Translations under genes and position numbers: made by a program
Assembly (NCBI GenBank): GCA_002245135.1
Contig: NGBS01000881.1
Coordinates: 1-64,000 of the forward strand
Direction of reading: 5' to 3'
DNA from: Proteromonas lacertae
Taxonomy: Eukaryota
DNA length: 64,000 nucleotides
Shown here: one piece after another, positions 1 to 64,000 of the stretch
Numbering within the stretch: position 1 is the first letter of the stretch
Layout: each line of letters opens with the position of its first letter
Notes under the pieces: model-generated
The model's database searches: none
What the model was told of the DNA's origin: nothing
Seen by the model: only the letters and a program-made list of their open reading frames with translations

Positions 1-3000
1 GTATATTAACATCATTCAGTGGCAAATACAATACAACCGAAAGATCAATAACAAGAGGTATTATCCAAGCTGTAGATGAGATTAATAATAGTGGCGGAAT
101 AATAGTAGGAAAATTACAATGTTAATAAGAGATGCACAATCAGAGATAGAAAGATATGTTTATACGCTGAAGAATTCTGTAGACTTTCTGAAGTAAGTGT
201 AGTATTTGGTGGAGGTGGAAATTCATTAATTAGTAGTTCAGTATATGAGATTTTTGAAATAATAAGAAATTATTCTTCTATAATGGTTTAACACCAACAG
301 AATCATGTCCAAAATATACGATGTCAACTCAAATTACTAGTGAACAATTAATGAAAAGTGCTTGGAAATATATATTACCTAATATGAATCATTTATATAT
401 TATTCAAGATGATGAACTATTTAGTTCTCAGTTTTCAAGAAGTATGTTGATATTGAGTGATACTATAAAATTACAAAACATGTTTATAATCTTAGTAGTT
501 TAAATGATTCTTATATTCCAGATGATTTTGATATTGAAAGTTTAGATAAAGATTCAGTTATATTTTTAAGTGTGATTAAAGAAAATAATGTTCAAGCGTT
601 TAATTGGTTGTGTAAACAGAATATAAATATGACAAAAACATATGTTGTATCAATTTCTTTAGATAGATATTTAATGGAATATATCCCTGCAAAATGTCTA
701 GCTGATAGTTATATATTAACTGCCTTTATTAAAGAAATGGGTTTAGAAACATCTGATACAATGACATATAAATCTACAAGTAAATCATTTATTGAAGCGA
801 TGAATGATCGTTATGGTGAAAACTCAATTATTACATCAGAAACTGAGAATGGATATATAAGTGTAACATTATGGTCAAATATAATTACATCTTATACAAA
901 ATCGTTTGATAATGTCAAGATTAGAAGCGCTTTGTATGGTTACTCATCAGTAGGTCCATCAGGAACAATTGAAATGAGTACTGATGGTTTTGCCAATAGA
1001 ATAATATATTTAGTGAAAGTGTCAAATGATCTTAGTTTATCTGTGGTTGATTATGCATCTCAGCCTGAAGCTGCTGATGCTTGGAATGATATATTCCCTG
1101 AGAATGAAGGATATAAATGTGATTGGACAATTGAAACATCTTCATCATCATCAAGGTTATTAGATGAAGAAGATTACACAAGATATAGACCAAAATCATT
1201 AAAGTTAGTATTTTTCCATGATACAACAGGAACTAGAAGTGTAGAAGTAAACTCAATGTTAACGGAATATTCGCTAGTTCAAGAAATAAACACAAATGGA
1301 GGAATAAATGGTTATTTATTAATCCCTGAATTCATATTTGGTAGTAGTTTAGATGAATTTAGTAATTTAACAAGTAGATATATTGATGATGAAGTGGTTT
1401 CTTTCTTTGGTTGTAGTAGTGATAGTTGTAAGATAAATGCCCAAAATACTGCTGATAAAACACATAAACAATGGGTTTCTTATTCACTAACACATGGTGA
1501 TAGTTGTAATGGAAATCATATGGAAAGTGGATTCAACATTGTCACAAAAGTTTCTGTCAGTAGAGTATTATTTACATGAAAATATACCTGATTTGAGCTG
1601 TTTGATATTTGTAGGAGATGATTCAAAATTAATGGATAATTATTTCGATGTAATATATTATTATGTTAGAGAACATTATAAAGACAATAAAAATACTATT
1701 ATAAAATTAGTTATAAATTCTGATAGCATTAATTCTTCAATAGAAGAGGCAATAAAGTCAATTCAGAAAAAGAAAGATGAATACAATAGAGTAGCTGTTC
1801 TATACTTTTTAGAGGGAGAAATTAATAATAGATTCATATCACAATATATTGCTAATGATTTAAATAGTCGTGAAGTGTTAATTATATAAATGAATTATGT
1901 TGAAAATGATTATACAAGTGAAACACTTTCTTCAATTTATGGATCTTATGTTGTTTCATCCTTTAGTAGTTCAATTACCACATCATTTGCACAATCATTT
2001 ATAACTACATCTCAAGGTGCAATTGGTATAAATAAAGATATAAATGAAAGAATAGAAGCAATAAAAGACTCAATAATGTTGTGGGAAGAAATATATAATA
2101 AAGCTGTTGGCAGATTCAAAACAAATAATACCACCACTTAGATATCTCCAACTATCAGCTGTTGGAACAGAAATAAAATCACCATCTGGTAGTGTAAAAG
2201 TGGAAGAATCATTATATGTTTCAAGAAATCTTATATATTTGAGATTAATAGAAATGCCAAGTTTATTCAAGTTTTCCCTGCAAGAGGATCAGAATATGTT
2301 TTTAATGCTGAGCCATATTCAGAAGGATTACCAGATGAATGCAAGTTTTGGTAAAACACAATTATTCCATAAATATAATTCTGTTATTCTAGGAATTGCA
2401 TATTTATTATTTGGTATTTCATTAACATTGAGTATAAGTAGTGTTGTATTTGTAAAGATTCATGAAAGACAAATAGTGATAAAAACGTTGGGAAGAGCAC
2501 ATAATTATAGTTTGGCAGTAGCTTTAATGATACTTTCATTTTCATCAATACCAATTTATCAATACCCATCATCATCAAAATGGTATTTGTGTTTTAAGAG
2601 TAATTGTTTTTGAGTATTGGTGCAAAAAGTGTAATATCTGTTATGTTAGCTACAGAATCAAAATTGTTTAAAAGAGTCTAACAAAACAATCACATATAAA
2701 GAAAACTAAAATATCAATTTTGAGAGTATTATCTTTTTGGGCTAGCTTTATGGTTCTTGAAGTTCTTGTTATACTATTATGGTTTTTAATTGATCCAAAT
2801 GATTATATGGACTGCATTTAACACATCTGAAAGTGATTATTTCAGTGATGTTTATGTAAGAGAATGTTCAATATCAACTCCATTCATTATAATTGAAATG
2901 ATAAGTGACTTTTTGCCTGCTTTAGCATTATTAGTAATGACTAATGTCACTAGACATTTAAACAACACATTCCATGATACATTAGGATTAAATATTTCAT

Positions 3001-3283
3001 CAGTTGTTTGTAATTGTTTTAGGTGGTATAATGGTATTATTAGACTTTTAATATCAATAATGATCCAGATTCAGTATTGTTATTAAGGTCAATGGGTATA
3101 AATTTAACTGCAATTATTATTGTGTTATTACAATATGGAATAAAAGTTGTTAGTGTCTATTTTGATGAAGATGCTAAGAATGTAACATCAAGTGGATCAG
3201 CTGGTGTTACAGGAGGTAGTGCTTCAATAGGAGCAAGCGTTAAATCATCTTCGCTATCTTCTCATGGAACATTGATAGTATGA
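1..3283 (+). CDS. Receptor with two periplasmic-binding-protein type 1 (UrtA/AmiC-like) ectodomains and a class C GPCR-like 7TM region; 5'-truncated by the window and broken by several frameshifts/stops
   Basis: Two copies of the PBP1 N-terminal motif (IIQAVDEINNSGGI near 57-100; LVQEINTNGGINGYLL...VVSFFGCSSDSCK in ORF 572-1579). Hydrophobic helices at 2380-3140 include VTRHLNNTFHD, which resembles the 7tm_3 'R-x-l-p-x-x-F-n-E' motif. Ser/Gly-rich tail. Confidence 0.6.
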
Positions 3284-3473
3284 TGTTTGTATCTAATAAG
3301 ACAAAGACTTTTATTACTCAAACTCAAATGAGTAAAATGAAACATATTCAATAACTAAATATTATCACTTTTTATTATTAAATAATCCTATTATTTTTTG
3401 AATGTGTTTTTATTCAGTTAATAATATTTTTGAGTTTAAAAGAAGAGTATGAAATTAATAATTAACAATTATA

Positions 3474-4263
3474 TTAATTAAATAAATGGTTAGGTGTTGG
3501 TAAATTATATTCTTCCATAATTGCATTGTTATTATTTTGAACAGTATTAATATTAGGAGGAATATAATACGTCTGTTGTTGTGGAATATAATAATACACT
3601 TGCTGAGGCTGTTGTTGTTGCTGCATTTGCTCAATATTACTACTTTTATCGTTTTTATTAAGTAGATTCTCATCAATATCAGTATTCTTTTTGTTAATAT
3701 ACTTTGTATATTTATATGATAAATATACTACTACTACTATAACGATCAACAAAAATATTACTGAAGCAGCAATTATTATTCCTGTTAAGTTGGTATTTGA
3801 AGAATCACTGTAGAATGGAGTAGTTCTTTGTTGAATTTTACTAATTCTCTTACCACTTATAATTGCCACAACCAAAATAGTTTGGATTAACATATAACAT
3901 ATAGAAATTATCAATATAAATTCCATTACAATCTAAAAGGTATGAATCCTTGGTATTATTAAAATTTGTTTTAGTAATTTCTACATTTGACATTGTACAT
4001 ACAAGTTTACTGATCTTTTTCTTTAATTCATTACACTCGTCTTTATCTGGAAAATTAATTAAACCATAAACATTATATGCGCCATCCGACCGTTCAAAAT
4101 TTAAATTGTCTAATATCATAAAACTAGAACCATGATCTTTATATTTCTCTTCTATAACTAAATAATATATATTAATTATACCATCATCATTTAATTTGTC
4201 GATTTCTTTATCTGGAGAGACAAATGATAAACACAGCAAGAAAGAAAAGAAAAAGAAATTCAT
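3474..4263 (-). CDS. Single-pass membrane protein with signal peptide and Gln/Pro/Tyr-rich cytoplasmic tail (ORFs 3850-4263 and 3474-3926 joined by a short intron or frameshift)
   Basis: N-terminal MNFFFFSFLLCLSF; TM GIIIAASVIFLLIVIVVVVYL followed by basic residues; tail QQQQQPQQVYYYIP. Confidence 0.7.
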
Positions 4264-4298
4264 TTAAAAAATATATTCGTTTCAAAACAACAGAAACA

Positions 4299-4436
4299 AT
4301 GTCTTTAATAGCTTATTTGATGCTAATATATTATTCATTCGGATATAAATCTAATCAAGTTCATAGTGTTAGTGAAAGAATGATAGAGAGTATAGATTAT
4401 TAAGATTATTAATTCTTAAATAGATTTTAATTCATC
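4299..4436 (+). pseudogene. 5' part (signal-peptide exon, 34-nt intron 4390-4423, start of exon 2) of the host membrane-protein gene interrupted by the Maverick-like element
   Basis: ATG at 4299 gives MSLIAYLMLIYYSFG... After splicing GT4390-AG4423 and removing the element plus one TSD copy, the frame reads ...MIENFNSSHLK directly into MGKRQ at 19270. Confidence 0.8.
4431..4436 (+). repeat. Left target-site duplication TTCATC
   Basis: Same hexamer directly follows the right TIR at 19254-19259. Confidence 0.88.
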
Positions 4437-4618
4437 ATATATATAATAGAGGAAAAGAAAAACCATGGATAGTTTTAAAATAAACAATTTACAGTAAAAT
4501 CAATGTTTTTAGTTACATTTTATAAACAATTTATATACAATTTGTAAACAATTTTACTAATTTGTAGTCAATTTATGCTGATTTGTAGTCAATTTTAATC
4601 GATTAAACTCTCCAATTT
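4437..4618 (+). repeat. Left terminal inverted repeat
   Basis: ATATATATAATAGAGGAAAAGAAAAACCATGGATAG...GTCAATTTTAATCGATTAAACTCTCCAATTT is the reverse complement, with scattered mismatches, of 19075-19253. Contains ~21-bp internal subrepeats (TTTGTAAACAATTTTACTAA). Confidence 0.93.
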
Positions 4619-4698
4619 TTAAATCATTCTATATATATCATCCGTAAGGTTTTCTGTAGAGATGACTACCCTGCTGGGGGGTAGAACAGCTCACTACA

Positions 4699-4734
4699 TC
4701 TAGAGGTTCACTAAAATCTAGAGGTTCACTAAAA
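4699..4734 (+). repeat. 18-bp tandem repeat x2 (TCTAGAGGTTCACTAAAA) just inside the left TIR
   Basis: Direct reading of 4699-4734. Confidence 0.85.
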
Positions 4735-4985
4735 AATTCTAAAAACTCTATAATTGATTCATCTCACTATAAATCTGTAGAGATGATTAATATACATATT
4801 TTTTTTATATTTTTTTTAATATATTTTGTTAATAATAAAAGATACATCAAAAACATCAAGAAATTCTCAAATGAATCATGATTCATTAAATAATATAATA
4901 ATTTTGATACATAATTGATTTTGCATCTAGAGTTCATTCAGCATTTTCCTGACATTTTCATAAAAAAAATTAATTTTAAAAAATA

Positions 4986-5781
4986 ATGAGTCATCAAGTG
5001 ATATATTTATCAGACACTGATATTGATAGTGATAGTGATAGTAATAGTACTCAAAGTGATAAAGACTTTGAAAATCGATTAAAAAACATCAGTAGCATAC
5101 CTAATTATAAAGTTAGGGATATATGTACCAAATGTGCATTAATGGATCAGTCTAAAGGTATTAAAAGACGTAGAATCAGTATAATTTATTACTCTGATAT
5201 ATATATATAATTTTATTAGGTGCACCAGTAACAGGTCGTCCTTTTAATCCATTTAATCCATATCGATTATATATCAAAATCGATAATCCTAATGATGAAC
5301 CTCCAAAAGCAGAAGAAAAATCACCGATGTATATTTTATATTATTTATATATATATATATTTATTTATAGTTATTCACCAACAACACCAACTGATCATGT
5401 TAATGATTTAATCAATTTAACAGTAGGTGATGAACATCGTGAATCAATGTATACTTTATATATATATTTATTATTTATAGATATTCACCAGTACCACCAC
5501 CATCTTCATCTGATACCTTAACCTACGAAGAAATCAAAAAGCTTCGTAATGAAAGCTTAGTAGGTAAAAGGATCAGAGATGGTAGAAGAAGAGCCAAGGC
5601 AGAAAGAGAAGAGCTCAATTTCAAAGTAGCTAGTGACATGTCACTAGCTATGGACCTCCAGCGTTATTACGACACAATGTTCAAAAAACAAGAGTTAGAA
5701 GAAAAGATGATGAAGAAGCACAGATTAAATCCTAAAGTGTTAAAGAGTATCATCAAGAAGGTATTAAAAGATAAAAACTAA
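4986..5781 (+). CDS. Element-encoded hypothetical protein (226 aa), four exons: 4986-5178, 5220-5328, 5371-5448, 5481-5781
   Basis: Three GT-AG AT-rich introns (41, 42 and 32 nt) give a continuous 681-nt frame ending in TAA. Acidic N-terminus, one CxxC, Pro-rich middle and basic helical C-terminus. Confidence 0.8.
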
Positions 5782-5792
5782 TTAGAAAAAGT

Positions 5793-6431
5793 TGTTGTTC
5801 CCCGTATGGCGGAAATCCCCGTATGGCGGAAATCTATATTGCAGAATGATTCAATCAAAACTAATATGATATTCATGATGTTCGGAGTTAGTTATTAACA
5901 AATATATAGTTAGTTTGTCATATGACCTACATCTGTGATATACTTTTTTATGAACTTCATTATTATCAATATTAAACTAATTTTTGTATATTTTCTATTT
6001 TAATGTATCAGTCACTACTACAGTCTAAAATACATTATCTGATATGAATAGAATACAATAATTTTAATGTTAAGGTAGTAAAAAAGGAAATTAAAGAGTA
6101 GGCTTGAGCGAGGCTTGAACTTATTTTTTCTTTTTTCTTTTTTAACCTCCTTAACATTAAAAATAGTGAATTCTATTCATATCAGATAATGTATTTTAGA
6201 CTGTAGTAGTGACTGATACATTATAATAGAAAATATACAAAAATTAGTTTAATATTGATAATAATGAAGTTCATAAAAAAGTATATCACAGATGTAGGTC
6301 ATATGACAAACTAATTATATATTTGTTAATAACTAACTCCGAACATCATGAATATCATATTAGTTTTGATTGAATCATTCTGCAATATAGATTTCCGCCA
6401 TACGGGGATTTCCGCCATACGGGGAACAACA
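5793..6431. mobile_element. Non-autonomous foldback/MITE element with TGTTG...CAACA ends and 5-bp TSD AAAGT, nested in the Maverick-like element
   Basis: Arms 5793-~6075 and ~6149-6431 are near-perfect reverse complements. AAAGT at 5788-5792 and 6432-6436. Each arm carries a subterminal 17-bp tandem CCCCGTATGGCGGAAAT x2. No ORF. Confidence 0.88.
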
Positions 6432-6629
6432 AAAGTAATGTTATTATTAACACTTTTTACTATTGATTGAATTGTTTTTTGTTATTTCTTTTTTTCTATT
6501 TAAAATAAATAATAATAACATAATCCAATAAAATAAACGAAAATATCAAGTGTTTTTCAACACTATAATTTTCGATAAGATTTTCATTATGAATTTTCTT
6601 TTCATTATTTTTTTTATAAAAAAAGAAAA

Positions 6630-7082
6630 ATGAATTCAAGTGAAGAAAAGTATTGTAATCGATGTAAACATATTAAACCTATAAATGACTTTATGAATGA
6701 AAGAGGTGAAATATCAATTCTTTGTAATAGATGTAAAGAATATAGGAGATATTATCAGACAAAATATAGAAGTAAAAAACAGAATGAAATTAGAAGCATA
6801 TCAGTTGATGCTGATGATAAATTTAAATGTCGTTCTTGTGCTCGTTTCTTTAAAAATAAGTATAGATCAAAAGAAATTGCATTATGTAAAGTGTGTTTTA
6901 AATTCCTATTAAAATACTATAAAAATAGAGATAAATATTTAGGTAAACAAGTATATAGAAATGGTAAAATAAGATGTTTTATATGTAGAAAAATGAAATC
7001 TAAGTTAAAAATACATAAGATTAATATATGTAAGAAATGTATAAGACATCATGAACATAAACTAGAAAAGAAACAAATATAA
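6630..7082 (+). CDS. Basic multi-Cys4 zinc-finger protein (family A; paralogue of 17439-18059 and 18464-18886)
   Basis: Six CxxC motifs; CNRCKHIKPINDF...LCNRCKEYRR, FKCRSC...LCKVCFKF and RCFICRK...ICKKC align with the paralogues. Confidence 0.8.
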   Translation: MNSSEEKYCNRCKHIKPINDFMNERGEISILCNRCKEYRRYYQTKYRSKKQNEIRSISVDADDKFKCRSCARFFKNKYRSKEIALCKVCFKFLLKYYKNRDKYLGKQVYRNGKIRCFICRKMKSKLKIHKINICKKCIRHHEHKLEKKQI

Positions 7083-7424
7083 TAATCATAAAAAATGATA
7101 AATATATATATTATATCATTGTTTTATTCGGGTTATTCTTACAAAATATAAGAGTATTAAGTGCATTTATATATATATATATATATATATGATGAATAAA
7201 TCAACAAATACATCAATAATGAATTCATTGAAAGATGTATCAAGTACAATAAATTCACTTAAAAATGAGATTTATATAGTTTTGATTTTTTAGTTAATCA
7301 TATATAAAGATTATATTTGATGATATTTTAAATGGATTATACTCAACTATGTATGATTAACAAAAATACATAATATAAAGTCAAAACTCGATAGAAGAAT
7401 AAAGTAGTATTAAAAATATGATGA

Positions 7425-10400
7425 TTAATCATTTTTATGTGTTATAATAATCATGTTTTTTAATGTTAATATATTTTCTTTTTTGTATCCATATGGCACT
7501 GTATTGTAATTATCTAAGAATAATCTCTTATCATCATAATATGTTAATCCTGTTTTGTTTTGAAATGTTGTATATACATTATGATGAATTGATTTAATTT
7601 GATAAACTTCATATTTTTGTGTATCTTTAATACCATTTACAAAATCATTATATACATCATAAGTAATTTTTCTTGATACTTTTATGTTTATTCCTTTACA
7701 TCTATTATCTGTTGTATTTTTTTGATTTTCATCATTTACGCATTCTTTTTCATATATATAACACTTTGATTTTAGTCCTATAAACTTTGTTATAACATAT
7801 AGGTTTTTATTATTCTTATCCTGCTCTTCAAATTTTAATCGATTCAATGTACCTGGATGAACTGCTCTATGTATATCTAACTTATAATTATCTAAATAGG
7901 GATTTTTTAAATTACTTCCATCAATCCAATTATTAAATATAGGATCTTCCAAATCTCTAAATATATCTTCAGTTTCGACAGAAAATAATAGACTATCAGT
8001 ATCAGTCATACATAATGTCAACTTATTTGATCCATATTTTTTATCTAATACATCATACCAATATTTCTGCATTTTTAGTTTTGATAACTCTAGAATAACC
8101 ATGCCAATTTGTATAGGCTTATTAATTACATATGCTTTTTTATAAAAGTGAGCTATACGTAAGTCTCCTTCAATAATTATAAAGTCTTTAAACCATGGAT
8201 CACTTGCAGCATTAATCATTTGATCTTCATTAGTAATTAAAGAAATGTTACTTCTCTTTTCAACACGTTCCATAAATTTACCGTACAAACTATTCATTAA
8301 TTTCTTTATATAGTCTGCAGTAGTATTTTGATTGTTTTCTTTTGCTTTTACTCTTTTTTCTACCATTGTATTAATATATTTACCCATATATAGACCTTCA
8401 GTAAATCTCATTATTCTATGTACTTTACTAACTTTATAGCCATGTTCAACTGCAAACTTCAAATTTTGATAGTGTATTACATACTTTTCTTTAGGATATA
8501 AATCAGTTATTAATTTTTCAGTACAATGATAAGTCCCTCTTTCTTTATTTATAATTCCTAAAATTTCGGCTCTTTCAGTTTGTAAGTCGGATAACCATTC
8601 TTTAGGTATTTTCTTCCTTTCAGGTAATAATGGGTATTCTTTAAACTTGTCTTGTAGTTCTATAGGTAATTCTATATCTACTTCTAATATATATCCATAA
8701 TCATTATTTGTAAGTCTGTCTTCATCCATTTCTTCATAATAAGGTAAATCAAGTATAGATTCAAATGATATAGATTCTGGTTCAATAAACTCAAAATCTT
8801 TTAAAGGCATTTTGCAAGATGCCATAACTGAGGGATATAAGGAATTATAATCTTGATATAGTAAATACTTATTTCGCAGAGATTTATCATAATTCTTCAT
8901 AAACTTATTATTAGCTTCTTCTTTACGTTTTCCAATGTATGATAAACCACCATATAAGCCTTTTAAAATAAAATCATAATAACTAGGTTCACAGAACAGT
9001 TGCAGTTCCACATCTGTTACATGCAAGAATAAATCAAGTGATAAACTTGGTAAAGATATATACCAGCATGGATCAATATTAAATGTATTAAATATATTTT
9101 CTCTAAAATCATTAAAAACTGATTGCAATATATAAACATCAATTTGTAGATAAAACAAATTGTATTCTCTTATGTTTTTGAAATTGAATATTTCATTTAC
9201 TTCCATAGCAAATCTATATTCTTCTGGTTTTATTGATTCACCACTTAATTTTGATGTAAAGTCATTTATTGAAAGATCACTAAATTTTTCATCAAATGAT
9301 TCAAGGGATGTCATATGCTCATATGGGAAATAATTCTTTTGAAGTAGATACTTTTCAATTATTTCATCATTAATTTGTTTTCCATTATAATATTTAAAAT
9401 TATCATATATACTTTTGAATTTTATTCTTTTATCATTATTTAATTCTGCTGTGATTTTTAGATCATTTGTTAAATTTGCTAATGAACCAGATAAAAATAA
9501 ATAACTGTCAATGAATATTAAATTTTTATATTCAATGCACTTATAATTTTCATCTGTGTTAGGAATTATATTTATTACAGTTTTACTTTCATTTGCTATC
9601 TTTGCTAATTCTCTGATTATAAAATGTTGATCATACTTCATTGCATTATGAGCAATTACTGGTATTTTTAAATTTTTTATATCTATATTTAACTTTTCCT
9701 TAGAACAAATTGAAGCAATATAGTTACCAGTGAAATGATCATGATGTAAAACCTTTATATGATCAATATTATTAAATTCTTTACTACAAAAATCACATTT
9801 GTTTTTCTGATTATGTATATCTAATGTGACAGGGTTCTTATCATATAGTTTAGGATTAGCTAGTCTGTAGTTATACACCATTAATATTTGATTGTAAATG
9901 TTTATAATATCATCTACAAATTCTTTTTTAATATTATGATCATAATTTGATTTACTCTTAATTATTGTGCAACATTCAATATCAGGAATTTTACTATCAA
10001 CATATATACAATAAGAGTATAATTGATGTCTAGACATAATTGATTTTTCTGTTTTAGTCAACTCTCTTTTATCAATTTCCACATCTGTATTAGTTTTATC
10101 ATCAATATTGTCATTCTTATATCTTTTCATATTTAATTCATTTTCATATGGTTGAAAATATGTTTCTGTATCATAGTATAATGTTACAGGAATCATTTGT
10201 AAATGTGTCCAATGCTTAAATTTAATTGTTGATCTATTTGTATCATGTATACTAGGAAATAATCATAATACATTTTCTTTATCTTGACAATCATGATTAA
10301 CGTGAGTGATATACATATTTAAATCATAGATATAGAATAAACAGTATGGACATACATAAATTAAATTTCTTGATTTTGCATTTATCATTCTTCTAAATAA

Positions 10401-11597
10401 ATCATCTAAAGAGCTTATAGCTACATAATGTGAACCATAATCATTCTTTAATAGTAACAGGTTGACTATTCTATATTTTAATTCTTTACTCTGTTTGGAT
10501 AGATGAATGGGAATAAATGTTTCTTTATTATTATCATTTCTATCTATATCTATGTAAAATATATTTACATTCAATTGATTTCTTTTTTCAAATTCATTTA
10601 TTGATTTATAATCAGTTGCATCTACTGGATAATTAAGCATGTTCCATTCATGTTTCTTTTCAAATGATATGTAGTTTTCAATATGATCTTTGTTATATTT
10701 AAATTTACAACTATATAATGCTGTTAAAACTGCCCACTTAAAGCATTGATTGTCTTCATTCATTAGATTAATAAAGCATTTATATCCTTGATATTTAGGA
10801 GGTAATGGAATAAAGCAACTGCCACGAATTACTCTAAACTTTGTAATATATATTTCAACCGTATTAACTCTAAGAAAAGATAAACCACTTTGTGGATGAT
10901 TTGAATCTTGTTCTTCAGATATTTGATTAAAAATACTCTCTAATATTTGAGTAATTTCTACTTTGCTACTAAACTTTGTTATTTGACATATTCGAGATCT
11001 ACTGTATATAGATATTTCATCTTCTTCACTTTTAGATTCGTCAGGTGTATATATTGATCTAACATTGATGAAAAATTTAATCATTTGCATATCATTTGCC
11101 AAACTTTGTAACGTATCAACAATATCGTAGTTTTTAATAAAATCTGAGTAACATTCTTGAGGTGTTATATATGTTTTATTAAATTGATATAATAATTTTC
11201 TTGTTACTCCTTCTGATGATTTTTGTGATTCTAATGAATTTCTTATTCTGTTGCTAATATTTTGACTTGGTTTAGGAATAGAAGTTTTCATTAATCCTCC
11301 ATATATATTATAAGTATTATCATTATTAATGCTTCTTTTTTTGCTTATTTGAGATGTTACTTGATTTAATGAAGTTGATGATATTTTTCTTTTATTAATG
11401 CTTGTTTCTTGATGATTTAAAACAATTGTTTGGGCTAGAGGAGGTGGAGGTTGTTGTTGAATTACTTCACTATCATTACAACTGTTACCACTATGATGAT
11501 GATAATGATGTTTTTTATGATGCTTTCTTTTCTTTTCATTTAAAGTTGTTTTTATTATTTTCAAAAATGCCTTTAATAACTTTTTTTCTTTTCCCAT
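7425..11597 (-). CDS. polB: Protein-primed family B DNA polymerase of Polinton/Maverick type (~1390 codons) with N-terminal terminal-protein/vOTU-like region; one in-frame TGA at 10263-10265
   Basis: Exo motifs YYDTET, IAHNAMKYD, FIDSYLFL and YLQIDV. Polymerase motifs DYNSLYPSVM, KKLMNSLYGKF, TDTDSL, KSKCY, KGI and DDKR. The N-terminal ORF has the Polinton PolB motifs GSCFIPLP, INLMNEDNQCFKWAV and NLLLL...HYVAI. The two ORFs are in the same frame with 22 open codons between them. Confidence 0.95.
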
Positions 11598-11776
11598 ATT
11601 GCATATGAATATCGTTAAATATAAAAGAAATATAAAAAAATAAGATCAAAATAATTTATAATATATGATTGGTTATAGATTTTAATTGGTTAAACATATG
11701 TTTTAAATTCTTTTCTATTTTCATTTTTCTGATAGAATATAACTAACTTTATAATATCATTTCTCTTTCATAAATA

Positions 11777-12529
11777 ATGAGTAATGAAACACCTTACGAA
11801 GCTGCACCTGATGTTGTATTATGTGAATACTTAAAAAGTCCAAAACTATGTAACAAATGGATTATAAAAGGAACAGTAGAGAAGATTGAAGTTCATAAGA
11901 ATGAAAAAAGTCAATATGTTTTAATAACATTTGCTCATGATTTAAATCATCAAGTTGTTATAAATAATGGAAAAGATTGTGAAACTTATTCTGCGGATGA
12001 AGTTAAATATGTTTTAAAACAAATTTATGATAGAAAAGAGAATGATTTTATAGAAAAAATCATTCGCAATTATTTGATTAGTGTTGGTTGTCGTGAGTCT
12101 GAGTATGGTATTAAATACTTTCATAATTTCAACAGTATCATGGTTTGGAGCAACAGTAATTATTTAATACCTCCAAATGTTGATAAAGGTTCTAAAATTG
12201 CAGTTAGTGTAGTTGATTATCAGATTTCTATTAAAAATAATGGTCAGTCTAACTTTGTTAATCATCGTGTTTGTAGTGACATAGTTAGTTATGATGAGAA
12301 TCCTGATTTAGTAACAACAATAAGAAAGTCTAATGAGAAGAAAGCTAAGATAGTTATGAAAGATAAAGATTCTTTTCATACACCTGTTAGAGTTAAAAAG
12401 AATAACATAAAAAAGAATGATATTATAACTACTCATCAACCTTTTAAAAAGACTATAACTGGTGTAACAAATGTATCTAAAGTAATTAACTACATAAAAG
12501 ATGATGATATATCTGATGATGAACCATAA
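11777..12529 (+). CDS. Hypothetical protein, possible OB-fold ssDNA-binding protein; paralogue of 15914-16687
   Basis: 250-aa ORF divergent from polB. LKSPKLCNKWIIKGTVEKI matches LRPSSLNRKWVVKGVIKNI, and further motifs are shared (FIEKII/FVRDIV; IKYFHNFNSIMVW/IKIKYGFDTFILW). Confidence 0.7.
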   Translation: MSNETPYEAAPDVVLCEYLKSPKLCNKWIIKGTVEKIEVHKNEKSQYVLITFAHDLNHQVVINNGKDCETYSADEVKYVLKQIYDRKENDFIEKIIRNYLISVGCRESEYGIKYFHNFNSIMVWSNSNYLIPPNVDKGSKIAVSVVDYQISIKNNGQSNFVNHRVCSDIVSYDENPDLVTTIRKSNEKKAKIVMKDKDSFHTPVRVKKNNIKKNDIITTHQPFKKTITGVTNVSKVINYIKDDDISDDEP

Positions 12530-12667
12530 AAGTCTTAATAATAGCATTAATATTATTCTAATTATTGTGCTCTTAATTACATAAATAAAAATAAATTGTT
12601 TATATTGGGTATATATAGCAAACATATATATATGTATAATTAATATCAATAATTAATTATTTCATTA

Positions 12668-13115
12668 TTAATTAAGTTTTACAACTTTATTATTCGAAGA
12701 ATCATAAGTATTATTCTTAAGTTCTTCATATTTTCTCTTTTTCTTATCTCTGCATTCATTACATGATTTATAGTGAACGCCATTAGGTTTTATATCAAAA
12801 CAATCAACTGATTTATTCTTATTGCATGTTGAGCAGTGAAGTATATTATCTTCTTCTAATGTAGATTCTTCTTGTTCATGGTTCAACACATTTAGCATTC
12901 CATTCAGGATCATCTTCATATTCTTCTATTACTGAATAAATACCATCCAATAAATCTTTAAAAACACCTAATACACATGTTTTAATTAACATTATATTAG
13001 AATCATTATTTTCTTCTAACGTTGCAGGTAGTGCATTCACAACTTCTTTCTCAGTGTCATTTGTGCTAGGCACATCTGAATTACTTAGTGACATTCTGTT
13101 TTTTAAAATACTCAA
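12668..13115 (-). CDS. Small acidic protein with a C-terminal Cys4 zinc finger; two overlapping ORFs probably joined across a 1-nt frameshift near 12878
   Basis: ORF 12876-13115 overlaps ORF 12668-12919, which has CSTCNKNKSVDCF...YKSCNECRDK, the same unit as the other element zinc fingers. Confidence 0.55.
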
Positions 13116-13283
13116 AATCTCAAAGAAAACTATAAATAATAAAATAAAGACAAAATTGTTAACATAAACATATGAATACTATTTGCTAATAATATACCCC
13201 ACCAAAAAGAAGAAGAAGAAATAATAACTCTTTTATATTTTTAATTTATATCAATCTTATTTTTATGCAATAACATTATAATT

Positions 13284-13685
13284 CTAATATTTAATACCAT
13301 TTAATATTATTTTGTTCATAATGATGTTAAGAATTGGATGTCTTTCTAAATGGGTCTTTCCTTCTTTTGATTTTAACCATTCAATATAATTGTTATAATT
13401 AGGGAATACTCTCTTTTCATCTCTTACATATACGCTTGGTTTATAATCATGTATCATTAAAGTATATCTTATTTCATCATATTGTGGAACTAAAGTTTGA
13501 TGACACAAATAACGTTTTTCATTACATTCTTTTGATACTGATTTATTAGAGGTGTCAGGTATTGAGCTTATTTTATGATTAAAATAGAGATAAAATCTAC
13601 AATTATTGCATATATGTTTATCTAAAAAGTCATCATTATTACTGAATGATTTAGATAAAAAATTAAAGTCAATTGAATTTGACAT
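13284..13685 (-). CDS. Element hypothetical protein (133 aa)
   Basis: ATG-initiated ORF co-oriented with neighbours, with a CNNC motif and further Cys/His residues. Confidence 0.6.
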   Translation of the reverse strand: MSNSIDFNFLSKSFSNNDDFLDKHICNNCRFYLYFNHKISSIPDTSNKSVSKECNEKRYLCHQTLVPQYDEIRYTLMIHDYKPSVYVRDEKRVFPNYNNYIEWLKSKEGKTHLERHPILNIIMNKIILNGIKY

Positions 13686-13909
13686 AATGATATATAATAT
13701 AAATTTTGCAAAAGAATATGATAGAAAAATATGAACTGAATAATTAATATAACTTAATTAACATCAGATTCACTTCACACTCTATCCCATTCTCTAAAAG
13801 CTAAAGCTTCTAATCAAATCATCACATATATTATGATATATTGATTATTTAAACCATCTTAATTGTTACATATACATTCTCATCATGTTATTTCTATCAT
13901 TACATATAT

Positions 13910-14149
13910 CTAAATATTTAATTCATTATAATATAATTGATTTAATAATTCTTGTAAATTCATCAAAAAAATATTACTATTGGGTGAATTTGTTTTTATT
14001 CCATATTTACATATATCATTGATCCATTTATACAAATTTAAATATAAATTCGATACTTGTTCCTCTAATATATTACAAGTTATATTTTTAATGCTAATAT
14101 CAATAGGTGATATATTATCATATTCATATATTTTTATCAATTTGTTCAT
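13910..14149 (-). CDS. Small element hypothetical protein (79 aa)
   Basis: Short ATG ORF within a run of minus-strand genes; no motif recognised. Confidence 0.35.
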   Translation of the reverse strand: MNKLIKIYEYDNISPIDISIKNITCNILEEQVSNLYLNLYKWINDICKYGIKTNSPNSNIFLMNLQELLNQLYYNELNI

Positions 14150-14238
14150 GATATTAGAATGAAGTATATTTGTCCCTATTTAAAGAAAAAAGAAATATTA
14201 ATTACTAAGATAATTGAGTAAATTATATGTAACTGTTA

Positions 14239-15012
14239 CTAATTTCTTTTAACCACTTTATACTGATTTAAATATCTTATATTTTTATCTTTTCTTCTAC
14301 ATTTTATACATTTTGAAAATAACTCATTAGTTTTGTTATATATACCCATTTCTTCATAATTTCTTATTTCACCACAATAAGAACACCTAGTCATTCCTTC
14401 TGGAAGTATTTCAGGTAATGTTCTGCCATCAAGTTTGTTTTTATTATACTTCTTATTAGTATTATATTTATTTGCTTTAGAAATTCTGCAAGTTGGACAA
14501 GTTGAATAAAGCTTGTTTGCTTTCATATTAATGCCCATTATACTAATATGATATATCATATGACAAGAAGAACATGATGCATATTCATTAGTATTGTTAT
14601 TTCCATTGATTATATTATTATGTAATTGATTTGCAATACTTTCATTTTTTATTCTTTCTGTCTTTGTCTTGTAATATTTTCTGTTACGGTTTTGACAAGC
14701 TTTACATATTTTACCATATTCACCATTTTGTCTGACAGCTATTTGATGTTTACTTACTATTTTATTACAGCTTGAACATTTAATACAGTTTTCATTATTA
14801 TGAGCATTTATTTTCAAAGATTCATAGATTATTTGATTTGGTTTATTTACAACATTATACTGATAATTATGAAAAGCACAATCTTTGTCAATATGCATAT
14901 CTTTAATAATGTCTCTATCACTATCATTGTCACTACTACTATCACTACTACTATCACTATTCTTAATACAGTCTTTCAACAGTATATATAATTCATTTAT
15001 TATGCTTTTCAT
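14239..15012 (-). CDS. Multi-Cys4 zinc-finger protein (family B, three repeats)
   Basis: Repeats of CxxC-x7-(E/I)MG-x(8-10)-(Y/F)xxCxxCR, e.g. CSYCGEIRNYEEMGIYNKTNELFSKCIKCR. Confidence 0.8.
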   Translation of the reverse strand: MKSIINELYILLKDCIKNSDSSSDSSSDNDSDRDIIKDMHIDKDCAFHNYQYNVVNKPNQIIYESLKINAHNNENCIKCSSCNKIVSKHQIAVRQNGEYGKICKACQNRNRKYYKTKTERIKNESIANQLHNNIINGNNNTNEYASCSSCHMIYHISIMGINMKANKLYSTCPTCRISKANKYNTNKKYNKNKLDGRTLPEILPEGMTRCSYCGEIRNYEEMGIYNKTNELFSKCIKCRRKDKNIRYLNQYKVVKRN

Positions 15013-15111
15013 TATTTAACTGTTTTAGTAATTTATTAATAATATAAGAAATTTGAAAATAAAAATATTTCCCTAAAATATAATAAATAAACAATAGAAT
15101 AATAATATAAC

Positions 15112-15756
15112 TTAAATATTAATTATATTATTAAGTAAATCATATATTTCATTTAAAAAACTGTCACTAAATACAATTAATAATTCATTATCTCTAGTTA
15201 TTCTTGGTATAATTTTTTCTTCTTCAATTACATTCATTTTATTTATAATATTTGTAACATATTTATAACATTTTATGCACATACTGCCTTTTATATTTTT
15301 TCGTTTACAATTATGCATCTCATCACATAACAGACATTTTGATTTAATATAGTCTTCTTTTTTATCTATTTTTCTTCCATTCTTTTTATTCATCTTAATA
15401 CTATTCTTTGATTTATCTCTACACTCTATGCAGCATTGATAAACATTTCCTGTAACTTTATTTATACCCATTTCTTCATAAAGTTTTGATTTTTTGCATA
15501 AGATACATTTTGCATAACCTGGTTCTATTTTATCTATTTTATATTTAAGGTTAACGTTAGATTTATCTCTACATTTAGGGCAAATATTATAATATTTGTT
15601 CCATCTATTCTTACCCATTTCCCAATATTGATATAGTGCTTTACATCTTGAGCATTTGATATATTCATCTGCTTTTGTATAGTAGGGTACTTCAATACCA
15701 TAAAATTCATTATTAATTGAAATTATATCATTATTATTGACATTTTGAGAACTCAT
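15112..15756 (-). CDS. Multi-Cys4 zinc-finger protein (family B; tandem paralogue of 14239-15012)
   Basis: CSRCKALYQYWEMGKNRWNKYYNICPKCRDK and CILCKKSKLYEEMGINKVTGNVYQCCIECRDK. Confidence 0.8.
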   Translation of the reverse strand: MSSQNVNNNDIISINNEFYGIEVPYYTKADEYIKCSRCKALYQYWEMGKNRWNKYYNICPKCRDKSNVNLKYKIDKIEPGYAKCILCKKSKLYEEMGINKVTGNVYQCCIECRDKSKNSIKMNKKNGRKIDKKEDYIKSKCLLCDEMHNCKRKNIKGSMCIKCYKYVTNIINKMNVIEEEKIIPRITRDNELLIVFSDSFLNEIYDLLNNIINI

Positions 15757-15913
15757 TATTAATTCACTTAGAATATAAAAAATAAAACATGCAGATATTT
15801 AGAATAACAATACATCGATTTGCACATTGATTATTGGTTGTTTGCAATTTAGATATTAAAAATATAAATAATAAATCATTTACTTTTTTCTCTATATTAT
15901 ACAATTAATTAAT

Positions 15914-16687
15914 ATGCCTGATATGATAACTCATATATTAAGACCGAGTAGTTTAAATAGAAAATGGGTGGTAAAAGGTGTTATAAAAAACATTATTGAA
16001 GATGAAGATGATGATAAATATACTATTGCTATTAGAGTTGATAAAGACTTTAGACTTATTTATTGGAATTTATCTGAGTATGTTGAACTTAAAAGAAACC
16101 TATATGTCAAAGAGTTAGAAGATACTGAAGATTATCATGGAAATTATTTTGTAAGAGATATTGTTTGTGATTGGTTTAAAGGTCAAGGTAAAAGTGTTCC
16201 AGCAACAATCAAAATAAAATATGGATTTGATACTTTTATATTATGGAAAGATCAATTATCTTTTCATGATATCAAAGGTGAAATGAGTATTTATGATCGA
16301 ATATACTATGAATTAATTGATACATATTTAGAAGTAAAACATAATGAAGTTAAAGATATAGCATATGTATATGTAAAACACAAATTATTTGAAGATAATT
16401 TCTCTGCTTATGATGATGATAAATATTTACTTGAAGATTTAAAATATTATCCAAAAGATATTGAAGAAATAATTGAAGATACATGTATAAAATGTGGAAG
16501 AAACATGAAAGGGGATGAATCCTATTCACCTCAATATGCTTCTGTCAAATATGGCAAAGGTTCATTAAATAAAAGACATAAAAGAAAATTTGATTTAAAA
16601 AAGTTATCTAAAATTAATAAAAAGTTTAAAAAAGATCATGAAAATGATGATATTCTATTTCATTTAGATGATTGGGAACTTGATTAA
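15914..16687 (+). CDS. Hypothetical protein, possible OB-fold; paralogue of 11777-12529
   Basis: Shared N-terminal KW(V/I)(V/I)KG motif; also a CIKC motif, a basic patch and an acidic C-terminus (DDWELD). Confidence 0.7.
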   Translation: MPDMITHILRPSSLNRKWVVKGVIKNIIEDEDDDKYTIAIRVDKDFRLIYWNLSEYVELKRNLYVKELEDTEDYHGNYFVRDIVCDWFKGQGKSVPATIKIKYGFDTFILWKDQLSFHDIKGEMSIYDRIYYELIDTYLEVKHNEVKDIAYVYVKHKLFEDNFSAYDDDKYLLEDLKYYPKDIEEIIEDTCIKCGRNMKGDESYSPQYASVKYGKGSLNKRHKRKFDLKKLSKINKKFKKDHENDDILFHLDDWELD

Positions 16688-16823
16688 AACTATATTGGAT
16701 AATATAATACTAAAAAGTATAAACTGACTTTAAAATGTTATAAATAATATTTATTTTGGGAAATGAAAATAACTATTAGCACAACATAATAATAATAATA
16801 AGACTAATTAATTGAAACATTAA

Positions 16824-17207
16824 TTAATGATATAATCCATACATTACTTTATCCAAGTCCAATCCAAATTTTTCTTTTATATAATTTTTTGCTTTTAAAT
16901 CATGCATTGCAATATATCTATCCATTAGTGCATCAAATTCTTCTGGATCCTCACTATAAATGAATCCTTTATCTAATCCATTTCTTACACGTATATTATG
17001 TCTTCTTCTTTTTTCTCTTATTTTTTCATCTTTAATATGTTTCAACATTTCATTATATCTCTGTAGATCAGCTGTTGATTTAGATTGCACTTGTAGCTCG
17101 TTTGACTGAGAAAATATTTTTCTTTTAAGTGATTCAAATATTGTGTAAAACCATAATAAAGGCTTATAATATGATTCAAGTGAAGATATATAATTTGGAT
17201 TATGCAT
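16824..17207 (-). CDS. Element hypothetical basic helical protein (likely start ATG 17207)
   Basis: ORF track starts at a TTG; first ATG gives MHNPNYISS. Arg-rich KIREKRRRH segment. Confidence 0.6.
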   Translation of the reverse strand: MHNPNYISSLESYYKPLLWFYTIFESLKRKIFSQSNELQVQSKSTADLQRYNEMLKHIKDEKIREKRRRHNIRVRNGLDKGFIYSEDPEEFDALMDRYIAMHDLKAKNYIKEKFGLDLDKVMYGLYH

Positions 17208-17438
17208 TTTTGATACAATAGAATAAATAAAATTGAAGAAAATATAGAATAATACTTTTTCTGTATTATACAAATGCTTCAAAAATGATTTTACCCAATA
17301 AAATAAAACATAGTATGTATTATTTTTTCATTCTCTATATTATTCTCTATATATATGATTTTACTCAACCATAGTCAATCAACATCTTGTATCTACAGTA
17401 TTTAATTTATAAGATGAATTAATAGATCATATAGGAGG

Positions 17439-18047
17439 TTAATTGCATAAATCATCAATGTCATCATTTTCTCCACATTTTGATTCACTCTGATCTATCT
17501 GAAGAGTGAATTTTTGTTGATTACTATCTTTTATATTTGATATATTTTTAGAAGAATTATTCATGTTATTAGATTCTTTTTTGATAGTTTTTTTACTAAG
17601 TGTATATAAATAATGTTTTACACATTTTTTACACTTATTAGTATATTCCATCTTTGATTTGTGTTTTATTTTTCTGCAGATATAACATCTTTGTTCACCA
17701 CCACTTAGTTCTTCATTAAAATGTCTTTTTCTATTATATAAATATTTTTGTTGAAATTTAAAACATATTTTACATAGATCTTTTATAACAAATGAATTAT
17801 ATTTATCATTAAAACATCCATCACAATTAACACATCTAAATTTATCAGATAAATCATTTTTTATTTTTCTATTATTAGAAAAATATATTCTTTTATATTT
17901 TCTGCATTTGCTACACATGTGGTATTCTTTACCTTTATCATTCTTAAAATCATTCATAGGAAAATTATATTTGCATCTTGAACATTTTTTTTCTCTTTTA
18001 ACTAAATTATATGGTAATGTATTTGAATTATTTTCAAGATTTGGCAT
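17439..18047 (-). CDS. Multi-Cys4 zinc-finger protein (family A)
   Basis: CSRCKYNFPMNDF...MCSKCRKYKR, FRCVNC...LCKICFKF and RCYICRK...KCKKC are colinear with 6630-7082. First ATG at 18047. Confidence 0.8.
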   Translation of the reverse strand: MPNLENNSNTLPYNLVKREKKCSRCKYNFPMNDFKNDKGKEYHMCSKCRKYKRIYFSNNRKIKNDLSDKFRCVNCDGCFNDKYNSFVIKDLCKICFKFQQKYLYNRKRHFNEELSGGEQRCYICRKIKHKSKMEYTNKCKKCVKHYLYTLSKKTIKKESNNMNNSSKNISNIKDSNQQKFTLQIDQSESKCGENDDIDDLCN

Positions 18048-18112
18048 TCTTTTCTTCAATATCTAAAAACAGCAAGAAAATTAAAAATGTAAATTTAATA
18101 GAAATTTAATTG

Positions 18113-18354
18113 TAAACTCATACATACACACAATTACAATGCATCAAAGTAATGAAGAATATATGGTATAAACATATATAAATGATATTATGAGAAATTA
18201 ATTTTCTTACTAAATATTGAAATTTTTCTACTTCATCAAAATATTAAATCTAGTTCTTTTGACTTGATATTTTCAATAATAAACTCATACATATACACAA
18301 TTACAATGCATCAAAGTAATGAAGAATATATGGTATAAACATATATAAATGATA
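18113..18354 (+). repeat. 75-bp direct repeat x2 (18113-18187 and 18280-18354)
   Basis: TAAACTCATACATA(C/T)ACA...CATATATAAATGATA, one visible mismatch, in the intergenic region between two family-A genes. Confidence 0.88.
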
Positions 18355-18463
18355 CTAGATATTAAAGTAGAAATGATGAATTATTCATATAAATATATAT
18401 ACACCTAAATTCTAATATAGTAAGATTTACCCATATAAACATTAATTATATATTTAACAAAAA

Positions 18464-18958
18464 TTATAATGCATGTTTATTTAAAGTTTGATGATATTTT
18501 TTCACACAAATATTACACATGTTTTGATATGGCATTATTTCTTTCTTTCTTAAATGTCCACAATGATAACATCTCATCTCTTTATCATTAGTTAACACTT
18601 CATTCTTATACAATTTTTTATATATTTTTATGCTTAATTTAAATCTAAAACATCCTTTACATAAGAATGTCATAACTTTATCATTTAATATCTCTTTACC
18701 TAAGTACTCATTATTATAAAACATTAAACAACATCTGCACTGAAATACCTCATGCATTATATTTAATATCGATTTCTTTTTCTTTAATATAGTCTTATAA
18801 GACCTGCAATATTCTCTGCAATGGTTACACTGATGAAAATATTCATTTGTTTTAGGATTTTTAGTAAAATCAGTTAAACAAAACATTTTCTTACACTTAC
18901 CACACTTAGCAAATCTTGTTCTATCAATTTCATCAGTAGAAAAGTAGATAAATAGAGT
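18464..18958 (-). CDS. Multi-Cys4 zinc-finger protein (family A); open frame extends upstream of ATG 18886 and contains the first CxxC
   Basis: Upstream frame reads ...DEIDRTRFAKCGKCKK-MFCLTDF...HQCNHCREY. Remaining motifs are colinear with the paralogues. Confidence 0.7.
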   Translation of the reverse strand, partial: TLFIYFSTDEIDRTRFAKCGKCKKMFCLTDFTKNPKTNEYFHQCNHCREYCRSYKTILKKKKSILNIMHEVFQCRCCLMFYNNEYLGKEILNDKVMTFLCKGCFRFKLSIKIYKKLYKNEVLTNDKEMRCYHCGHLRKKEIMPYQNMCNICVKKYHQTLNKHAL

Positions 18959-19074
18959 GTGTTCCTATCTGTTCCTACCCCCGCCGTAGCTATCTGTAGA
19001 GAAAAAACTTATAGAGAGAGAGAGAGTGATACATTCACTTTAGCAAGTTAATATTTTAACTGTTTTAAAATATT

Positions 19075-19253
19075 AAATTGGATAGTTTAATCGATTAAAA
19101 TTGACTACAAATCAGCAAAATTGTTTACAAAATTAGTAAAATTGTTTACAAAATTAGTAAAATTGTTTATAAAATGTGAACAAAAACATTGATTTTACTA
19201 TAAATTGTTTATTTTTAAACTATCCATGGTTTTTCTTATCCTCTATTATATAT
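19075..19253 (-). repeat. Right terminal inverted repeat
   Basis: Reverse complement of 4437-4618; ends ...CTCTATTATATAT; includes tandem AAAATTGTTTACAAAATTAGT subrepeats. Confidence 0.93.
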
Positions 19254-19259
19254 TTCATC
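19254..19259 (+). repeat. Right target-site duplication TTCATC
   Basis: Identical to 4431-4436. Confidence 0.88.
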
Positions 19260-20275
19260 ACATTTAAAAATGGGAAAAAGACAGATACTGAAAGAAAATC
19301 TATATTCTAATTTTCGATATAAGTTAGATCTTTCAGATTTATATTTCTCGTTTGATAAATCATCTTTATTAAAAGCATATGGTACTATATATCCAGTTCC
19401 TCAGAGTAATTGTGAATCAGATACAAATATTAAAACAATTTCTTGCATTGTTTCAAAAATCAGTATTTCTGCTGATGGATTTGGTGGAACAAATCCATTA
19501 ACTTCATTTGACTGTAGCGGTACTATTATAAATGCTGAAGCAAAATTTGCATACCCAAATTTTTTTTCTTGTGCTATTTTTGATAGTAATGATAATATGG
19601 TTTCTTTTGGTTCAATAAAAACAAATTATTATGATAAAGACACAGATAATGATCATCATAATGGTGACAGTGATGATCATGGTGGTAGTGGAGGTAAATC
19701 GTTTGCTTCTGGTGGATATTATATAGTATTCATAGTAATAGCAATAATTATGTGCAGTATTGCTTGTTGTTGTTATAGACGATTTCATAAAAGGAATAAA
19801 GTGAATAGTGAAGTTCAAATGGCTTCTCAATCGATAGTAGGACAGAATCAACAACAACAACCAATAGTAAATGCAATTCCTGTTCAACCTTATCAACCAA
19901 ATGATGATAAGAATAATAATGGCAATGTTCCAGTTCAAGGAATTCCGTATAATCCACAACAACAGCCTTATTATCCTAATCCTAATGGTGAACAACCACA
20001 ACCACAGCTATTTTATCCAAATAGTCAACAACTACAACAACCATATTATTCCCAATCCCAATGATCTACAACAGCCACAAGTGATTTATTATTATATTCC
20101 ATCAGCAGCTGTTGGAACAAGTGAACTACCAATAGGGGTTGATCCTCTGCCAATTGGAGTTCAAACTCCACCAATTTCATCTTCAAATTTAGTTCAGAAT
20201 AATATTGATCCAAATAATTCATCGCATAATAATTATTATCTTCCTTCTTCACAAACAACTCCACCAATACAATAA
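19260..20275 (+). pseudogene. 3' part of the interrupted host single-pass membrane protein (Cys-rich TM end, Gln/Pro/Tyr-rich tail); 1-nt frameshift near 20050
   Basis: TM YYIVFIVIAIIMCSIACCCYRR. The YYPNPN repeat continues in the next frame (NPNDLQQPQVIYYYIP), matching the tail of the divergent gene 3474-4263. Confidence 0.75.
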
Positions 20276-20430
20276 CCTATTATTTAATATAAATTTGTTA
20301 TTATTTTAATGTATTTCTTTTCTTTTGAAGCTAATATTTTGTATTTTTTGTAAGCTACATAGGTGTATTAAATAAATTACAAAAATGGTAATAATGAATG
20401 TAAATTACCATATTAATGTAATTTTATGAA

Positions 20431-21561
20431 ATGGAAGATGAAGAAGGGATTGCTCAAGCAGCAAAGCTAATAAAAGAGTGTGATATACTTTTATTTGTTA
20501 CTGGAGCAGGTTGGTCCGCTGATTCAAAGCTGCCTGTGTATAAAGACGTTGCAAGTATAAATATGAAGTATGAGTTTATAGAAAATGAAATTTATGCGAA
20601 TCAGAATATAACTTATTATGATTTATGTAAAGAAGAAATGGTATTTCATATTTTTAATTATAGATTAGTTTATAGATAAACCTGACATATATTGGGGATT
20701 TTGGGGTAGTTGCTATGATGATTATCACAATGCTATACTACATCATGGATATGATATTTTGAAAGAGTGGAATGAAAATGTATTTCAAAAGAAAGATAAA
20801 TCAAAAAAGAATTAGGAAAATATATAACCAATATTTGGAAAGAAAAAATGAATAAGAATAGAAGACATTATGATAAATTATACTATCATTATAAAGAAGA
20901 TTATGAATCTTTTTCATCTCCTTTATTTTTATTAACATCTAATGTTGATCATCATTTTTATAATTATGGATTTGATTCGAAGTTAATTTATGAAATACAC
21001 GGTAACTGTGATTATATTCAATGTGGTAATGAAAAATGTACAAATATGAAATCGTGGTTAATACAACCACCAAATATTCGGTTTAATGTTCCAAAAGATA
21101 CATTATTATATAATGTAAATTACAGTGAAGATAATAAAATATTATTTTGTCAAAAATGTGGTAATTTAGGTAGACCAAATGTAATGATGTTCGATGATAC
21201 CACTTATTGTCATAATACAATTGCGTATAAAACATATAAGCTGTGGGAGTTAGGTGTGGAAGAATTGATGAAAAACAATGATAATATTTCTGTTGTTATA
21301 TTAGAAATTGGTTGTGGAAATAGAGTTCCAACATTAAGAATGGAGAGTGAAGATATAATGGAATCTATTTTATCAAAAGAAGATGGATTTCAACCACAAT
21401 ACACTGATGATGGAAGATCAAGAATAAAAACAATAAGAGTGAATTTAGAAGAATGTTATTGTGATGATAATTGTGTAGATGGCAATTATTTGTGTATAAA
21501 AGACACAGCATTGCATTTTATGGAAAGAGTTGATTCATTACTCACAGATTGGAAGAAGTAG
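20431..21561 (+). CDS. Sirtuin (SIR2 family NAD-dependent deacylase); introns 20555-20581 and 20641-20668, probable homopolymer frameshift near 20805
   Basis: TGAGWSADSKLP, YWGFWG, TSNVDHHF, EIHGNCDYIQC, CQKCGNLGRPNVMMFDD and VILEIGCG. Confidence 0.88.
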
Positions 21562-21716
21562 ACAAAATTAATCAACTAAATACTAATAATTAGATATTAT
21601 TACATTGTTTTAGAATTATTAGAGTGTTATTTGTTGTAACTCTTTTTATATTTTATAAATACACAATACATTTGTATTTTGTATTACCCTCTTTTTTGAA
21701 AATATGGTATATTGCA

Positions 21717-22450
21717 ATGCGAAGTAATCAAATTTATTCTATATATCAAAAAATATATGCATTATTTAATTTAAAATGGGATTTAACAGACTGGATGTGG
21801 TTTTGTCATTTACTAAGTGTTTACTCACATAGAATATCGTTGTACAATTGCATATCAATTTACTTTCTTATTGTTGGTGAAGAAAAAGAAGGAAAGAAGT
21901 TGGAATTTGTTGATTTTTTTAAATGTTGTGGTGAGCTGTCTGAAATATTGTATCCAAATAAAGGATCATTACTATATAAACTAGAATTACTGTTTAAAAG
22001 ATACTTGAAAATGGACTTATCTTTACAATTAAGCATTAAAAAGTCAATTGAAGTACATAGAAGTATATCTCCGTTGCAGCATATGTTGAAATGTAGTCTA
22101 AAACTGAGGCAATATGAGAAAATATTTCAAATCTTATACTTTCACTCACTTAAACTTGAATATTCAGCTACTAATGAAGATTATATAAAACAAAATAGAA
22201 TTTATTCAACTTGGAATGATGTAGTGAATATAATGAATGAAATAATTCTTGTTCCAAATCTATCAAATAATAAATATATTTTACAATCAATCCAATATCA
22301 TGATGGAATAATTAACAAGTTAATAAAAGAAGATGAAAAACCTCAAAAAGTTTCATTTTCTTCGTTTATTGAAAGAATTTTAATATGTTTTTATTTTATG
22401 ACTCCATCAAATGCACTTTATTCTGCCTGATGAAATATTTGATGTATATA

Positions 22451-22483
<33 letters not shown>

Positions 22484-24256
22484 ATATAGCTACAAATCAA
22501 TAGTCTTATTGATAGAATGAATAGAAGAGGATTAACATTAACTGATACTAATGTAACAAAAGATGATTCTCATAAAAATGTTGAAAAAATAGATAGTGAA
22601 AAATCAATTAATCAAACACAGACAAGCCCGATGATAGAATTACATAAACAGGATATATTATTCTCTCCTACAATTATTAGAAAGACATATAAAAGAGTGA
22701 ATCAACAAACCAAAATAGATAATTATGTTTTATTAAAGGATGAAAATAAAAACACTATGGATAATATGTTAAGACCGAAAATGAAAATAAAAAGATCATT
22801 ATCATCAACACCATGTAAAAGAAATATAATACCAAAAACAATTGAATCAATGAATTATTTGAAACAGAAATTCAAAATATAAACTAGTAACATCATCTTC
22901 AGAAGAGAAAAAGAAAGTAGTAAAAAAGTCTCCAAAGAAAATATTATCCAATACAATTCCATTTGCCAGAGTTACATATTATGATAATTGCAGCAAAATT
23001 GCACTACAACCATCTTCACCGAAGGAAACAGTAAATTTAGGTAGAAAACTTACAAAATCAAATCAAATAATATTATCATATTCTCCATCCACTACAAATA
23101 GGAATAATGGTCAGATAAATTCTCATATTAGTGAAATAGAGAATACAATAAAAACAATATCTCAACCACAATCTTCAATGAAGAAAAGAAAGTCAAATAC
23201 AATTCCATTTTCACAAATCAAAGATCAACTTATGAAATTAAACAAAGGCAATACAAGTGAAAAAACTAATCATAGTAAAGAATCATTTAAATTATCATTT
23301 TCAAATAAAAACATATTTGACAATAATATTTTTATATCTTCAATACAGAGAGTACAAAAAAATAATAATGAACAAGAAAAATCCAATTTAAGTAGATTAA
23401 ATGAAAAGTTCAATCCATCAGAACAAAAATGATGTAATTCATTCGTTTATGAGTGATTCTATGATAAATAACATGGAAGAAATGAAAAAAGAGGATAAGT
23501 GATTTTAGTATGTCAATACCATTAGAACCATTTAATAGCAATTACAAAGATAATACTGTTGCAATGATATATCAATTATATTCGTATATATCATCCATTA
23601 CCCCTATTACAACATATAATCTATATTGCCATTTAAGACATTTTCATGTTATTGATAAAATTTGCACAGTTTACGATGTATATACTATTATCAAGAATAA
23701 TTCATTCACATTTAATGATGAAATTATTCCATTTACTGATTTTAATAGTATTATGAATGATATATTGGATATTGTTATTGAAGAAGCTAATGATAATAAT
23801 AATTATAATAATAGTAAAGAAGAACGAAGTGGACATTATATTGTCAAAATGTTTAGTGATTATAGTAACAATATAATATCACCATTATCACCATTATCAC
23901 CTTCTATAATTTATGATTTATTTACTGAGAATAGTTTGAAATTATTAGATCGTTTAGAAATGAATATATCTCAGTTGATTGAAAAGATTTTACCAAATAT
24001 AAATATGAAGAGTGATGATGATAATGTATTTGATATGTTAATGATCATAAATCAGAATTTAGCTTCTTCATTGTTTATTCCTTTACTCTTAAATAATGAA
24101 GATTTAATTGATGTATATAATCTTATTTCTAAAGATGAAAGGTGTGAAACTGGCAATATAGAATGGATTATAGAATATATTATTCTTATTTCAATGAAAT
24201 CATACCATTGTCAAGATATTTTTATCACATTAAGTGCAATATTAGAATATTTATAA
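21717..24256 (+). CDS. Hypothetical protein in several fragments (introns/frameshifts), with a low-complexity Ser/Lys-rich middle
   Basis: Co-oriented ORFs 21624-22430, 22517-22882, 23178-23432 and 23510-24256, with an intron-like GTATATA...TAG at ~22444-22489. Boundaries uncertain. Confidence 0.45.
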
Positions 24257-25060
24257 CTTAGATGATTTTATTTCTTTGTTGTTTGATGGGAAATTGAAAA
24301 ATATTTCATTACACAGTTATCAACATAAAAGTGTTATTCTGCAAAACATACATAAACGTCAAATGAAGAATTTAAAATGCCAAAAATATACATACTTACA
24401 AATATACTAACAAATATTGAATTATTGATATTCATCCTATTTATTCATCAGTTCTTTATATGAATATATATTCTGCTTTAATTAATGTAATTTCACATAG
24501 TTGGTCATTTAATACACTTTTAAAATGAAGATTTTAAATTCTAATTTGATTATATATCCGTTTCATGAGCATTTATTTATTTTTTGGTTTTTCTTTATGA
24601 TTATTAATCAGAATCACACTAATAAATGAATTACAATTGTATGAACTGTAAAATTTGAATATTATAGTATAATTCGAAAAGCTTAAAAAATGTTGTATTA
24701 GATAGATCAAATTATAAATTAAACAAGTTGAACAAAGTAAATAGATTATATAGAAAGTCATGAAATGGTTCTATCCGTTCTAAACGTATTTGAAGAATAT
24801 AAATCTGACCTATGAATATTATATTCGTTATTGTAGTGTGTATGAGAATAGTGAATTGTATATATATTTTTCTATATCTAGTGTGAAGATTATTGTGATT
24901 TTGTTCAGTTAAAGTGTTTGGATAATATGTATATGATATTTATAAAGTATATATACGAATTATAATCATATTCTGTTTTATTATATAGTTCCATAAAAAT
25001 TTGTGAAAAATTTAGATCATTTGGGGATTGAAAAATTATTTACGTTTTGAATAATATCAT

Positions 25061-28000
25061 ATGAAATTAGTACTTATCTTAGGTCTGTTGAGTATATTAT
25101 GTTCAGTATTTTAATATAGTTATATCCTGTAGAGGATATACTCTCACAACAGACTTGTTTGAGTTATCATTAGAGAGATCAGCAAACATCTCGATAGTTA
25201 GTGATGAGAATAAAATAACATCATGCATCATTTATCCTGGTTTACCTAATGGGTTAAGCTTATCTCAACATTGTGTATTAAGTGGTAAATCAAGTAGAAC
25301 GTTAGACAGGCGAGAATTTGAATTGAAATATGTTGATAATAGTACTGCATATAAAGCTACTATAAAAATTGTTGTTTATGGAACATTATCAAATTGTAAT
25401 TATGGAGTATCTGGAGATGGAATAATGATATCTAAAGATGAATCATTTACAATACAACCTCCCAGATGTAATGCGCCAATAAAATCATGTACTTGTGGAA
25501 ATTTACCAACTGGAGTAAATATTGCTGAAAATGGTACAATTTACACTGAAGGATCGACAATTGAATCTGCAAAAGTGAGTTATAATATTATATGCACTGA
25601 TGGAACAAATTCTGTTACTGTAGCATTAAAATTAGGCATAGGCTCGAATACTGGTTCGAGTCCACTTCAATATTTTCAATATCCAACCGATGATTTTGCT
25701 TTCTTTCTTAATAGAGAAGCATCAATATCACCAACATATTTAGGTAATATAAAAGTAGGTGGCTGTAGTTATACATCAAAAACATACAATTTAATGGCTG
25801 GTCTTTCTGTAAATTCCAATACTTGTGTACTTGGTGGTAAATTCTCTTCCTATCCTCCTGATGAGTATGCTAGAGATCATCTTCTTATAGTTACTGCAAT
25901 CTCTGCTAATGATCTTAGTAAGTGTACATTCACTATTAGAATAAGATATATAAGTGATGGTTATATAAATTATATTCATGGTTGGTTGATAAAATTCTAT
26001 CGATTTAAAACTGCAAATTGTGTAGATAAATATCTAAAAATCAAGATGATAGTCAAAAAGAATTAATATATGTTGGTGTAAGAGATTATATCAATTATAC
26101 AGCTGGTAGTAGTTTATGGCCAGAATATGGTTGGCATTTAGAACAACAATCATCCTTAAGTGGGATTGGTTTTTTCCATACTAGCCAAAGAACATTTGAT
26201 GCATATAGTGGTTCAACTCTAGTAATTGTTGCTAATAATAATGAGTGGCCTGCTCCTGGGTATAAGACCTTCATTATGTTGGTAAAGCATGATTGTAGTA
26301 TACCGAGTACGGTATTTTTAGTGGTGGTACTTTTACGAAAATCAGAGAATTACATCAACATAGAGGAGTAGGAGCAGATGATCAATTTCAATATTTAGTT
26401 CGGATTATACAGATGATCAGCAACAGGTAATTTGATAGGTCCTTCATATAGTTTGTCATCAATATTTAGGATTTTTTGAATATTCATTAATGAAAGCAAT
26501 ATATCCAGCACATACAAAAATACCAATAAACAAACCAGTATTACAGGGATGGTTTATATCTCGTCCTCCTTCTAGTTATGAAATAGACAGAGAATTACCA
26601 CTTGGATTAGAATTTGATCCAGTAACAGGATATATAAGTGGATATACTGATGAAATTATGGAGTCAAAGTATTATACAATTACAGTAAGAGGTAAAGATG
26701 GAAGTACTCCATATGCAATAATATGTGAAATAGAAATAGGAATTGAAGAATTTACTAGTTCTGTAAATGAAGTCGAATGTGATTCTACAATATTGCAATG
26801 GAAAAGTAGATAATGGTATTACTCCAATTATTTGTTCAGGTAAAAATGGTATAAGAATGCTGTTTCACTCAACTGATTTACCATCTAGGTTTGAAGATAA
26901 GTGATGATGGTATAATAAGTGGAATTCCATTAGAAGAAATATCTGGTCATAATTCAACAATCTATGGTTATTCCATAAATGGAGTTAGTTCAACTGAAAT
27001 CCAATTCAATTTTATAATTGCTTGTAATTTTAATTCATTTTATTTTAATTATACTCTTGAAACTCCAGGAACAGCATTTACAATTAAACAGGGTGAAGAA
27101 GTATTAGTCTCAAGTAATGATACAGTAGTAGCCCAAAAAGAGAATATGAAAGTTGCCTGTGCAAAATATGAGAATGATTTGAAATTAATAATAGATAGTA
27201 GTTCTATAATTGGTGGAAGATTTGTGATTAGTTATGAAAATAAAGAGTTAGTATTATATTCAGGAAAAGTAGAAGATATATCAGATCAAAGAGAAATAGT
27301 TGTTAAATTTCCTAAAAAAGATGAAATTCCAATTGTTGCATATCCTGATATGACTAATTTGATAATCGGATTTGAATATTATATTGGTCCAGAAGTAAAA
27401 AATGGTGGTTATTTATTTGAAGTAGAAAATAACATTGGAGAAATAAGTTTTGATAATAAAACTGGTGCTTTTTATGGAGTTATTGAATCTGCATTTGATA
27501 AAGTGTTTAAAGTAAAAGCAACAAATAAGAATGGTAAAAGTTCATTGACTGAAGTACATATTATTTCATCAAAATGTGATAATGGTAAACAATTATTCAA
27601 ATTACATGCTGTAATAGGTAAATCTGATGATGGAATTGCATCAATAGTAATTAAAAGAAAGACTGATTCTGAAATTATTTTTTCAGCTAATGACATTATT
27701 TCATCATCATTTAGCTTACCATTTTGTGAATTACAAGGTGATTATACTGCAATATACTCTTTTACATCTGTTTCAAATATTGAAATACAATTAACAGATG
27801 TAGATGTAATACAAACCTTACCTCCAGGAATGAATTATGTTCAAGATTTCTTTGTATATAGAGTATATACAGGAGGTAATTGGTATTACACTTCCACATA
27901 TCAGTCTGATTGGATTACTACAACTAATTTTGATAATTCTTGGATTGTTAAACCAATGGGTGAATTTGAAGAAGTAAGTGGAATAGTAAGATATTATAAA

Positions 28001-31000
28001 TATCGATTTGCAGTTCCTAATACTGATTTAAGTACAGCGATAGTATTGTCATTAACATATGCTGGTGGTATAGCTGTTTACATAAATGAACATTTCGTAT
28101 ATATTAACAATTTACCTGATGGATACACAAGTACATCAGAAAGTAGTTCAGATACTAAACAAACAATCCAAATCCCAATCGTTAAGGCCTATTTCAATAG
28201 AAATGGAAGTGATAATTATATTTCAATAGAATGTCATTTTAAATCATCAATGAGCAAAAAGGAGAATTTGAAAGTTAATATGCAATACATGGAAATGAAT
28301 CGATGTATGGATGCACCTGGTATTAATGATGTTACAGTAACTGCGTTTGCTAAAGAAGGTGAAGCAGTATCAGATTCTTCTCTTCATGAAGTAGTTTTAC
28401 CTAATAATTTTAAAACTGCATTATATGGTCTACATGGTACTGGAGTATTTCATTACGATTATGCCTCATATAATGCTTATGATAATGCATGGTTTAAATA
28501 TAAATACAAATATCCAATAATGATTTCTAGATATTATTTTAGTGCAAGTGGAGGTAATAATGATCTTCTCTTTTTTGCTATAAGTTGGGATGTATTAGGA
28601 TCAAATGATGATAAAACATGGGATTTATTACATTCAGTGAGAAGATCTGCACAACCTCAAACACTACCAGAAGATAGACCATATTATATACCAAATTTAA
28701 AAGGACAATATAAATATTATATGTTTAATTTAACATCAAGAGGTGATAATAATCAAGTATTAGGAATTAGATATAGAACAGCAGGTATGTTTCCATCAAT
28801 ATGTAATTATCCAAAAACATGTGGTGATATTCCAATGGGAAGTAAAAGTTATTTCATGTGTCCAGAAGGTCAAGAGTCAAATTCAAAAACTATTGCTTCT
28901 GAGCCAATAAGAATAATAAGAGAATGTAGAAATGTAAATGGTGTTCCAACACTTCAGCCTGATGATTATGGTGGTAAGACTTGTTCAAGAGAACATATTA
29001 TTTTTGATGTTTCTTCAAATAAAGTAGTAGGGACAGTAGGAAGAGAAGTTCCAACTTATAGATCCTATTTATTTGTAGATCGAAGTACAACCACAACAAT
29101 AACATCATCTCCCGAATTACCTTTAGGAATAAAGATAGATCAATTAAGCGGAAGAATTTATGGTATACCCTATGAAGCTAGAGCAACTACAGCTTATACA
29201 ATAACTGTTACTAATAATGATTATCCAGCTGGACAAAGAACAGTATCAAAAACAATAAATCTGGAAATATTAACAAAGAATTGTTCTGTCGATGGTATTT
29301 GGCCAATGACTGAGTTTAATCATACAGCATCCTTGGAATGTGGAAATGGATGTGATGGTTATAAAAGTCGAAGATGTGAGTTGATAGATGGAGATGCTGT
29401 GTGGATGAATGAAATCGATTATAGTGGTTGTTTATATCCCAAATCAATCGAATATGATAATGTGACAAGTCATTATTTGAATCTAGGAGAATTAATTCCT
29501 AGAATCTTCTCTGTGAATAATAAAGATTTGACATTTATGATAATATCTGAAGATGAAGTATCTAAATTATTGAAAATCGATGAGAATAGTGGAATAATCC
29601 ATGGAAATTTAACAACTGATATAAAATCCAAAGATTATGAAATCTTTGTGAATATAAGTGGAAATCATACGATAACAAGTTCTTTTATAATAAGTGTTGA
29701 TATAATAATTCCAAATATTAGTTATATAAATGATAATTATAAAGGTGTAGTTGGTTTGAGTTTTGAAAGTGAATCTGGTATAATAGTTGGATATGAACCT
29801 CAATTATCAATATATCCTGATATTTCAACGATGAATGTTGGTTTATCATTTAATTCTTCGAATGGTAAAATCAGTGGAAAAGCAAGTAAATCAATGAATG
29901 AGACCTTTATGATAACTTTAATAAGTGGTGATTTACCTTCATCTTCATTTGAAATGAAAATCTTGATTGAAGAATTTGAATATGAGATAATGGATAAGAT
30001 ATATAAAAGTGACAAATTATCCATATCTCCTAAAGGTGTATTAGAAAATTCAACATTCTCTTTCAAAGAAGCTGAAATGAAGAAAAAATTAGAAAACTTG
30101 AATATCCATTTAGATGCGAATAGTGGTCGATTATACACTCCTGATGATAGAATAATAAATGACATATTGAATGAAACTATAATAATAATAGTGCAAAGTA
30201 TAAATGGAGAAGAAATAGAAACTGAGTTTACCTTAACAATTTTGAAGTATTTATGTTTGTCTGATGATATTTGGGTGGAAAGTGAATATAATGAAACAGT
30301 TTGGTTAGAATGTGGAAATGGATGTGATGGTTATAAAAGTCGAAAATGTGAGTTAGAAAATGGAAAAGTGAAATGGGGTGAAATCGATTATAGTGGTTGT
30401 TTATATCCCAAATCAATCGAATATGATAATGTGACAAGTCATTATTTGAATCTAGGAGAATTAATTCCTAGAATCTTCTCTGTGAATAATAAAGATTTGA
30501 CATTTATGATAATATCTGAAGATGAAGTATCTAAATTATTGAAAATCGATGAGAATAGTGGAATAATCCATGGAAATTTAACAACTGATATAAAATCCAA
30601 AGATTATGAAATCTTTGTGAATATAAGTGGAAATCATACGATAACAAGTTCTTTTATAATAAGTGTTGATATAATAATTCCAAATATTAGTTATATAAAT
30701 GATAATTATAAAGGTGTAGTTGGTTTGAGTTTTGAAAGTGAATCTGGTATAATAGTTGGATATGAACCTCAATTATCAATATATCCTGATATTTCAACGA
30801 TGAATGTTGGTTTATCATTTAATTCTTCGAATGGTAAAATCAGTGGAAAAGCAAGTAAATCAATGAATGAGACCTTTATGATAACTTTAATAAGTGGTGA
30901 TTTACCTTCATCTTCATTTGAAATGAAAATCTTGATTGAAGAATTTGAATATGAGATAATGGATAAGATATATAAAAGTGACAAATTATCCATATCTCCT

Positions 31001-34000
31001 AAAGGTGTATTAGAAAATTCAACATTCTCTTTCAAAGAAGCTGAAATGAAGAAAAAATTAGAAAACTTGAATATCCATTTAGATGCGAATAGTGGTCGAT
31101 TATACACTCCTGATGATAGAATAATAAATGACATATTGAATGAAACTATAATAATAATAGTGCAAAGTATAAATGGAGAAGAAATAGAAACTGAGTTTAC
31201 CTTAACAATTTTGAAGTATTTATGTTTGTCTGATGATATTTGGGTGGAAAGTGAATATAATGAAACAGTTTGGTTAGAATGTGGAAATGGATGTGATGGT
31301 TATAAAAGTCGAAAATGTGAGTTAGAAAATGGAAAAGTGAAATGGGGTGAAATCGATTATAGTGGTTGTTTATATCCCAAATCAATCGAATATGATAATG
31401 TGACAAGTCATTATTTGAATCTAGGAGAATTAATTCCTAGAATCTTCTCTGTGAATAATAAAGATTTGACATTTATGATAATATCTGAAGATGAAGTATC
31501 TAAATTATTGAAAATCGATGAGAATAGTGGAATAATCCATGGAAATTTAACAACTGATATAAAATCCAAAGATTATGAAATCTTTGTGAATATAAGTGGA
31601 AATCATACGATAACAAGTTCTTTTATAATAAGTGTTGATATAATAATTCCAAATATTAGTTATATAAATGATAATTATAAAGGTGTAGTTGGTTTGAGTT
31701 TTGAAAGTGAATCTGGTATAATAGTTGGATATGAACCTCAATTATCAATATATCCTGATATTTCAACGATGAATGTTGGTTTATCATTTAATTCTTCGAA
31801 TGGTAAAATCAGTGGAAAAGCAAGTAAATCAATGAATGAGACCTTTATGATAACTTTAATAAGTGGTGATTTACCTTCATCTTCATTTGAAATGAAAATC
31901 TTGATTGAAGAATTTGAATATGAGATAATGGATAAGATATATAAAAGTGACAAATTATCCATATCTCCTAAAGGTGTATTAGAAAATTCAACATTCTCTT
32001 TCAAAGAAGCTGAAATGAAGAAAAAATTAGAAAACTTGAATATCCATTTAGATGCGAATAGTGGTCGATTATACACTCCTGATGATAGAATAATAAATGA
32101 CATATTGAATGAAACTATAATAATAATAGTGCAAAGTATAAATGGAGAAGAAATAGAAACTGAGTTTACTTTAAAAATTTTGAAGTATACATTCAATTAT
32201 ACTGATATAAAAGAAATATACCATAAAGGTGAATCATTAGAAATAAAACCAAATATCATATATGATAACGTAATGATATTCAAAATTAATAAGGATAGTA
32301 GTAATATTTTGAAAGTGTTAGGAATAGAATTAAATCCATATACAGGTGTTATATCAAGTAATGGAATACTAAGTGTAGTAGATAATCATATTTTAGTGAT
32401 GAATGTAATTCAAAGATTAATTGATGGTAAAGAATATGAAGCAGAAGTAATTCTTTATTTGTACTATCCAAGTCCACCAGAATTTGTATATGAGATGGAA
32501 GAAATGTATTATTATAAAGATAAAATCTATATATCTCCAAGTAATAGAAGTGAAAATTCAATATTTATGATTGATCCTTTGGAGATGGAAAATAAACTAA
32601 ATGATATAGGAATAAGTTTTAATAAAACAAATGGATTAATAAAAAGTGATAATATAACTGGTTATATTAATGAAACGTTTAGAATAATACAAAGCAATGA
32701 ATATGAACCAGAAAATAAAGAATATGCAATGAAACTGTTAGTCATTGATAGTCCAACAACAGAAGTAACAACAGAATTAACAACAGAAGTAACTACAGAA
32801 GTAACTAAAGAAGCAACAACAGAACCAACTACAACAACTGAGTTAATTGATGATTCATTTTATCAATTAATAACTTCAGATTTTGAAATGATTATATTGA
32901 ATAGATCTTATACAATTGATATGAAATATTGGATAATTCCTAATACCACAAAATGGAACATATTAGAAGGTAGAAATGAAAAAACAGCAATTATATTGGA
33001 ATGTAGAAATTCATATGATATTAGATTATTCAATGAATTGAACAGTAAAGTATTGAAACATTTGAGATTTATAATAAAGATGAAAGGAGATGATAATATA
33101 TCAAATCAATTATCAATAAAATCAAAATCAATATTTGGATCAATAAAAAACAGTTACTTGTATGATATAGAAATAAAAATAGAAAATGATATAACAATAG
33201 AAGTAGATAATAATAGAATAAATGGATTATTATTTGATTCTTTAACTGCCACAACATTATTACATGTTGGAATAGTAAGTAAGAAATCAGTGACAATAAA
33301 TGTAAAGCTTCATAATATAGTATTTGGTTTAATAAGTGGGAAGATTGATAATAGTTTAAATAATAATAGAATAATTAGTGGAATATATGTAAAATTGAAT
33401 AAATATACAATTGAATCTTCAAATGACAATTTAAAGAGTGGTGTATTATTTGGTGAAGTGAATAATATAATATCATCATATAGTTTTATTGATATAAATT
33501 GTATGAATATGAATATAAAGAATGGAATTAATAGTTTAATGATTGGTAATAGTATTGATAATACACTTGAAATAATAAGGAATTTTGTGGTTATAAGAAG
33601 TTTTTTTAATGTGAATGGTTATATAGATTTAGAATTTGGTGTATATAGTGGAAATAGAAGTGTTAAAATAAATGAATGTTTTAGTGATATTAAAGTAGGA
33701 TATATTGAAGGATCAACAATATCATCATCACTAATAATGAATATAAATGGAAAAGAAACAATTAATAGTTATAATTATATTCACATAACCAAAGCAATTC
33801 ATGGCAATGTAAAATTGTATTTAATATCTAAAGATTCTGTTTCATCAATTATTAATACATTTATATCAATAAGTTTATCAGATGGTGTTAGAATAGCTAA
33901 AGATATTATTCAAACAGTCGAAAATAGTGATTCTAATACTATAAAGAATGTTTATATTGAAAAATCAAAAACAGTGAATATAAAGAGTGGAGATGAGAGA

Positions 34001-37000
34001 ATAATTCTATTTAATGACAATGAAAGTGATATAAAAGAAAAACCATATAAATATATGAATGGATTTCATTCAAATAAAGATAGATCTAAGTTATCTTATT
34101 CTAAAATGCCAAAATATGATGAAAGTAAAATAATTGATGAATATAGAATATTGGAGAATGTTGATATTCGATTTGATGATAATAATTATCCATACTATTT
34201 CAAATCAAACGATATATTCTATTTTAATGATATTCCCTTATCAAAATTATACAAACAAAACATTAATGTTGATGGCTATAGTTTATATTTATTATCAAAA
34301 GAAAACAAAAATGAAATATCAATTGATTATTCATCATCTTGTTTAAATGTAAATAAATCTCCATATGTAGTAGATGTAGGTAAATTACAATCAATTAAAA
34401 TGAAATTATCAAATGATTGTTTAACTCAATTCTATAATCATTTTGAATTAAATATAAAATCTAGCAATAAAATAATAACAATTTCAATTAATGTAATTAA
34501 TACAGAAAAAGATCCAATAATGAAAATAGAACCAGAAGGAATAATTAAAGAAAACTCTTACTTATATTTATTATTTGATGATATTACTTGTGAATGTGAA
34601 TTAAAAGGTTATTCTTCAATAATGTCTATGAGAAATGTGGAGATAAATAATGAAATAAATGATACTTATAGTAAAGTAGAAATATCAATAAGTAGAATAT
34701 CAACAATAGAAGCATATTATAATACAACAGAAGAAATATGTATGAGATATTATTTCAATGGCTATGTTGAATCGAAAGATAAATGTATGGAATTTACAAT
34801 AACAATAGAACATAAATTCCAACCTACTATTCCTCCACCTCCTTTAATATCAGTTGATTTACCATCTTATCATGTTGAAGTAAATATAGAAATAAACAAA
34901 ATTATACCTGATTCAATCTATACAGTAGAAAATGTGAATAAAGAAGCAAAAGAGTTGAATTTCAAACCATCAATAAAGAATCATATAAAAATCGAAAATG
35001 CAATAACAAAGAATAAGCAAAATGATGTAAATACACTTCCATATGCTTCAGAATCAACAACTAAAGAATTCTTAGATTCAATTAAAGATATAAGAAATGA
35101 TATTATATCATTTACACCAATCTCATTCAATAAAAATGGAGAAATATGAGATACCAATTGAAAGTGGGAAGAGAATCGATTTTGGTAATAACAAATTGAA
35201 TTTACATTTTTCTTTATTTAATAATAGAAGAAGATTATTGAATGAAGAGAATGACAAATCATATTCAATGAGATTATTTGGTGATTTGAATAATGTAACA
35301 ATTGAAAATGTTGAAATTAATATTTATATGAAAGGAAATGGAAATGAAATAGTAATAAGAGAATGTGGAATATTTGGTTCATTAAATAATTCCACATTGA
35401 AGAATATAAAACTAAAATTCTTTAATAATATTCGATTTGATTGTAATGTCAATTCAACAGTGAATGGATTAATCAGTGATAAAAGTGAGAATGTGATATT
35501 TGAGAATGTTGAGATAGACTTTTATAAAGACAATATAAGAACAATGGCAATAGAAAATAAAGATTCAAATATATTTGGAATGATTGTTGGTGAAGGAAGT
35601 AATACTAGAATAATCAATTGTAATGTATTTGGTGATATAATGACAGTAATAAATAATGGAAATAATACCAAAGACAATAGTAGTATATTTGGTGGATTGA
35701 TAGGAAAATGTAATGATAATTGTGAAATAAGTAAATCTTATATCCAAGTGAATAATATTTTGTTATATCAAAGTATGACATTTGGTGGTTTAATTGGTTC
35801 ATTGAATGATGAAAGTGAGATGAAAGTAAGTAATTCATTTGTTTATATAGAAAGTGGTTTAAGAATTGGAGTGGATAAAAACCAAAAAGAGTTTGTATAT
35901 GGAAGTTTTATTGGTGATACAAACAAATGTAAAGAAGTGAATATTGACAATAGTTGGGCAATTTTCATAACAATGGGTATAGAGATAAACACAACAACAA
36001 CCAATTTTGGTGGAATGATAGGAAGAATAGGTGAAATAGACAAAGAAAATACAATAATCATAACAAATTCTTCAATGCAAATGCCAATTGGTCATAACAC
36101 ATTCATATTTAGAAAGGAAAATGATGAAATTGAAAAATCACCAAACATTGGTTTTATATTTGGAACAAATATAACCAAACTTGAATCATATAGGTTAGAT
36201 CATACAATGGCTTATGTAGAATCATGTAATCCAAATTCTAATTGTATATCTCCTCAAATGTATTATCAAGCAACTGCACAATATCCAACTTCATCAGGAA
36301 GAATATTAACTCCAACAGATAGTAATTATTGTAGTGGTTCTGGAGCATTAATAGTTAATTCAATATTTGGTAGTCTTGAAGCTCAAGGAAATAATTTCTG
36401 TAATTCTTTTGGTAAAACAACTTGTGAAGGATATAATGGAATATGTTATGATGCAACATCATATAGTCCATGTAAATTACCAAAAGAAAAAGTTGATTTG
36501 GTATTAAATAGAGATAGAATGAAATCTCCAACAAGTAGAAAATTATGTCCGAATGATTGTAATTCTAATGGAGTTTGTGTATATGGAGAATGTCGATGTT
36601 TTCCAGGTTTTACTTCATTTGATTGTAGATTAAGAACATGTCCATATGGAAGTCCAATTTCTAATCCATCAAATGAATATGAGAAAGAAAAAAGAGTGAA
36701 TTATGAATGTTCAAATCAAGGAAGATGTAATAGAGAGAATGGATTATGTGAATGTTTTAATGGATTTGAAGGAAATGCTTGTCAAAGAACAAAATGTCCA
36801 AATGAATGTTCAAATCATGGAATTTGTATGACGGTAAGTGAAGCTGAATTAAAGAAAGAGAATGATAATTATGATATAAACTACTTAAAGAAATATGAAA
36901 AATGGGATAAAGAATCAATTCAAGTATGTGTTTGTGATAAAGAATATTATGGGGTTGATTGTTCAATTCGAAAATGTCCTTATGGTTATTTAGGTGATAG

Positions 37001-37508
37001 TGAATGTGATTCTTATTCTCAAAGTGAAATAACAATTACATATAAACCACAATCATCTCAAGGAATAGGAAGTAATGATAAAATCTATGTGAAATATACA
37101 GATCCATTTGGTAGAACATGGTTTACAAAGAGTTTTAGAATAAATTCAAAAGAAGAATGGTTAGATGCTTTAGGATCATTACCTCCAGGTGTTATATCAA
37201 TAGAAGATATAACAATTGAAAATAATCAGTTAAGAATTACAATTACATTTTCAAAACATCAAACTGGAAGACAATATCCATTAGAAATAATCGGAAGTAA
37301 AGAAATGAAAGAAATTCATGAATTGAAAGATAAAAAGGATAGTAATATTCTTGACATCGAGAAAGGTGATTTGAAATATGAAATGGATTATACTCAAAGA
37401 TCTTCAGAATGTAGTAATAATGGAATTTGTGATACAAAGAGTGGAATATGTAATTGTTTTGATGGATTTAGAGGAATTGCTTGTTCGGAAGTTGATACAA
37501 CATACTAA
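25061..37508 (+). CDS. Giant secreted/surface protein (~4000 aa): putative-Ig (He_PIG) repeats, Cys-Trp hormone-receptor-like modules, jelly-roll sugar-binding-like domain, Thr-rich linker, GLUG-like repeats and C-terminal mastigoneme-type EGF repeats; several frameshifts
   Basis: Signal peptide MKLVLILGLL with a 28-nt intron (25092-25119). LPxGLxxxxxxGxISG motifs; CxxDGIWPxT...C...R-C...W modules; FGGLIG repeats; ECSNQGRCNRENGLCECFNGFEGNACQRTKCPNECSNHGIC...WDKESIQVCVCD. Confidence 0.75.
29410..32169 (+). repeat. 969-bp (323-codon) in-frame tandem repeat, about 2.85 copies, apparently identical
   Basis: Identical translated blocks; antisense shadow ORFs recur at 29609, 30578 and 31547 (period 969). 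Confidence 0.95.
32752..32841 (+). repeat. Degenerate 12-bp repeat encoding a Thr/Glu-rich mucin-like linker (TTEV)n
   Basis: PTTEVTTELTTEVTTEVTKEATTEPTTTTE. Confidence 0.8.
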
Positions 37509-38086
37509 TTAGTATAATTTTATAATATTTAGTAAATCTACATTAATCAAGATAATCATTGCTTAAATATTAAACATTATATTTTATATACTAATAATAT
37601 TAATATTATTTTTGTGTGTTTTGGATTTATTAAAATAATAATTGCTCATTAATCATCATTAAGTATGAGATATTAGTTGTTTATAAGAAAATATTAAAGA
37701 GAGAGTGATATATAAAAAAAAGAGTGAAAGAATAATCAGAATCGCTCATATCTACAATAAAGCACCACATCCCATCAGAAACTGCGAAGTTAAGATTGTA
37801 CGAGCTATAACAGTACAGTGGGGGACTCTGTGGGAAGTCATAGTAACGATTCTTGTTATTCTTTTTGCTTCTTTCTTTCTTTTTCCTTTTATTATGATGC
37901 GGAGCAGATATAGAAACAATAAAATAACACAAACAAATTGAATCAAACTCAATCGAAAATTAATTTGATAAGATTATAAAATAGAATGTACATATAAAAA
38001 GTTCCATAATATGACTATTGAATAAGTAATCAATAAAAAAAATCATAATGAAATTAATTATTTATATATTACTATTTTATTATAAT

Positions 38087-41000
38087 TTACTTCTTTTCAC
38101 CTTCATTTTCTTTCTTCATTTTCTTTATTTGAAGATATTTCAATACTCCATATACTGATAATAAAATAATAAAGAGCAATCCAAATATTACACAATATGT
38201 AACTATAATCGTTGTTTGAGAATCACCATCATCCACATTATAATCTATATGTCGATTAATAATCTTCAAATTTGTAAAATCAAGATCTTCTACTTTAGAT
38301 TTTATTTTATTTTGAAATAGGGAGTATTAATTATTGTAGATATTGTTGTTATATTATTTGGAGCAGTTTCAACGTTTAATATCCACCTAAATGTCATTTC
38401 TATTGTTATATTATCATTCTTCAATCTAAATGATTCGATTATTATATCTCTTGATGATTCACCTAAAATACTTGAAAGTGTTGTTATAATTACTCTTTGC
38501 ATTGTTGGTGTAAAATCAAATAATCTAATTTCATCTGTATTATTATTATCTTCTAATGATCTTGTCTCATTATATAATATATCTAAGGATATTGTCGTAT
38601 AAATATATGCTTGTTCAGAACTTAATGATATATTTGTTGATAAACAATCTAAATCATTTACAGGTCCCCATTCTGCAGTTATGTCATTTCCATCTACTAC
38701 TCCTAAACATTTTCTTGTCATTGTGCCATATTTATCTTTACCACAGCTTAAGGTCATTTCTTCATCCATTCTTGTCTTAGGCCATTCTTTATCACTTTCA
38801 CATTCATAATAATTGATATTTAATGTTATTATTGTTGATACAACACCTTTACTATTTCTACCATTAATTGTATGAGTTGATTTACCTATTATCAGCGCTG
38901 AACCAGAAATAATTCCTGTTGATTTTGATAATGCCAATCCATCAGGTAAAGCTGGTACAACTGAATATTCTTCAATAATACCATACACAGAAGGCATTAT
39001 TCCACTTATCGGTTGTTTATAATATATTTCATTAGGAATTGAATAGATCAAATCTTTTGGTTCAACCAATTCACATTTATCTATAATTTTACTCCATTCT
39101 GGTGTTGTTTTATCTATACATTGTCTTATATAATATCCACTATAATACACAGGACATGATATATTCACCCACATACCTGGTGAAGTTAATGGCCAATCAT
39201 CATCGTTTAAACAATATCTATCTTCTATTGATAAATAAATTGTTGTATTTGTTTTACCAGCTGGATTTGAACCAATTATTACTAATTTTAATTCTTCTAA
39301 TGTTGTACTTTCTGCAATTCCACTTAATATTCCAGTTTCCTCATCTAATAACAAACCATCAGGTAATGAATCAGTAGTAAAACTTGTAATTATTCCTGTA
39401 TAACTTGGCTTAGATGTTTCATAACTTCTACCTATATAGAATGTATAATGATCTGGTTCATATAATAAATAACTTGGTTCTGAGACTAGTGTGATGGTAA
39501 AATAAATATTAGTAGAGCCTAACCTATTTTTTGCAATGATTAAAAATGGAATTGAATAGATAATCTTATCAGATTTACCAGATATTTCGCCTGTCTTATC
39601 ATTAAAACTTATACCATCTGGTAAAGTAGGTTTAATGAAATATTCTTCTATATAATTATCTGTTGTTGGTGTAAAAGACATAGAAGTATTAATAAACCAA
39701 GTAATATCATCTAATTTACCTTCAGTTGGTTCTCCATTTACACATATGGTAATTGTTTGTGTAACATTGCCTGCCGTATTGTTCAAATATATCTCATAAT
39801 CAACACAATGAGTTACTATCGATGTTATACCAACAATTTCATAATTTGAATTAATCTCAATACCATCAGGAAGATTTGGTGTAATTTTAATATCAGCAAT
39901 GAATTGAATTGACTTTTCTTTGGGTTTTATTTCTACTGAATATCCTACAAAGGCTTGTGTCTGCAAATCATATGATAATTTAGATGGGGGTAAAATATCG
40001 CAACTCTTTTGAATAACATCATTTTCCCATATTTTATTATTTCCACATTTCTTAGATGCAACTTCTACATAACCATTTTCACAATTACCTTTACCTCGAT
40101 TTCTTAATAGTATTTCTTGTCCTTTATATACTTTAGGTAATTCATAAGTATCTTCACACCATTCATTGGAACTATAAATTAAATCTATTGAAACAGGAGA
40201 TATAACATTGTCACTATCACATTCAAGGATTTGTAAGATATAATTATTATAGAATTTGTTATTATTCTCCACATAGAATGAACCAGATATATTTGGTTGA
40301 AAATTACTATCTATATCAGCAATTAAATCAATATCGCCATCAACATTCAAATCATTTCTTCCATATAACTTGAAATGATTTATTCCTGTGGATTTGCTTA
40401 TATTATCACTATTGAATCTTATTAAATTCACTATTACTGATGGAGAATATGTTATATAGTGGAACATCATATCTACTTTACATTTGAGTGTATTAATACT
40501 CACATTACTATCATTATCATCATTATCATCATCAGGATTAATTCTTAATATTGGTACTAATTCATGATATACATATTCATTTTTATCATTTGATAAATCA
40601 GCTACATTAATAATCATATCAAATATTAATATTTCTGTTGTTCTTTCTTGTGATTTGTGTAATTCTACTGCTATTATATTCTGATTATTGTTCAAATATT
40701 GATTATTAAGATAAATATCATGTTTTGATAAATCTGATTTACTTTCAGCAAAATCTGTATAATGCCAGTAACCACTATCTATCATATTATATCTATATAT
40801 TAATCTTCCATTCAAATAAACTACAACACCATCATCACAATACAATCTTATATACAATCCACCAATCTTATCTTTATCATTTATTGTAAATGATTTTCTA
40901 AAGTAACTTGTTATTTGAGAATTTGTAAAGTATGGTGATTTTTGTTTTATCCATGTACTACTACCATCATTTACTTTCTTCATCCATGAACTATCAGCAG

Positions 41001-44000
41001 TTGCAATATCACTAGTTGAATATTCCCATTCTTCAAATCGATGTAATACTGATGGTGATATTATTATAGTATTTTTTGATTTTATTGAATAAGTTCCATA
41101 TACTGATAAAGAATCATATGAATTAAATAATTGTACATATGATTTCATATTCCAGACATTATTACTATCAGATAGTGTAATAATTTTACTCATTATTAAC
41201 TTATACTTCTTATTTATATCAAAACAAATAACGGGTAAACTATCAACCACATTATCATATAACAATGTATTATCATTATTTTCCACAATTTTAAACAATT
41301 CAGATTGTGATATATGGCTATATATTTCTATTTGTTCTTTAGTAACTGAATCTGAACATTTATTGCATTTGGACATATCAATATTTGAATCCCATTCACC
41401 ACTGTTTGTTAAATCATTAAATCTACATTCCCTTGTCAATAACCCACTTCTTGCTATTAATAAATCTGAACATGGAATATATGCTTTCTTACCAACTATA
41501 GTTTCATTCCATATCTCATCTTTTGCACATTTTATACTATTGAAACTATATTGTATATTAAATCCAGCAATTGTTAATGATTTTTCATTTTCACATTTTA
41601 TAAATGTTATATTCAATTTCTTTGACAGTATTAATGTAGGCATATTAATATTATGATTCATCCTTTCATCAATATAATACTTTTGAGATTCAAATAACAA
41701 TTTATCTTCTGCTTCTTCTTTGTCAGTTATTTGTATGTGACAATAACCAGCTATTGTTGGACCTGATATAATTTCTAAAGTGTTAAAATATTGTGAATTT
41801 GGATATTCTAACATAAAACTAAATGGAAATGATTCAACTAAGTGATATGTTTCTTCATTATTATCGCTAAAATCATCATTTATAAGTGTATAAGACGGTA
41901 TAATACTCAGTTCATTATTATCATCACTTTTAAAGATAACTTCTAATCCAAATTGAATATAATCTGATATTTTTGATTCCTTATGAAATTCAATTGCTAT
42001 AGTATTCTGATTTTGGAATATTAAATTTGGATTTATTGAGAATATTTTATTCTCTGATGGATAACTATCTGTTGATGATAATGTATCATATTTTACAGTT
42101 GAAGGATCAACACCATAAGAACCAACTAATTCACCATTGAAATATATTATATAACCACCAATTGATAATACACTAAACTGCAAACTCTTTATTCTTTTGA
42201 ATGTTAAATTAATGGTCTTTCTAAAATATATGGTAGTTTTTGTTGATGAAATGGATGATATAATACCATTACTCCATGCTGTATCTGTATAAGTAGGTTT
42301 ATACCAATTTGAATCACTTGATAAATCGACTGTATCAATATACTTCCATGTTGAACTTACACTTTCTATTGGTATTTTGATATGATGAACTTTTGAAGAT
42401 CCTTTTGATAATGAACCTCTAAACAATACAAAACCACTTAATGTTTGTAGTTCTATATAACTACCATCACTCCAACCATTATTTCCACTATCTTTTAACT
42501 CTACAGTTTTATCACTTGTAGATGAAGAAACACATATACTTCTCTTTACTACTTTATCATAATCATTTGCTACTGATTTTATTTCCATTGAATCAATTAT
42601 TACACTTTCTTCTTCAGATTTTATTCCATTATATTTTATAACATAAATATATTTTTCTGATGATGAACATGTTTTACATTCTGTAGACTGTATTACATCC
42701 CATGTTGAAACAGACGAAGCTGATTTACAGTCTCTATATTGATTATTCTCTCTATCTTTAAATCCAATTATACAAGACAAAGTTGCTTTAGAATCTACTG
42801 GAGTTGTAGGCCAATAATTCTCATAAATACATGCATTATCAGTAGTAAATACAATCAATGATATTAATGAAATCGAAACTTTGTCATCTTTACAATTATA
42901 AAACGCAAATCTAAACATATTACTATATATCGGAGTATCAATAAAATAACTAACTTCCTTTGATGATGTATATTTAAAACTTGTCACTCTATGTACAACT
43001 GTATATTGATTATTCTCACTATCATATGCTTCAACTTCCCAATCTGTTGGGTAATGATTCTCATCATTGCCTAATATAAGAGTATAATAATTAATTGGTT
43101 CTAATATGGTTGAATAGAATGTATATAATATTGGAATTTGACATGAATATTCATATATTCTACTTTGAGTTATATATGGATTGAATAGAGCAGATTGTTG
43201 ACTTGTTCCTGTCAAACTTCGAATTGATTTAGATGGTCCATAAACAAAGTCTATTATATAATCAAATCCTGTGTATTGTGAACCACTACTTACTTTATGA
43301 TATTCAACTGCAATTACATTTTTATTATTTTTATGTAAATATGTTAATGGTATTGAAAATGATAATGTAAATGGGAATGTTGATGTGGTTGATTCTGTAG
43401 CTGCAGTTGAACTAATTACTCCATTTGCAGGTAAATTTTCTCTTTTCAATTCTTTTCCATTTACATAAAATATAAACCCTTCATTATAATATACTTCTAT
43501 TATTACATTGTACAAATTATCGAAGTTCTCAATATCAAATTTGTATCTAAAATAAGTCGTAACTTCAGAGTTTAAACAATTTGGGAAATGACAATTTGAC
43601 CAACTATTATCATCATAATTCAAATCAATCCAATTGTTATTAGATGGATCAGTTATATAATATTTCATATCTTGATTTAATCCAACAAATGGTGTTTTAA
43701 ATTCCACAGTTTGTTTTTCATTCATTTGTAATTCGAAGAGTGAAGATATGAATGGAAAATCACCAACTGTTGTTAATTTCACAGTAATATTTTGTTTTAT
43801 ACTTGAAGTAAATGAAACTTTTATATTTTTATTAATTGGGAAACAAATTTCTTGAATAATTGTATTAGATTCTTTTTCTACGTTATTCAATAGATTTTCA
43901 ATATTATTATAATTATTTTCATTCATATTTAATGTCAATTTACTACAATCACTTGTACAAGGTAACTAAATTATATAATTTAATAGTATTATCAAAATCA

Positions 44001-47000
44001 CTACACAATCTACACTTACTATAATCAATTTCACCCCATTTAATCTCATTATTATTATCATCTAAACACTTCCTTGTTTGTTCTCCTTCTCTATTGTATA
44101 AACCATAACTACATGGTAAATTAACACTACTTCCTGAAGCTGTATTATGCCAGATATTATCCTGTAAACAAATTGATTTACTTGAAACAATATTATACAT
44201 TATATCTGAAACAGAAATTTTATTACCACCACAACTGTTAATTGAGAATATCAGTGAATTTGTAAATACAGTTTGTGATAATAAAAATGTATTTTCTGAA
44301 GTTGCACTTAATGCGTAATTATTCTGAGAATCATAAACAACACCATTGACATCATATACTGTCCAACTATTGAAATTGAAATTATCACCTCTAATTGTAT
44401 AACCATATACATGTCTAGGCAAATTATTATCAAATATTGATGTTATTTCTACACTTATTCTACATGTAGTTGTATAGATTGTATCTATTCTTGAATCAGT
44501 GGCTGATGATGGATTACCAGTGGTTGTATAATAATGTAATGACTCAGATTCATCCAATAGTGTTTGAATATCAAATAATAAATAATCGCTATAACTATTC
44601 TTACATTTATAGTATATTATATTGATTTTGTTTTTTCCATCTAATATGTAAGTGAATGGAACATTGATATAAAAGACTTTTAGTTCATTAAAATGAGCAG
44701 CAGCATAAGTTTCAGTTGTTTCTATATTTTGATTTATTAATAAATATTGATTGATATATAATGAAAAACCTTCATAATAATATATTTCCAACAACAAATT
44801 GTGATTCTTTTGGATATCAATATCTATTATTTTAGTTAAGTATACTTTATTCTTTACTGATTTAATTGTGTCAAAAACACCTTCATTCCAGGTTGATATA
44901 TCATATGATGGATTTAACCAGTTGGCTTGATCTGGCACACTATCAGAATATTTCCATTTCACATCATTTATTGATGTTGGTAATTTGAATGTCTCTAATT
45001 TATTATTCTTACCATCATAACTTGATGTTATTATTATTAATCCTCCAATTGTCTCAAACTGTAATATTGTTCCTTCATTCCATCCTTTGTCTGTTGGCTC
45101 AGTCACATGATCAATTGTTATTAGTGCTGCCTTGTCACTTATACATAAATAATTGAACAAATTAGTCTCTGAATTATACATAGATGATGCAAATAACACA
45201 TTATCATTTTGTTTCAACACAAATCCATTCTTTATAGTTGATTCTGTTACATTAAACCAATAATATATCTTCATTTGACTATTACTGCAAATATTACATT
45301 CACTGTTATCAACACTTTCCCACTCTCCGTTTGAATTACAAGTTCTACTTTGATATCCACTTCTATTAGACAAACCTGAAAAACAACTACGATATTGTTT
45401 TGAATTAGCAACTGTACTACTCCAAATACCATCATCTTTACACGTCTTAACTGTATCTGCATATGAATAATAGATAATATCTAAATTGAGATATTTGTTT
45501 GTATAATTACTAAAAATTAAATTGAATTTATCACTTCTAAATGTGTTTTTGATTAGCAAATTACTAGTTTCTCCTGCTGGAATATAAACTGAATAAAATA
45601 TCATAATAGTTTCATTTACTCTTTCATTCTCTTTATTCACTTGAATCAATGGAATAAGAATTGGTTCTGAGTTAGTATTTTTAATTCTCACCTCTTGAAC
45701 TCTATATTCATGAATCAATTCTTCACTTATCTTGTAATTCAAATCCTCAATACTACTCTTTCGACTTTTTATTGAAATTTCTTCTTCCTTCACTATAATA
45801 TCACCATAAACTGACAATGTAAAACTAACAGCAGAATAAGTAGAAGGTCTATCTTTACCTTTGTGATATTCTACAGCAATATAATTAGTACCAACTACTA
45901 CATATTTATCTGGATTTAATTCTATATACTCTGATATTGGTAGTTGAGAAATTTTATCTGCATAAGTAGTAGAGGTTATTTCATCATTTATTACATCAAT
46001 ACTATTACTAATACTTATTGGATTTGAAGGATTTGGTGGTGATGGTGCGTTTATATCAAGTGCTTCTCTGAAATGCCGTTTTACAATCTCCTTACCATTT
46101 AAATAAATAATTACACCATCAGTATATGAATAATCAATAGCAAAATATCCTAAATTATGGATAGATTGAATATTAAATGTCTTGATGAAATAAGTTGTGA
46201 TTGAAATACCACTTGTTATTGTTAGTAAATTATTCACATTTTTCCAATTACTTAATCCTTCATTTTTGAACCAATTACTATTACTTGATATATCATCAGT
46301 AGTATATTTCCATGTTGTTATTTGTGGAACAATTGGAGTTGATAATATAAAAGTCTGTCTTGTAATATCTTTATTCAACTTTCTAAATGCCAATAACATT
46401 TCAGTATTGAATGGTGTAATAGTAAATAAAGAATTATCACTCCATCCATTACCTGATGATAATAAATCATATGTGTAAGAATTACCTGTTTTTATACACA
46501 ATGTATATGAATAATCATTCATAGTATAAATAATATTACCATTCATTGATAAAGAATAAGTCTCTTCATCTACTGAACTGTTTCCTAATTTCTGGATATA
46601 TATTCTTGTCTCATCTTGTTGACATACTTTACATTCACTAAAATCACTTGAAGTAAATGTATTTCCTTGACAAGTCACTTTCTCTGTACCTGTTCTATAT
46701 AATAATGAAGTGGAACAAGGTGATTGTAATATTGAACCAGATAATGCAGCTTCCCATTTACCTGTTGCTTGACAAGTACCGCTCATTTCAGCATTATAGA
46801 ATGATATTTCATTTATTGATATTAATGTATCTATACATTTTGTGATTGTTATTATTACATTACCATAATCACCAGGATTATCTAATATAAATTCATAATA
46901 ACCACCTTCACTTAATGCATATTGATTCTTTGTGTCTAACACAGCAATTGATCCATCATTTAATTCAGAAGTAAATTCCCATGAATTAAAGCCAGGTGAT

Positions 47001-50000
47001 GAAGAAGCAAATGATAAAGAATAGGCATTGATTGTATGAATAACTGATTGATAAAATGTGTATCTTATTTTTGATGTTGTTGAACAAGTAGTTTGATAAA
47101 ATGTATCTTTTCTTGAGTCAAATAAATATTGATAATTATCTTCATTTAATCGATTTACCAAATATCCTATAAAATATAATAATGAAATATATATATACTC
47201 TTTCCAGTATAAATTATAACATCTGCATCAAATAATCCATATACCTGAGATTGTGGCATTCCATCACATGTATAATAAGTAACTACAATATTATTGGCTG
47301 TTTTCAATTTATCCAATGGAATTCCATGAGCATAGGATTTTACACCATCGCATGTATTTGTACTATATATTGGATTGGCATTTCTATATAAGAATATGCA
47401 ATAGTATATAAATATACGTTGGATAGTTTCTTTTACCTATTTCAAAACCATTGATTTCCATTTTATAACCTCCATTTGTATAAACCACTACAATTGCTTG
47501 TCTAATAGCAGATACATCAGTCAAACTAAAACTCTTTTCCAATATCATCCCTTCAACAGTTTCAAATCTATAAAAAGGAAATGTATAACTACCTGTTGTT
47601 GAAGTTGTTGTGATTAAATGATAATTCCAAGTCTTTAAAAATGGAGACACAATCTTCGGAAATGTAATTGGATCAAATTCTTCATTATCTTTTGAAGCTT
47701 GGATAATTGGGAATTTTGAATAATCCATTATTGTAATAGAAGAACCATAATCCCATGCTGATTTTATTGAACTCAATGACAGTTGAACATTACTATATGA
47801 ACTAGCAATACAGAACGAAAGAACAGTTTTATTCTTATTTTCTAAACAATGATCATCATTATTATCATATATTACAGTATTCTCATCTTTAATGGAGAAT
47901 TTTTCATTTTTGCAATCATCTAAATTGTCAAATGATTTAGATATATAATATCTATTACCATTACCACTACATATTTCACATTTACTGTAATCAATTGCAC
48001 TCCACCCTGTTGAAGTACATTTTCTAGTTACAATTCCTTTCTGATTATAAAAGAACAATGAACATGGATATTGAGCAACGTTATCTAGAGGATGTCTATA
48101 CCAAATAGTATCTGTATTACAATCAGTTGAATTCTTACCAGCTACAAAATGTATTGCTTTTAATGAAAAGACATCTGACTTACAACTTGTAACTTTAATT
48201 GTAATTGAAGCGAATTGATATTCTTGTTGAATACTAAATCTATACTTTGAATTACTATCAAATTCATAATATTCTACATTATGTAATAAGATATCATCAC
48301 CATCAGTTGTTACACCAGTCACTATCCAACTTGTCATTGTTCCATTAGATAAATCACCAGTTAAAAATTCATAATGAGTCACTAATTCTCCATATTTGAA
48401 TTTATATTTAATCTCAGGTAATGGATCACAACTGACAGTAAATACTGTATCATCTCTGTTAAACAATATTTCAAAATTTGAAGGTGTAACATCTCCTAAA
48501 TAAGATCTTATTAAATCTTCTTCTGTTTCAGCAGAGTAAATATAGAAATCAGAAAATACTTGTCCATCATTTTGTCCTCTATTCTTCTTGTGATATTCTA
48601 TTGCTACAACATTAGTTTCACCTGGTTTAAAATGGAATGGATTTAATATATAGGTTTTAATTGTAGGAATCCAAGAAGCACTTAATGATTCTTGAGTGAA
48701 GATTGGATTTGGACCAATATTCAAGTTTTCAAGCATTATACCATTAATAAATACTAAACAACCATCTTGATAAGTAATCTCCAATATTAATGATTTTGTA
48801 TGTTCGGTTATTGTGAATGTTCCTCTTATATACGTTGTGATTGATGTACTGTATACATCATAAATATTACTTACACTCCAAGCAGCGTCAACAAATGACT
48901 GAGTTGCCCAACTCCTATCATTCAGTTTCGTATTATAAAACTTGTAGTTTCCATGATGTTCATGTTTAGATAATGGAAAAACTATTCTTTTCACAGAATC
49001 AGTTGTATCATATGTTGTTTTAAATAAAACAGTTCCACTAAAACTCTCTATTTGAATGTATGAATCAGTAGCCCAAGGTTTACCACTTTCACTTGATAAT
49101 TCTAATATCAATGGATAAGTATCTGAAATAACACAAACAGAATATTGATTTTCAAATGTCGTTAATTTATGTAAAGGAATTTCAATACCATTTTGTGTTA
49201 TTACTAAGTTTTCATCACTTTTTAAATTATGTGTTATATAATATTTAGTGCCAGAATCACATGAAGCACAACCTACGTCAATAATATCATTCCATCCACG
49301 AACTGTATAATTACAATATCTCTTTTGATAACCTTCTCTATCAATAAACCAATACTTGCACAATCGATATGCCCAATTATTATAGGGAGTTATTATCCAT
49401 CCTTTACCAGCATCACATACCTCAGTAATATCAAATGATTTTAATTCAACACCTGCGACTGATACTTGAGATGTATCAGCATCTCTTGACAATACATTCA
49501 CAGTTGTACCATATGTATTTATATTATATGCAGAGATTAAACTAACTTCACTTCCTTCATCTTCAAATACAACAGATGCAGCTCTCATAGTATATACATT
49601 AACATTTTTCATTTCTAATGATAATATAGTTTGAGCTTTTCCTGCTTTGGCTGTTAATCCATTTATATATTGTATTCCAGTTGGATATTTATAACTCCAT
49701 GTCTTTTCACGACCTGTTCCAGTATATGCAGTTGTTGGATCATAATCAAATACATATTCATTTCCAGTTGTTCCACCAAAGTTCCTTCTTGTTCCAGCTA
49801 TGTAAAATATATAATATATATGAATATATACCTTTTCCTGTTATTGCCAATGGTGAGAAATCACAATGAATATAAGCATCGCATAAAAATGTTAAATCAC
49901 TTGTTGCAAATGGATCATGTTTAATAGCTACACAATGTTGTTTATCCTTATTACTAAATACGCTAAACGGTATAGGGAATGTTTTCCATGAAGATACAGT

Positions 50001-51113
50001 GTTTGTACCTAATACAGTGTTATCCACATATAATGTGCCTTTAAATAATGCATCAATATAACCACCTGTACAACTTTCAGGTATTTGAAAATCTCTTCTA
50101 AAGTATCCATTCTTATTCTGTACAGTCTTAATTGCAGGGAATGAACCAGTTGTCCAGCCATTTCCAGACCATCCTGGTCCTGTCCAACCAGCATATGGAT
50201 CATTTACATCCATCTTATAAATCCATTGCGAGAATTGAGGAATTGTGTCTTTATCTATTGTATGATAATGATCAAATGGAGTTCCTTGTGACATTAAATA
50301 TCCACCAGCTGTATAATAACTAATTAATGCACTTGATTCTCTATTACATTGTATAAGAAAGAATATATTTATACTGTTTATATTCTAAGATTACTCTTGT
50401 TCCACCAAAACATAATCCAGTTAAAGTGGAAGTTAATAAAACATCTTTTGTATAATGATTCAAGTCATCCTGATATAATTTAGCAATTACTTCATTTCCA
50501 TTAGTTTTTATATTGATTCTAGTCCTAAACTGCGTAGGATTATTCATATCATATCCTGTAAAACAGTCTTCACAATCTACAAAAAATGTAAATTTCTTTG
50601 AAATTGAATTTGAAGTCACTTGAGTAGTAATGACAAACATTTCACATGTTGTTTGTGGTTCAATTGTAAATACACCTTTTACATATTTGATGGATGATGG
50701 TAATGCGGTTAATGGAAGATAAGTAACATCTGTACAACCAGGACTTGGGTATAATCTAGTTGTTTCACCTAATTTATAATAGAATTTATCTCTTCCTGTA
50801 ATATGATATCTAGCTTTTGGTTCTCTTGCAACTATATAATATTATTATATTTTGTATATTAGATACTTAAACTAAACTCTTCCTCTACACTCATAACTCC
50901 ATTATGTATTGTATAAGAATCTTCATCGATATATAATATATGTTTATCACCTGACATTACAATTGCTGAAACAGTTCTATTAAACAATAAAAATAGTTAT
51001 ATATAATAATATTATACAAATCTCCAGGTACAATTGTGAGTTTGAACAGTGATGATTCTGTTTGATACATAAAATTGTATGTTCCAAATGGAAGATCTTG
51101 CTTCACTATTCTA

Positions 51114-51157
<44 letters not shown>

Positions 51158-54100
51158 CTGGATAGACTTAGATTCATCAAATAAATCATATTTTGCGAAT
51201 TTGGTTTGATCTCCAGATATAGTAAGAGTAACATAGAAAGTGTATTTTGTAGAAGGCCAATCAATTACTTCATATTTTATAATATCAGCAACTTTACCGA
51301 AATAATTACCAGCAAACATAGCAACAGTTGTTCTATTTACAATAATGATAATATAATAATAATACAATGGCACTAAATCAGTAGGATTTGCAGTAATAGT
51401 ACCTGTGTCAACAACCACATTAATATTTTGTATTTGATTCTCAGGTAATAAACCATATTGTAAAGGATTATTATTAGCTATTATCTTATATGCACATGGT
51501 TGATATCTTCCTTTATATAATGTAATAACTGTCGTAACTGCATCTAAACAATCATGAAGAGAAATAGAGGATGGTGATTGACCATCTAAGTAATAATAGT
51601 GTATATAATAATAATAATAATAATAATATACTTGTAACAGCAATATGAATTTTACCTTCTACAGCTCCTGTTAATGACATACAACTAACTGTATATTCTG
51701 TCATAGCTTTAGCTTCTTTTGGAGTACCACTGATACTTCCATCTAACTTTGATAGTATCAAACCAGATGGTAATGTTGGAGTTACAATACAATTGTAAGG
51801 TTGAGTTTTCTTATATATAAGTGTATTTTTGAATATTGTTGTATATTTTGGATAAGTAACTGGATCTCTAATATAACCTATATCTTCATTCATTTCTCCA
51901 TATATTCTATCCATCACTTTATCATTTGGATTATTTAAATAAACATAGAAACTAAAATACTTGTAACCTCTTGGTGCAGTAATATCAAATGAAATTGGAT
52001 AATATTCTCTACCTCTTGAATTGTCAAATAAAAATGATAAATCCAATATATTTATAATTGATGAACTACCAATATTGCCCCTTTTAAAAGTTTTCCCTAG
52101 AAATGTCATTGATACATAACAATTAGTCTATAATAAATATAAATTAGATTTATATATATGTATATATACAGTTATTGGTATTTTCCATTCTCCATATTCA
52201 GGAACATGAAATACACCTTCAATATGTATTCCTAACGGTTTATTCATATCAACAGGATAACCTTTTGAACCTTGATCATTGGATGGAAATTCAAAGGTAT
52301 AATCATTTGTAAAATCTTGAACTATTAGATTAGTATACACATTCTTATCATAAATAAATTCAGTTTCAGTTGACTCTAATATGAAATATTTCTTTATCAT
52401 CATTGTAGGTAAGGTTCTTAATACTTCAATTGATATTTTAGTGGTTATTGCTGTAAAATAAGATTGTACTTTTATTGTATAATCAATAGGATCAGTATAT
52501 ACCTTTGGAACACCAGAGATTAATCCAGTATTCTTATTAATAGTTATTCCATTTGGTAATGATGGTGAAATACTATAAATCGGATCAACATAATAATTCA
52601 TAGGTTTAAATGAAAAATCAGTTTCTAGATACTTCTGATAAGATTGTGATGGGTAATTTATATTATATGGAACTATTTCTGGATATATAAAATCACCTTT
52701 TAATAGTGTTTTACTTTGATATGAATTTGAATAATAAAATCTCAATAACATATCTCCTGTATAATCAGTTCTGTAATGATAAAACTTCATATGATGAGTT
52801 CCTTTATATAATCTTTTCTTTACAGTAAATGTTATGTCTTTCTGACAGTTTGTCTCAATGATAAATGGATCATTATCAATCTTCAAGGCTAATGCATGTT
52901 CTCCTTCCATTGTAAATGTCCATTGATCATATGATGTTGTTGAGGTTAAGAGAAATTCATAAGTCTCATAATAACGATTATCCACACCAGCTAAATAAAT
53001 AAAAGAAATGATATGATAAATAGTATTTATACTTAATGAATTTTTATTATTTATCACACTTATATATTGTTCACTATTTGCTTTAGTGAATTGATAATCC
53101 ATAATAACAAAATTACATCCTATTCTTACATTATCAAATTCTCTGTATTTTATTTTACCAACATAAGCTATAAAAATATAAACTTACATATGTATATATA
53201 TACATTCATAATTATCAAGTTGTTCAACTGCAGATATAACTATAGTAATTATCATTGTTTCAAATTTATTTGACATTATAATATTGAATGTTTTTCCTAC
53301 CATAACATTAGTAGGTTTTCCACCAATTGTACATTCATTCGTAATAACAAATCCAGTAGGTAAATTTGGACTAACTTCACAATCACTTACTAAAAATGGA
53401 TATTTTAATGCATAATTGAGATTATAATTGGAATTAACTACATATATTAATTCATCTACATCATATGTATTATCTTTCAATTCACCTACAAGATGTATAG
53501 ATATAAATTTAGAAAATGTGTAAGTTTGAACTGTCACTTTTACTTCTGTGCCAAAATACACAGGTTTTGTGCCATTTATAATGAAATTACCACTATCTTT
53601 ATCAAAATGAATACCTTCTTCAGGTAAATCATCAGTTATAGTAAATAGCTGATCAAAGGGAGTTAATTTTGTAGCTGTTAAAACACATTCATTACCAATT
53701 TTGCAGAATAAATCATAAACATCATATTCAAATTTTGGTTGTTTTTTAATTGTAATTGTTATATTTGTTTTTAAACTACCTCCATCATTTGTAACTGTAA
53801 TAAAAAACATTTTTGCATTTAAAGATGATGTAGGTGTTCCTGAAATAATACCTGTTTTACTATCAACAGTTAAACCATCAGGCAAATCATTATTATCACA
53901 GCTAAATGTTGAATCTAATGCAAAATAGGTTGGAACAATTAAATTATTAGTATAAACTTGTTCAAGAATCTCAAACTCATTTGGTTCATAATAGAAATAA
54001 GATGGTTTTTCAGTTATACAATGAGATATTGGTTTATCATATACAGGTGGTAAATTCTTGTTATTATTATTCTTTCTTAAACATAATCTAGTAATATTTC

Positions 54101-57100
54101 CTGTATAACCATTTGGACAATTTATAACTGAATTCTCACCTTGTTTTGTATAACCCCAATCATTATCATCATCTATGGGAGGATTACATTTATTCATTAT
54201 ATTCACATGTATTGAAACAAATGATACTATTTTACCACCTTCATTTGAATATGTTATTATATATGTTTGTGTTTTATACTTCTTTGGTGTTCCACTGATT
54301 ATGCCATTATTTGGATTAAATATTAAACCAATGTCAGATATATCAGGTTCAATAGTAAATCTACCATTCTCTACTATTTCATAGTTGGGTTTAATGGATG
54401 GATTTATTTCATCATATATTTCTACATCATAATAATCTTGAGGATATGTTAAATAAGATGGAGGGTTATGAATGCAATTACTTATATCAATTGTATTCAA
54501 TTTAGAAGGTGATAAATTTTCACAAAGTTTGGTTGTATAGCCAATATAACCATCTGGACATTTACCTTTACTTAATTTATTGTTTTTGACAATTGACCAA
54601 TCAGATTCAATACAGTAATCATTAGATAAATCAATTATTTTAGTGAATAAATCAATTGAACCAACACTTATACCACTTACACTACCTTTAGTTTCTAAAA
54701 ATTCAAATGTATAATGCAAAAAAGGAGATGTATTAATAAACGTATAAACATATTCAGTATTAATATCTAAACTCTCATCTGTTTGTGTATCTAATAAAAC
54801 CCATTTTGATTTATTACTATCCCAATCTTTACAATCAATATTGTCAACAGTAGTACCATAAAACTTCCAAGATTTTGGTATTGAATCATCTGTATTTCCT
54901 GTTGTTATTTTATATGATGTAATTGTCTCAAAATGTAAATCTTTTCTAATAAAACAAATCTTTGGTTCTGTTACAGATGTTAAATATTCATCAGCTGGAT
55001 CAATACTAATTATAAAATGAGGATCTTCTGTAGCTGTAGATTGCACAACAGATGATGATATAGAAAATAAACCAGACCTGGAAGTGATATTACCTTTTAT
55101 ATAAGACATATAAAAGTCAAATACTGTTGGTTTTATTTCTACAGTTGATGATGATGGATTTTGATGGATTTCTACAGCAATTACATTCGTTGTTCCACTT
55201 ATTAAGAAAGATGATAATATTGAGAATGTAATATAATCATTAATATTATCTTTAAATGAATTAGTCTCACATTTAGTGGATGACAATATTGTATTTCCAA
55301 TAATGTTATATCTAAACACTTCAAATCCATTCACATACATAATAAAACAACTATTCATTTTAATACCAATATCTAATACTATATTATTGTTCAACAAATC
55401 ATCTGTCTTTACATTATTTAAGGTATAACGGTAATATTGAGAATTAGTAGTAAATAACGGATAGTCATTATAAATACCAATATTCCAAGATAAATCATTA
55501 TATTTGGGTATCATCCAATTAGAATCAATCTCACTATTTGTAGAGAATAAATACTTCCATGATGATTGTGGAGATATAATAAAATTAGTAGCAAATAAAA
55601 CAGAAGCAATACTTCTATCTTCATATTTATATTTAATTAATTGATTATTGTTTTCATCTTTAATACTAAACACTGTTATTTCATTGGTTGATGTTGGTTG
55701 AAATGATAATTTATATGTATCAGTTGAACTACAAAATGATTGAGTATATGGTGATAATAATGAAATAGAATTAATTAATTTAATATTATCATTATCAGAT
55801 ACTTTCTCCAATACAACAGTCTGTCTTGGTCCTTCCATCAAATTAAATGTAAAATAAAACTGATTGGTGAAACATCCAATAATGGTTATAGTGATTCTAG
55901 TTTCACTACAACTCTCATATCCACAAATAGTGACTATATATGATTTTTTACTCTGAGCAATTGTTGGAATACCACTAATTGATCCATCAGTGTTAGATAT
56001 TGTTATTCCATCTGGTAATAATGGCTCGGTTGTAATTGATAAGAATGTATTTGATGTAATTATTGGTGTTGTTATAAAAGACTCATATACTTTAACATTA
56101 ATGTCAGAATCTGCATAGGATATACTTAATGATATTTTACTAATAACAAACGAAATAGTTTTTGTTTCTACAGTTATTGTATCTTGATCTATTATATCAT
56201 TGGATAAATAATGTATGACATAATCAAAAGTGGATGTAGACTTTGAATTACGAATAAAGAATGTATGTGGACCAACAGCTGTGGTACAAACCATATATTC
56301 GTTTAATGTTAATATATCTTTTTCAGATATACTCTTTTCAAAGATTGCTGAACCATCTGGATTGTAGGTTATTAATAGTAATGTATTATTATTACTTGTA
56401 AACTTTATATTTGATAATTCCAATATAAATGGAGTTTTAGTACAGGTTTCAATGTAAATATTCAAACTCATACAATTCTCACCATAATTATTATATCCAC
56501 AGACTGTTAATTCATATTCAGTATATTTTGTTTCTAATATTTTACCAGTTATTCTTCCAGTTAGCGGATTCATTTCTAATCCTTGTAATATATTTGGTGA
56601 ATAATAATAATTAATGGTGTTATAATTCTTTATTACTACTGCTGGAAACTCTATACCAATAGTACAACTAGCATTTGTTACTGGTTCATTATCTAATGAA
56701 TAAAATCCAAAGTAAGGGTTTTCATTATCCAATACTGTTATTGATATAGTAGTAGATAAAACAATTTCATTATTATTTACATTACACAAAACAGTATAAA
56801 TCACTTTATCTATTGTCTTCATGGTTATTCCACTGATTATACCATTATTTGGATTTAATTTCAATCCTTCTGGTAATTCTGGAGATATTGAATAATGAAG
56901 AATAGAATTAGATACAATACCAATTAAATTTGGTTCATTTGATGGAATGGTAATATTATATTGATAAATCATATTAATATATTTATAATCAAATGAATAA
57001 ATAGGATAATAAGTAAATGCTGATTTAGGAATAACACTTAATGGATTGTTATTGCTTTGCCATAATAATTCAATATAATGACTATCTTCTACTTGAATAT

Positions 57101-58584
57101 ACACTACTTTTATGTTCATTATTCTATTCATATTATCAATATATAATGTATATGAAATTGGATCTTCCATCTCATTCGAACATGTAGTTTTAGACATTAC
57201 TAATTCATCATTCAAATAGATATAAGATTCATCATTAGAATATAAGAATACAATCCATTTTCCTGTTGATGGAAATCCTATTTTACCTTCCCAAACACTT
57301 ATGAAATGATCATATATTGGAATATTAACCCATTTATCATAAATATTATCTTTATTAAAATATGATACTATTTCACTAGTTATTGTGATAGATGGTTTAT
57401 AAAGTGATAAATCTGTTAATATATTGGAACTTTCATCACATGGATTTTAAACTAGATATTTCATAAAGCTTGAATAACAAGCCATTTGGTAGTTTATTCA
57501 TTACTTGTAATGTAAACTTATAATTAGTTGAACCTTCTTTACTATTTGCCGTAATTGTATATTGAACTATATTATTCTCATATATTGATGATGTAGATGT
57601 AACACTTCCACTGATAATTCCAGTTTTACTATCCATCCACATTCCTGTTGGTAATGATGGATTAATTGAATAAGATAATGATGGTGAAGTATTATGAATA
57701 TATGGCTCAAAACTAACTATCTCATTGTTCAATATATTCAATTTCATTGTTGGATATTGTAAATACTTTGGCACTTGATAGTCATGGTGTAATTGAGTAA
57801 TTGGTATTCTTCTTGGGTAAATTTGACTGGAGAATATTAATTTAAGCATTGGAAGCAATGCATTTGATGATGTAGACACAGTATGATGATAGAATAACAC
57901 AAATGGGACATATTTTGAAGAATCGATATGTACAGACACATTTTTGTACGAATATTCACATTTTAATGATTCTATTGATGCCCTTGAATTAATAATAAAA
58001 CGATATTCGCTGTTGGTTTCAACATAGAACAAATAATCACCAGATCTTGGTAAGTATACATAACCAGAGAATTGAATTAAATGATTTGAAGTAAATAACG
58101 ACCAGAATGATGAGGTTGTGTCAAAAACCAACTCATCTATATAATCACGTAAATCTACAATATCAGGATAAGAGTTAATTTTTAAATCAAACAGCATATT
58201 TGTGTTACATAAATCAGAAGTTTTCCATGCTTTATAAAGGACTTTTGTTGGAACATCTTCAGTAACAACTGATATTAAAATAACTTCTTCATAATTTCTA
58301 ATTGTAGATTGTATTGTTATATTGGTTGGAGAATTAAAAACGTCTTTTGTTGGAATACCAAAAATTGAACAATCCTCGTTATTAAAACTTAAACCTTCTG
58401 GTAAATTACTATGAATCTCACAATGTATCACATGCTCATCGCTTTTGAAGTGTGGTTTAAAATCAACAACTTCCAAGCCATTAGTTAGCTTTATTTCCTT
58501 TATTCCATAACCACCAATCTCTATATCTCTATATTCGTAAGATAGAGTGAAGCTAATATATAATAAACACAAAAAAAGATTCAT
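38087..58584 (-). CDS. Giant type I membrane protein (probably one ~20.5-kb gene): putative-Ig repeats, PA14-like domains, repeated jelly-roll carbohydrate-binding-like domains and Cys-Trp modules
   Basis: Signal peptide at 58584 (MNLFLCLLYISFTLS) and single TM at ~38140-38215. The junctions I checked (near 57440, 53200, 43945, 38300) are bridged by 1-nt shifts or short introns. Recurrent motifs SLPxGLxxxxxxGxISGxP and WKY...W....Y.D..W...YFRK.F...G.I.Y.NG...N.IAVE.H. Confidence 0.7.
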
Positions 58585-58696
58585 TGAAACAACAGGTTAA
58601 CGAAAAACTAATATTTTCAAACACCCATTTCAAGAACATTCTAAAAATACTTTATAATGATTAAATTAATGAAAACATAGTACAAACGGCTATATC

Positions 58697-60319
58697 TTAT
58701 ATCATTTTATTCGCTTGGTTGTTAAATTTTTCATCCAGTTTGGTTAATAGTTTATGACTCAAGGATAAACTATAAGCTGTTTCAAGTATTTCTTCAGTGT
58801 TTATTTCCAAAGGAATATTTTTAAAAGTAGGAAGAAATTCTTCACTGTCTGTTAAGTTAATTAATTTTTCTATTCAAACATAAAATATGGTTATATTATA
58901 TATATATTATACTCGAATAGACTTTAAATATTGCCAAAGTAATTCTATAAATCACTTTCCAACCTTCATTTAAAAAAGCATCCCAAACTCTAACGACAAA
59001 ATGAAATGGGAATGATCTAGTAAATATTGTTAAAATCCACTAAATAAATAATATTAAATTTAGGTAATATACATCCATAATTAAATTGTGTGCTATATCA
59101 ATTTCTAAATCTAGAATGTGATGATATAGTTTGTTACAATTCTGATCAAGCAGATAAATGAACTATACAAATAATAATAATATTTATATATATATATACA
59201 TTGTGTGCAAACCTTTCAAACTTCTCAAAACTACCAATAAACAATGGTTTCAAATCATATTTAGGATGATTCATTACAGTATATAACATATAAAAACTCT
59301 GAGTCTCTGATAGATATGATAAAAAGAATCCAGCTAAATAATTCATTCCTTGACAATATCCAATCTAAAATAATAATAATAAAACAATATATATACTGCT
59401 GGATCTTTAAGTGCATAAGCTATCAATACTCTTTTCAACATATGTTGACCATAAGTTCCTTTTCCTTGAAACATTTCTAAGTCAGGAAGTGTTCTCATTA
59501 AATCTCTTTCAATATCACCTCCAATACAGGTTGCTGTAGTTGGTTTTAATATTCCACAACTGTGTTTGTTTAATAAATCTTCATATTCGTTTTTAATATA
59601 TTCATTATCTGCTGTTGATACTTCCATCCATATTTGTGAACGAAATGCATCTGGAATTCCTTTTCTAATCCTTTTTTTGAATTTTTCTTCGTTTTGACTT
59701 TTGTATTGCAATAGACCTTTTTCTATCATTTTCATCCATTTTCTTTGTCGTAATATTTCCACTTTTTGTGCCTCTGTGTCTTTTGGACTTGTTGGACAAA
59801 GGATATCTACTGATGATATACCATATCGATCAAATCGATGCTTGAATTTCCTTTGAGATTGTATAAGAGAATTAAGTGATTCTGTTGATAGTATGACAGC
59901 TGGTGAGTTTTCATCACTAATTCCTGCTATAAAAACTGGTGGTGAAGATAAATCTATTTTTAAATTTAATATATACATATCTTATAATACGTTTAGCATG
60001 ATGAATCCATTTTTGAGCTGGGCTTTCAGGAGTTGTTGGTAATTCCATAGCTGGATTAGATAATTGTCTTTGCTTTCTTATAGTTGCTGGTTGAGTATGT
60101 GGAAGTTGATCTTCCTCTTGGAATTTAATTCTACTGTGTGGTGTTTTGTTTGGAGCACTTAGAAAAGAAATGTTTGATCCAGAACCTTCCATTGGACCTA
60201 CATTAAATGAGATATTCAATAATATTATAATACTCATATCAGAAGGGGATAATGATGTTATCTTCTCTAGACCATAATATAAAAGAGATACTTGGTGAAT
60301 CATAATTGCAATCAGTCAT
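58697..60319 (-). CDS. TBC-domain Rab GTPase-activating protein, multi-exon
   Basis: DRYG, RIRKGIPDAFRSQIW, IERDLMRT, YCQGMNYLAGF after splicing, and downstream RVWDAFLNEGWK. Several short introns. Confidence 0.88.
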
Positions 60320-60475
60320 AATATATTATTTTGAATGTCTTTTTGTTATTAACCTAAAATCACTCAAAAATATTAAAAAATTTGATTTTTCAAAATAGAA
60401 TTGAATGTGTGTTTTTAACTGTTATTTTTTAACATAAAAATGAATAATACAATAATAAATATTTTACATCTCTAT

Positions 60476-62198
60476 TTAACTAACGACATCACTTTTTCCT
60501 AATTTTACCGCTCTGTAGGAAGGTATAGCAACTGCATTATCATCATCCACTATAATATCATATACAAATCCATTAAATTCATATCTAATATATAATTCCA
60601 TCTCTACATCATCAACTTTATAAAACCCTAACAAATTACTTCTTGAACCATTATAAATCTTTAATTTTGAATCTCTCACAAAATACTGTAAAGGTATTTT
60701 TACATCTTGAACAAAGTCAGACTGTCTAGACATATCAGTCTTAGGATAATAATAAGCTTCTATAATAACCAATCCATTTATATCTTTCTCTTTTTCTTTA
60801 TTCATTTCAGCTGTATTTTTCATTATTTGAATTTGAGAATTTGCTTTTATTCTTCTAAATGAATATTCTTCTTCATTTTGTAGTTGTTTTCTCAGAGATT
60901 TAACTTCCTTCAGATCCTTATAATAAGGATGAATGAAATATTTATATAACAAATACATTGCAGTTGGTATGATAGTATATAAACCATAATCCATTAGTGA
61001 TGGTAAAGTATAATAATAAATTGGAATAATATATCGACATGGACCTCTTTGAAACTTCAACTTCCATATTAAACCTTTCGTTAAACTTAATACACTATGA
61101 ACTGCTACTTTTGTATTATTATTTAATATATGGCAATATCCAGTGGAAATATTTGTATCACTTAATCCTATTTCTCCACTTAAATGTAATTTACTTGTAT
61201 CAGGGATTAATTCATTGGTATATTTCAATGAGACAGATGTAGCACCACATATCAAATCAAAAGTTTGTGTATGAACCGGTTTTGGAATTGTATAGAATAT
61301 TCTGAATTGAATATCTGACTTTATTAATGAAAATGATATTTCTGCAAATAATGAGTCTGTTATTTGTTTATTGGTTGATATAGTGAAATTTCTACCTTCT
61401 AATCGATAATGATCATATTGTAACTTCACTAATATGTCACTTCCAGGGTTAAAATCTGCTTGAAGGTTATATCCAAAATTTTCTGACAATCTTAGACTTA
61501 CTCTTCCACTTATATATTGATTATATTGGTGATTCAAAATTGCAACTAATGCGCCGTATACTCCAATATTTTCTTCAGAAGAAACCATAGATGATAGAAT
61601 TAATGCAGTCTTATCAGATACAGGTGTATAACTTTTCTATAAATAGATAATAAAACAGAAATTAATACATTTGTAATTGACATACCAGTAAATAAATGCT
61701 TTTTTAATTTTGGATTTGCTAATGTTGTTAAATCAAGATCAAACTCAACTGCATTCGTTGTTCCCATTTGTTGAGCATATTTGAAAAACGCTTTTCTAGC
61801 TAAATATTGTTCTATTGTCTCATCAAACTATTAATATTGTATATGTAAACATATAAATACAGCTCTATAATCATTTCTTACTAAAATATTGTCTTCAAGC
61901 AAATCTACTCCCTATTTAAAACATATATAGATTTAAATAATGATTATACACTGTCTCCTATAAGATCATAGGCTTTTCTCTTATCTGGATTTGAAAGAAC
62001 GGTGTAAGCATCATCTATCATATGAAAGCTTTCTGTTGACTGATCTTTAAGGGAATTAACTTGTTTGTCAGGATGAAAAGTCAAAGAGAGTGATTTATAT
62101 GCTGTTTTTATTTCATCTTGGGTTGCCTATATATTTTAAATAATATATAAAATAATTTATACGTTTGTTGGAACATGCAAAATCGAATAATAATCCAT
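60476..62198 (-). CDS. DNAJC11: DnaJ homolog subfamily C member 11-like protein, multi-exon
   Basis: J-domain MDYYSILHVP...IKTAYKSLSLTFHPDK...AYDLIG. C-terminal DUF3395-type GLVIIEAYY...DVKIPLQYFVRDSKL...LLGFY...LYIRYEF. Confidence 0.88.
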
Positions 62199-62362
62199 TT
62201 TCTAATTATGGTTAATGAAAAATTCTAATAGAATATTTTGATAAACCCAAATAGTAGTTTTTTGTTTTTTGATAAAATTTGAATATGGTATTCTCAGGAA
62301 TCGTTCCTCGGTATTTTATTTTTTCTTTATTATGCGATAGTTTGCAGACTAAAGTGTGTTCA

Positions 62363-62823
62363 ATGCCCATAGTTGAGAAATTCCCATTAGTCAAAAGATT
62401 CTTAATGCACCCTGCAGGACCTTTCACAAGTATACTTAATATTTAAACTTTAGTTCATTTTTGGGCACCAACATGCAAATGGGGTATTTCATTGGCTAAT
62501 ATACTTGATATATCAAGACCAGTTGAAAATATGTCAATTCCACAACAATGTGGTATAATATTAACCAGTAATGTTATATATTTTTAGCTGTATCATTAAC
62601 AGGTGTGCTTTGGTCATATTATAGTATGGTAATTATTCCAAAGAATTGGAATTTATTCAGTGTAAATGTAGCTATGGGTGCAACTGGTCTTTATCAATTA
62701 TATAGAGTGTGTAGATTTAAGTTGGCTCAAAGAAATCAACCAAAATTAATAACACCAAGTGAAAATAATGCTGAGGTAGTTGCTGAACCAGTGACTCCAG
62801 CAGTGAAAGATATTAAAGAGTAA
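62363..62823 (+). CDS. MPC2: Mitochondrial pyruvate carrier (MPC2-like); introns 62430-62453 and 62553-62587
   Basis: Spliced product reads HPAGPFTIHFWAPTCKWGISLANILDISRPVENMS...TGVLWSYYSMVIIPKNWNLFSVN...GLYQLYR. Confidence 0.92.
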
Positions 62824-62921
62824 TATGAGTGAATTTATCATCATATATTAAATATAATCTGTTTCATGTGTATAATTTCTATTGTTTTTTATAAAAGAGT
62901 TTTAATAATAAATAATTTAAC

Positions 62922-64000
62922 TTAACAATCTAGTTGCTGATCATCTTCATCATTAAAAGATCTTTTGTGATAATTATTACTATTTCTTCCTCTGTTATTA
63001 TTATTATAACTATGATTATTATTATTAAAATCATCAAAATTTCTATGTGTTGAAAAAGAGTTATTTCTTCTATAATTACCATTATTGTTGTTGCTATTAT
63101 AATTTCTTCCTCTTCCTTCTCTATTATTGTTATTATTTCTATATCTGCTATTACTGTTATTATTATCATTTCCTTGACGATGATAAGATGATCTACTAAA
63201 GAACTTTGCATCTTCTTCATCTGTAAACAATTCATCTTCTTTATTCAATAAACTAACAGCTCTTAATAAAGCATTTTCATATCCAAACTTCTCATTCAAT
63301 TGATCCATCAATGGTTGTAATGATTTAATATTTGGTTTTGCACCATTTATCATATCCATTATATATGAATTAGTAGATGCTTCAATAGATTTACTCTCAA
63401 TATTATCTAACTTAAACTCAGTGAATGAATTATGTATTTGTTTTTGAATATAATATATATCATTCATTTCCCTTTGAGATATTAAACTAATACATGTTCC
63501 TTTCTTTCCAGCTCTACCTGTTCTTCCACTTCTATGGATATAGGATTCAATATCAAGTTTTCTTGATTGATAACGTGGTAAATTTAAATTCATAACTAAA
63601 TCTATGTTATTAATATCTAATCCTCTAGACGCAACATCAGTAGCAATTAATATTTTCATATTTCCATTTCTTTTAAACTCATTGATAGTATTTAATCTTT
63701 GATTCTGAGATATATCTCCATGCAAAACACCTGATATTCTATTACCTAGTTTAGATAATAAAATATCACAATCTTTCTTCCTTTCACAGAATATCAATGT
63801 CTTTCCATTGTTATTATTATCATTATTACTTTTACAACATTGATTATGTATGTTATAAATCAATGATTTAGTAGGAAAAGGGTGATTATTAGGTAATAAG
63901 AAATAACAATGGTTTACATCAGTTGAAGCTTTCTTGTCTGTAGTTAAATTAATAATTAATGGCTTCTTTGCCATATATACGTTAATTACTTGATCAATCC
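62922..64000 (-). CDS. DEAD-box RNA helicase, C-terminal part (DDX21/50-like), with Asn/Arg-rich tail; start lies beyond the window
   Basis: TLIFCERK, LHGDISQNQR, ILIATDVASRGLDI and YIHRSGRTGRAGKKG. Confidence 0.92.
   Translation of the reverse strand, partial: IDQVINVYMAKKPLIINLTTDKKASTDVNHCYFLLPNNHPFPTKSLIYNIHNQCCKSNNDNNNNGKTLIFCERKKDCDILLSKLGNRISGVLHGDISQNQRLNTINEFKRNGNMKILIATDVASRGLDINNIDLVMNLNLPRYQSRKLDIESYIHRSGRTGRAGKKGTCISLISQREMNDIYYIQKQIHNSFTEFKLDNIESKSIEASTNSYIMDMINGAKPNIKSLQPLMDQLNEKFGYENALLRAVSLLNKEDELFTDEEDAKFFSRSSYHRQGNDNNNSNSRYRNNNNNREGRGRNYNSNNNNGNYRRNNSFSTHRNFDDFNNNNHSYNNNNRGRNSNNYHKRSFNDEDDQQLDC

What the first reader, a model, noticed from the sequence alone, without database searches (positions are those of the whole stretch)
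4299..20275. The element sits inside a host gene and the empty site can be rebuilt in frame
Seen: removing 4437-19259 and splicing the 34-nt intron 4390-4423 joins a signal-peptide exon (MSLIAYLMLIYYSFG...) in frame to ORF 19270 (...MIENFNSSHLK-MGKRQ...). This independently fixes the boundaries and shows a real insertion. The target is a Gln/Pro/Tyr-tailed membrane protein whose probable paralogue lies head-to-head 35 bp away. Inference: the 3' part keeps an ATG 10 bp past the TSD and could be expressed without a signal peptide from a TIR promoter.
Basis: partly seen in the sequence, partly recalled or inferred. Interest (0 to 1): 0.7.

Follow-up and report, generated by a model that had tools for sequence, protein, structure and literature searches.

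The report
Polinton-like insertion splits host membrane gene
A 14.8-kb virus-like DNA element with inverted ends and a 6-base target duplication sits inside a protist gene predicted to encode a cell-surface membrane protein and likely knocks that copy out, which is an ordinary kind of insertion.

Summary
The anatomy is real. A 14.8-kb element (4437-19253) with ~180-nt inverted ends and a protein-primed DNA polymerase gene is flanked by a 6-nt direct repeat. Removing it and a 34-nt GTAT..TAG intron puts ATG 4299 in frame with 19260-20064; such a set-up arose in 0 of 2000 shuffles (post hoc criteria). An orthologue (~48% identical) runs uninterrupted across the junction, has no Met at 19270, and probably shares 5.3-kb contigs with the orthologue of the head-to-head paralogue, leaving no room for the element. 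The paralogue is real and has its own hidden phase-1 intron. So the insertion lies inside a gene, and the allele is likely null. The proposed TIR-driven, signal-less product has no support: Met 19270 is an internal, unconserved Met. Caveats: the orthologue has an extra N-terminal domain and no matching intron, exon-1 homology is weak (p about 0.01), both genes carry a 1-nt frame break in a stretch with many such breaks, and no reads or empty-site DNA were available. No integrase, ATPase or capsid was detected and the polymerase has an in-frame stop, so the element is Polinton-like and defective. Ordinary; interest low to modest.

The parts
4299..4389 (+). Exon 1 of the interrupted host gene, 30 codons + 1 nt; hydrophobic N-terminus, predicted signal peptide; ends in RMIE
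   Evidence: best 10-residue hydropathy 2.39; RMIE shared with orthologue P0018 near the expected diagonal, 224 of 20000 shuffles; whole-exon local score not significant, p 0.30
4390..4423 (+). Predicted 34-nt phase-1 intron, GTAT..TAG, 85% A+T
   Evidence: matches 13 hand-picked host introns (32-46 nt, median 35, A+T 0.82-0.92); no RNA evidence; no counterpart visible in the orthologue's ORF
4424..4436 (+). First 13 nt of exon 2, ending in the left target-site copy
4431..4436 (.). Left target-site duplication TTCATC
4437..19253 (.). Polinton-like pPolB element, 14,817 nt, no integrase, ATPase or capsid detected
4437..4618 (+). Left terminal inverted repeat, begins with (AT)n
19075..19253 (-). 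Right terminal inverted repeat
7425..11597 (-). [quoted passage not shown]
   Evidence: Pfam DNA_pol_B_2 E 1.8e-27; homologues of 1243-1371 aa align across both ORFs in one frame
5793..6431 (.). Nested 639-nt palindromic MITE-like insertion, TGT..ACA ends, 5-nt direct repeat AAAGT
19254..19259 (.). Right target-site duplication TTCATC
19260..20275 (+). Rest of exon 2: predicted Ig/FnIII-like beta-sandwich, transmembrane helix with Cys-rich end, Gln/Pro/Tyr tail; 1-nt frame break near 20051; internal Met at 19270
   Evidence: fold from the orthologue's model
3474..4263 (-). Head-to-head paralogue; hidden stop-free 30-nt phase-1 intron 4181-4152; 1-nt frame break near 3865
   Evidence: orthologue P0021 43-53% identical

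Best explanation
A 14.8-kb Polinton-like DNA element with inverted ends and a 6-nt target duplication sits 13 nt into the predicted second exon of a host gene for a predicted single-pass surface protein, and it likely makes this allele null. Shown: TIRs, TSD, pPolB gene, in-frame rebuild, paralogue, uninterrupted orthologue. Inferred: a retroviral-type integrase made the 6-nt staggered cut (from known Polinton biology), supplied in trans or lost since, because none is detected here. Inferred: a transcript from ATG 4299 would splice the short intron, run into the left TIR and stop after 37 residues, leaving the ectodomain, transmembrane helix and tail stranded 14.8 kb downstream. Inferred: the insertion is fairly young (intact TSD, one stop in 1391 polymerase codons, about 0.4% divergence if that stop is real), so the open 3' exon is leftover rather than a sign of use.
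For: TSD, TIR and frame. The intron fits the local consensus: 19 of 25 filtered candidates start GTAT, and the 13 hand-picked ones are 32-46 nt. Null test: 0 of 2000 shuffles and 10 of 18238 window positions. Orthologue cluster P0018/P0025-27 is 48-50% identical over the 3' exon, reads through the junction and has no Met at 19270. Target-orthologue and paralogue-orthologue clusters share longest-contig lengths 5341 and 5302, which likely means both genes on one 5.3-kb contig without the element. Residues before the conserved Gly: rebuilt form 76, Met-19270 form 38, one-domain relatives 51-69. The paralogue has a phase-1 intron after codon 27. The truncated left product stops at residue 37. rve integrases typically leave 6-bp TSDs (PMC12220804, passages).
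Against: No reads, RNA or empty-site DNA were seen. The orthologue is about 65 residues longer before the domain (conserved Gly at 141 vs 76), with an extra predicted beta-sandwich that has no significant remnant upstream of 4299 (23 of 850 tiles score as well; shuffle p 0.11). Its ORF shows no 34-nt intron at the RMIE position. Exon-1 homology is weak: p 0.30 overall, p about 0.01 for RMIE and 0.007-0.015 against P0023/P0044 among five comparisons. Target and paralogue each have a 1-nt frame break, and 11 of 15 frame breaks examined in host genes have no intron candidate, so the genes may have been decaying anyway or the consensus is locally poor. The TIRs differ by about 8%, more than a young insertion predicts. 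The null-test criteria were set after seeing the case.
Confidence: 0.7

Rival explanations
1. The element did land in this gene, but the gene, and perhaps this whole stretch, was already a decaying pseudogene, so the insertion changed nothing.
For: 1-nt frame breaks in target (near 20051) and paralogue (near 3865; its orthologue is intact there). About nine breaks or stops in the 3.2-kb gene to the left and several to the right, whereas ORFs of 1092-2764 codons run unbroken at 27-57 kb. The target lacks the orthologue's first domain.
Against: Exon 1, the intron and 260 codons of exon 2 are stop-free and in frame. Several breaks sit in base runs, one lies at 35.1 kb far from the element and one in the neighbouring Sir2-family gene, which fits assembly indels. 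One-domain architecture is normal in the family (P0021, P0043, P0044).
Confidence: 0.17
2. One reading: an outward-facing promoter in the right TIR drives a signal-less 264-residue or longer product from Met 19270, so the insertion rewires rather than kills the gene.
For: ATG 19270 is in frame, 10 nt past the TSD, in an A-rich context like other starts in the window; the whole domain, transmembrane helix and tail lie downstream.
Against: The Met is not conserved. A Met before the domain is expected 28% of the time. An out-of-frame ATG at 19226 lies upstream in the TIR. The element ORFs nearest both ends point inward (4987+, 18886-). The open frame is expected without selection (P 0.86).
Confidence: 0.06
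3. The 4299 exon is unrelated; the gene really starts at 19270 and the element sits in its 5' flank.
For: Exon-1 similarity to paralogue and orthologue is not significant by local alignment; the orthologue's ORF has no matching intron.
Against: Null test 0 of 2000. The Met-19270 form has no hydrophobic N-terminus (0.71 vs 2.39), while the paralogue, P0021 and P0043 have one. Orthologues extend far upstream of that position. RMIE match.
Confidence: 0.04
4. The element is spliced out as a giant intron from donor 4390 to a cryptic acceptor just inside the 3' exon, rescuing a nearly full protein.
For: In-phase acceptors exist at 19294, 19327, 19336 and further on (7 of 11 YAG/AAG sites examined are in phase).
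Against: It needs a 14.9-kb intron where the introns seen are 32-46 nt, and the native acceptor 4423 is intact and adjacent.
Confidence: 0.02
5. Assembly chimera: the element was joined into the contig by error.
For: Many small frame breaks nearby suggest imperfect consensus.
Against: An exact TSD flush with both TIR ends and an in-frame rebuild would not come from a misjoin.
Confidence: 0.01

Closest known systems
Polinton/Maverick elements and Polinton-like viruses (PMC12220804 and PMC8097293, passages read)
   Same: 14-40 kb size class, TIRs over 100 nt, 6-nt TSD, protein-primed PolB, simple-repeat ends; most known vertebrate copies (96%) are defective, as this one seems to be.
   Different: No rve integrase, tyrosine recombinase, packaging ATPase, protease or capsid detected; ends are (AT)n, not (AG)3 or (AGT)2; carries Cys-x2-Cys repeat paralogues, a paralogous ORF pair of unknown fold, an intron-bearing gene and a nested MITE.
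Blastocystis MELD virus with Alpha-adintovirus-like PolB (PMC8502044, section 3.4 read)
   Same: Adintovirus-like PolB element in a gut stramenopile; the weaker named homologues of this PolB are Rhizophagus irregularis proteins.
   Different: That virus has an integrase and inferred virion genes.
Ginger2/TDD-type DNA transposons (PMC2836005, passages read), for the nested 639-nt element
   Same: TGTNR ends and a 5-nt TSD, as in Dictyostelium TDD-4/TDD-5.
   Different: No transposase; about 300-nt arms forming a near-complete palindrome; only one copy seen.
Single-pass proteins with Cys-rich juxtamembrane and Pro/Tyr tail (WBP-1, Commissureless; Shisa-like recalled from memory)
   Same: Same layout; weak Pfam hints WBP-1 E 0.022 and Comm E 0.037 over the transmembrane part.
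   Different: Both hits are far below the family cut-offs; the ectodomain is a predicted Ig/FnIII-like sandwich (best Z 7.9, rmsd 2.7, 93 aligned), a common arrangement. A lead only.

Membership tests
Polinton/Maverick | [quoted passage not shown] | tested here: met
   PF03175 E 1.8e-27; 17 homologues with E<=1e-3; one in-frame stop in this copy
Polinton/Maverick | Terminal inverted repeats of 100 nt or more and 14-40 kb length | tested here: met
   about 180 nt, 169 of 183 columns; 14,817 nt
Polinton/Maverick | 6-nt target-site duplication | tested here: met
   TTCATC on both sides; a 7-nt register is also possible
Polinton/Maverick | Retroviral-type (rve) integrase gene | tested here: not met
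   No Pfam hit in 49 of the 55 stop-free frames of 48 aa or more (the other 6 lie inside the polymerase gene and were not sent); none in PHROGs for 32 frames; second-Asp motif absent in six frames. An intron-split or very divergent gene could be missed.
Polinton/Maverick | Packaging ATPase (Walker A) | tested here: not met
   No [GA]x4GK[ST] in six frames of 4437-19253; no Pfam or PHROGs hit
Polinton-like virus | Double jelly-roll major capsid protein | tested here: inconclusive
   No unassigned ORF over 270 aa; no HMM hit; the model of the 11777/15914 pair had pLDDT 41 and was not searched
Type I single-pass membrane protein (host gene) | Single transmembrane helix behind an extracellular domain | tested here: met
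   Hydrophobic stretch in 19270-20064; orthologue model has beta-sandwich 120-220 and helix 241-279. Prediction only.
Type I single-pass membrane protein (host gene) | Cleavable N-terminal signal peptide | tested here: inconclusive
   Hydropathy only; no signal-peptide predictor on hand; the called N-termini of P0018 and P0019 are not hydrophobic and may be incomplete
Ginger2/TDD non-autonomous element (nested insert) | TGTNR ends with 4-5 nt TSD | tested here: met
   TGTTG ends, AAAGT direct repeat
Ginger2/TDD non-autonomous element (nested insert) | Autonomous partner with Gypsy-like integrase sharing the ends | not testable with these tools
   No genome held

The most novel reading that the evidence does not exclude
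The element belongs to an undescribed family of capsid-less, integrase-less pPolB replicons of a gut protist, plasmid-like and loaded with zinc-finger paralogues, that are integrated in trans by another element's integrase; this copy is a recent, polymorphic natural knock-out of a lineage-specific surface protein.
Probability: 0.25. Interest if true: 0.5.

Novelty: new member of a known kind. Interest (0 to 1): 0.3.

Why it matters
A transposon-like element inside a gene is common, so the finding itself is ordinary. Its value is practical. It pins the exact ends and TSD of an otherwise unannotated pPolB element, shows that such elements integrate into coding sequence of this compact protist genome, and gives a PCR-testable natural knock-out of an uncharacterised surface-protein family. 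It would matter more if sister copies also lack integrase and capsid genes (a distinct non-autonomous class), or if TIR-started transcripts were found.

Tried and rejected
No whole genome is held. The sequencing-run search on 19260-26000 listed no run and no RNA holder (no evidence either way), so no reads could be laid. Word-indexed protein search with target residues 1-185: 0 of 93 candidates. Exact look-up of 10 window proteins: 0 of 10. Related-locus scans: viral contigs with pPolB 0 of 5 stretches; metagenome contigs with target alignment 0 of 597 and paralogue alignment 0 of 593; TIR pattern in viral contigs 0. ESM Atlas: no usable hit for the target, best 0.76 for P0018, a lead at most. 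Rfam: 0 matches in 3300-20500. Earlier findings: three look-ups, nothing. The sigma-70 promoter scan is not meaningful for a eukaryote: 2 found, 2.4 expected. A Blastocystis 3'-end motif (recalled) is not enriched, 4 vs 7 expected, so it gives no support for that host. The idea that 4214-4389 is a frame-shifted remnant of the orthologue's first domain was tested and was not significant. P0024 (2038 aa, repeat-rich, E 7e-4) was dropped as a likely chance hit from the 7. In one search the target's tail was read in the wrong frame, so its tail comparison is void; corrected. The fold of ORF pair 11777/15914 was too poor to search. Seven paper searches listed no paper whose title or abstract start describes this locus; subscription papers are not covered and no supplements were read, so repeat-annotation supplements of protist genome papers may already list the element.
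Full report
Setting. The window is an A+T-rich (about 26% G+C), gene-dense eukaryotic sequence with short introns, Ig-repeat (He_PIG) and teneurin-EGF genes. No tool named the organism: no genome is held, 0 of 10 window proteins are in the collection, and the closest DNAJC11 homologues (87% and 84%) are unnamed Logan proteins. An AT-rich Blastocystis-like gut protist is my inference; PMC12129017 (passages) describes such lineages with 21-23% G+C, longer introns and normal stops, and intergenic gaps of tens of bases in human isolates. The 3'-end motif of human subtypes is not enriched here. The host is therefore unresolved.

The element. Inverted repeats at 4439-4618 and 19075-19253 match at 169 of 183 columns, and the end pattern occurs exactly twice in the window. 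TTCATC flanks both ends (4431-4436, 19254-19259); a 7-nt register gives the same junction. The chance of a 6-nt repeat at both ends is about 9e-4. Inside lies a protein-primed PolB gene at 11597-7425 (PF03175 E 1.8e-27). Homologues of about 1300 aa align across two ORFs in one frame, so the stop at 10263-10265 splits a single gene. No integrase, recombinase, ATPase, protease or capsid was detected: 49 of 55 stop-free frames in Pfam, 32 in PHROGs, and motif scans of six frames. The other ORFs are Cys-x2-Cys repeat paralogues, a weakly paralogous pair at 11777 and 15914 (E 1e-4; fold unusable) and an intron-bearing gene at about 4987-5780. A 639-nt palindrome with TGT..ACA ends and a 5-nt repeat is nested at 5793-6431. 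It works like a Polinton (PMC12220804, PMC8097293, passages) but fails the integrase and ATPase tests, so I file it as Polinton-like and defective.

The rebuilt site. Removing 4437-19259 and 4390-4423 gives one open frame from ATG 4299 to 20064. Of 30 GT..AG pairs in 4299-4436, 3 open the frame, all with acceptor 4423, and only donor 4390 begins GTAT. A heuristic intron scan gave 107 candidates, 25 after an A+T and YAG filter, 19 of them starting GTAT. The 13 minus-strand host introns I picked from those 25 (dropping the 9 plus-strand rows and 3 alternative ends) are 32-46 nt, all GTAT..TAG, A+T 0.82-0.92; the candidate is 34 nt, GTAT..TAG, 0.85. An ATG, hydrophobic N-terminus and such an intron in frame with a fixed junction appeared in 0 of 2000 dinucleotide shuffles and 10 of 18238 window positions; without the hydrophobic filter 14 of 2000 and 202 of 18238. 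The criteria were chosen after seeing the case, so these numbers are optimistic.

Paralogue. The minus-strand gene starting at 4263, 35 nt from ATG 4299, shares the ectodomain (E 2e-6; score 87 vs 35+-6). The N-termini are not significantly alike (p 0.13-0.3). It hides a stop-free 30-nt GTAT..TAG intron at 4181-4152, in phase 1 after codon 27, against phase 1 after codon 30 in the target. The distance from intron to domain differs, so the positions are similar, not provably homologous.

Orthologues. A profile of both genes found 7 proteins among 1.84 billion; I dropped P0024 as a likely chance hit. P0018 and its cluster (385-416 aa) are 48-50% identical to the 3' exon, read straight across the junction and have no Met where 19270 falls. 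P0021 is the paralogue's orthologue (43-53%). Members of the two clusters share longest-contig lengths 5341 and 5302. I infer that both genes sit on the same 5.3-kb contigs in a relative, with no room for 14.8 kb; the DNA could not be fetched. The orthologue shares RMIE with the end of exon 1, six residues off the expected diagonal (224 of 20000 shuffles), but the whole-exon score is not significant (p 0.30). Exon 1 resembles the N-termini of P0023 and P0044 at p 0.007 and 0.015, among five comparisons. Residues before the conserved Gly are 76 in the rebuilt form, 38 from Met 19270, and 51-69 in one-domain relatives, which favours the rebuilt form.

Against a tidy picture. P0018 and P0019 have an extra N-terminal domain (Gly at 141 and 166; two beta-sandwiches in the model, mean pLDDT 62). 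It scores best on the paralogue's domain (rank 1 of 850 tiles) and leaves no significant trace upstream of 4299. So the window's gene either lost a repeat or never had it. The orthologue's ORF shows no intron at RMIE. Target and paralogue each have a 1-nt frame break, and 11 of 15 frame breaks examined, 14 of them within 0-24 kb, have no intron candidate while 4 have weak ones (frames read by eye). ORFs of 1092-2764 codons run unbroken at 27-57 kb. Local assembly error and local decay cannot be told apart without reads. The TIRs differ by about 8%, more than the single polymerase stop suggests; part of that lies in subterminal repeats.

Protein. The shared domain folds as an Ig/FnIII-like sandwich (Foldseek best E 3e-4; best Z 7.9, rmsd 2.7, 93 aligned), a common arrangement that shows no function. 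It is followed by one helix with a Cys-rich end and a Gln/Pro/Tyr tail.

Mechanism. Shown: insertion with TSD 13 nt into exon 2. Inferred from Polinton biology: an rve-type integrase made it, here absent, so supplied in trans or deleted later. Inferred: the left part would splice and stop after 37 residues in the TIR, so the allele is likely null. The TIR-promoter idea is unsupported. Met 19270 is unconserved, a Met before the domain is expected 28% of the time and within 4 codons 6%, an out-of-frame ATG lies at 19226, and one polymerase stop corresponds to about 0.4% divergence, at which the 3' exon stays open with probability 0.86. Splicing the element out is possible in frame (7 of 11 nearby acceptors in phase) but needs an intron about 400 times the local size. 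No RNA holder was listed, so expression is untested.

Verdict. Observation confirmed; interpretation partly supported. A new instance of a known kind of event. Papers: passages of PMC12129017, PMC2836005, PMC12220804, PMC8097293, PMC5608401; passages and section 3.4 of PMC8502044; others only as search listings; no supplements read. Interest 0.3.

Noticed in passing
window 5793-6431: 639-nt near-perfect palindrome (2 mismatches in the first ~260 nt of each arm) with TGT..ACA ends and AAAGT 5-nt direct repeats: a Ginger2/TDD-like MITE nested in the large element, probably younger than it.
   Followed up: partly
window 10263-10265 (-): A single in-frame TGA splits the 1391-codon pPolB gene; homologues are one ORF. 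Nonsense mutation or assembly error.
   Followed up: partly
window 4987-5780 (+): Element gene with apparently three short GTAT..TAG introns of host type (5179-5219, about 5329-5370, 5449-5480); no family hit.
   Followed up: no
window 6630-7082, 12668-12925, 14239-15012, 15112-15756, 17439-18047, 18464-18886: Two sets of paralogous Cys-x2-Cys repeat ORFs inside the element (27-42% identity between copies).
   Followed up: partly
window 11777-12529 and 15914-16687 (+): Weakly paralogous ORF pair (E 1e-4), beta-rich; an ssDNA-binding role is a guess from memory; the model was too poor to test.
   Followed up: partly
window 150-3283, 20790-23500, 35090-35150: Cluster of single-base frame breaks and one in-frame stop in host genes at 0-24 kb (a periplasmic-binding-domain membrane receptor-like gene has about nine), rare at 25-64 kb. 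Either local decay or a poorly polished stretch.
   Followed up: partly
window 4181-4152 (-): Stop-free 30-nt intron hidden inside the paralogue's ORF; ORF callers read through it.
   Followed up: yes
window about 29300-32200 (+): Three tandem copies of a 969-nt unit, 100% identical over the 300 nt compared, inside a 2764-codon surface-protein ORF; recent duplication or collapsed assembly.
   Followed up: no
window 18105-18190 and 18272-18357: 86-nt direct repeat (94%) in a non-coding gap of the element.
   Followed up: no

Follow-up and report, generated by a model that had tools for sequence, protein, structure and literature searches.

The element and its insertion site

The window, the whole stretch of 64,000 nucleotides that was analysed, contains a Polinton-like element of 14.8 kb at positions 4437-19253, cleanly inserted in a predicted host gene of a probable protist. 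The borders of the element and the two parts of the host gene are as follows.

4299..4436, + strand: predicted host type-I membrane-protein gene, 5' part, with hydrophobic N-terminus, intron 4390-4423 and start of exon 2 (frame reconstruction)
4431..4436, + strand: left TSD, 6 bp, or 7 bp counting base 4437 (repeat comparison)
4437..4619, + strand: left TIR with (AT)n tip and internal 11/21-nt tandem block (repeat comparison)
19074..19253, - strand: right TIR (repeat comparison)
19254..19259, + strand: right TSD (repeat comparison)
19260..20064, + strand: host gene, 3' part, with transmembrane segment, Cys-rich juxtamembrane stretch and Pro/Gln-rich tail (frame reconstruction)

We found TIRs of about 180 nt (4439-4619 and 19074-19253) with (AT)n tips, as well as a TSD within the 5-6 bp typical of Polintons/Mavericks. 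Polintons end in AG...CT, and the (AT)n tips stand here instead. Outside the internal tandem block, the TIRs show 3/72 and 2/44 mismatches. A 27-mer from the TIR occurs twice in the window and in none of 100 shuffles, and the same search detected neither a further element nor a second TIR-sharing segment there, leaving a single copy within the window.

To examine the insertion site, we reconstructed the empty site with one TSD copy and the intron at 4390-4423. This gave a 302-codon open frame into 19260-20064, which was closed by join shifts of 1, 2 or 4 bases. Both element ends are complete, the TSD is exact, and no host bases were lost. The predicted host gene is split by the element inside an exon. 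The TIRs, the identical TSD copies (4431-4436 and 19254-19259) and the reopening of the host frame bear out the first-pass annotation, which described a real, precisely bounded element with TIRs and a 6-bp TSD, though 7 bp fits equally well.

The pPolB gene and its relatives

7425..11597, - strand: pPolB, one 1,390-codon gene with an in-frame stop in this copy (PF03175 and frame comparison)

The protein-primed family B polymerase of Polintons/Mavericks is present. It matches PF03175 (Pfam, E 1.8e-27), in agreement with the Polinton-type pPolB reported before. Its catalytic motifs are intact, and it carries the conserved vOTU-type Cys and His, a zinc finger and an HNH-like insertion. The one stop is a single TGA at 10263-10265. 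All other ORFs had been placed under ~260 aa, but a 444-aa ORF (10263-11597) lies in frame with the 923-aa ORF and forms the N-terminal third of this split pPolB. Conserved-column changes number 12/204, compared with 12-55 in relatives, and are thus not in excess. Because of the stop, this copy cannot self-replicate as it stands.

Two explanations of the stop were rejected. An in-frame intron would need a GT-AG span that is a multiple of three and spares the zinc finger, and a hand count found none. An alternative genetic code does not apply either, as TGA, TAA and TAG all terminate other ORFs and host frames of up to 2,764 codons follow the standard code. The break may be programmed readthrough or a natural two-gene split, but pPolB is continuous in five relatives. 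The idea that the HNH-like insertion replaces the integrase was dropped because its second Cys pair is lost in the window and in relatives P0001 and P0006.

The pPolB phylogeny proposed by the first-pass annotation revealed a separate, well-supported clade of this pPolB with six public proteins (41-86% identity), relatives known from proteins alone. Support was SH-aLRT 100 for P0001-P0005 and SH-like 100 for P0061. Match scores within the clade were 786-991 bits, and the next match falls to 355 bits. The closest relative, P0006 plus P0061 on one 5,399-nt contig, is likewise split. A metagenome search with a narrow pPolB alignment found one distant locus (L001, 25%).

A predicted SSB-like pair

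11777..12529, + strand: first SSB-like gene, 250-aa product with a predicted OB fold and an acidic tail at the C-terminus, arranged divergently to pPolB (fold and homologue searches)
15914..16687, + strand: second SSB-like gene, 257-aa product with an acidic tail, arranged divergently to 15112-15756 (paralogy to 11777-12529)

The two proteins are distant paralogues (19% over 181 aa, E 0.002). The SSB-like gene has four clusters of homologues (59-70% identity), an indication that the combination of pPolB and SSB occurs beyond this copy. A search of genome contigs with the SSB alignment yielded L038, a 52-residue match discarded as chance, as the frame around the seed word has many stops. PDB sequence searches with pPolB and SSB profiles returned nothing useful.

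The model of ORF 11777 is of low confidence (pLDDT 47.7), and a single-sequence model was unusable (pLDDT 33). VIA placed its best match at Z 5.3 (rmsd 3.0 over 72 residues), below the tool's trust level, in a match list dominated by OB folds, SSB and PriB. The top PDB row in Foldseek was PrgE (E 0.016), with all matches at E>=0.0014 and below trust level, and the Atlas score for an OB fold (0.81) was also below that tool's trust level. Among the matches listed, none of which reached trust level, there was no jelly-roll capsid. These searches hint that ORFs 11777 and 15914 are a predicted OB-fold-like, SSB-like pair. With this predicted pair, the replication kit of the element is fuller than first described.

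Cys4 genes, the spliced gene and the nested MITE

The remaining features inside the element are listed below.

4986..5781, + strand: spliced gene of four exons, predicted to encode 226 aa, Ser/Pro-rich with a basic C-terminus, no family match (splice pattern)
5179-5219, 5329-5370, 5449-5480, + strand: its AT-rich GT-AG introns (splice pattern)
5788..5792, + strand: MITE left TSD, 5 bp (repeat comparison)
5793..6431, no strand: nested foldback MITE, 639 bp, TGTTG...CAACA ends, no ORF, TDD/Ginger2-like (end structure)
6432..6436, + strand: MITE right TSD, 5 bp (repeat comparison)
6630..7082, + strand: Cys4 protein, family A, 150 aa, three CxxC-CxxC units (motif, paralogy)
12668..13094, - strand: overlapping ORF pair in different frames, 72 aa acidic and 83 aa with one Cys4 unit, family B (motif)
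13284..13685, - strand: orphan ORF, 133 aa (no family above cut-off)
13910..14149, - strand: orphan ORF, 79 aa (no family match)
14239..15012, - strand: Cys4 protein, family B, 257 aa, three units (motif, paralogy)
15112..15756, - strand: Cys4 protein, family B, 214 aa, three units (motif, paralogy)
16824..17207, - strand: orphan ORF, 127 aa, no Cys (ORF call)
17439..18047, - strand: Cys4 protein, family A, 202 aa (motif, paralogy)
18105..18357, + strand: direct repeat between genes, two 86-nt copies (94% identical) lying 167 nt apart (repeat search)
18464..18933, - strand: Cys4 protein, family A, probable 5' frameshift (motif, paralogy)

The element is 72% coding, and its largest gap (848 nt) contains the MITE. 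Cys4 genes make up 6/13 of the non-polymerase ORFs, so the cargo does not consist mostly of zinc-finger genes, as had been stated. The divergent gene pairs and paralogue families described earlier were recovered (two pairs, two Cys4 families). The cargo had been described as organised, not decayed, which is true of the family; this copy, however, is marked by one stop, two probable frameshifts and the nested MITE. At 18464..18933, a frameshift near the 5' end is probable because the reading frame has its first CxxC ahead of any in-frame ATG, and at 18933 there is an ATG in another frame. The ORF pair at 12668..13094 is probably one frameshifted gene with a break near 12880. Since pPolB has a stop and two more genes are apparently frameshifted, this copy is a young fossil.

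For the family A protein at 17439..18047, no homologue was found at E<=0.001 (44 candidates, 5.8 billion clusters), and family A does not support a widespread conserved cargo. PHROGs and NCBIfam gave weak Cys-rich matches only, and Rfam gave 0 matches. Searches of viral contigs with the narrow pPolB, SSB and Cys4 alignment profiles and with the MITE motif detected no relatives.

The introns of the spliced gene resemble 19 host-flank introns found with the same pattern. Only 3 additional intron-like matches occur in the element, and none joins the large frames. Such introns speak for life in the nucleus rather than as a cytoplasmic plasmid.

The MITE has 298-nt arms with 9 mismatches. Its TGTNR termini and 5-bp TSD agree with the TGTNR termini and 4-5-bp TSD of the TDD/Ginger2 superfamily, for which TGTNR ends, a 5-bp TSD (TDD-4/TDD-5) and a TIR of 297 (TDD-5) are described (PMC2836005). 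Unlike these transposons, it has no transposase ORF, and it was assigned from end structure alone. A non-coding MITE with TG...CA ends and a 5-bp TSD suggests that integrase-like enzymes acted in trans in this lineage.

Search for integrase and virion genes

No rve, A32, capsid, protease or recombinase family was found in 118 stop-to-stop fragments of >=34 aa (Pfam), and no Walker A motif in six frames. We also searched with profiles built from relatives. The rve-type integrase of Polintons/Mavericks was again not detected (Pfam 0/118 fragments; best six-frame score in the window E 0.68), nor was the A32/FtsK packaging ATPase of polintoviruses (zero profile matches in the element). In the positive control, held-out 80-aa integrase fragments were recovered at E<=3e-9 in 9/9 trials. 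Across 37 related pPolB loci, the same profiles detected rve in 22/37, A32 in 29/37 and any module gene in 31/37, the last figure being inflated, as IMG/VR favours loci with viral hallmark genes. For penton and maturation protease, which had no dedicated profile, there was no Pfam match and no tblastn match from 580 related-locus ORFs. The first-pass annotation had reported all these genes missing. For integrase and ATPase this is now backed by Pfam, Walker A and controlled profiles, and capsid, protease and recombinase likewise went unseen in the 118 fragments.

A capsid or integrase too divergent or too spliced to be seen is very improbable. Major capsid proteins have been overlooked before, in Trichomonas Mavericks and PgVV, according to partial accounts (PMC10120064, PMC4028283). 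Our major capsid profiles, which had no match in the element, are insensitive (11/37 related loci detected), at least one gene of the element is spliced, and three orphans (79-133 aa) plus the spliced protein were judged from sequence alone. However, the largest non-polymerase ORF has 257 aa, against 399-625 aa for intact, recognised capsid ORFs of related loci, and with no longer ORF free a capsid is unlikely. Moreover, the two ~250-aa ORFs look OB-like rather than jelly-roll in the low-confidence predictions, and the intron-like matches assemble no larger frame. With no detectable integrase or virus-shell gene, a helper element is likely to be needed for chromosome entry.

Comparison with known elements

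The pGKL-type plasmids have their own RNA polymerase and capping enzyme and no spliceosomal introns. These cytoplasmic linear plasmids and the transpovirons resemble the element in lacking capsid and integrase, neither of which was detected here, in their TIR ends and in a TP-vOTU-type replicase. In contrast, the element is integrated with a TSD, bears a three-intron gene and has no transcription enzymes or helicase of its own. A free linear plasmid of this kind, captured by DNA repair, would explain the missing integrase, and cytoplasmic linear plasmids have been described as descendants of Polintons that lost the virion module (10.1101/2024.03.18.585575, in part). But the complete ends, exact TSD and intact host bases, the spliceosomal introns and the absence of RNA polymerase, capping enzyme and helicase families (Pfam) make such a capture scarcely credible.

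Polintons/Mavericks with a pfam03175 (Alpha / pPolB2-type) polymerase share with the element the TIRs, 6-bp TSD, length of 14-15 kb, and a pPolB with vOTU-type Cys and His, zinc finger and HNH-like insertion, as far as the sources describe them (PMC10748475, PMC8097293, 10.1101/2024.03.18.585575). The element differs in that no rve integrase, ATPase, protease or capsids were detected in it, and it adds the SSB-like pair, six Cys4 genes, the spliced gene and a separate pPolB clade. Capsid-less Polintons are already known in print: nine without MCP, protease and ATPase are listed (PMC4028283), and they share with the element the apparent concerted absence of the virion module. Polintons by definition encode integrase (PMC5499653), which implies one in these nine, whereas the element lacks it too. 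The Blastocystis MELD virus and its rumen relatives, compared by description only, have an Alpha-type pPolB on a long branch and probably a similar host group, but carry integrase and divergent virion genes (PMC8502044).

Origin of the element

We favour, at a probability of about 55%, a replication-only, non-autonomous Polinton-derived lineage, inserted by an rve-type integrase acting in trans from a helper Polinton. The clean TSD in a host exon fits an integrase that came from another source or has disappeared since. Loss of the integration and virion modules is probably ancient in this lineage, because old paralogues (19-42% identical) occupy the space and no remnants of the lost genes are present.

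A somewhat unlikely alternative is a one-off fossil, in which a complete ~20-25 kb Polinton or MELD virus inserted with its own integrase, hence the TSD, and shed its block of integrase and virion genes through one or two deletions after or shortly before insertion. The Cys4 and SSB paralogues would then be accessory genes of the parent. The decay of this copy, with TIR mismatches besides the lesions above, and the split pPolB of the closest relative are in line with this. So are published descriptions in which most vertebrate Mavericks are degraded and virion and integrase genes often cluster, so that one deletion could remove all (PMC8097293), and descriptions of a complete Blastocystis MELD virus, which has an Alpha-type PolB, an integrase and divergent genes for the virion (PMC8502044). 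Against it, remnants of integrase or ATPase are absent at a sensitivity that detects 80-aa integrase pieces, there is no obvious deletion scar, and the three-intron gene suggests long nuclear residence. The TIR and MITE arms suggest a divergence of about 1-2%, so low that several deletions would have had little time to occur.

The gene set forms a clean replication module (pPolB plus SSB-like pair), as would suit one segment of a bipartite Polinton-like virus in which integrase, ATPase, protease and capsids reside on a second segment with the same TIRs and both segments are packaged. Bidnaviruses, with a Polinton-type pPolB, are described as bipartite (PMC8502044). However, the window holds no second segment and our literature search found no bipartite or segmented Polintons, which makes this origin quite improbable.

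Under the favoured helper-dependent lineage, an intact member would be excised or copied as a linear, TIR-ended nuclear molecule. Such a molecule may replicate from its (AT)n tips through protein-primed strand displacement, using the element's pPolB and predicted SSBs, the vOTU possibly releasing the TP primer. Transcription would rely on host machinery, including spliceosomal introns, with the small basic Cys4 proteins as putative nucleic-acid-binding regulators. A helper integrase would recognise the TIRs and reinsert copies in chromosomes with 6-bp duplications. The earlier proposal of a self-replicating, linear-plasmid-like element integrated in trans thus survives in part: the TSD in a host exon fits a trans integrase, but pPolB is interrupted by the stop and the introns point to the nucleus.

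A broader picture, which we put forward tentatively at somewhat less than even odds, is that gut protists harbour long-lived nuclear 'replication-only' Polintons with their own pPolB, two SSBs, host-type introns and an expanded Cys4 regulatory cassette, living as parasites on the integrase of resident Polinton viruses, and perhaps on their capsids too. Such elements may form an undescribed class.

Polintons are understood as polymerase plus integrase. Of the reduced forms in print, capsid-less Polintons retain the integrase, and cytoplasmic plasmids have left the chromosome. If our reading is true, a chromosomal family kept replication while dropping integration and packaging, so that Polintons have satellites of their own. 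The family would also be a living intermediate for the proposed route from Polintons to linear plasmids, and surveys based on capsid or integrase would overlook a class of elements. Polinton-type protein-primed replication gains a candidate SSB from this element, and the locus shows that such elements can disrupt a predicted host surface-protein gene.

Insertion site of the element

The two terminal inverted repeats (TIRs) of the element align over ~180 nt, with 3/72 and 2/44 mismatches once an internal block of tandem 11/21-nt units is set aside. A 27-nt TIR pattern occurred twice in the window, compared with no occurrence in 100 shuffles. Both ends carry (AT)n, longer by one unit on the left. 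The features at and around the insertion are as follows.

4437-19253, the element, 14,817 bp
4431-4436 and 19254-19259, identical 6-mers, the target-site duplication (TSD)
4299-4436 and 19260-20064, split host gene, predicted type-I membrane protein
3474-4263 (minus strand), divergent neighbour with a TM segment and a Pro/Gln-rich tail like those of the split gene
20431-21561, spliced Sir2-family host gene adjoining the insertion
26855-35149, host ORF of 2,764 codons
29410-32200, three near-identical 969-bp tandem units within that ORF
25000-58600, clustered genes for very large predicted surface proteins; putative Ig (He_PIG) repeats and a teneurin-type EGF protein occur among them

The background frequency of the TSD 6-mer is 0.001 per position, and the following base is identical too, so that a 7 bp reading is equally valid. 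When the element, one TSD copy and a 34-nt intron (4390-4423) were removed, a 302-codon open frame ran from ATG 4299 into ORF 19270-20064, and this frame closed when the join was moved by 1, 2 or 4 bases. Because the frame reopens at the empty site and closes on shifted joins, the insertion is, as judged from sequence, exact and splits a predicted host membrane-protein gene. The first-pass annotation had described a precisely bounded element with TIRs and a 6-bp TSD, and the repeats, the matching 6-mers and the reopened frame bear this out.

Eukaryotic genes flank the element (TBC, DNAJC11, DEAD helicase, He_PIG and teneurin-type EGF proteins). Their introns are short (28-58 nt, 19 pattern matches) and AT-rich, and their stop codons are standard. 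In general features the flanks appear to be like low-GC Blastocystis lineages, whose introns are longer and variable (PMC12129017). GC content was 23.5% inside the element versus 26.7% outside, and GC3 and CpG depletion were similar to the host. The gene at 3474-4263 may be a paralogue of the split gene, and the 969-bp units may reflect either the recent expansion of a repeat or an assembly error.

Search for integrase and virion genes

We searched 118 stop-to-stop fragments of at least 34 aa against Pfam, and nothing but pPolB exceeded the curated cut-off. No Walker A motif was found in six frames of the element. A tblastn with 580 ORFs of 37 related loci gave no match in the element outside pPolB. 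Control profiles were built from integrase (rve), packaging ATPase (A32) and capsid proteins that Pfam identified when 150 of 154 selected ORFs from 21 of these loci were searched. On the 37 related loci, training loci included, they matched rve in 22, A32 in 29 and capsid in 11. At least one of the three was found in 21 of the 22 loci >12 kb and in 31/37 overall, a fraction that exaggerates how usual the full gene set is, since inclusion in IMG/VR is biased towards contigs bearing viral hallmark genes. Integrase fragments of 80 aa that had been held out were recovered in 9/9 trials (E<=3e-9). When the element was translated through its stop codons, the same rve, A32 and capsid profiles gave no match (best rve E 0.68). 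Since the controls were found and nothing appeared in the element, we conclude with good confidence that integrase and ATPase genes are absent.

The probable absence of a capsid rests more on available space than on profiles. The element is 72% coding, its largest non-polymerase ORF is 257 aa, and its largest gap (848 nt) is occupied by a MITE. Capsids have been overlooked once and later found, according to PMC10120064; we regard virion or integrase genes hidden in this element as very improbable.

Among the related loci, L036 (12,881 nt) was the sole one >12 kb in which none of the rve, A32 and capsid profiles matched. L001, a metagenome contig (8,367 nt, 22% GC; possibly incomplete) with a 1,550-aa pPolB, gave no such match in the DNA examined. 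At L034:3631-6070, a parvovirus NS1-like helicase adjoins pPolB, as in bidnavirus-like genomes.

Decay and phylogeny of pPolB

A 923-aa ORF matched PF03175 (E 1.8e-27), and a 444-aa ORF lies upstream in the identical frame, separated by a single TGA (10263-10265). With the stop read as X, the resulting 1,390-residue pPolB could be aligned over nearly its full length with five unnamed proteins (1,243-1,318 aa), none of which is interrupted at the column of the stop. We infer that the gene is broken in the window copy by one in-frame stop, which may alternatively be an assembly error.

The N-terminal part keeps a zinc finger and a Cys and a His taken as the putative vOTU catalytic pair; the domain order TP-vOTU-Exo-palm is given in 10.1101/2024.03.18.585575. 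Motifs Exo I-III, Pol A-C and KxY are intact, and the second Cys pair of the HNH-like insertion is gone in the window and in the relatives P0001 and P0006. Since only 12/204 columns invariant in other clade members are changed, compared with 12-55 in the relatives, decay is slight. As 6.5% of random changes give stops, one stop is compatible with ~0.5-1% divergence; the TIR-derived 1.75% would predict 4.7 stops (P(<=1) = 0.05).

The pPolB phylogeny, proposed in the first-pass annotation, placed the window in its own clade. A quick IQ-TREE of 43 rows grouped it with P0001-P0005 (SH-aLRT 100, stem 0.78). FastTree, with 191 rows from 212 candidates (18 had no match), recovered this clade with P0061 added (support 100). 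Four short rows (P0006, P0015, P0016, P0019) were left out of both trees. The sister group is unsure because the neighbours are long branches. In the 50% library, among the best 150 of 12,165 matches, three clade members scored 786-991 bits and the next 355 bits. P0006 and P0061 are consecutive polymerase parts from one 5,399-nt contig, so this closest relative (65-86% identity) is probably split as well.

Cargo genes

CxxC-x8-25-CxxC units occur in 6/13 non-polymerase ORFs, named here by start coordinate. They form two Cys4 families, A (6630, 17439, 18464; 31-42% identity) and B (14239, 15112, 12668), and five of the six proteins are strongly basic. For the one searched (family A, 17439-18047), none of 44 candidates was a homologue, and a Cys4-unit profile matched neither related loci nor host flanks. 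Frameshifts are probable in two Cys4 genes, one near position 12880 and the other near the 5' end of 18464-18933. In gene 4986-5781, removing three host-like GT-AG introns leaves a 226-aa frame, a structure that suggests transcription in the nucleus.

ORFs 11777 and 15914 are distantly related paralogues (19% identity, E 0.002), each with an acidic C-terminal tail and each in a divergent pair with its neighbour. For ORF 11777, four clusters of homologues were found (59-70% identity). The weak model from six sequences (pLDDT 47.7) gave as best VIA row an OB-type barrel (Z 5.3, rmsd 3.0, 72 residues), directly followed by CTC1, SSB and PriB. The top PDB row in Foldseek was PrgE (E 0.016), an OB-fold protein, and several viral rows were named SSB (E 0.007-0.02). 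For a homologue, Atlas ranked an SSB cluster second (0.81). Each result is below its trust level; taken together, they make single-strand DNA binding the most probable function and speak against a jelly roll.

One homologue cluster (P0057, P0209-P0211) has members on 43, 17, 3 and 2 contigs (65, all <=6,185 nt), and no equally frequent close pPolB was found for them. These homologues may be the signature of a small, separate replicon or segment.

Origin of the element

The element combines a replication module (pPolB, the SSB-like pair and short terminal repeats) with small putative regulators, bounded by intact TIRs with an integrase-type footprint. Short terminal repeats of this kind are associated with slide-back priming. 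We favour membership of a helper-dependent lineage (probability roughly 0.55), since there are no remnants of lost genes, old paralogues fill the space, and close relatives of its own are known for pPolB as well as for the SSB-like gene. The main rival, in which a complete virus suffered a one-off deletion, is less likely; it draws on the single, decaying copy seen and on the complete Blastocystis MELD virus reported in PMC8502044. A bipartite virus follows as improbable, then the hidden genes, and a captured plasmid comes last with hardly any weight.

Nine capsid-less Polintons are reported in PMC4028283. In the literature searched, judged from listings, abstracts and the available text of PMC10748475, PMC8097293, PMC6431247, PMC5718144, PMC12220804 and 10.1101/2024.03.23.586382, we found no integrated pPolB element lacking both integrase and virion genes; non-autonomous Polintons may be listed in paper supplements or in Repbase. 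Overall, the element of the first-pass annotation is real and the absences it claimed mostly stand, those of integrase and ATPase by profiles and that of the capsid, less firmly, by space; the window copy is broken (the pPolB stop and two probable frameshifts).

A nested MITE

The first-pass annotation had not recorded a 639-bp foldback MITE at 5793-6431, with 298-nt arms (9 mismatches), 17-nt subterminal repeats, TGTTG...CAACA ends and a 5-bp TSD. It agrees with the TGTNR ends, 5-bp TSD and ~297-nt TIR reported for TDD/Ginger2 in PMC2836005. This TDD/Ginger2-like MITE implies that a family of integrase-like DNA transposases is present in the host lineage.
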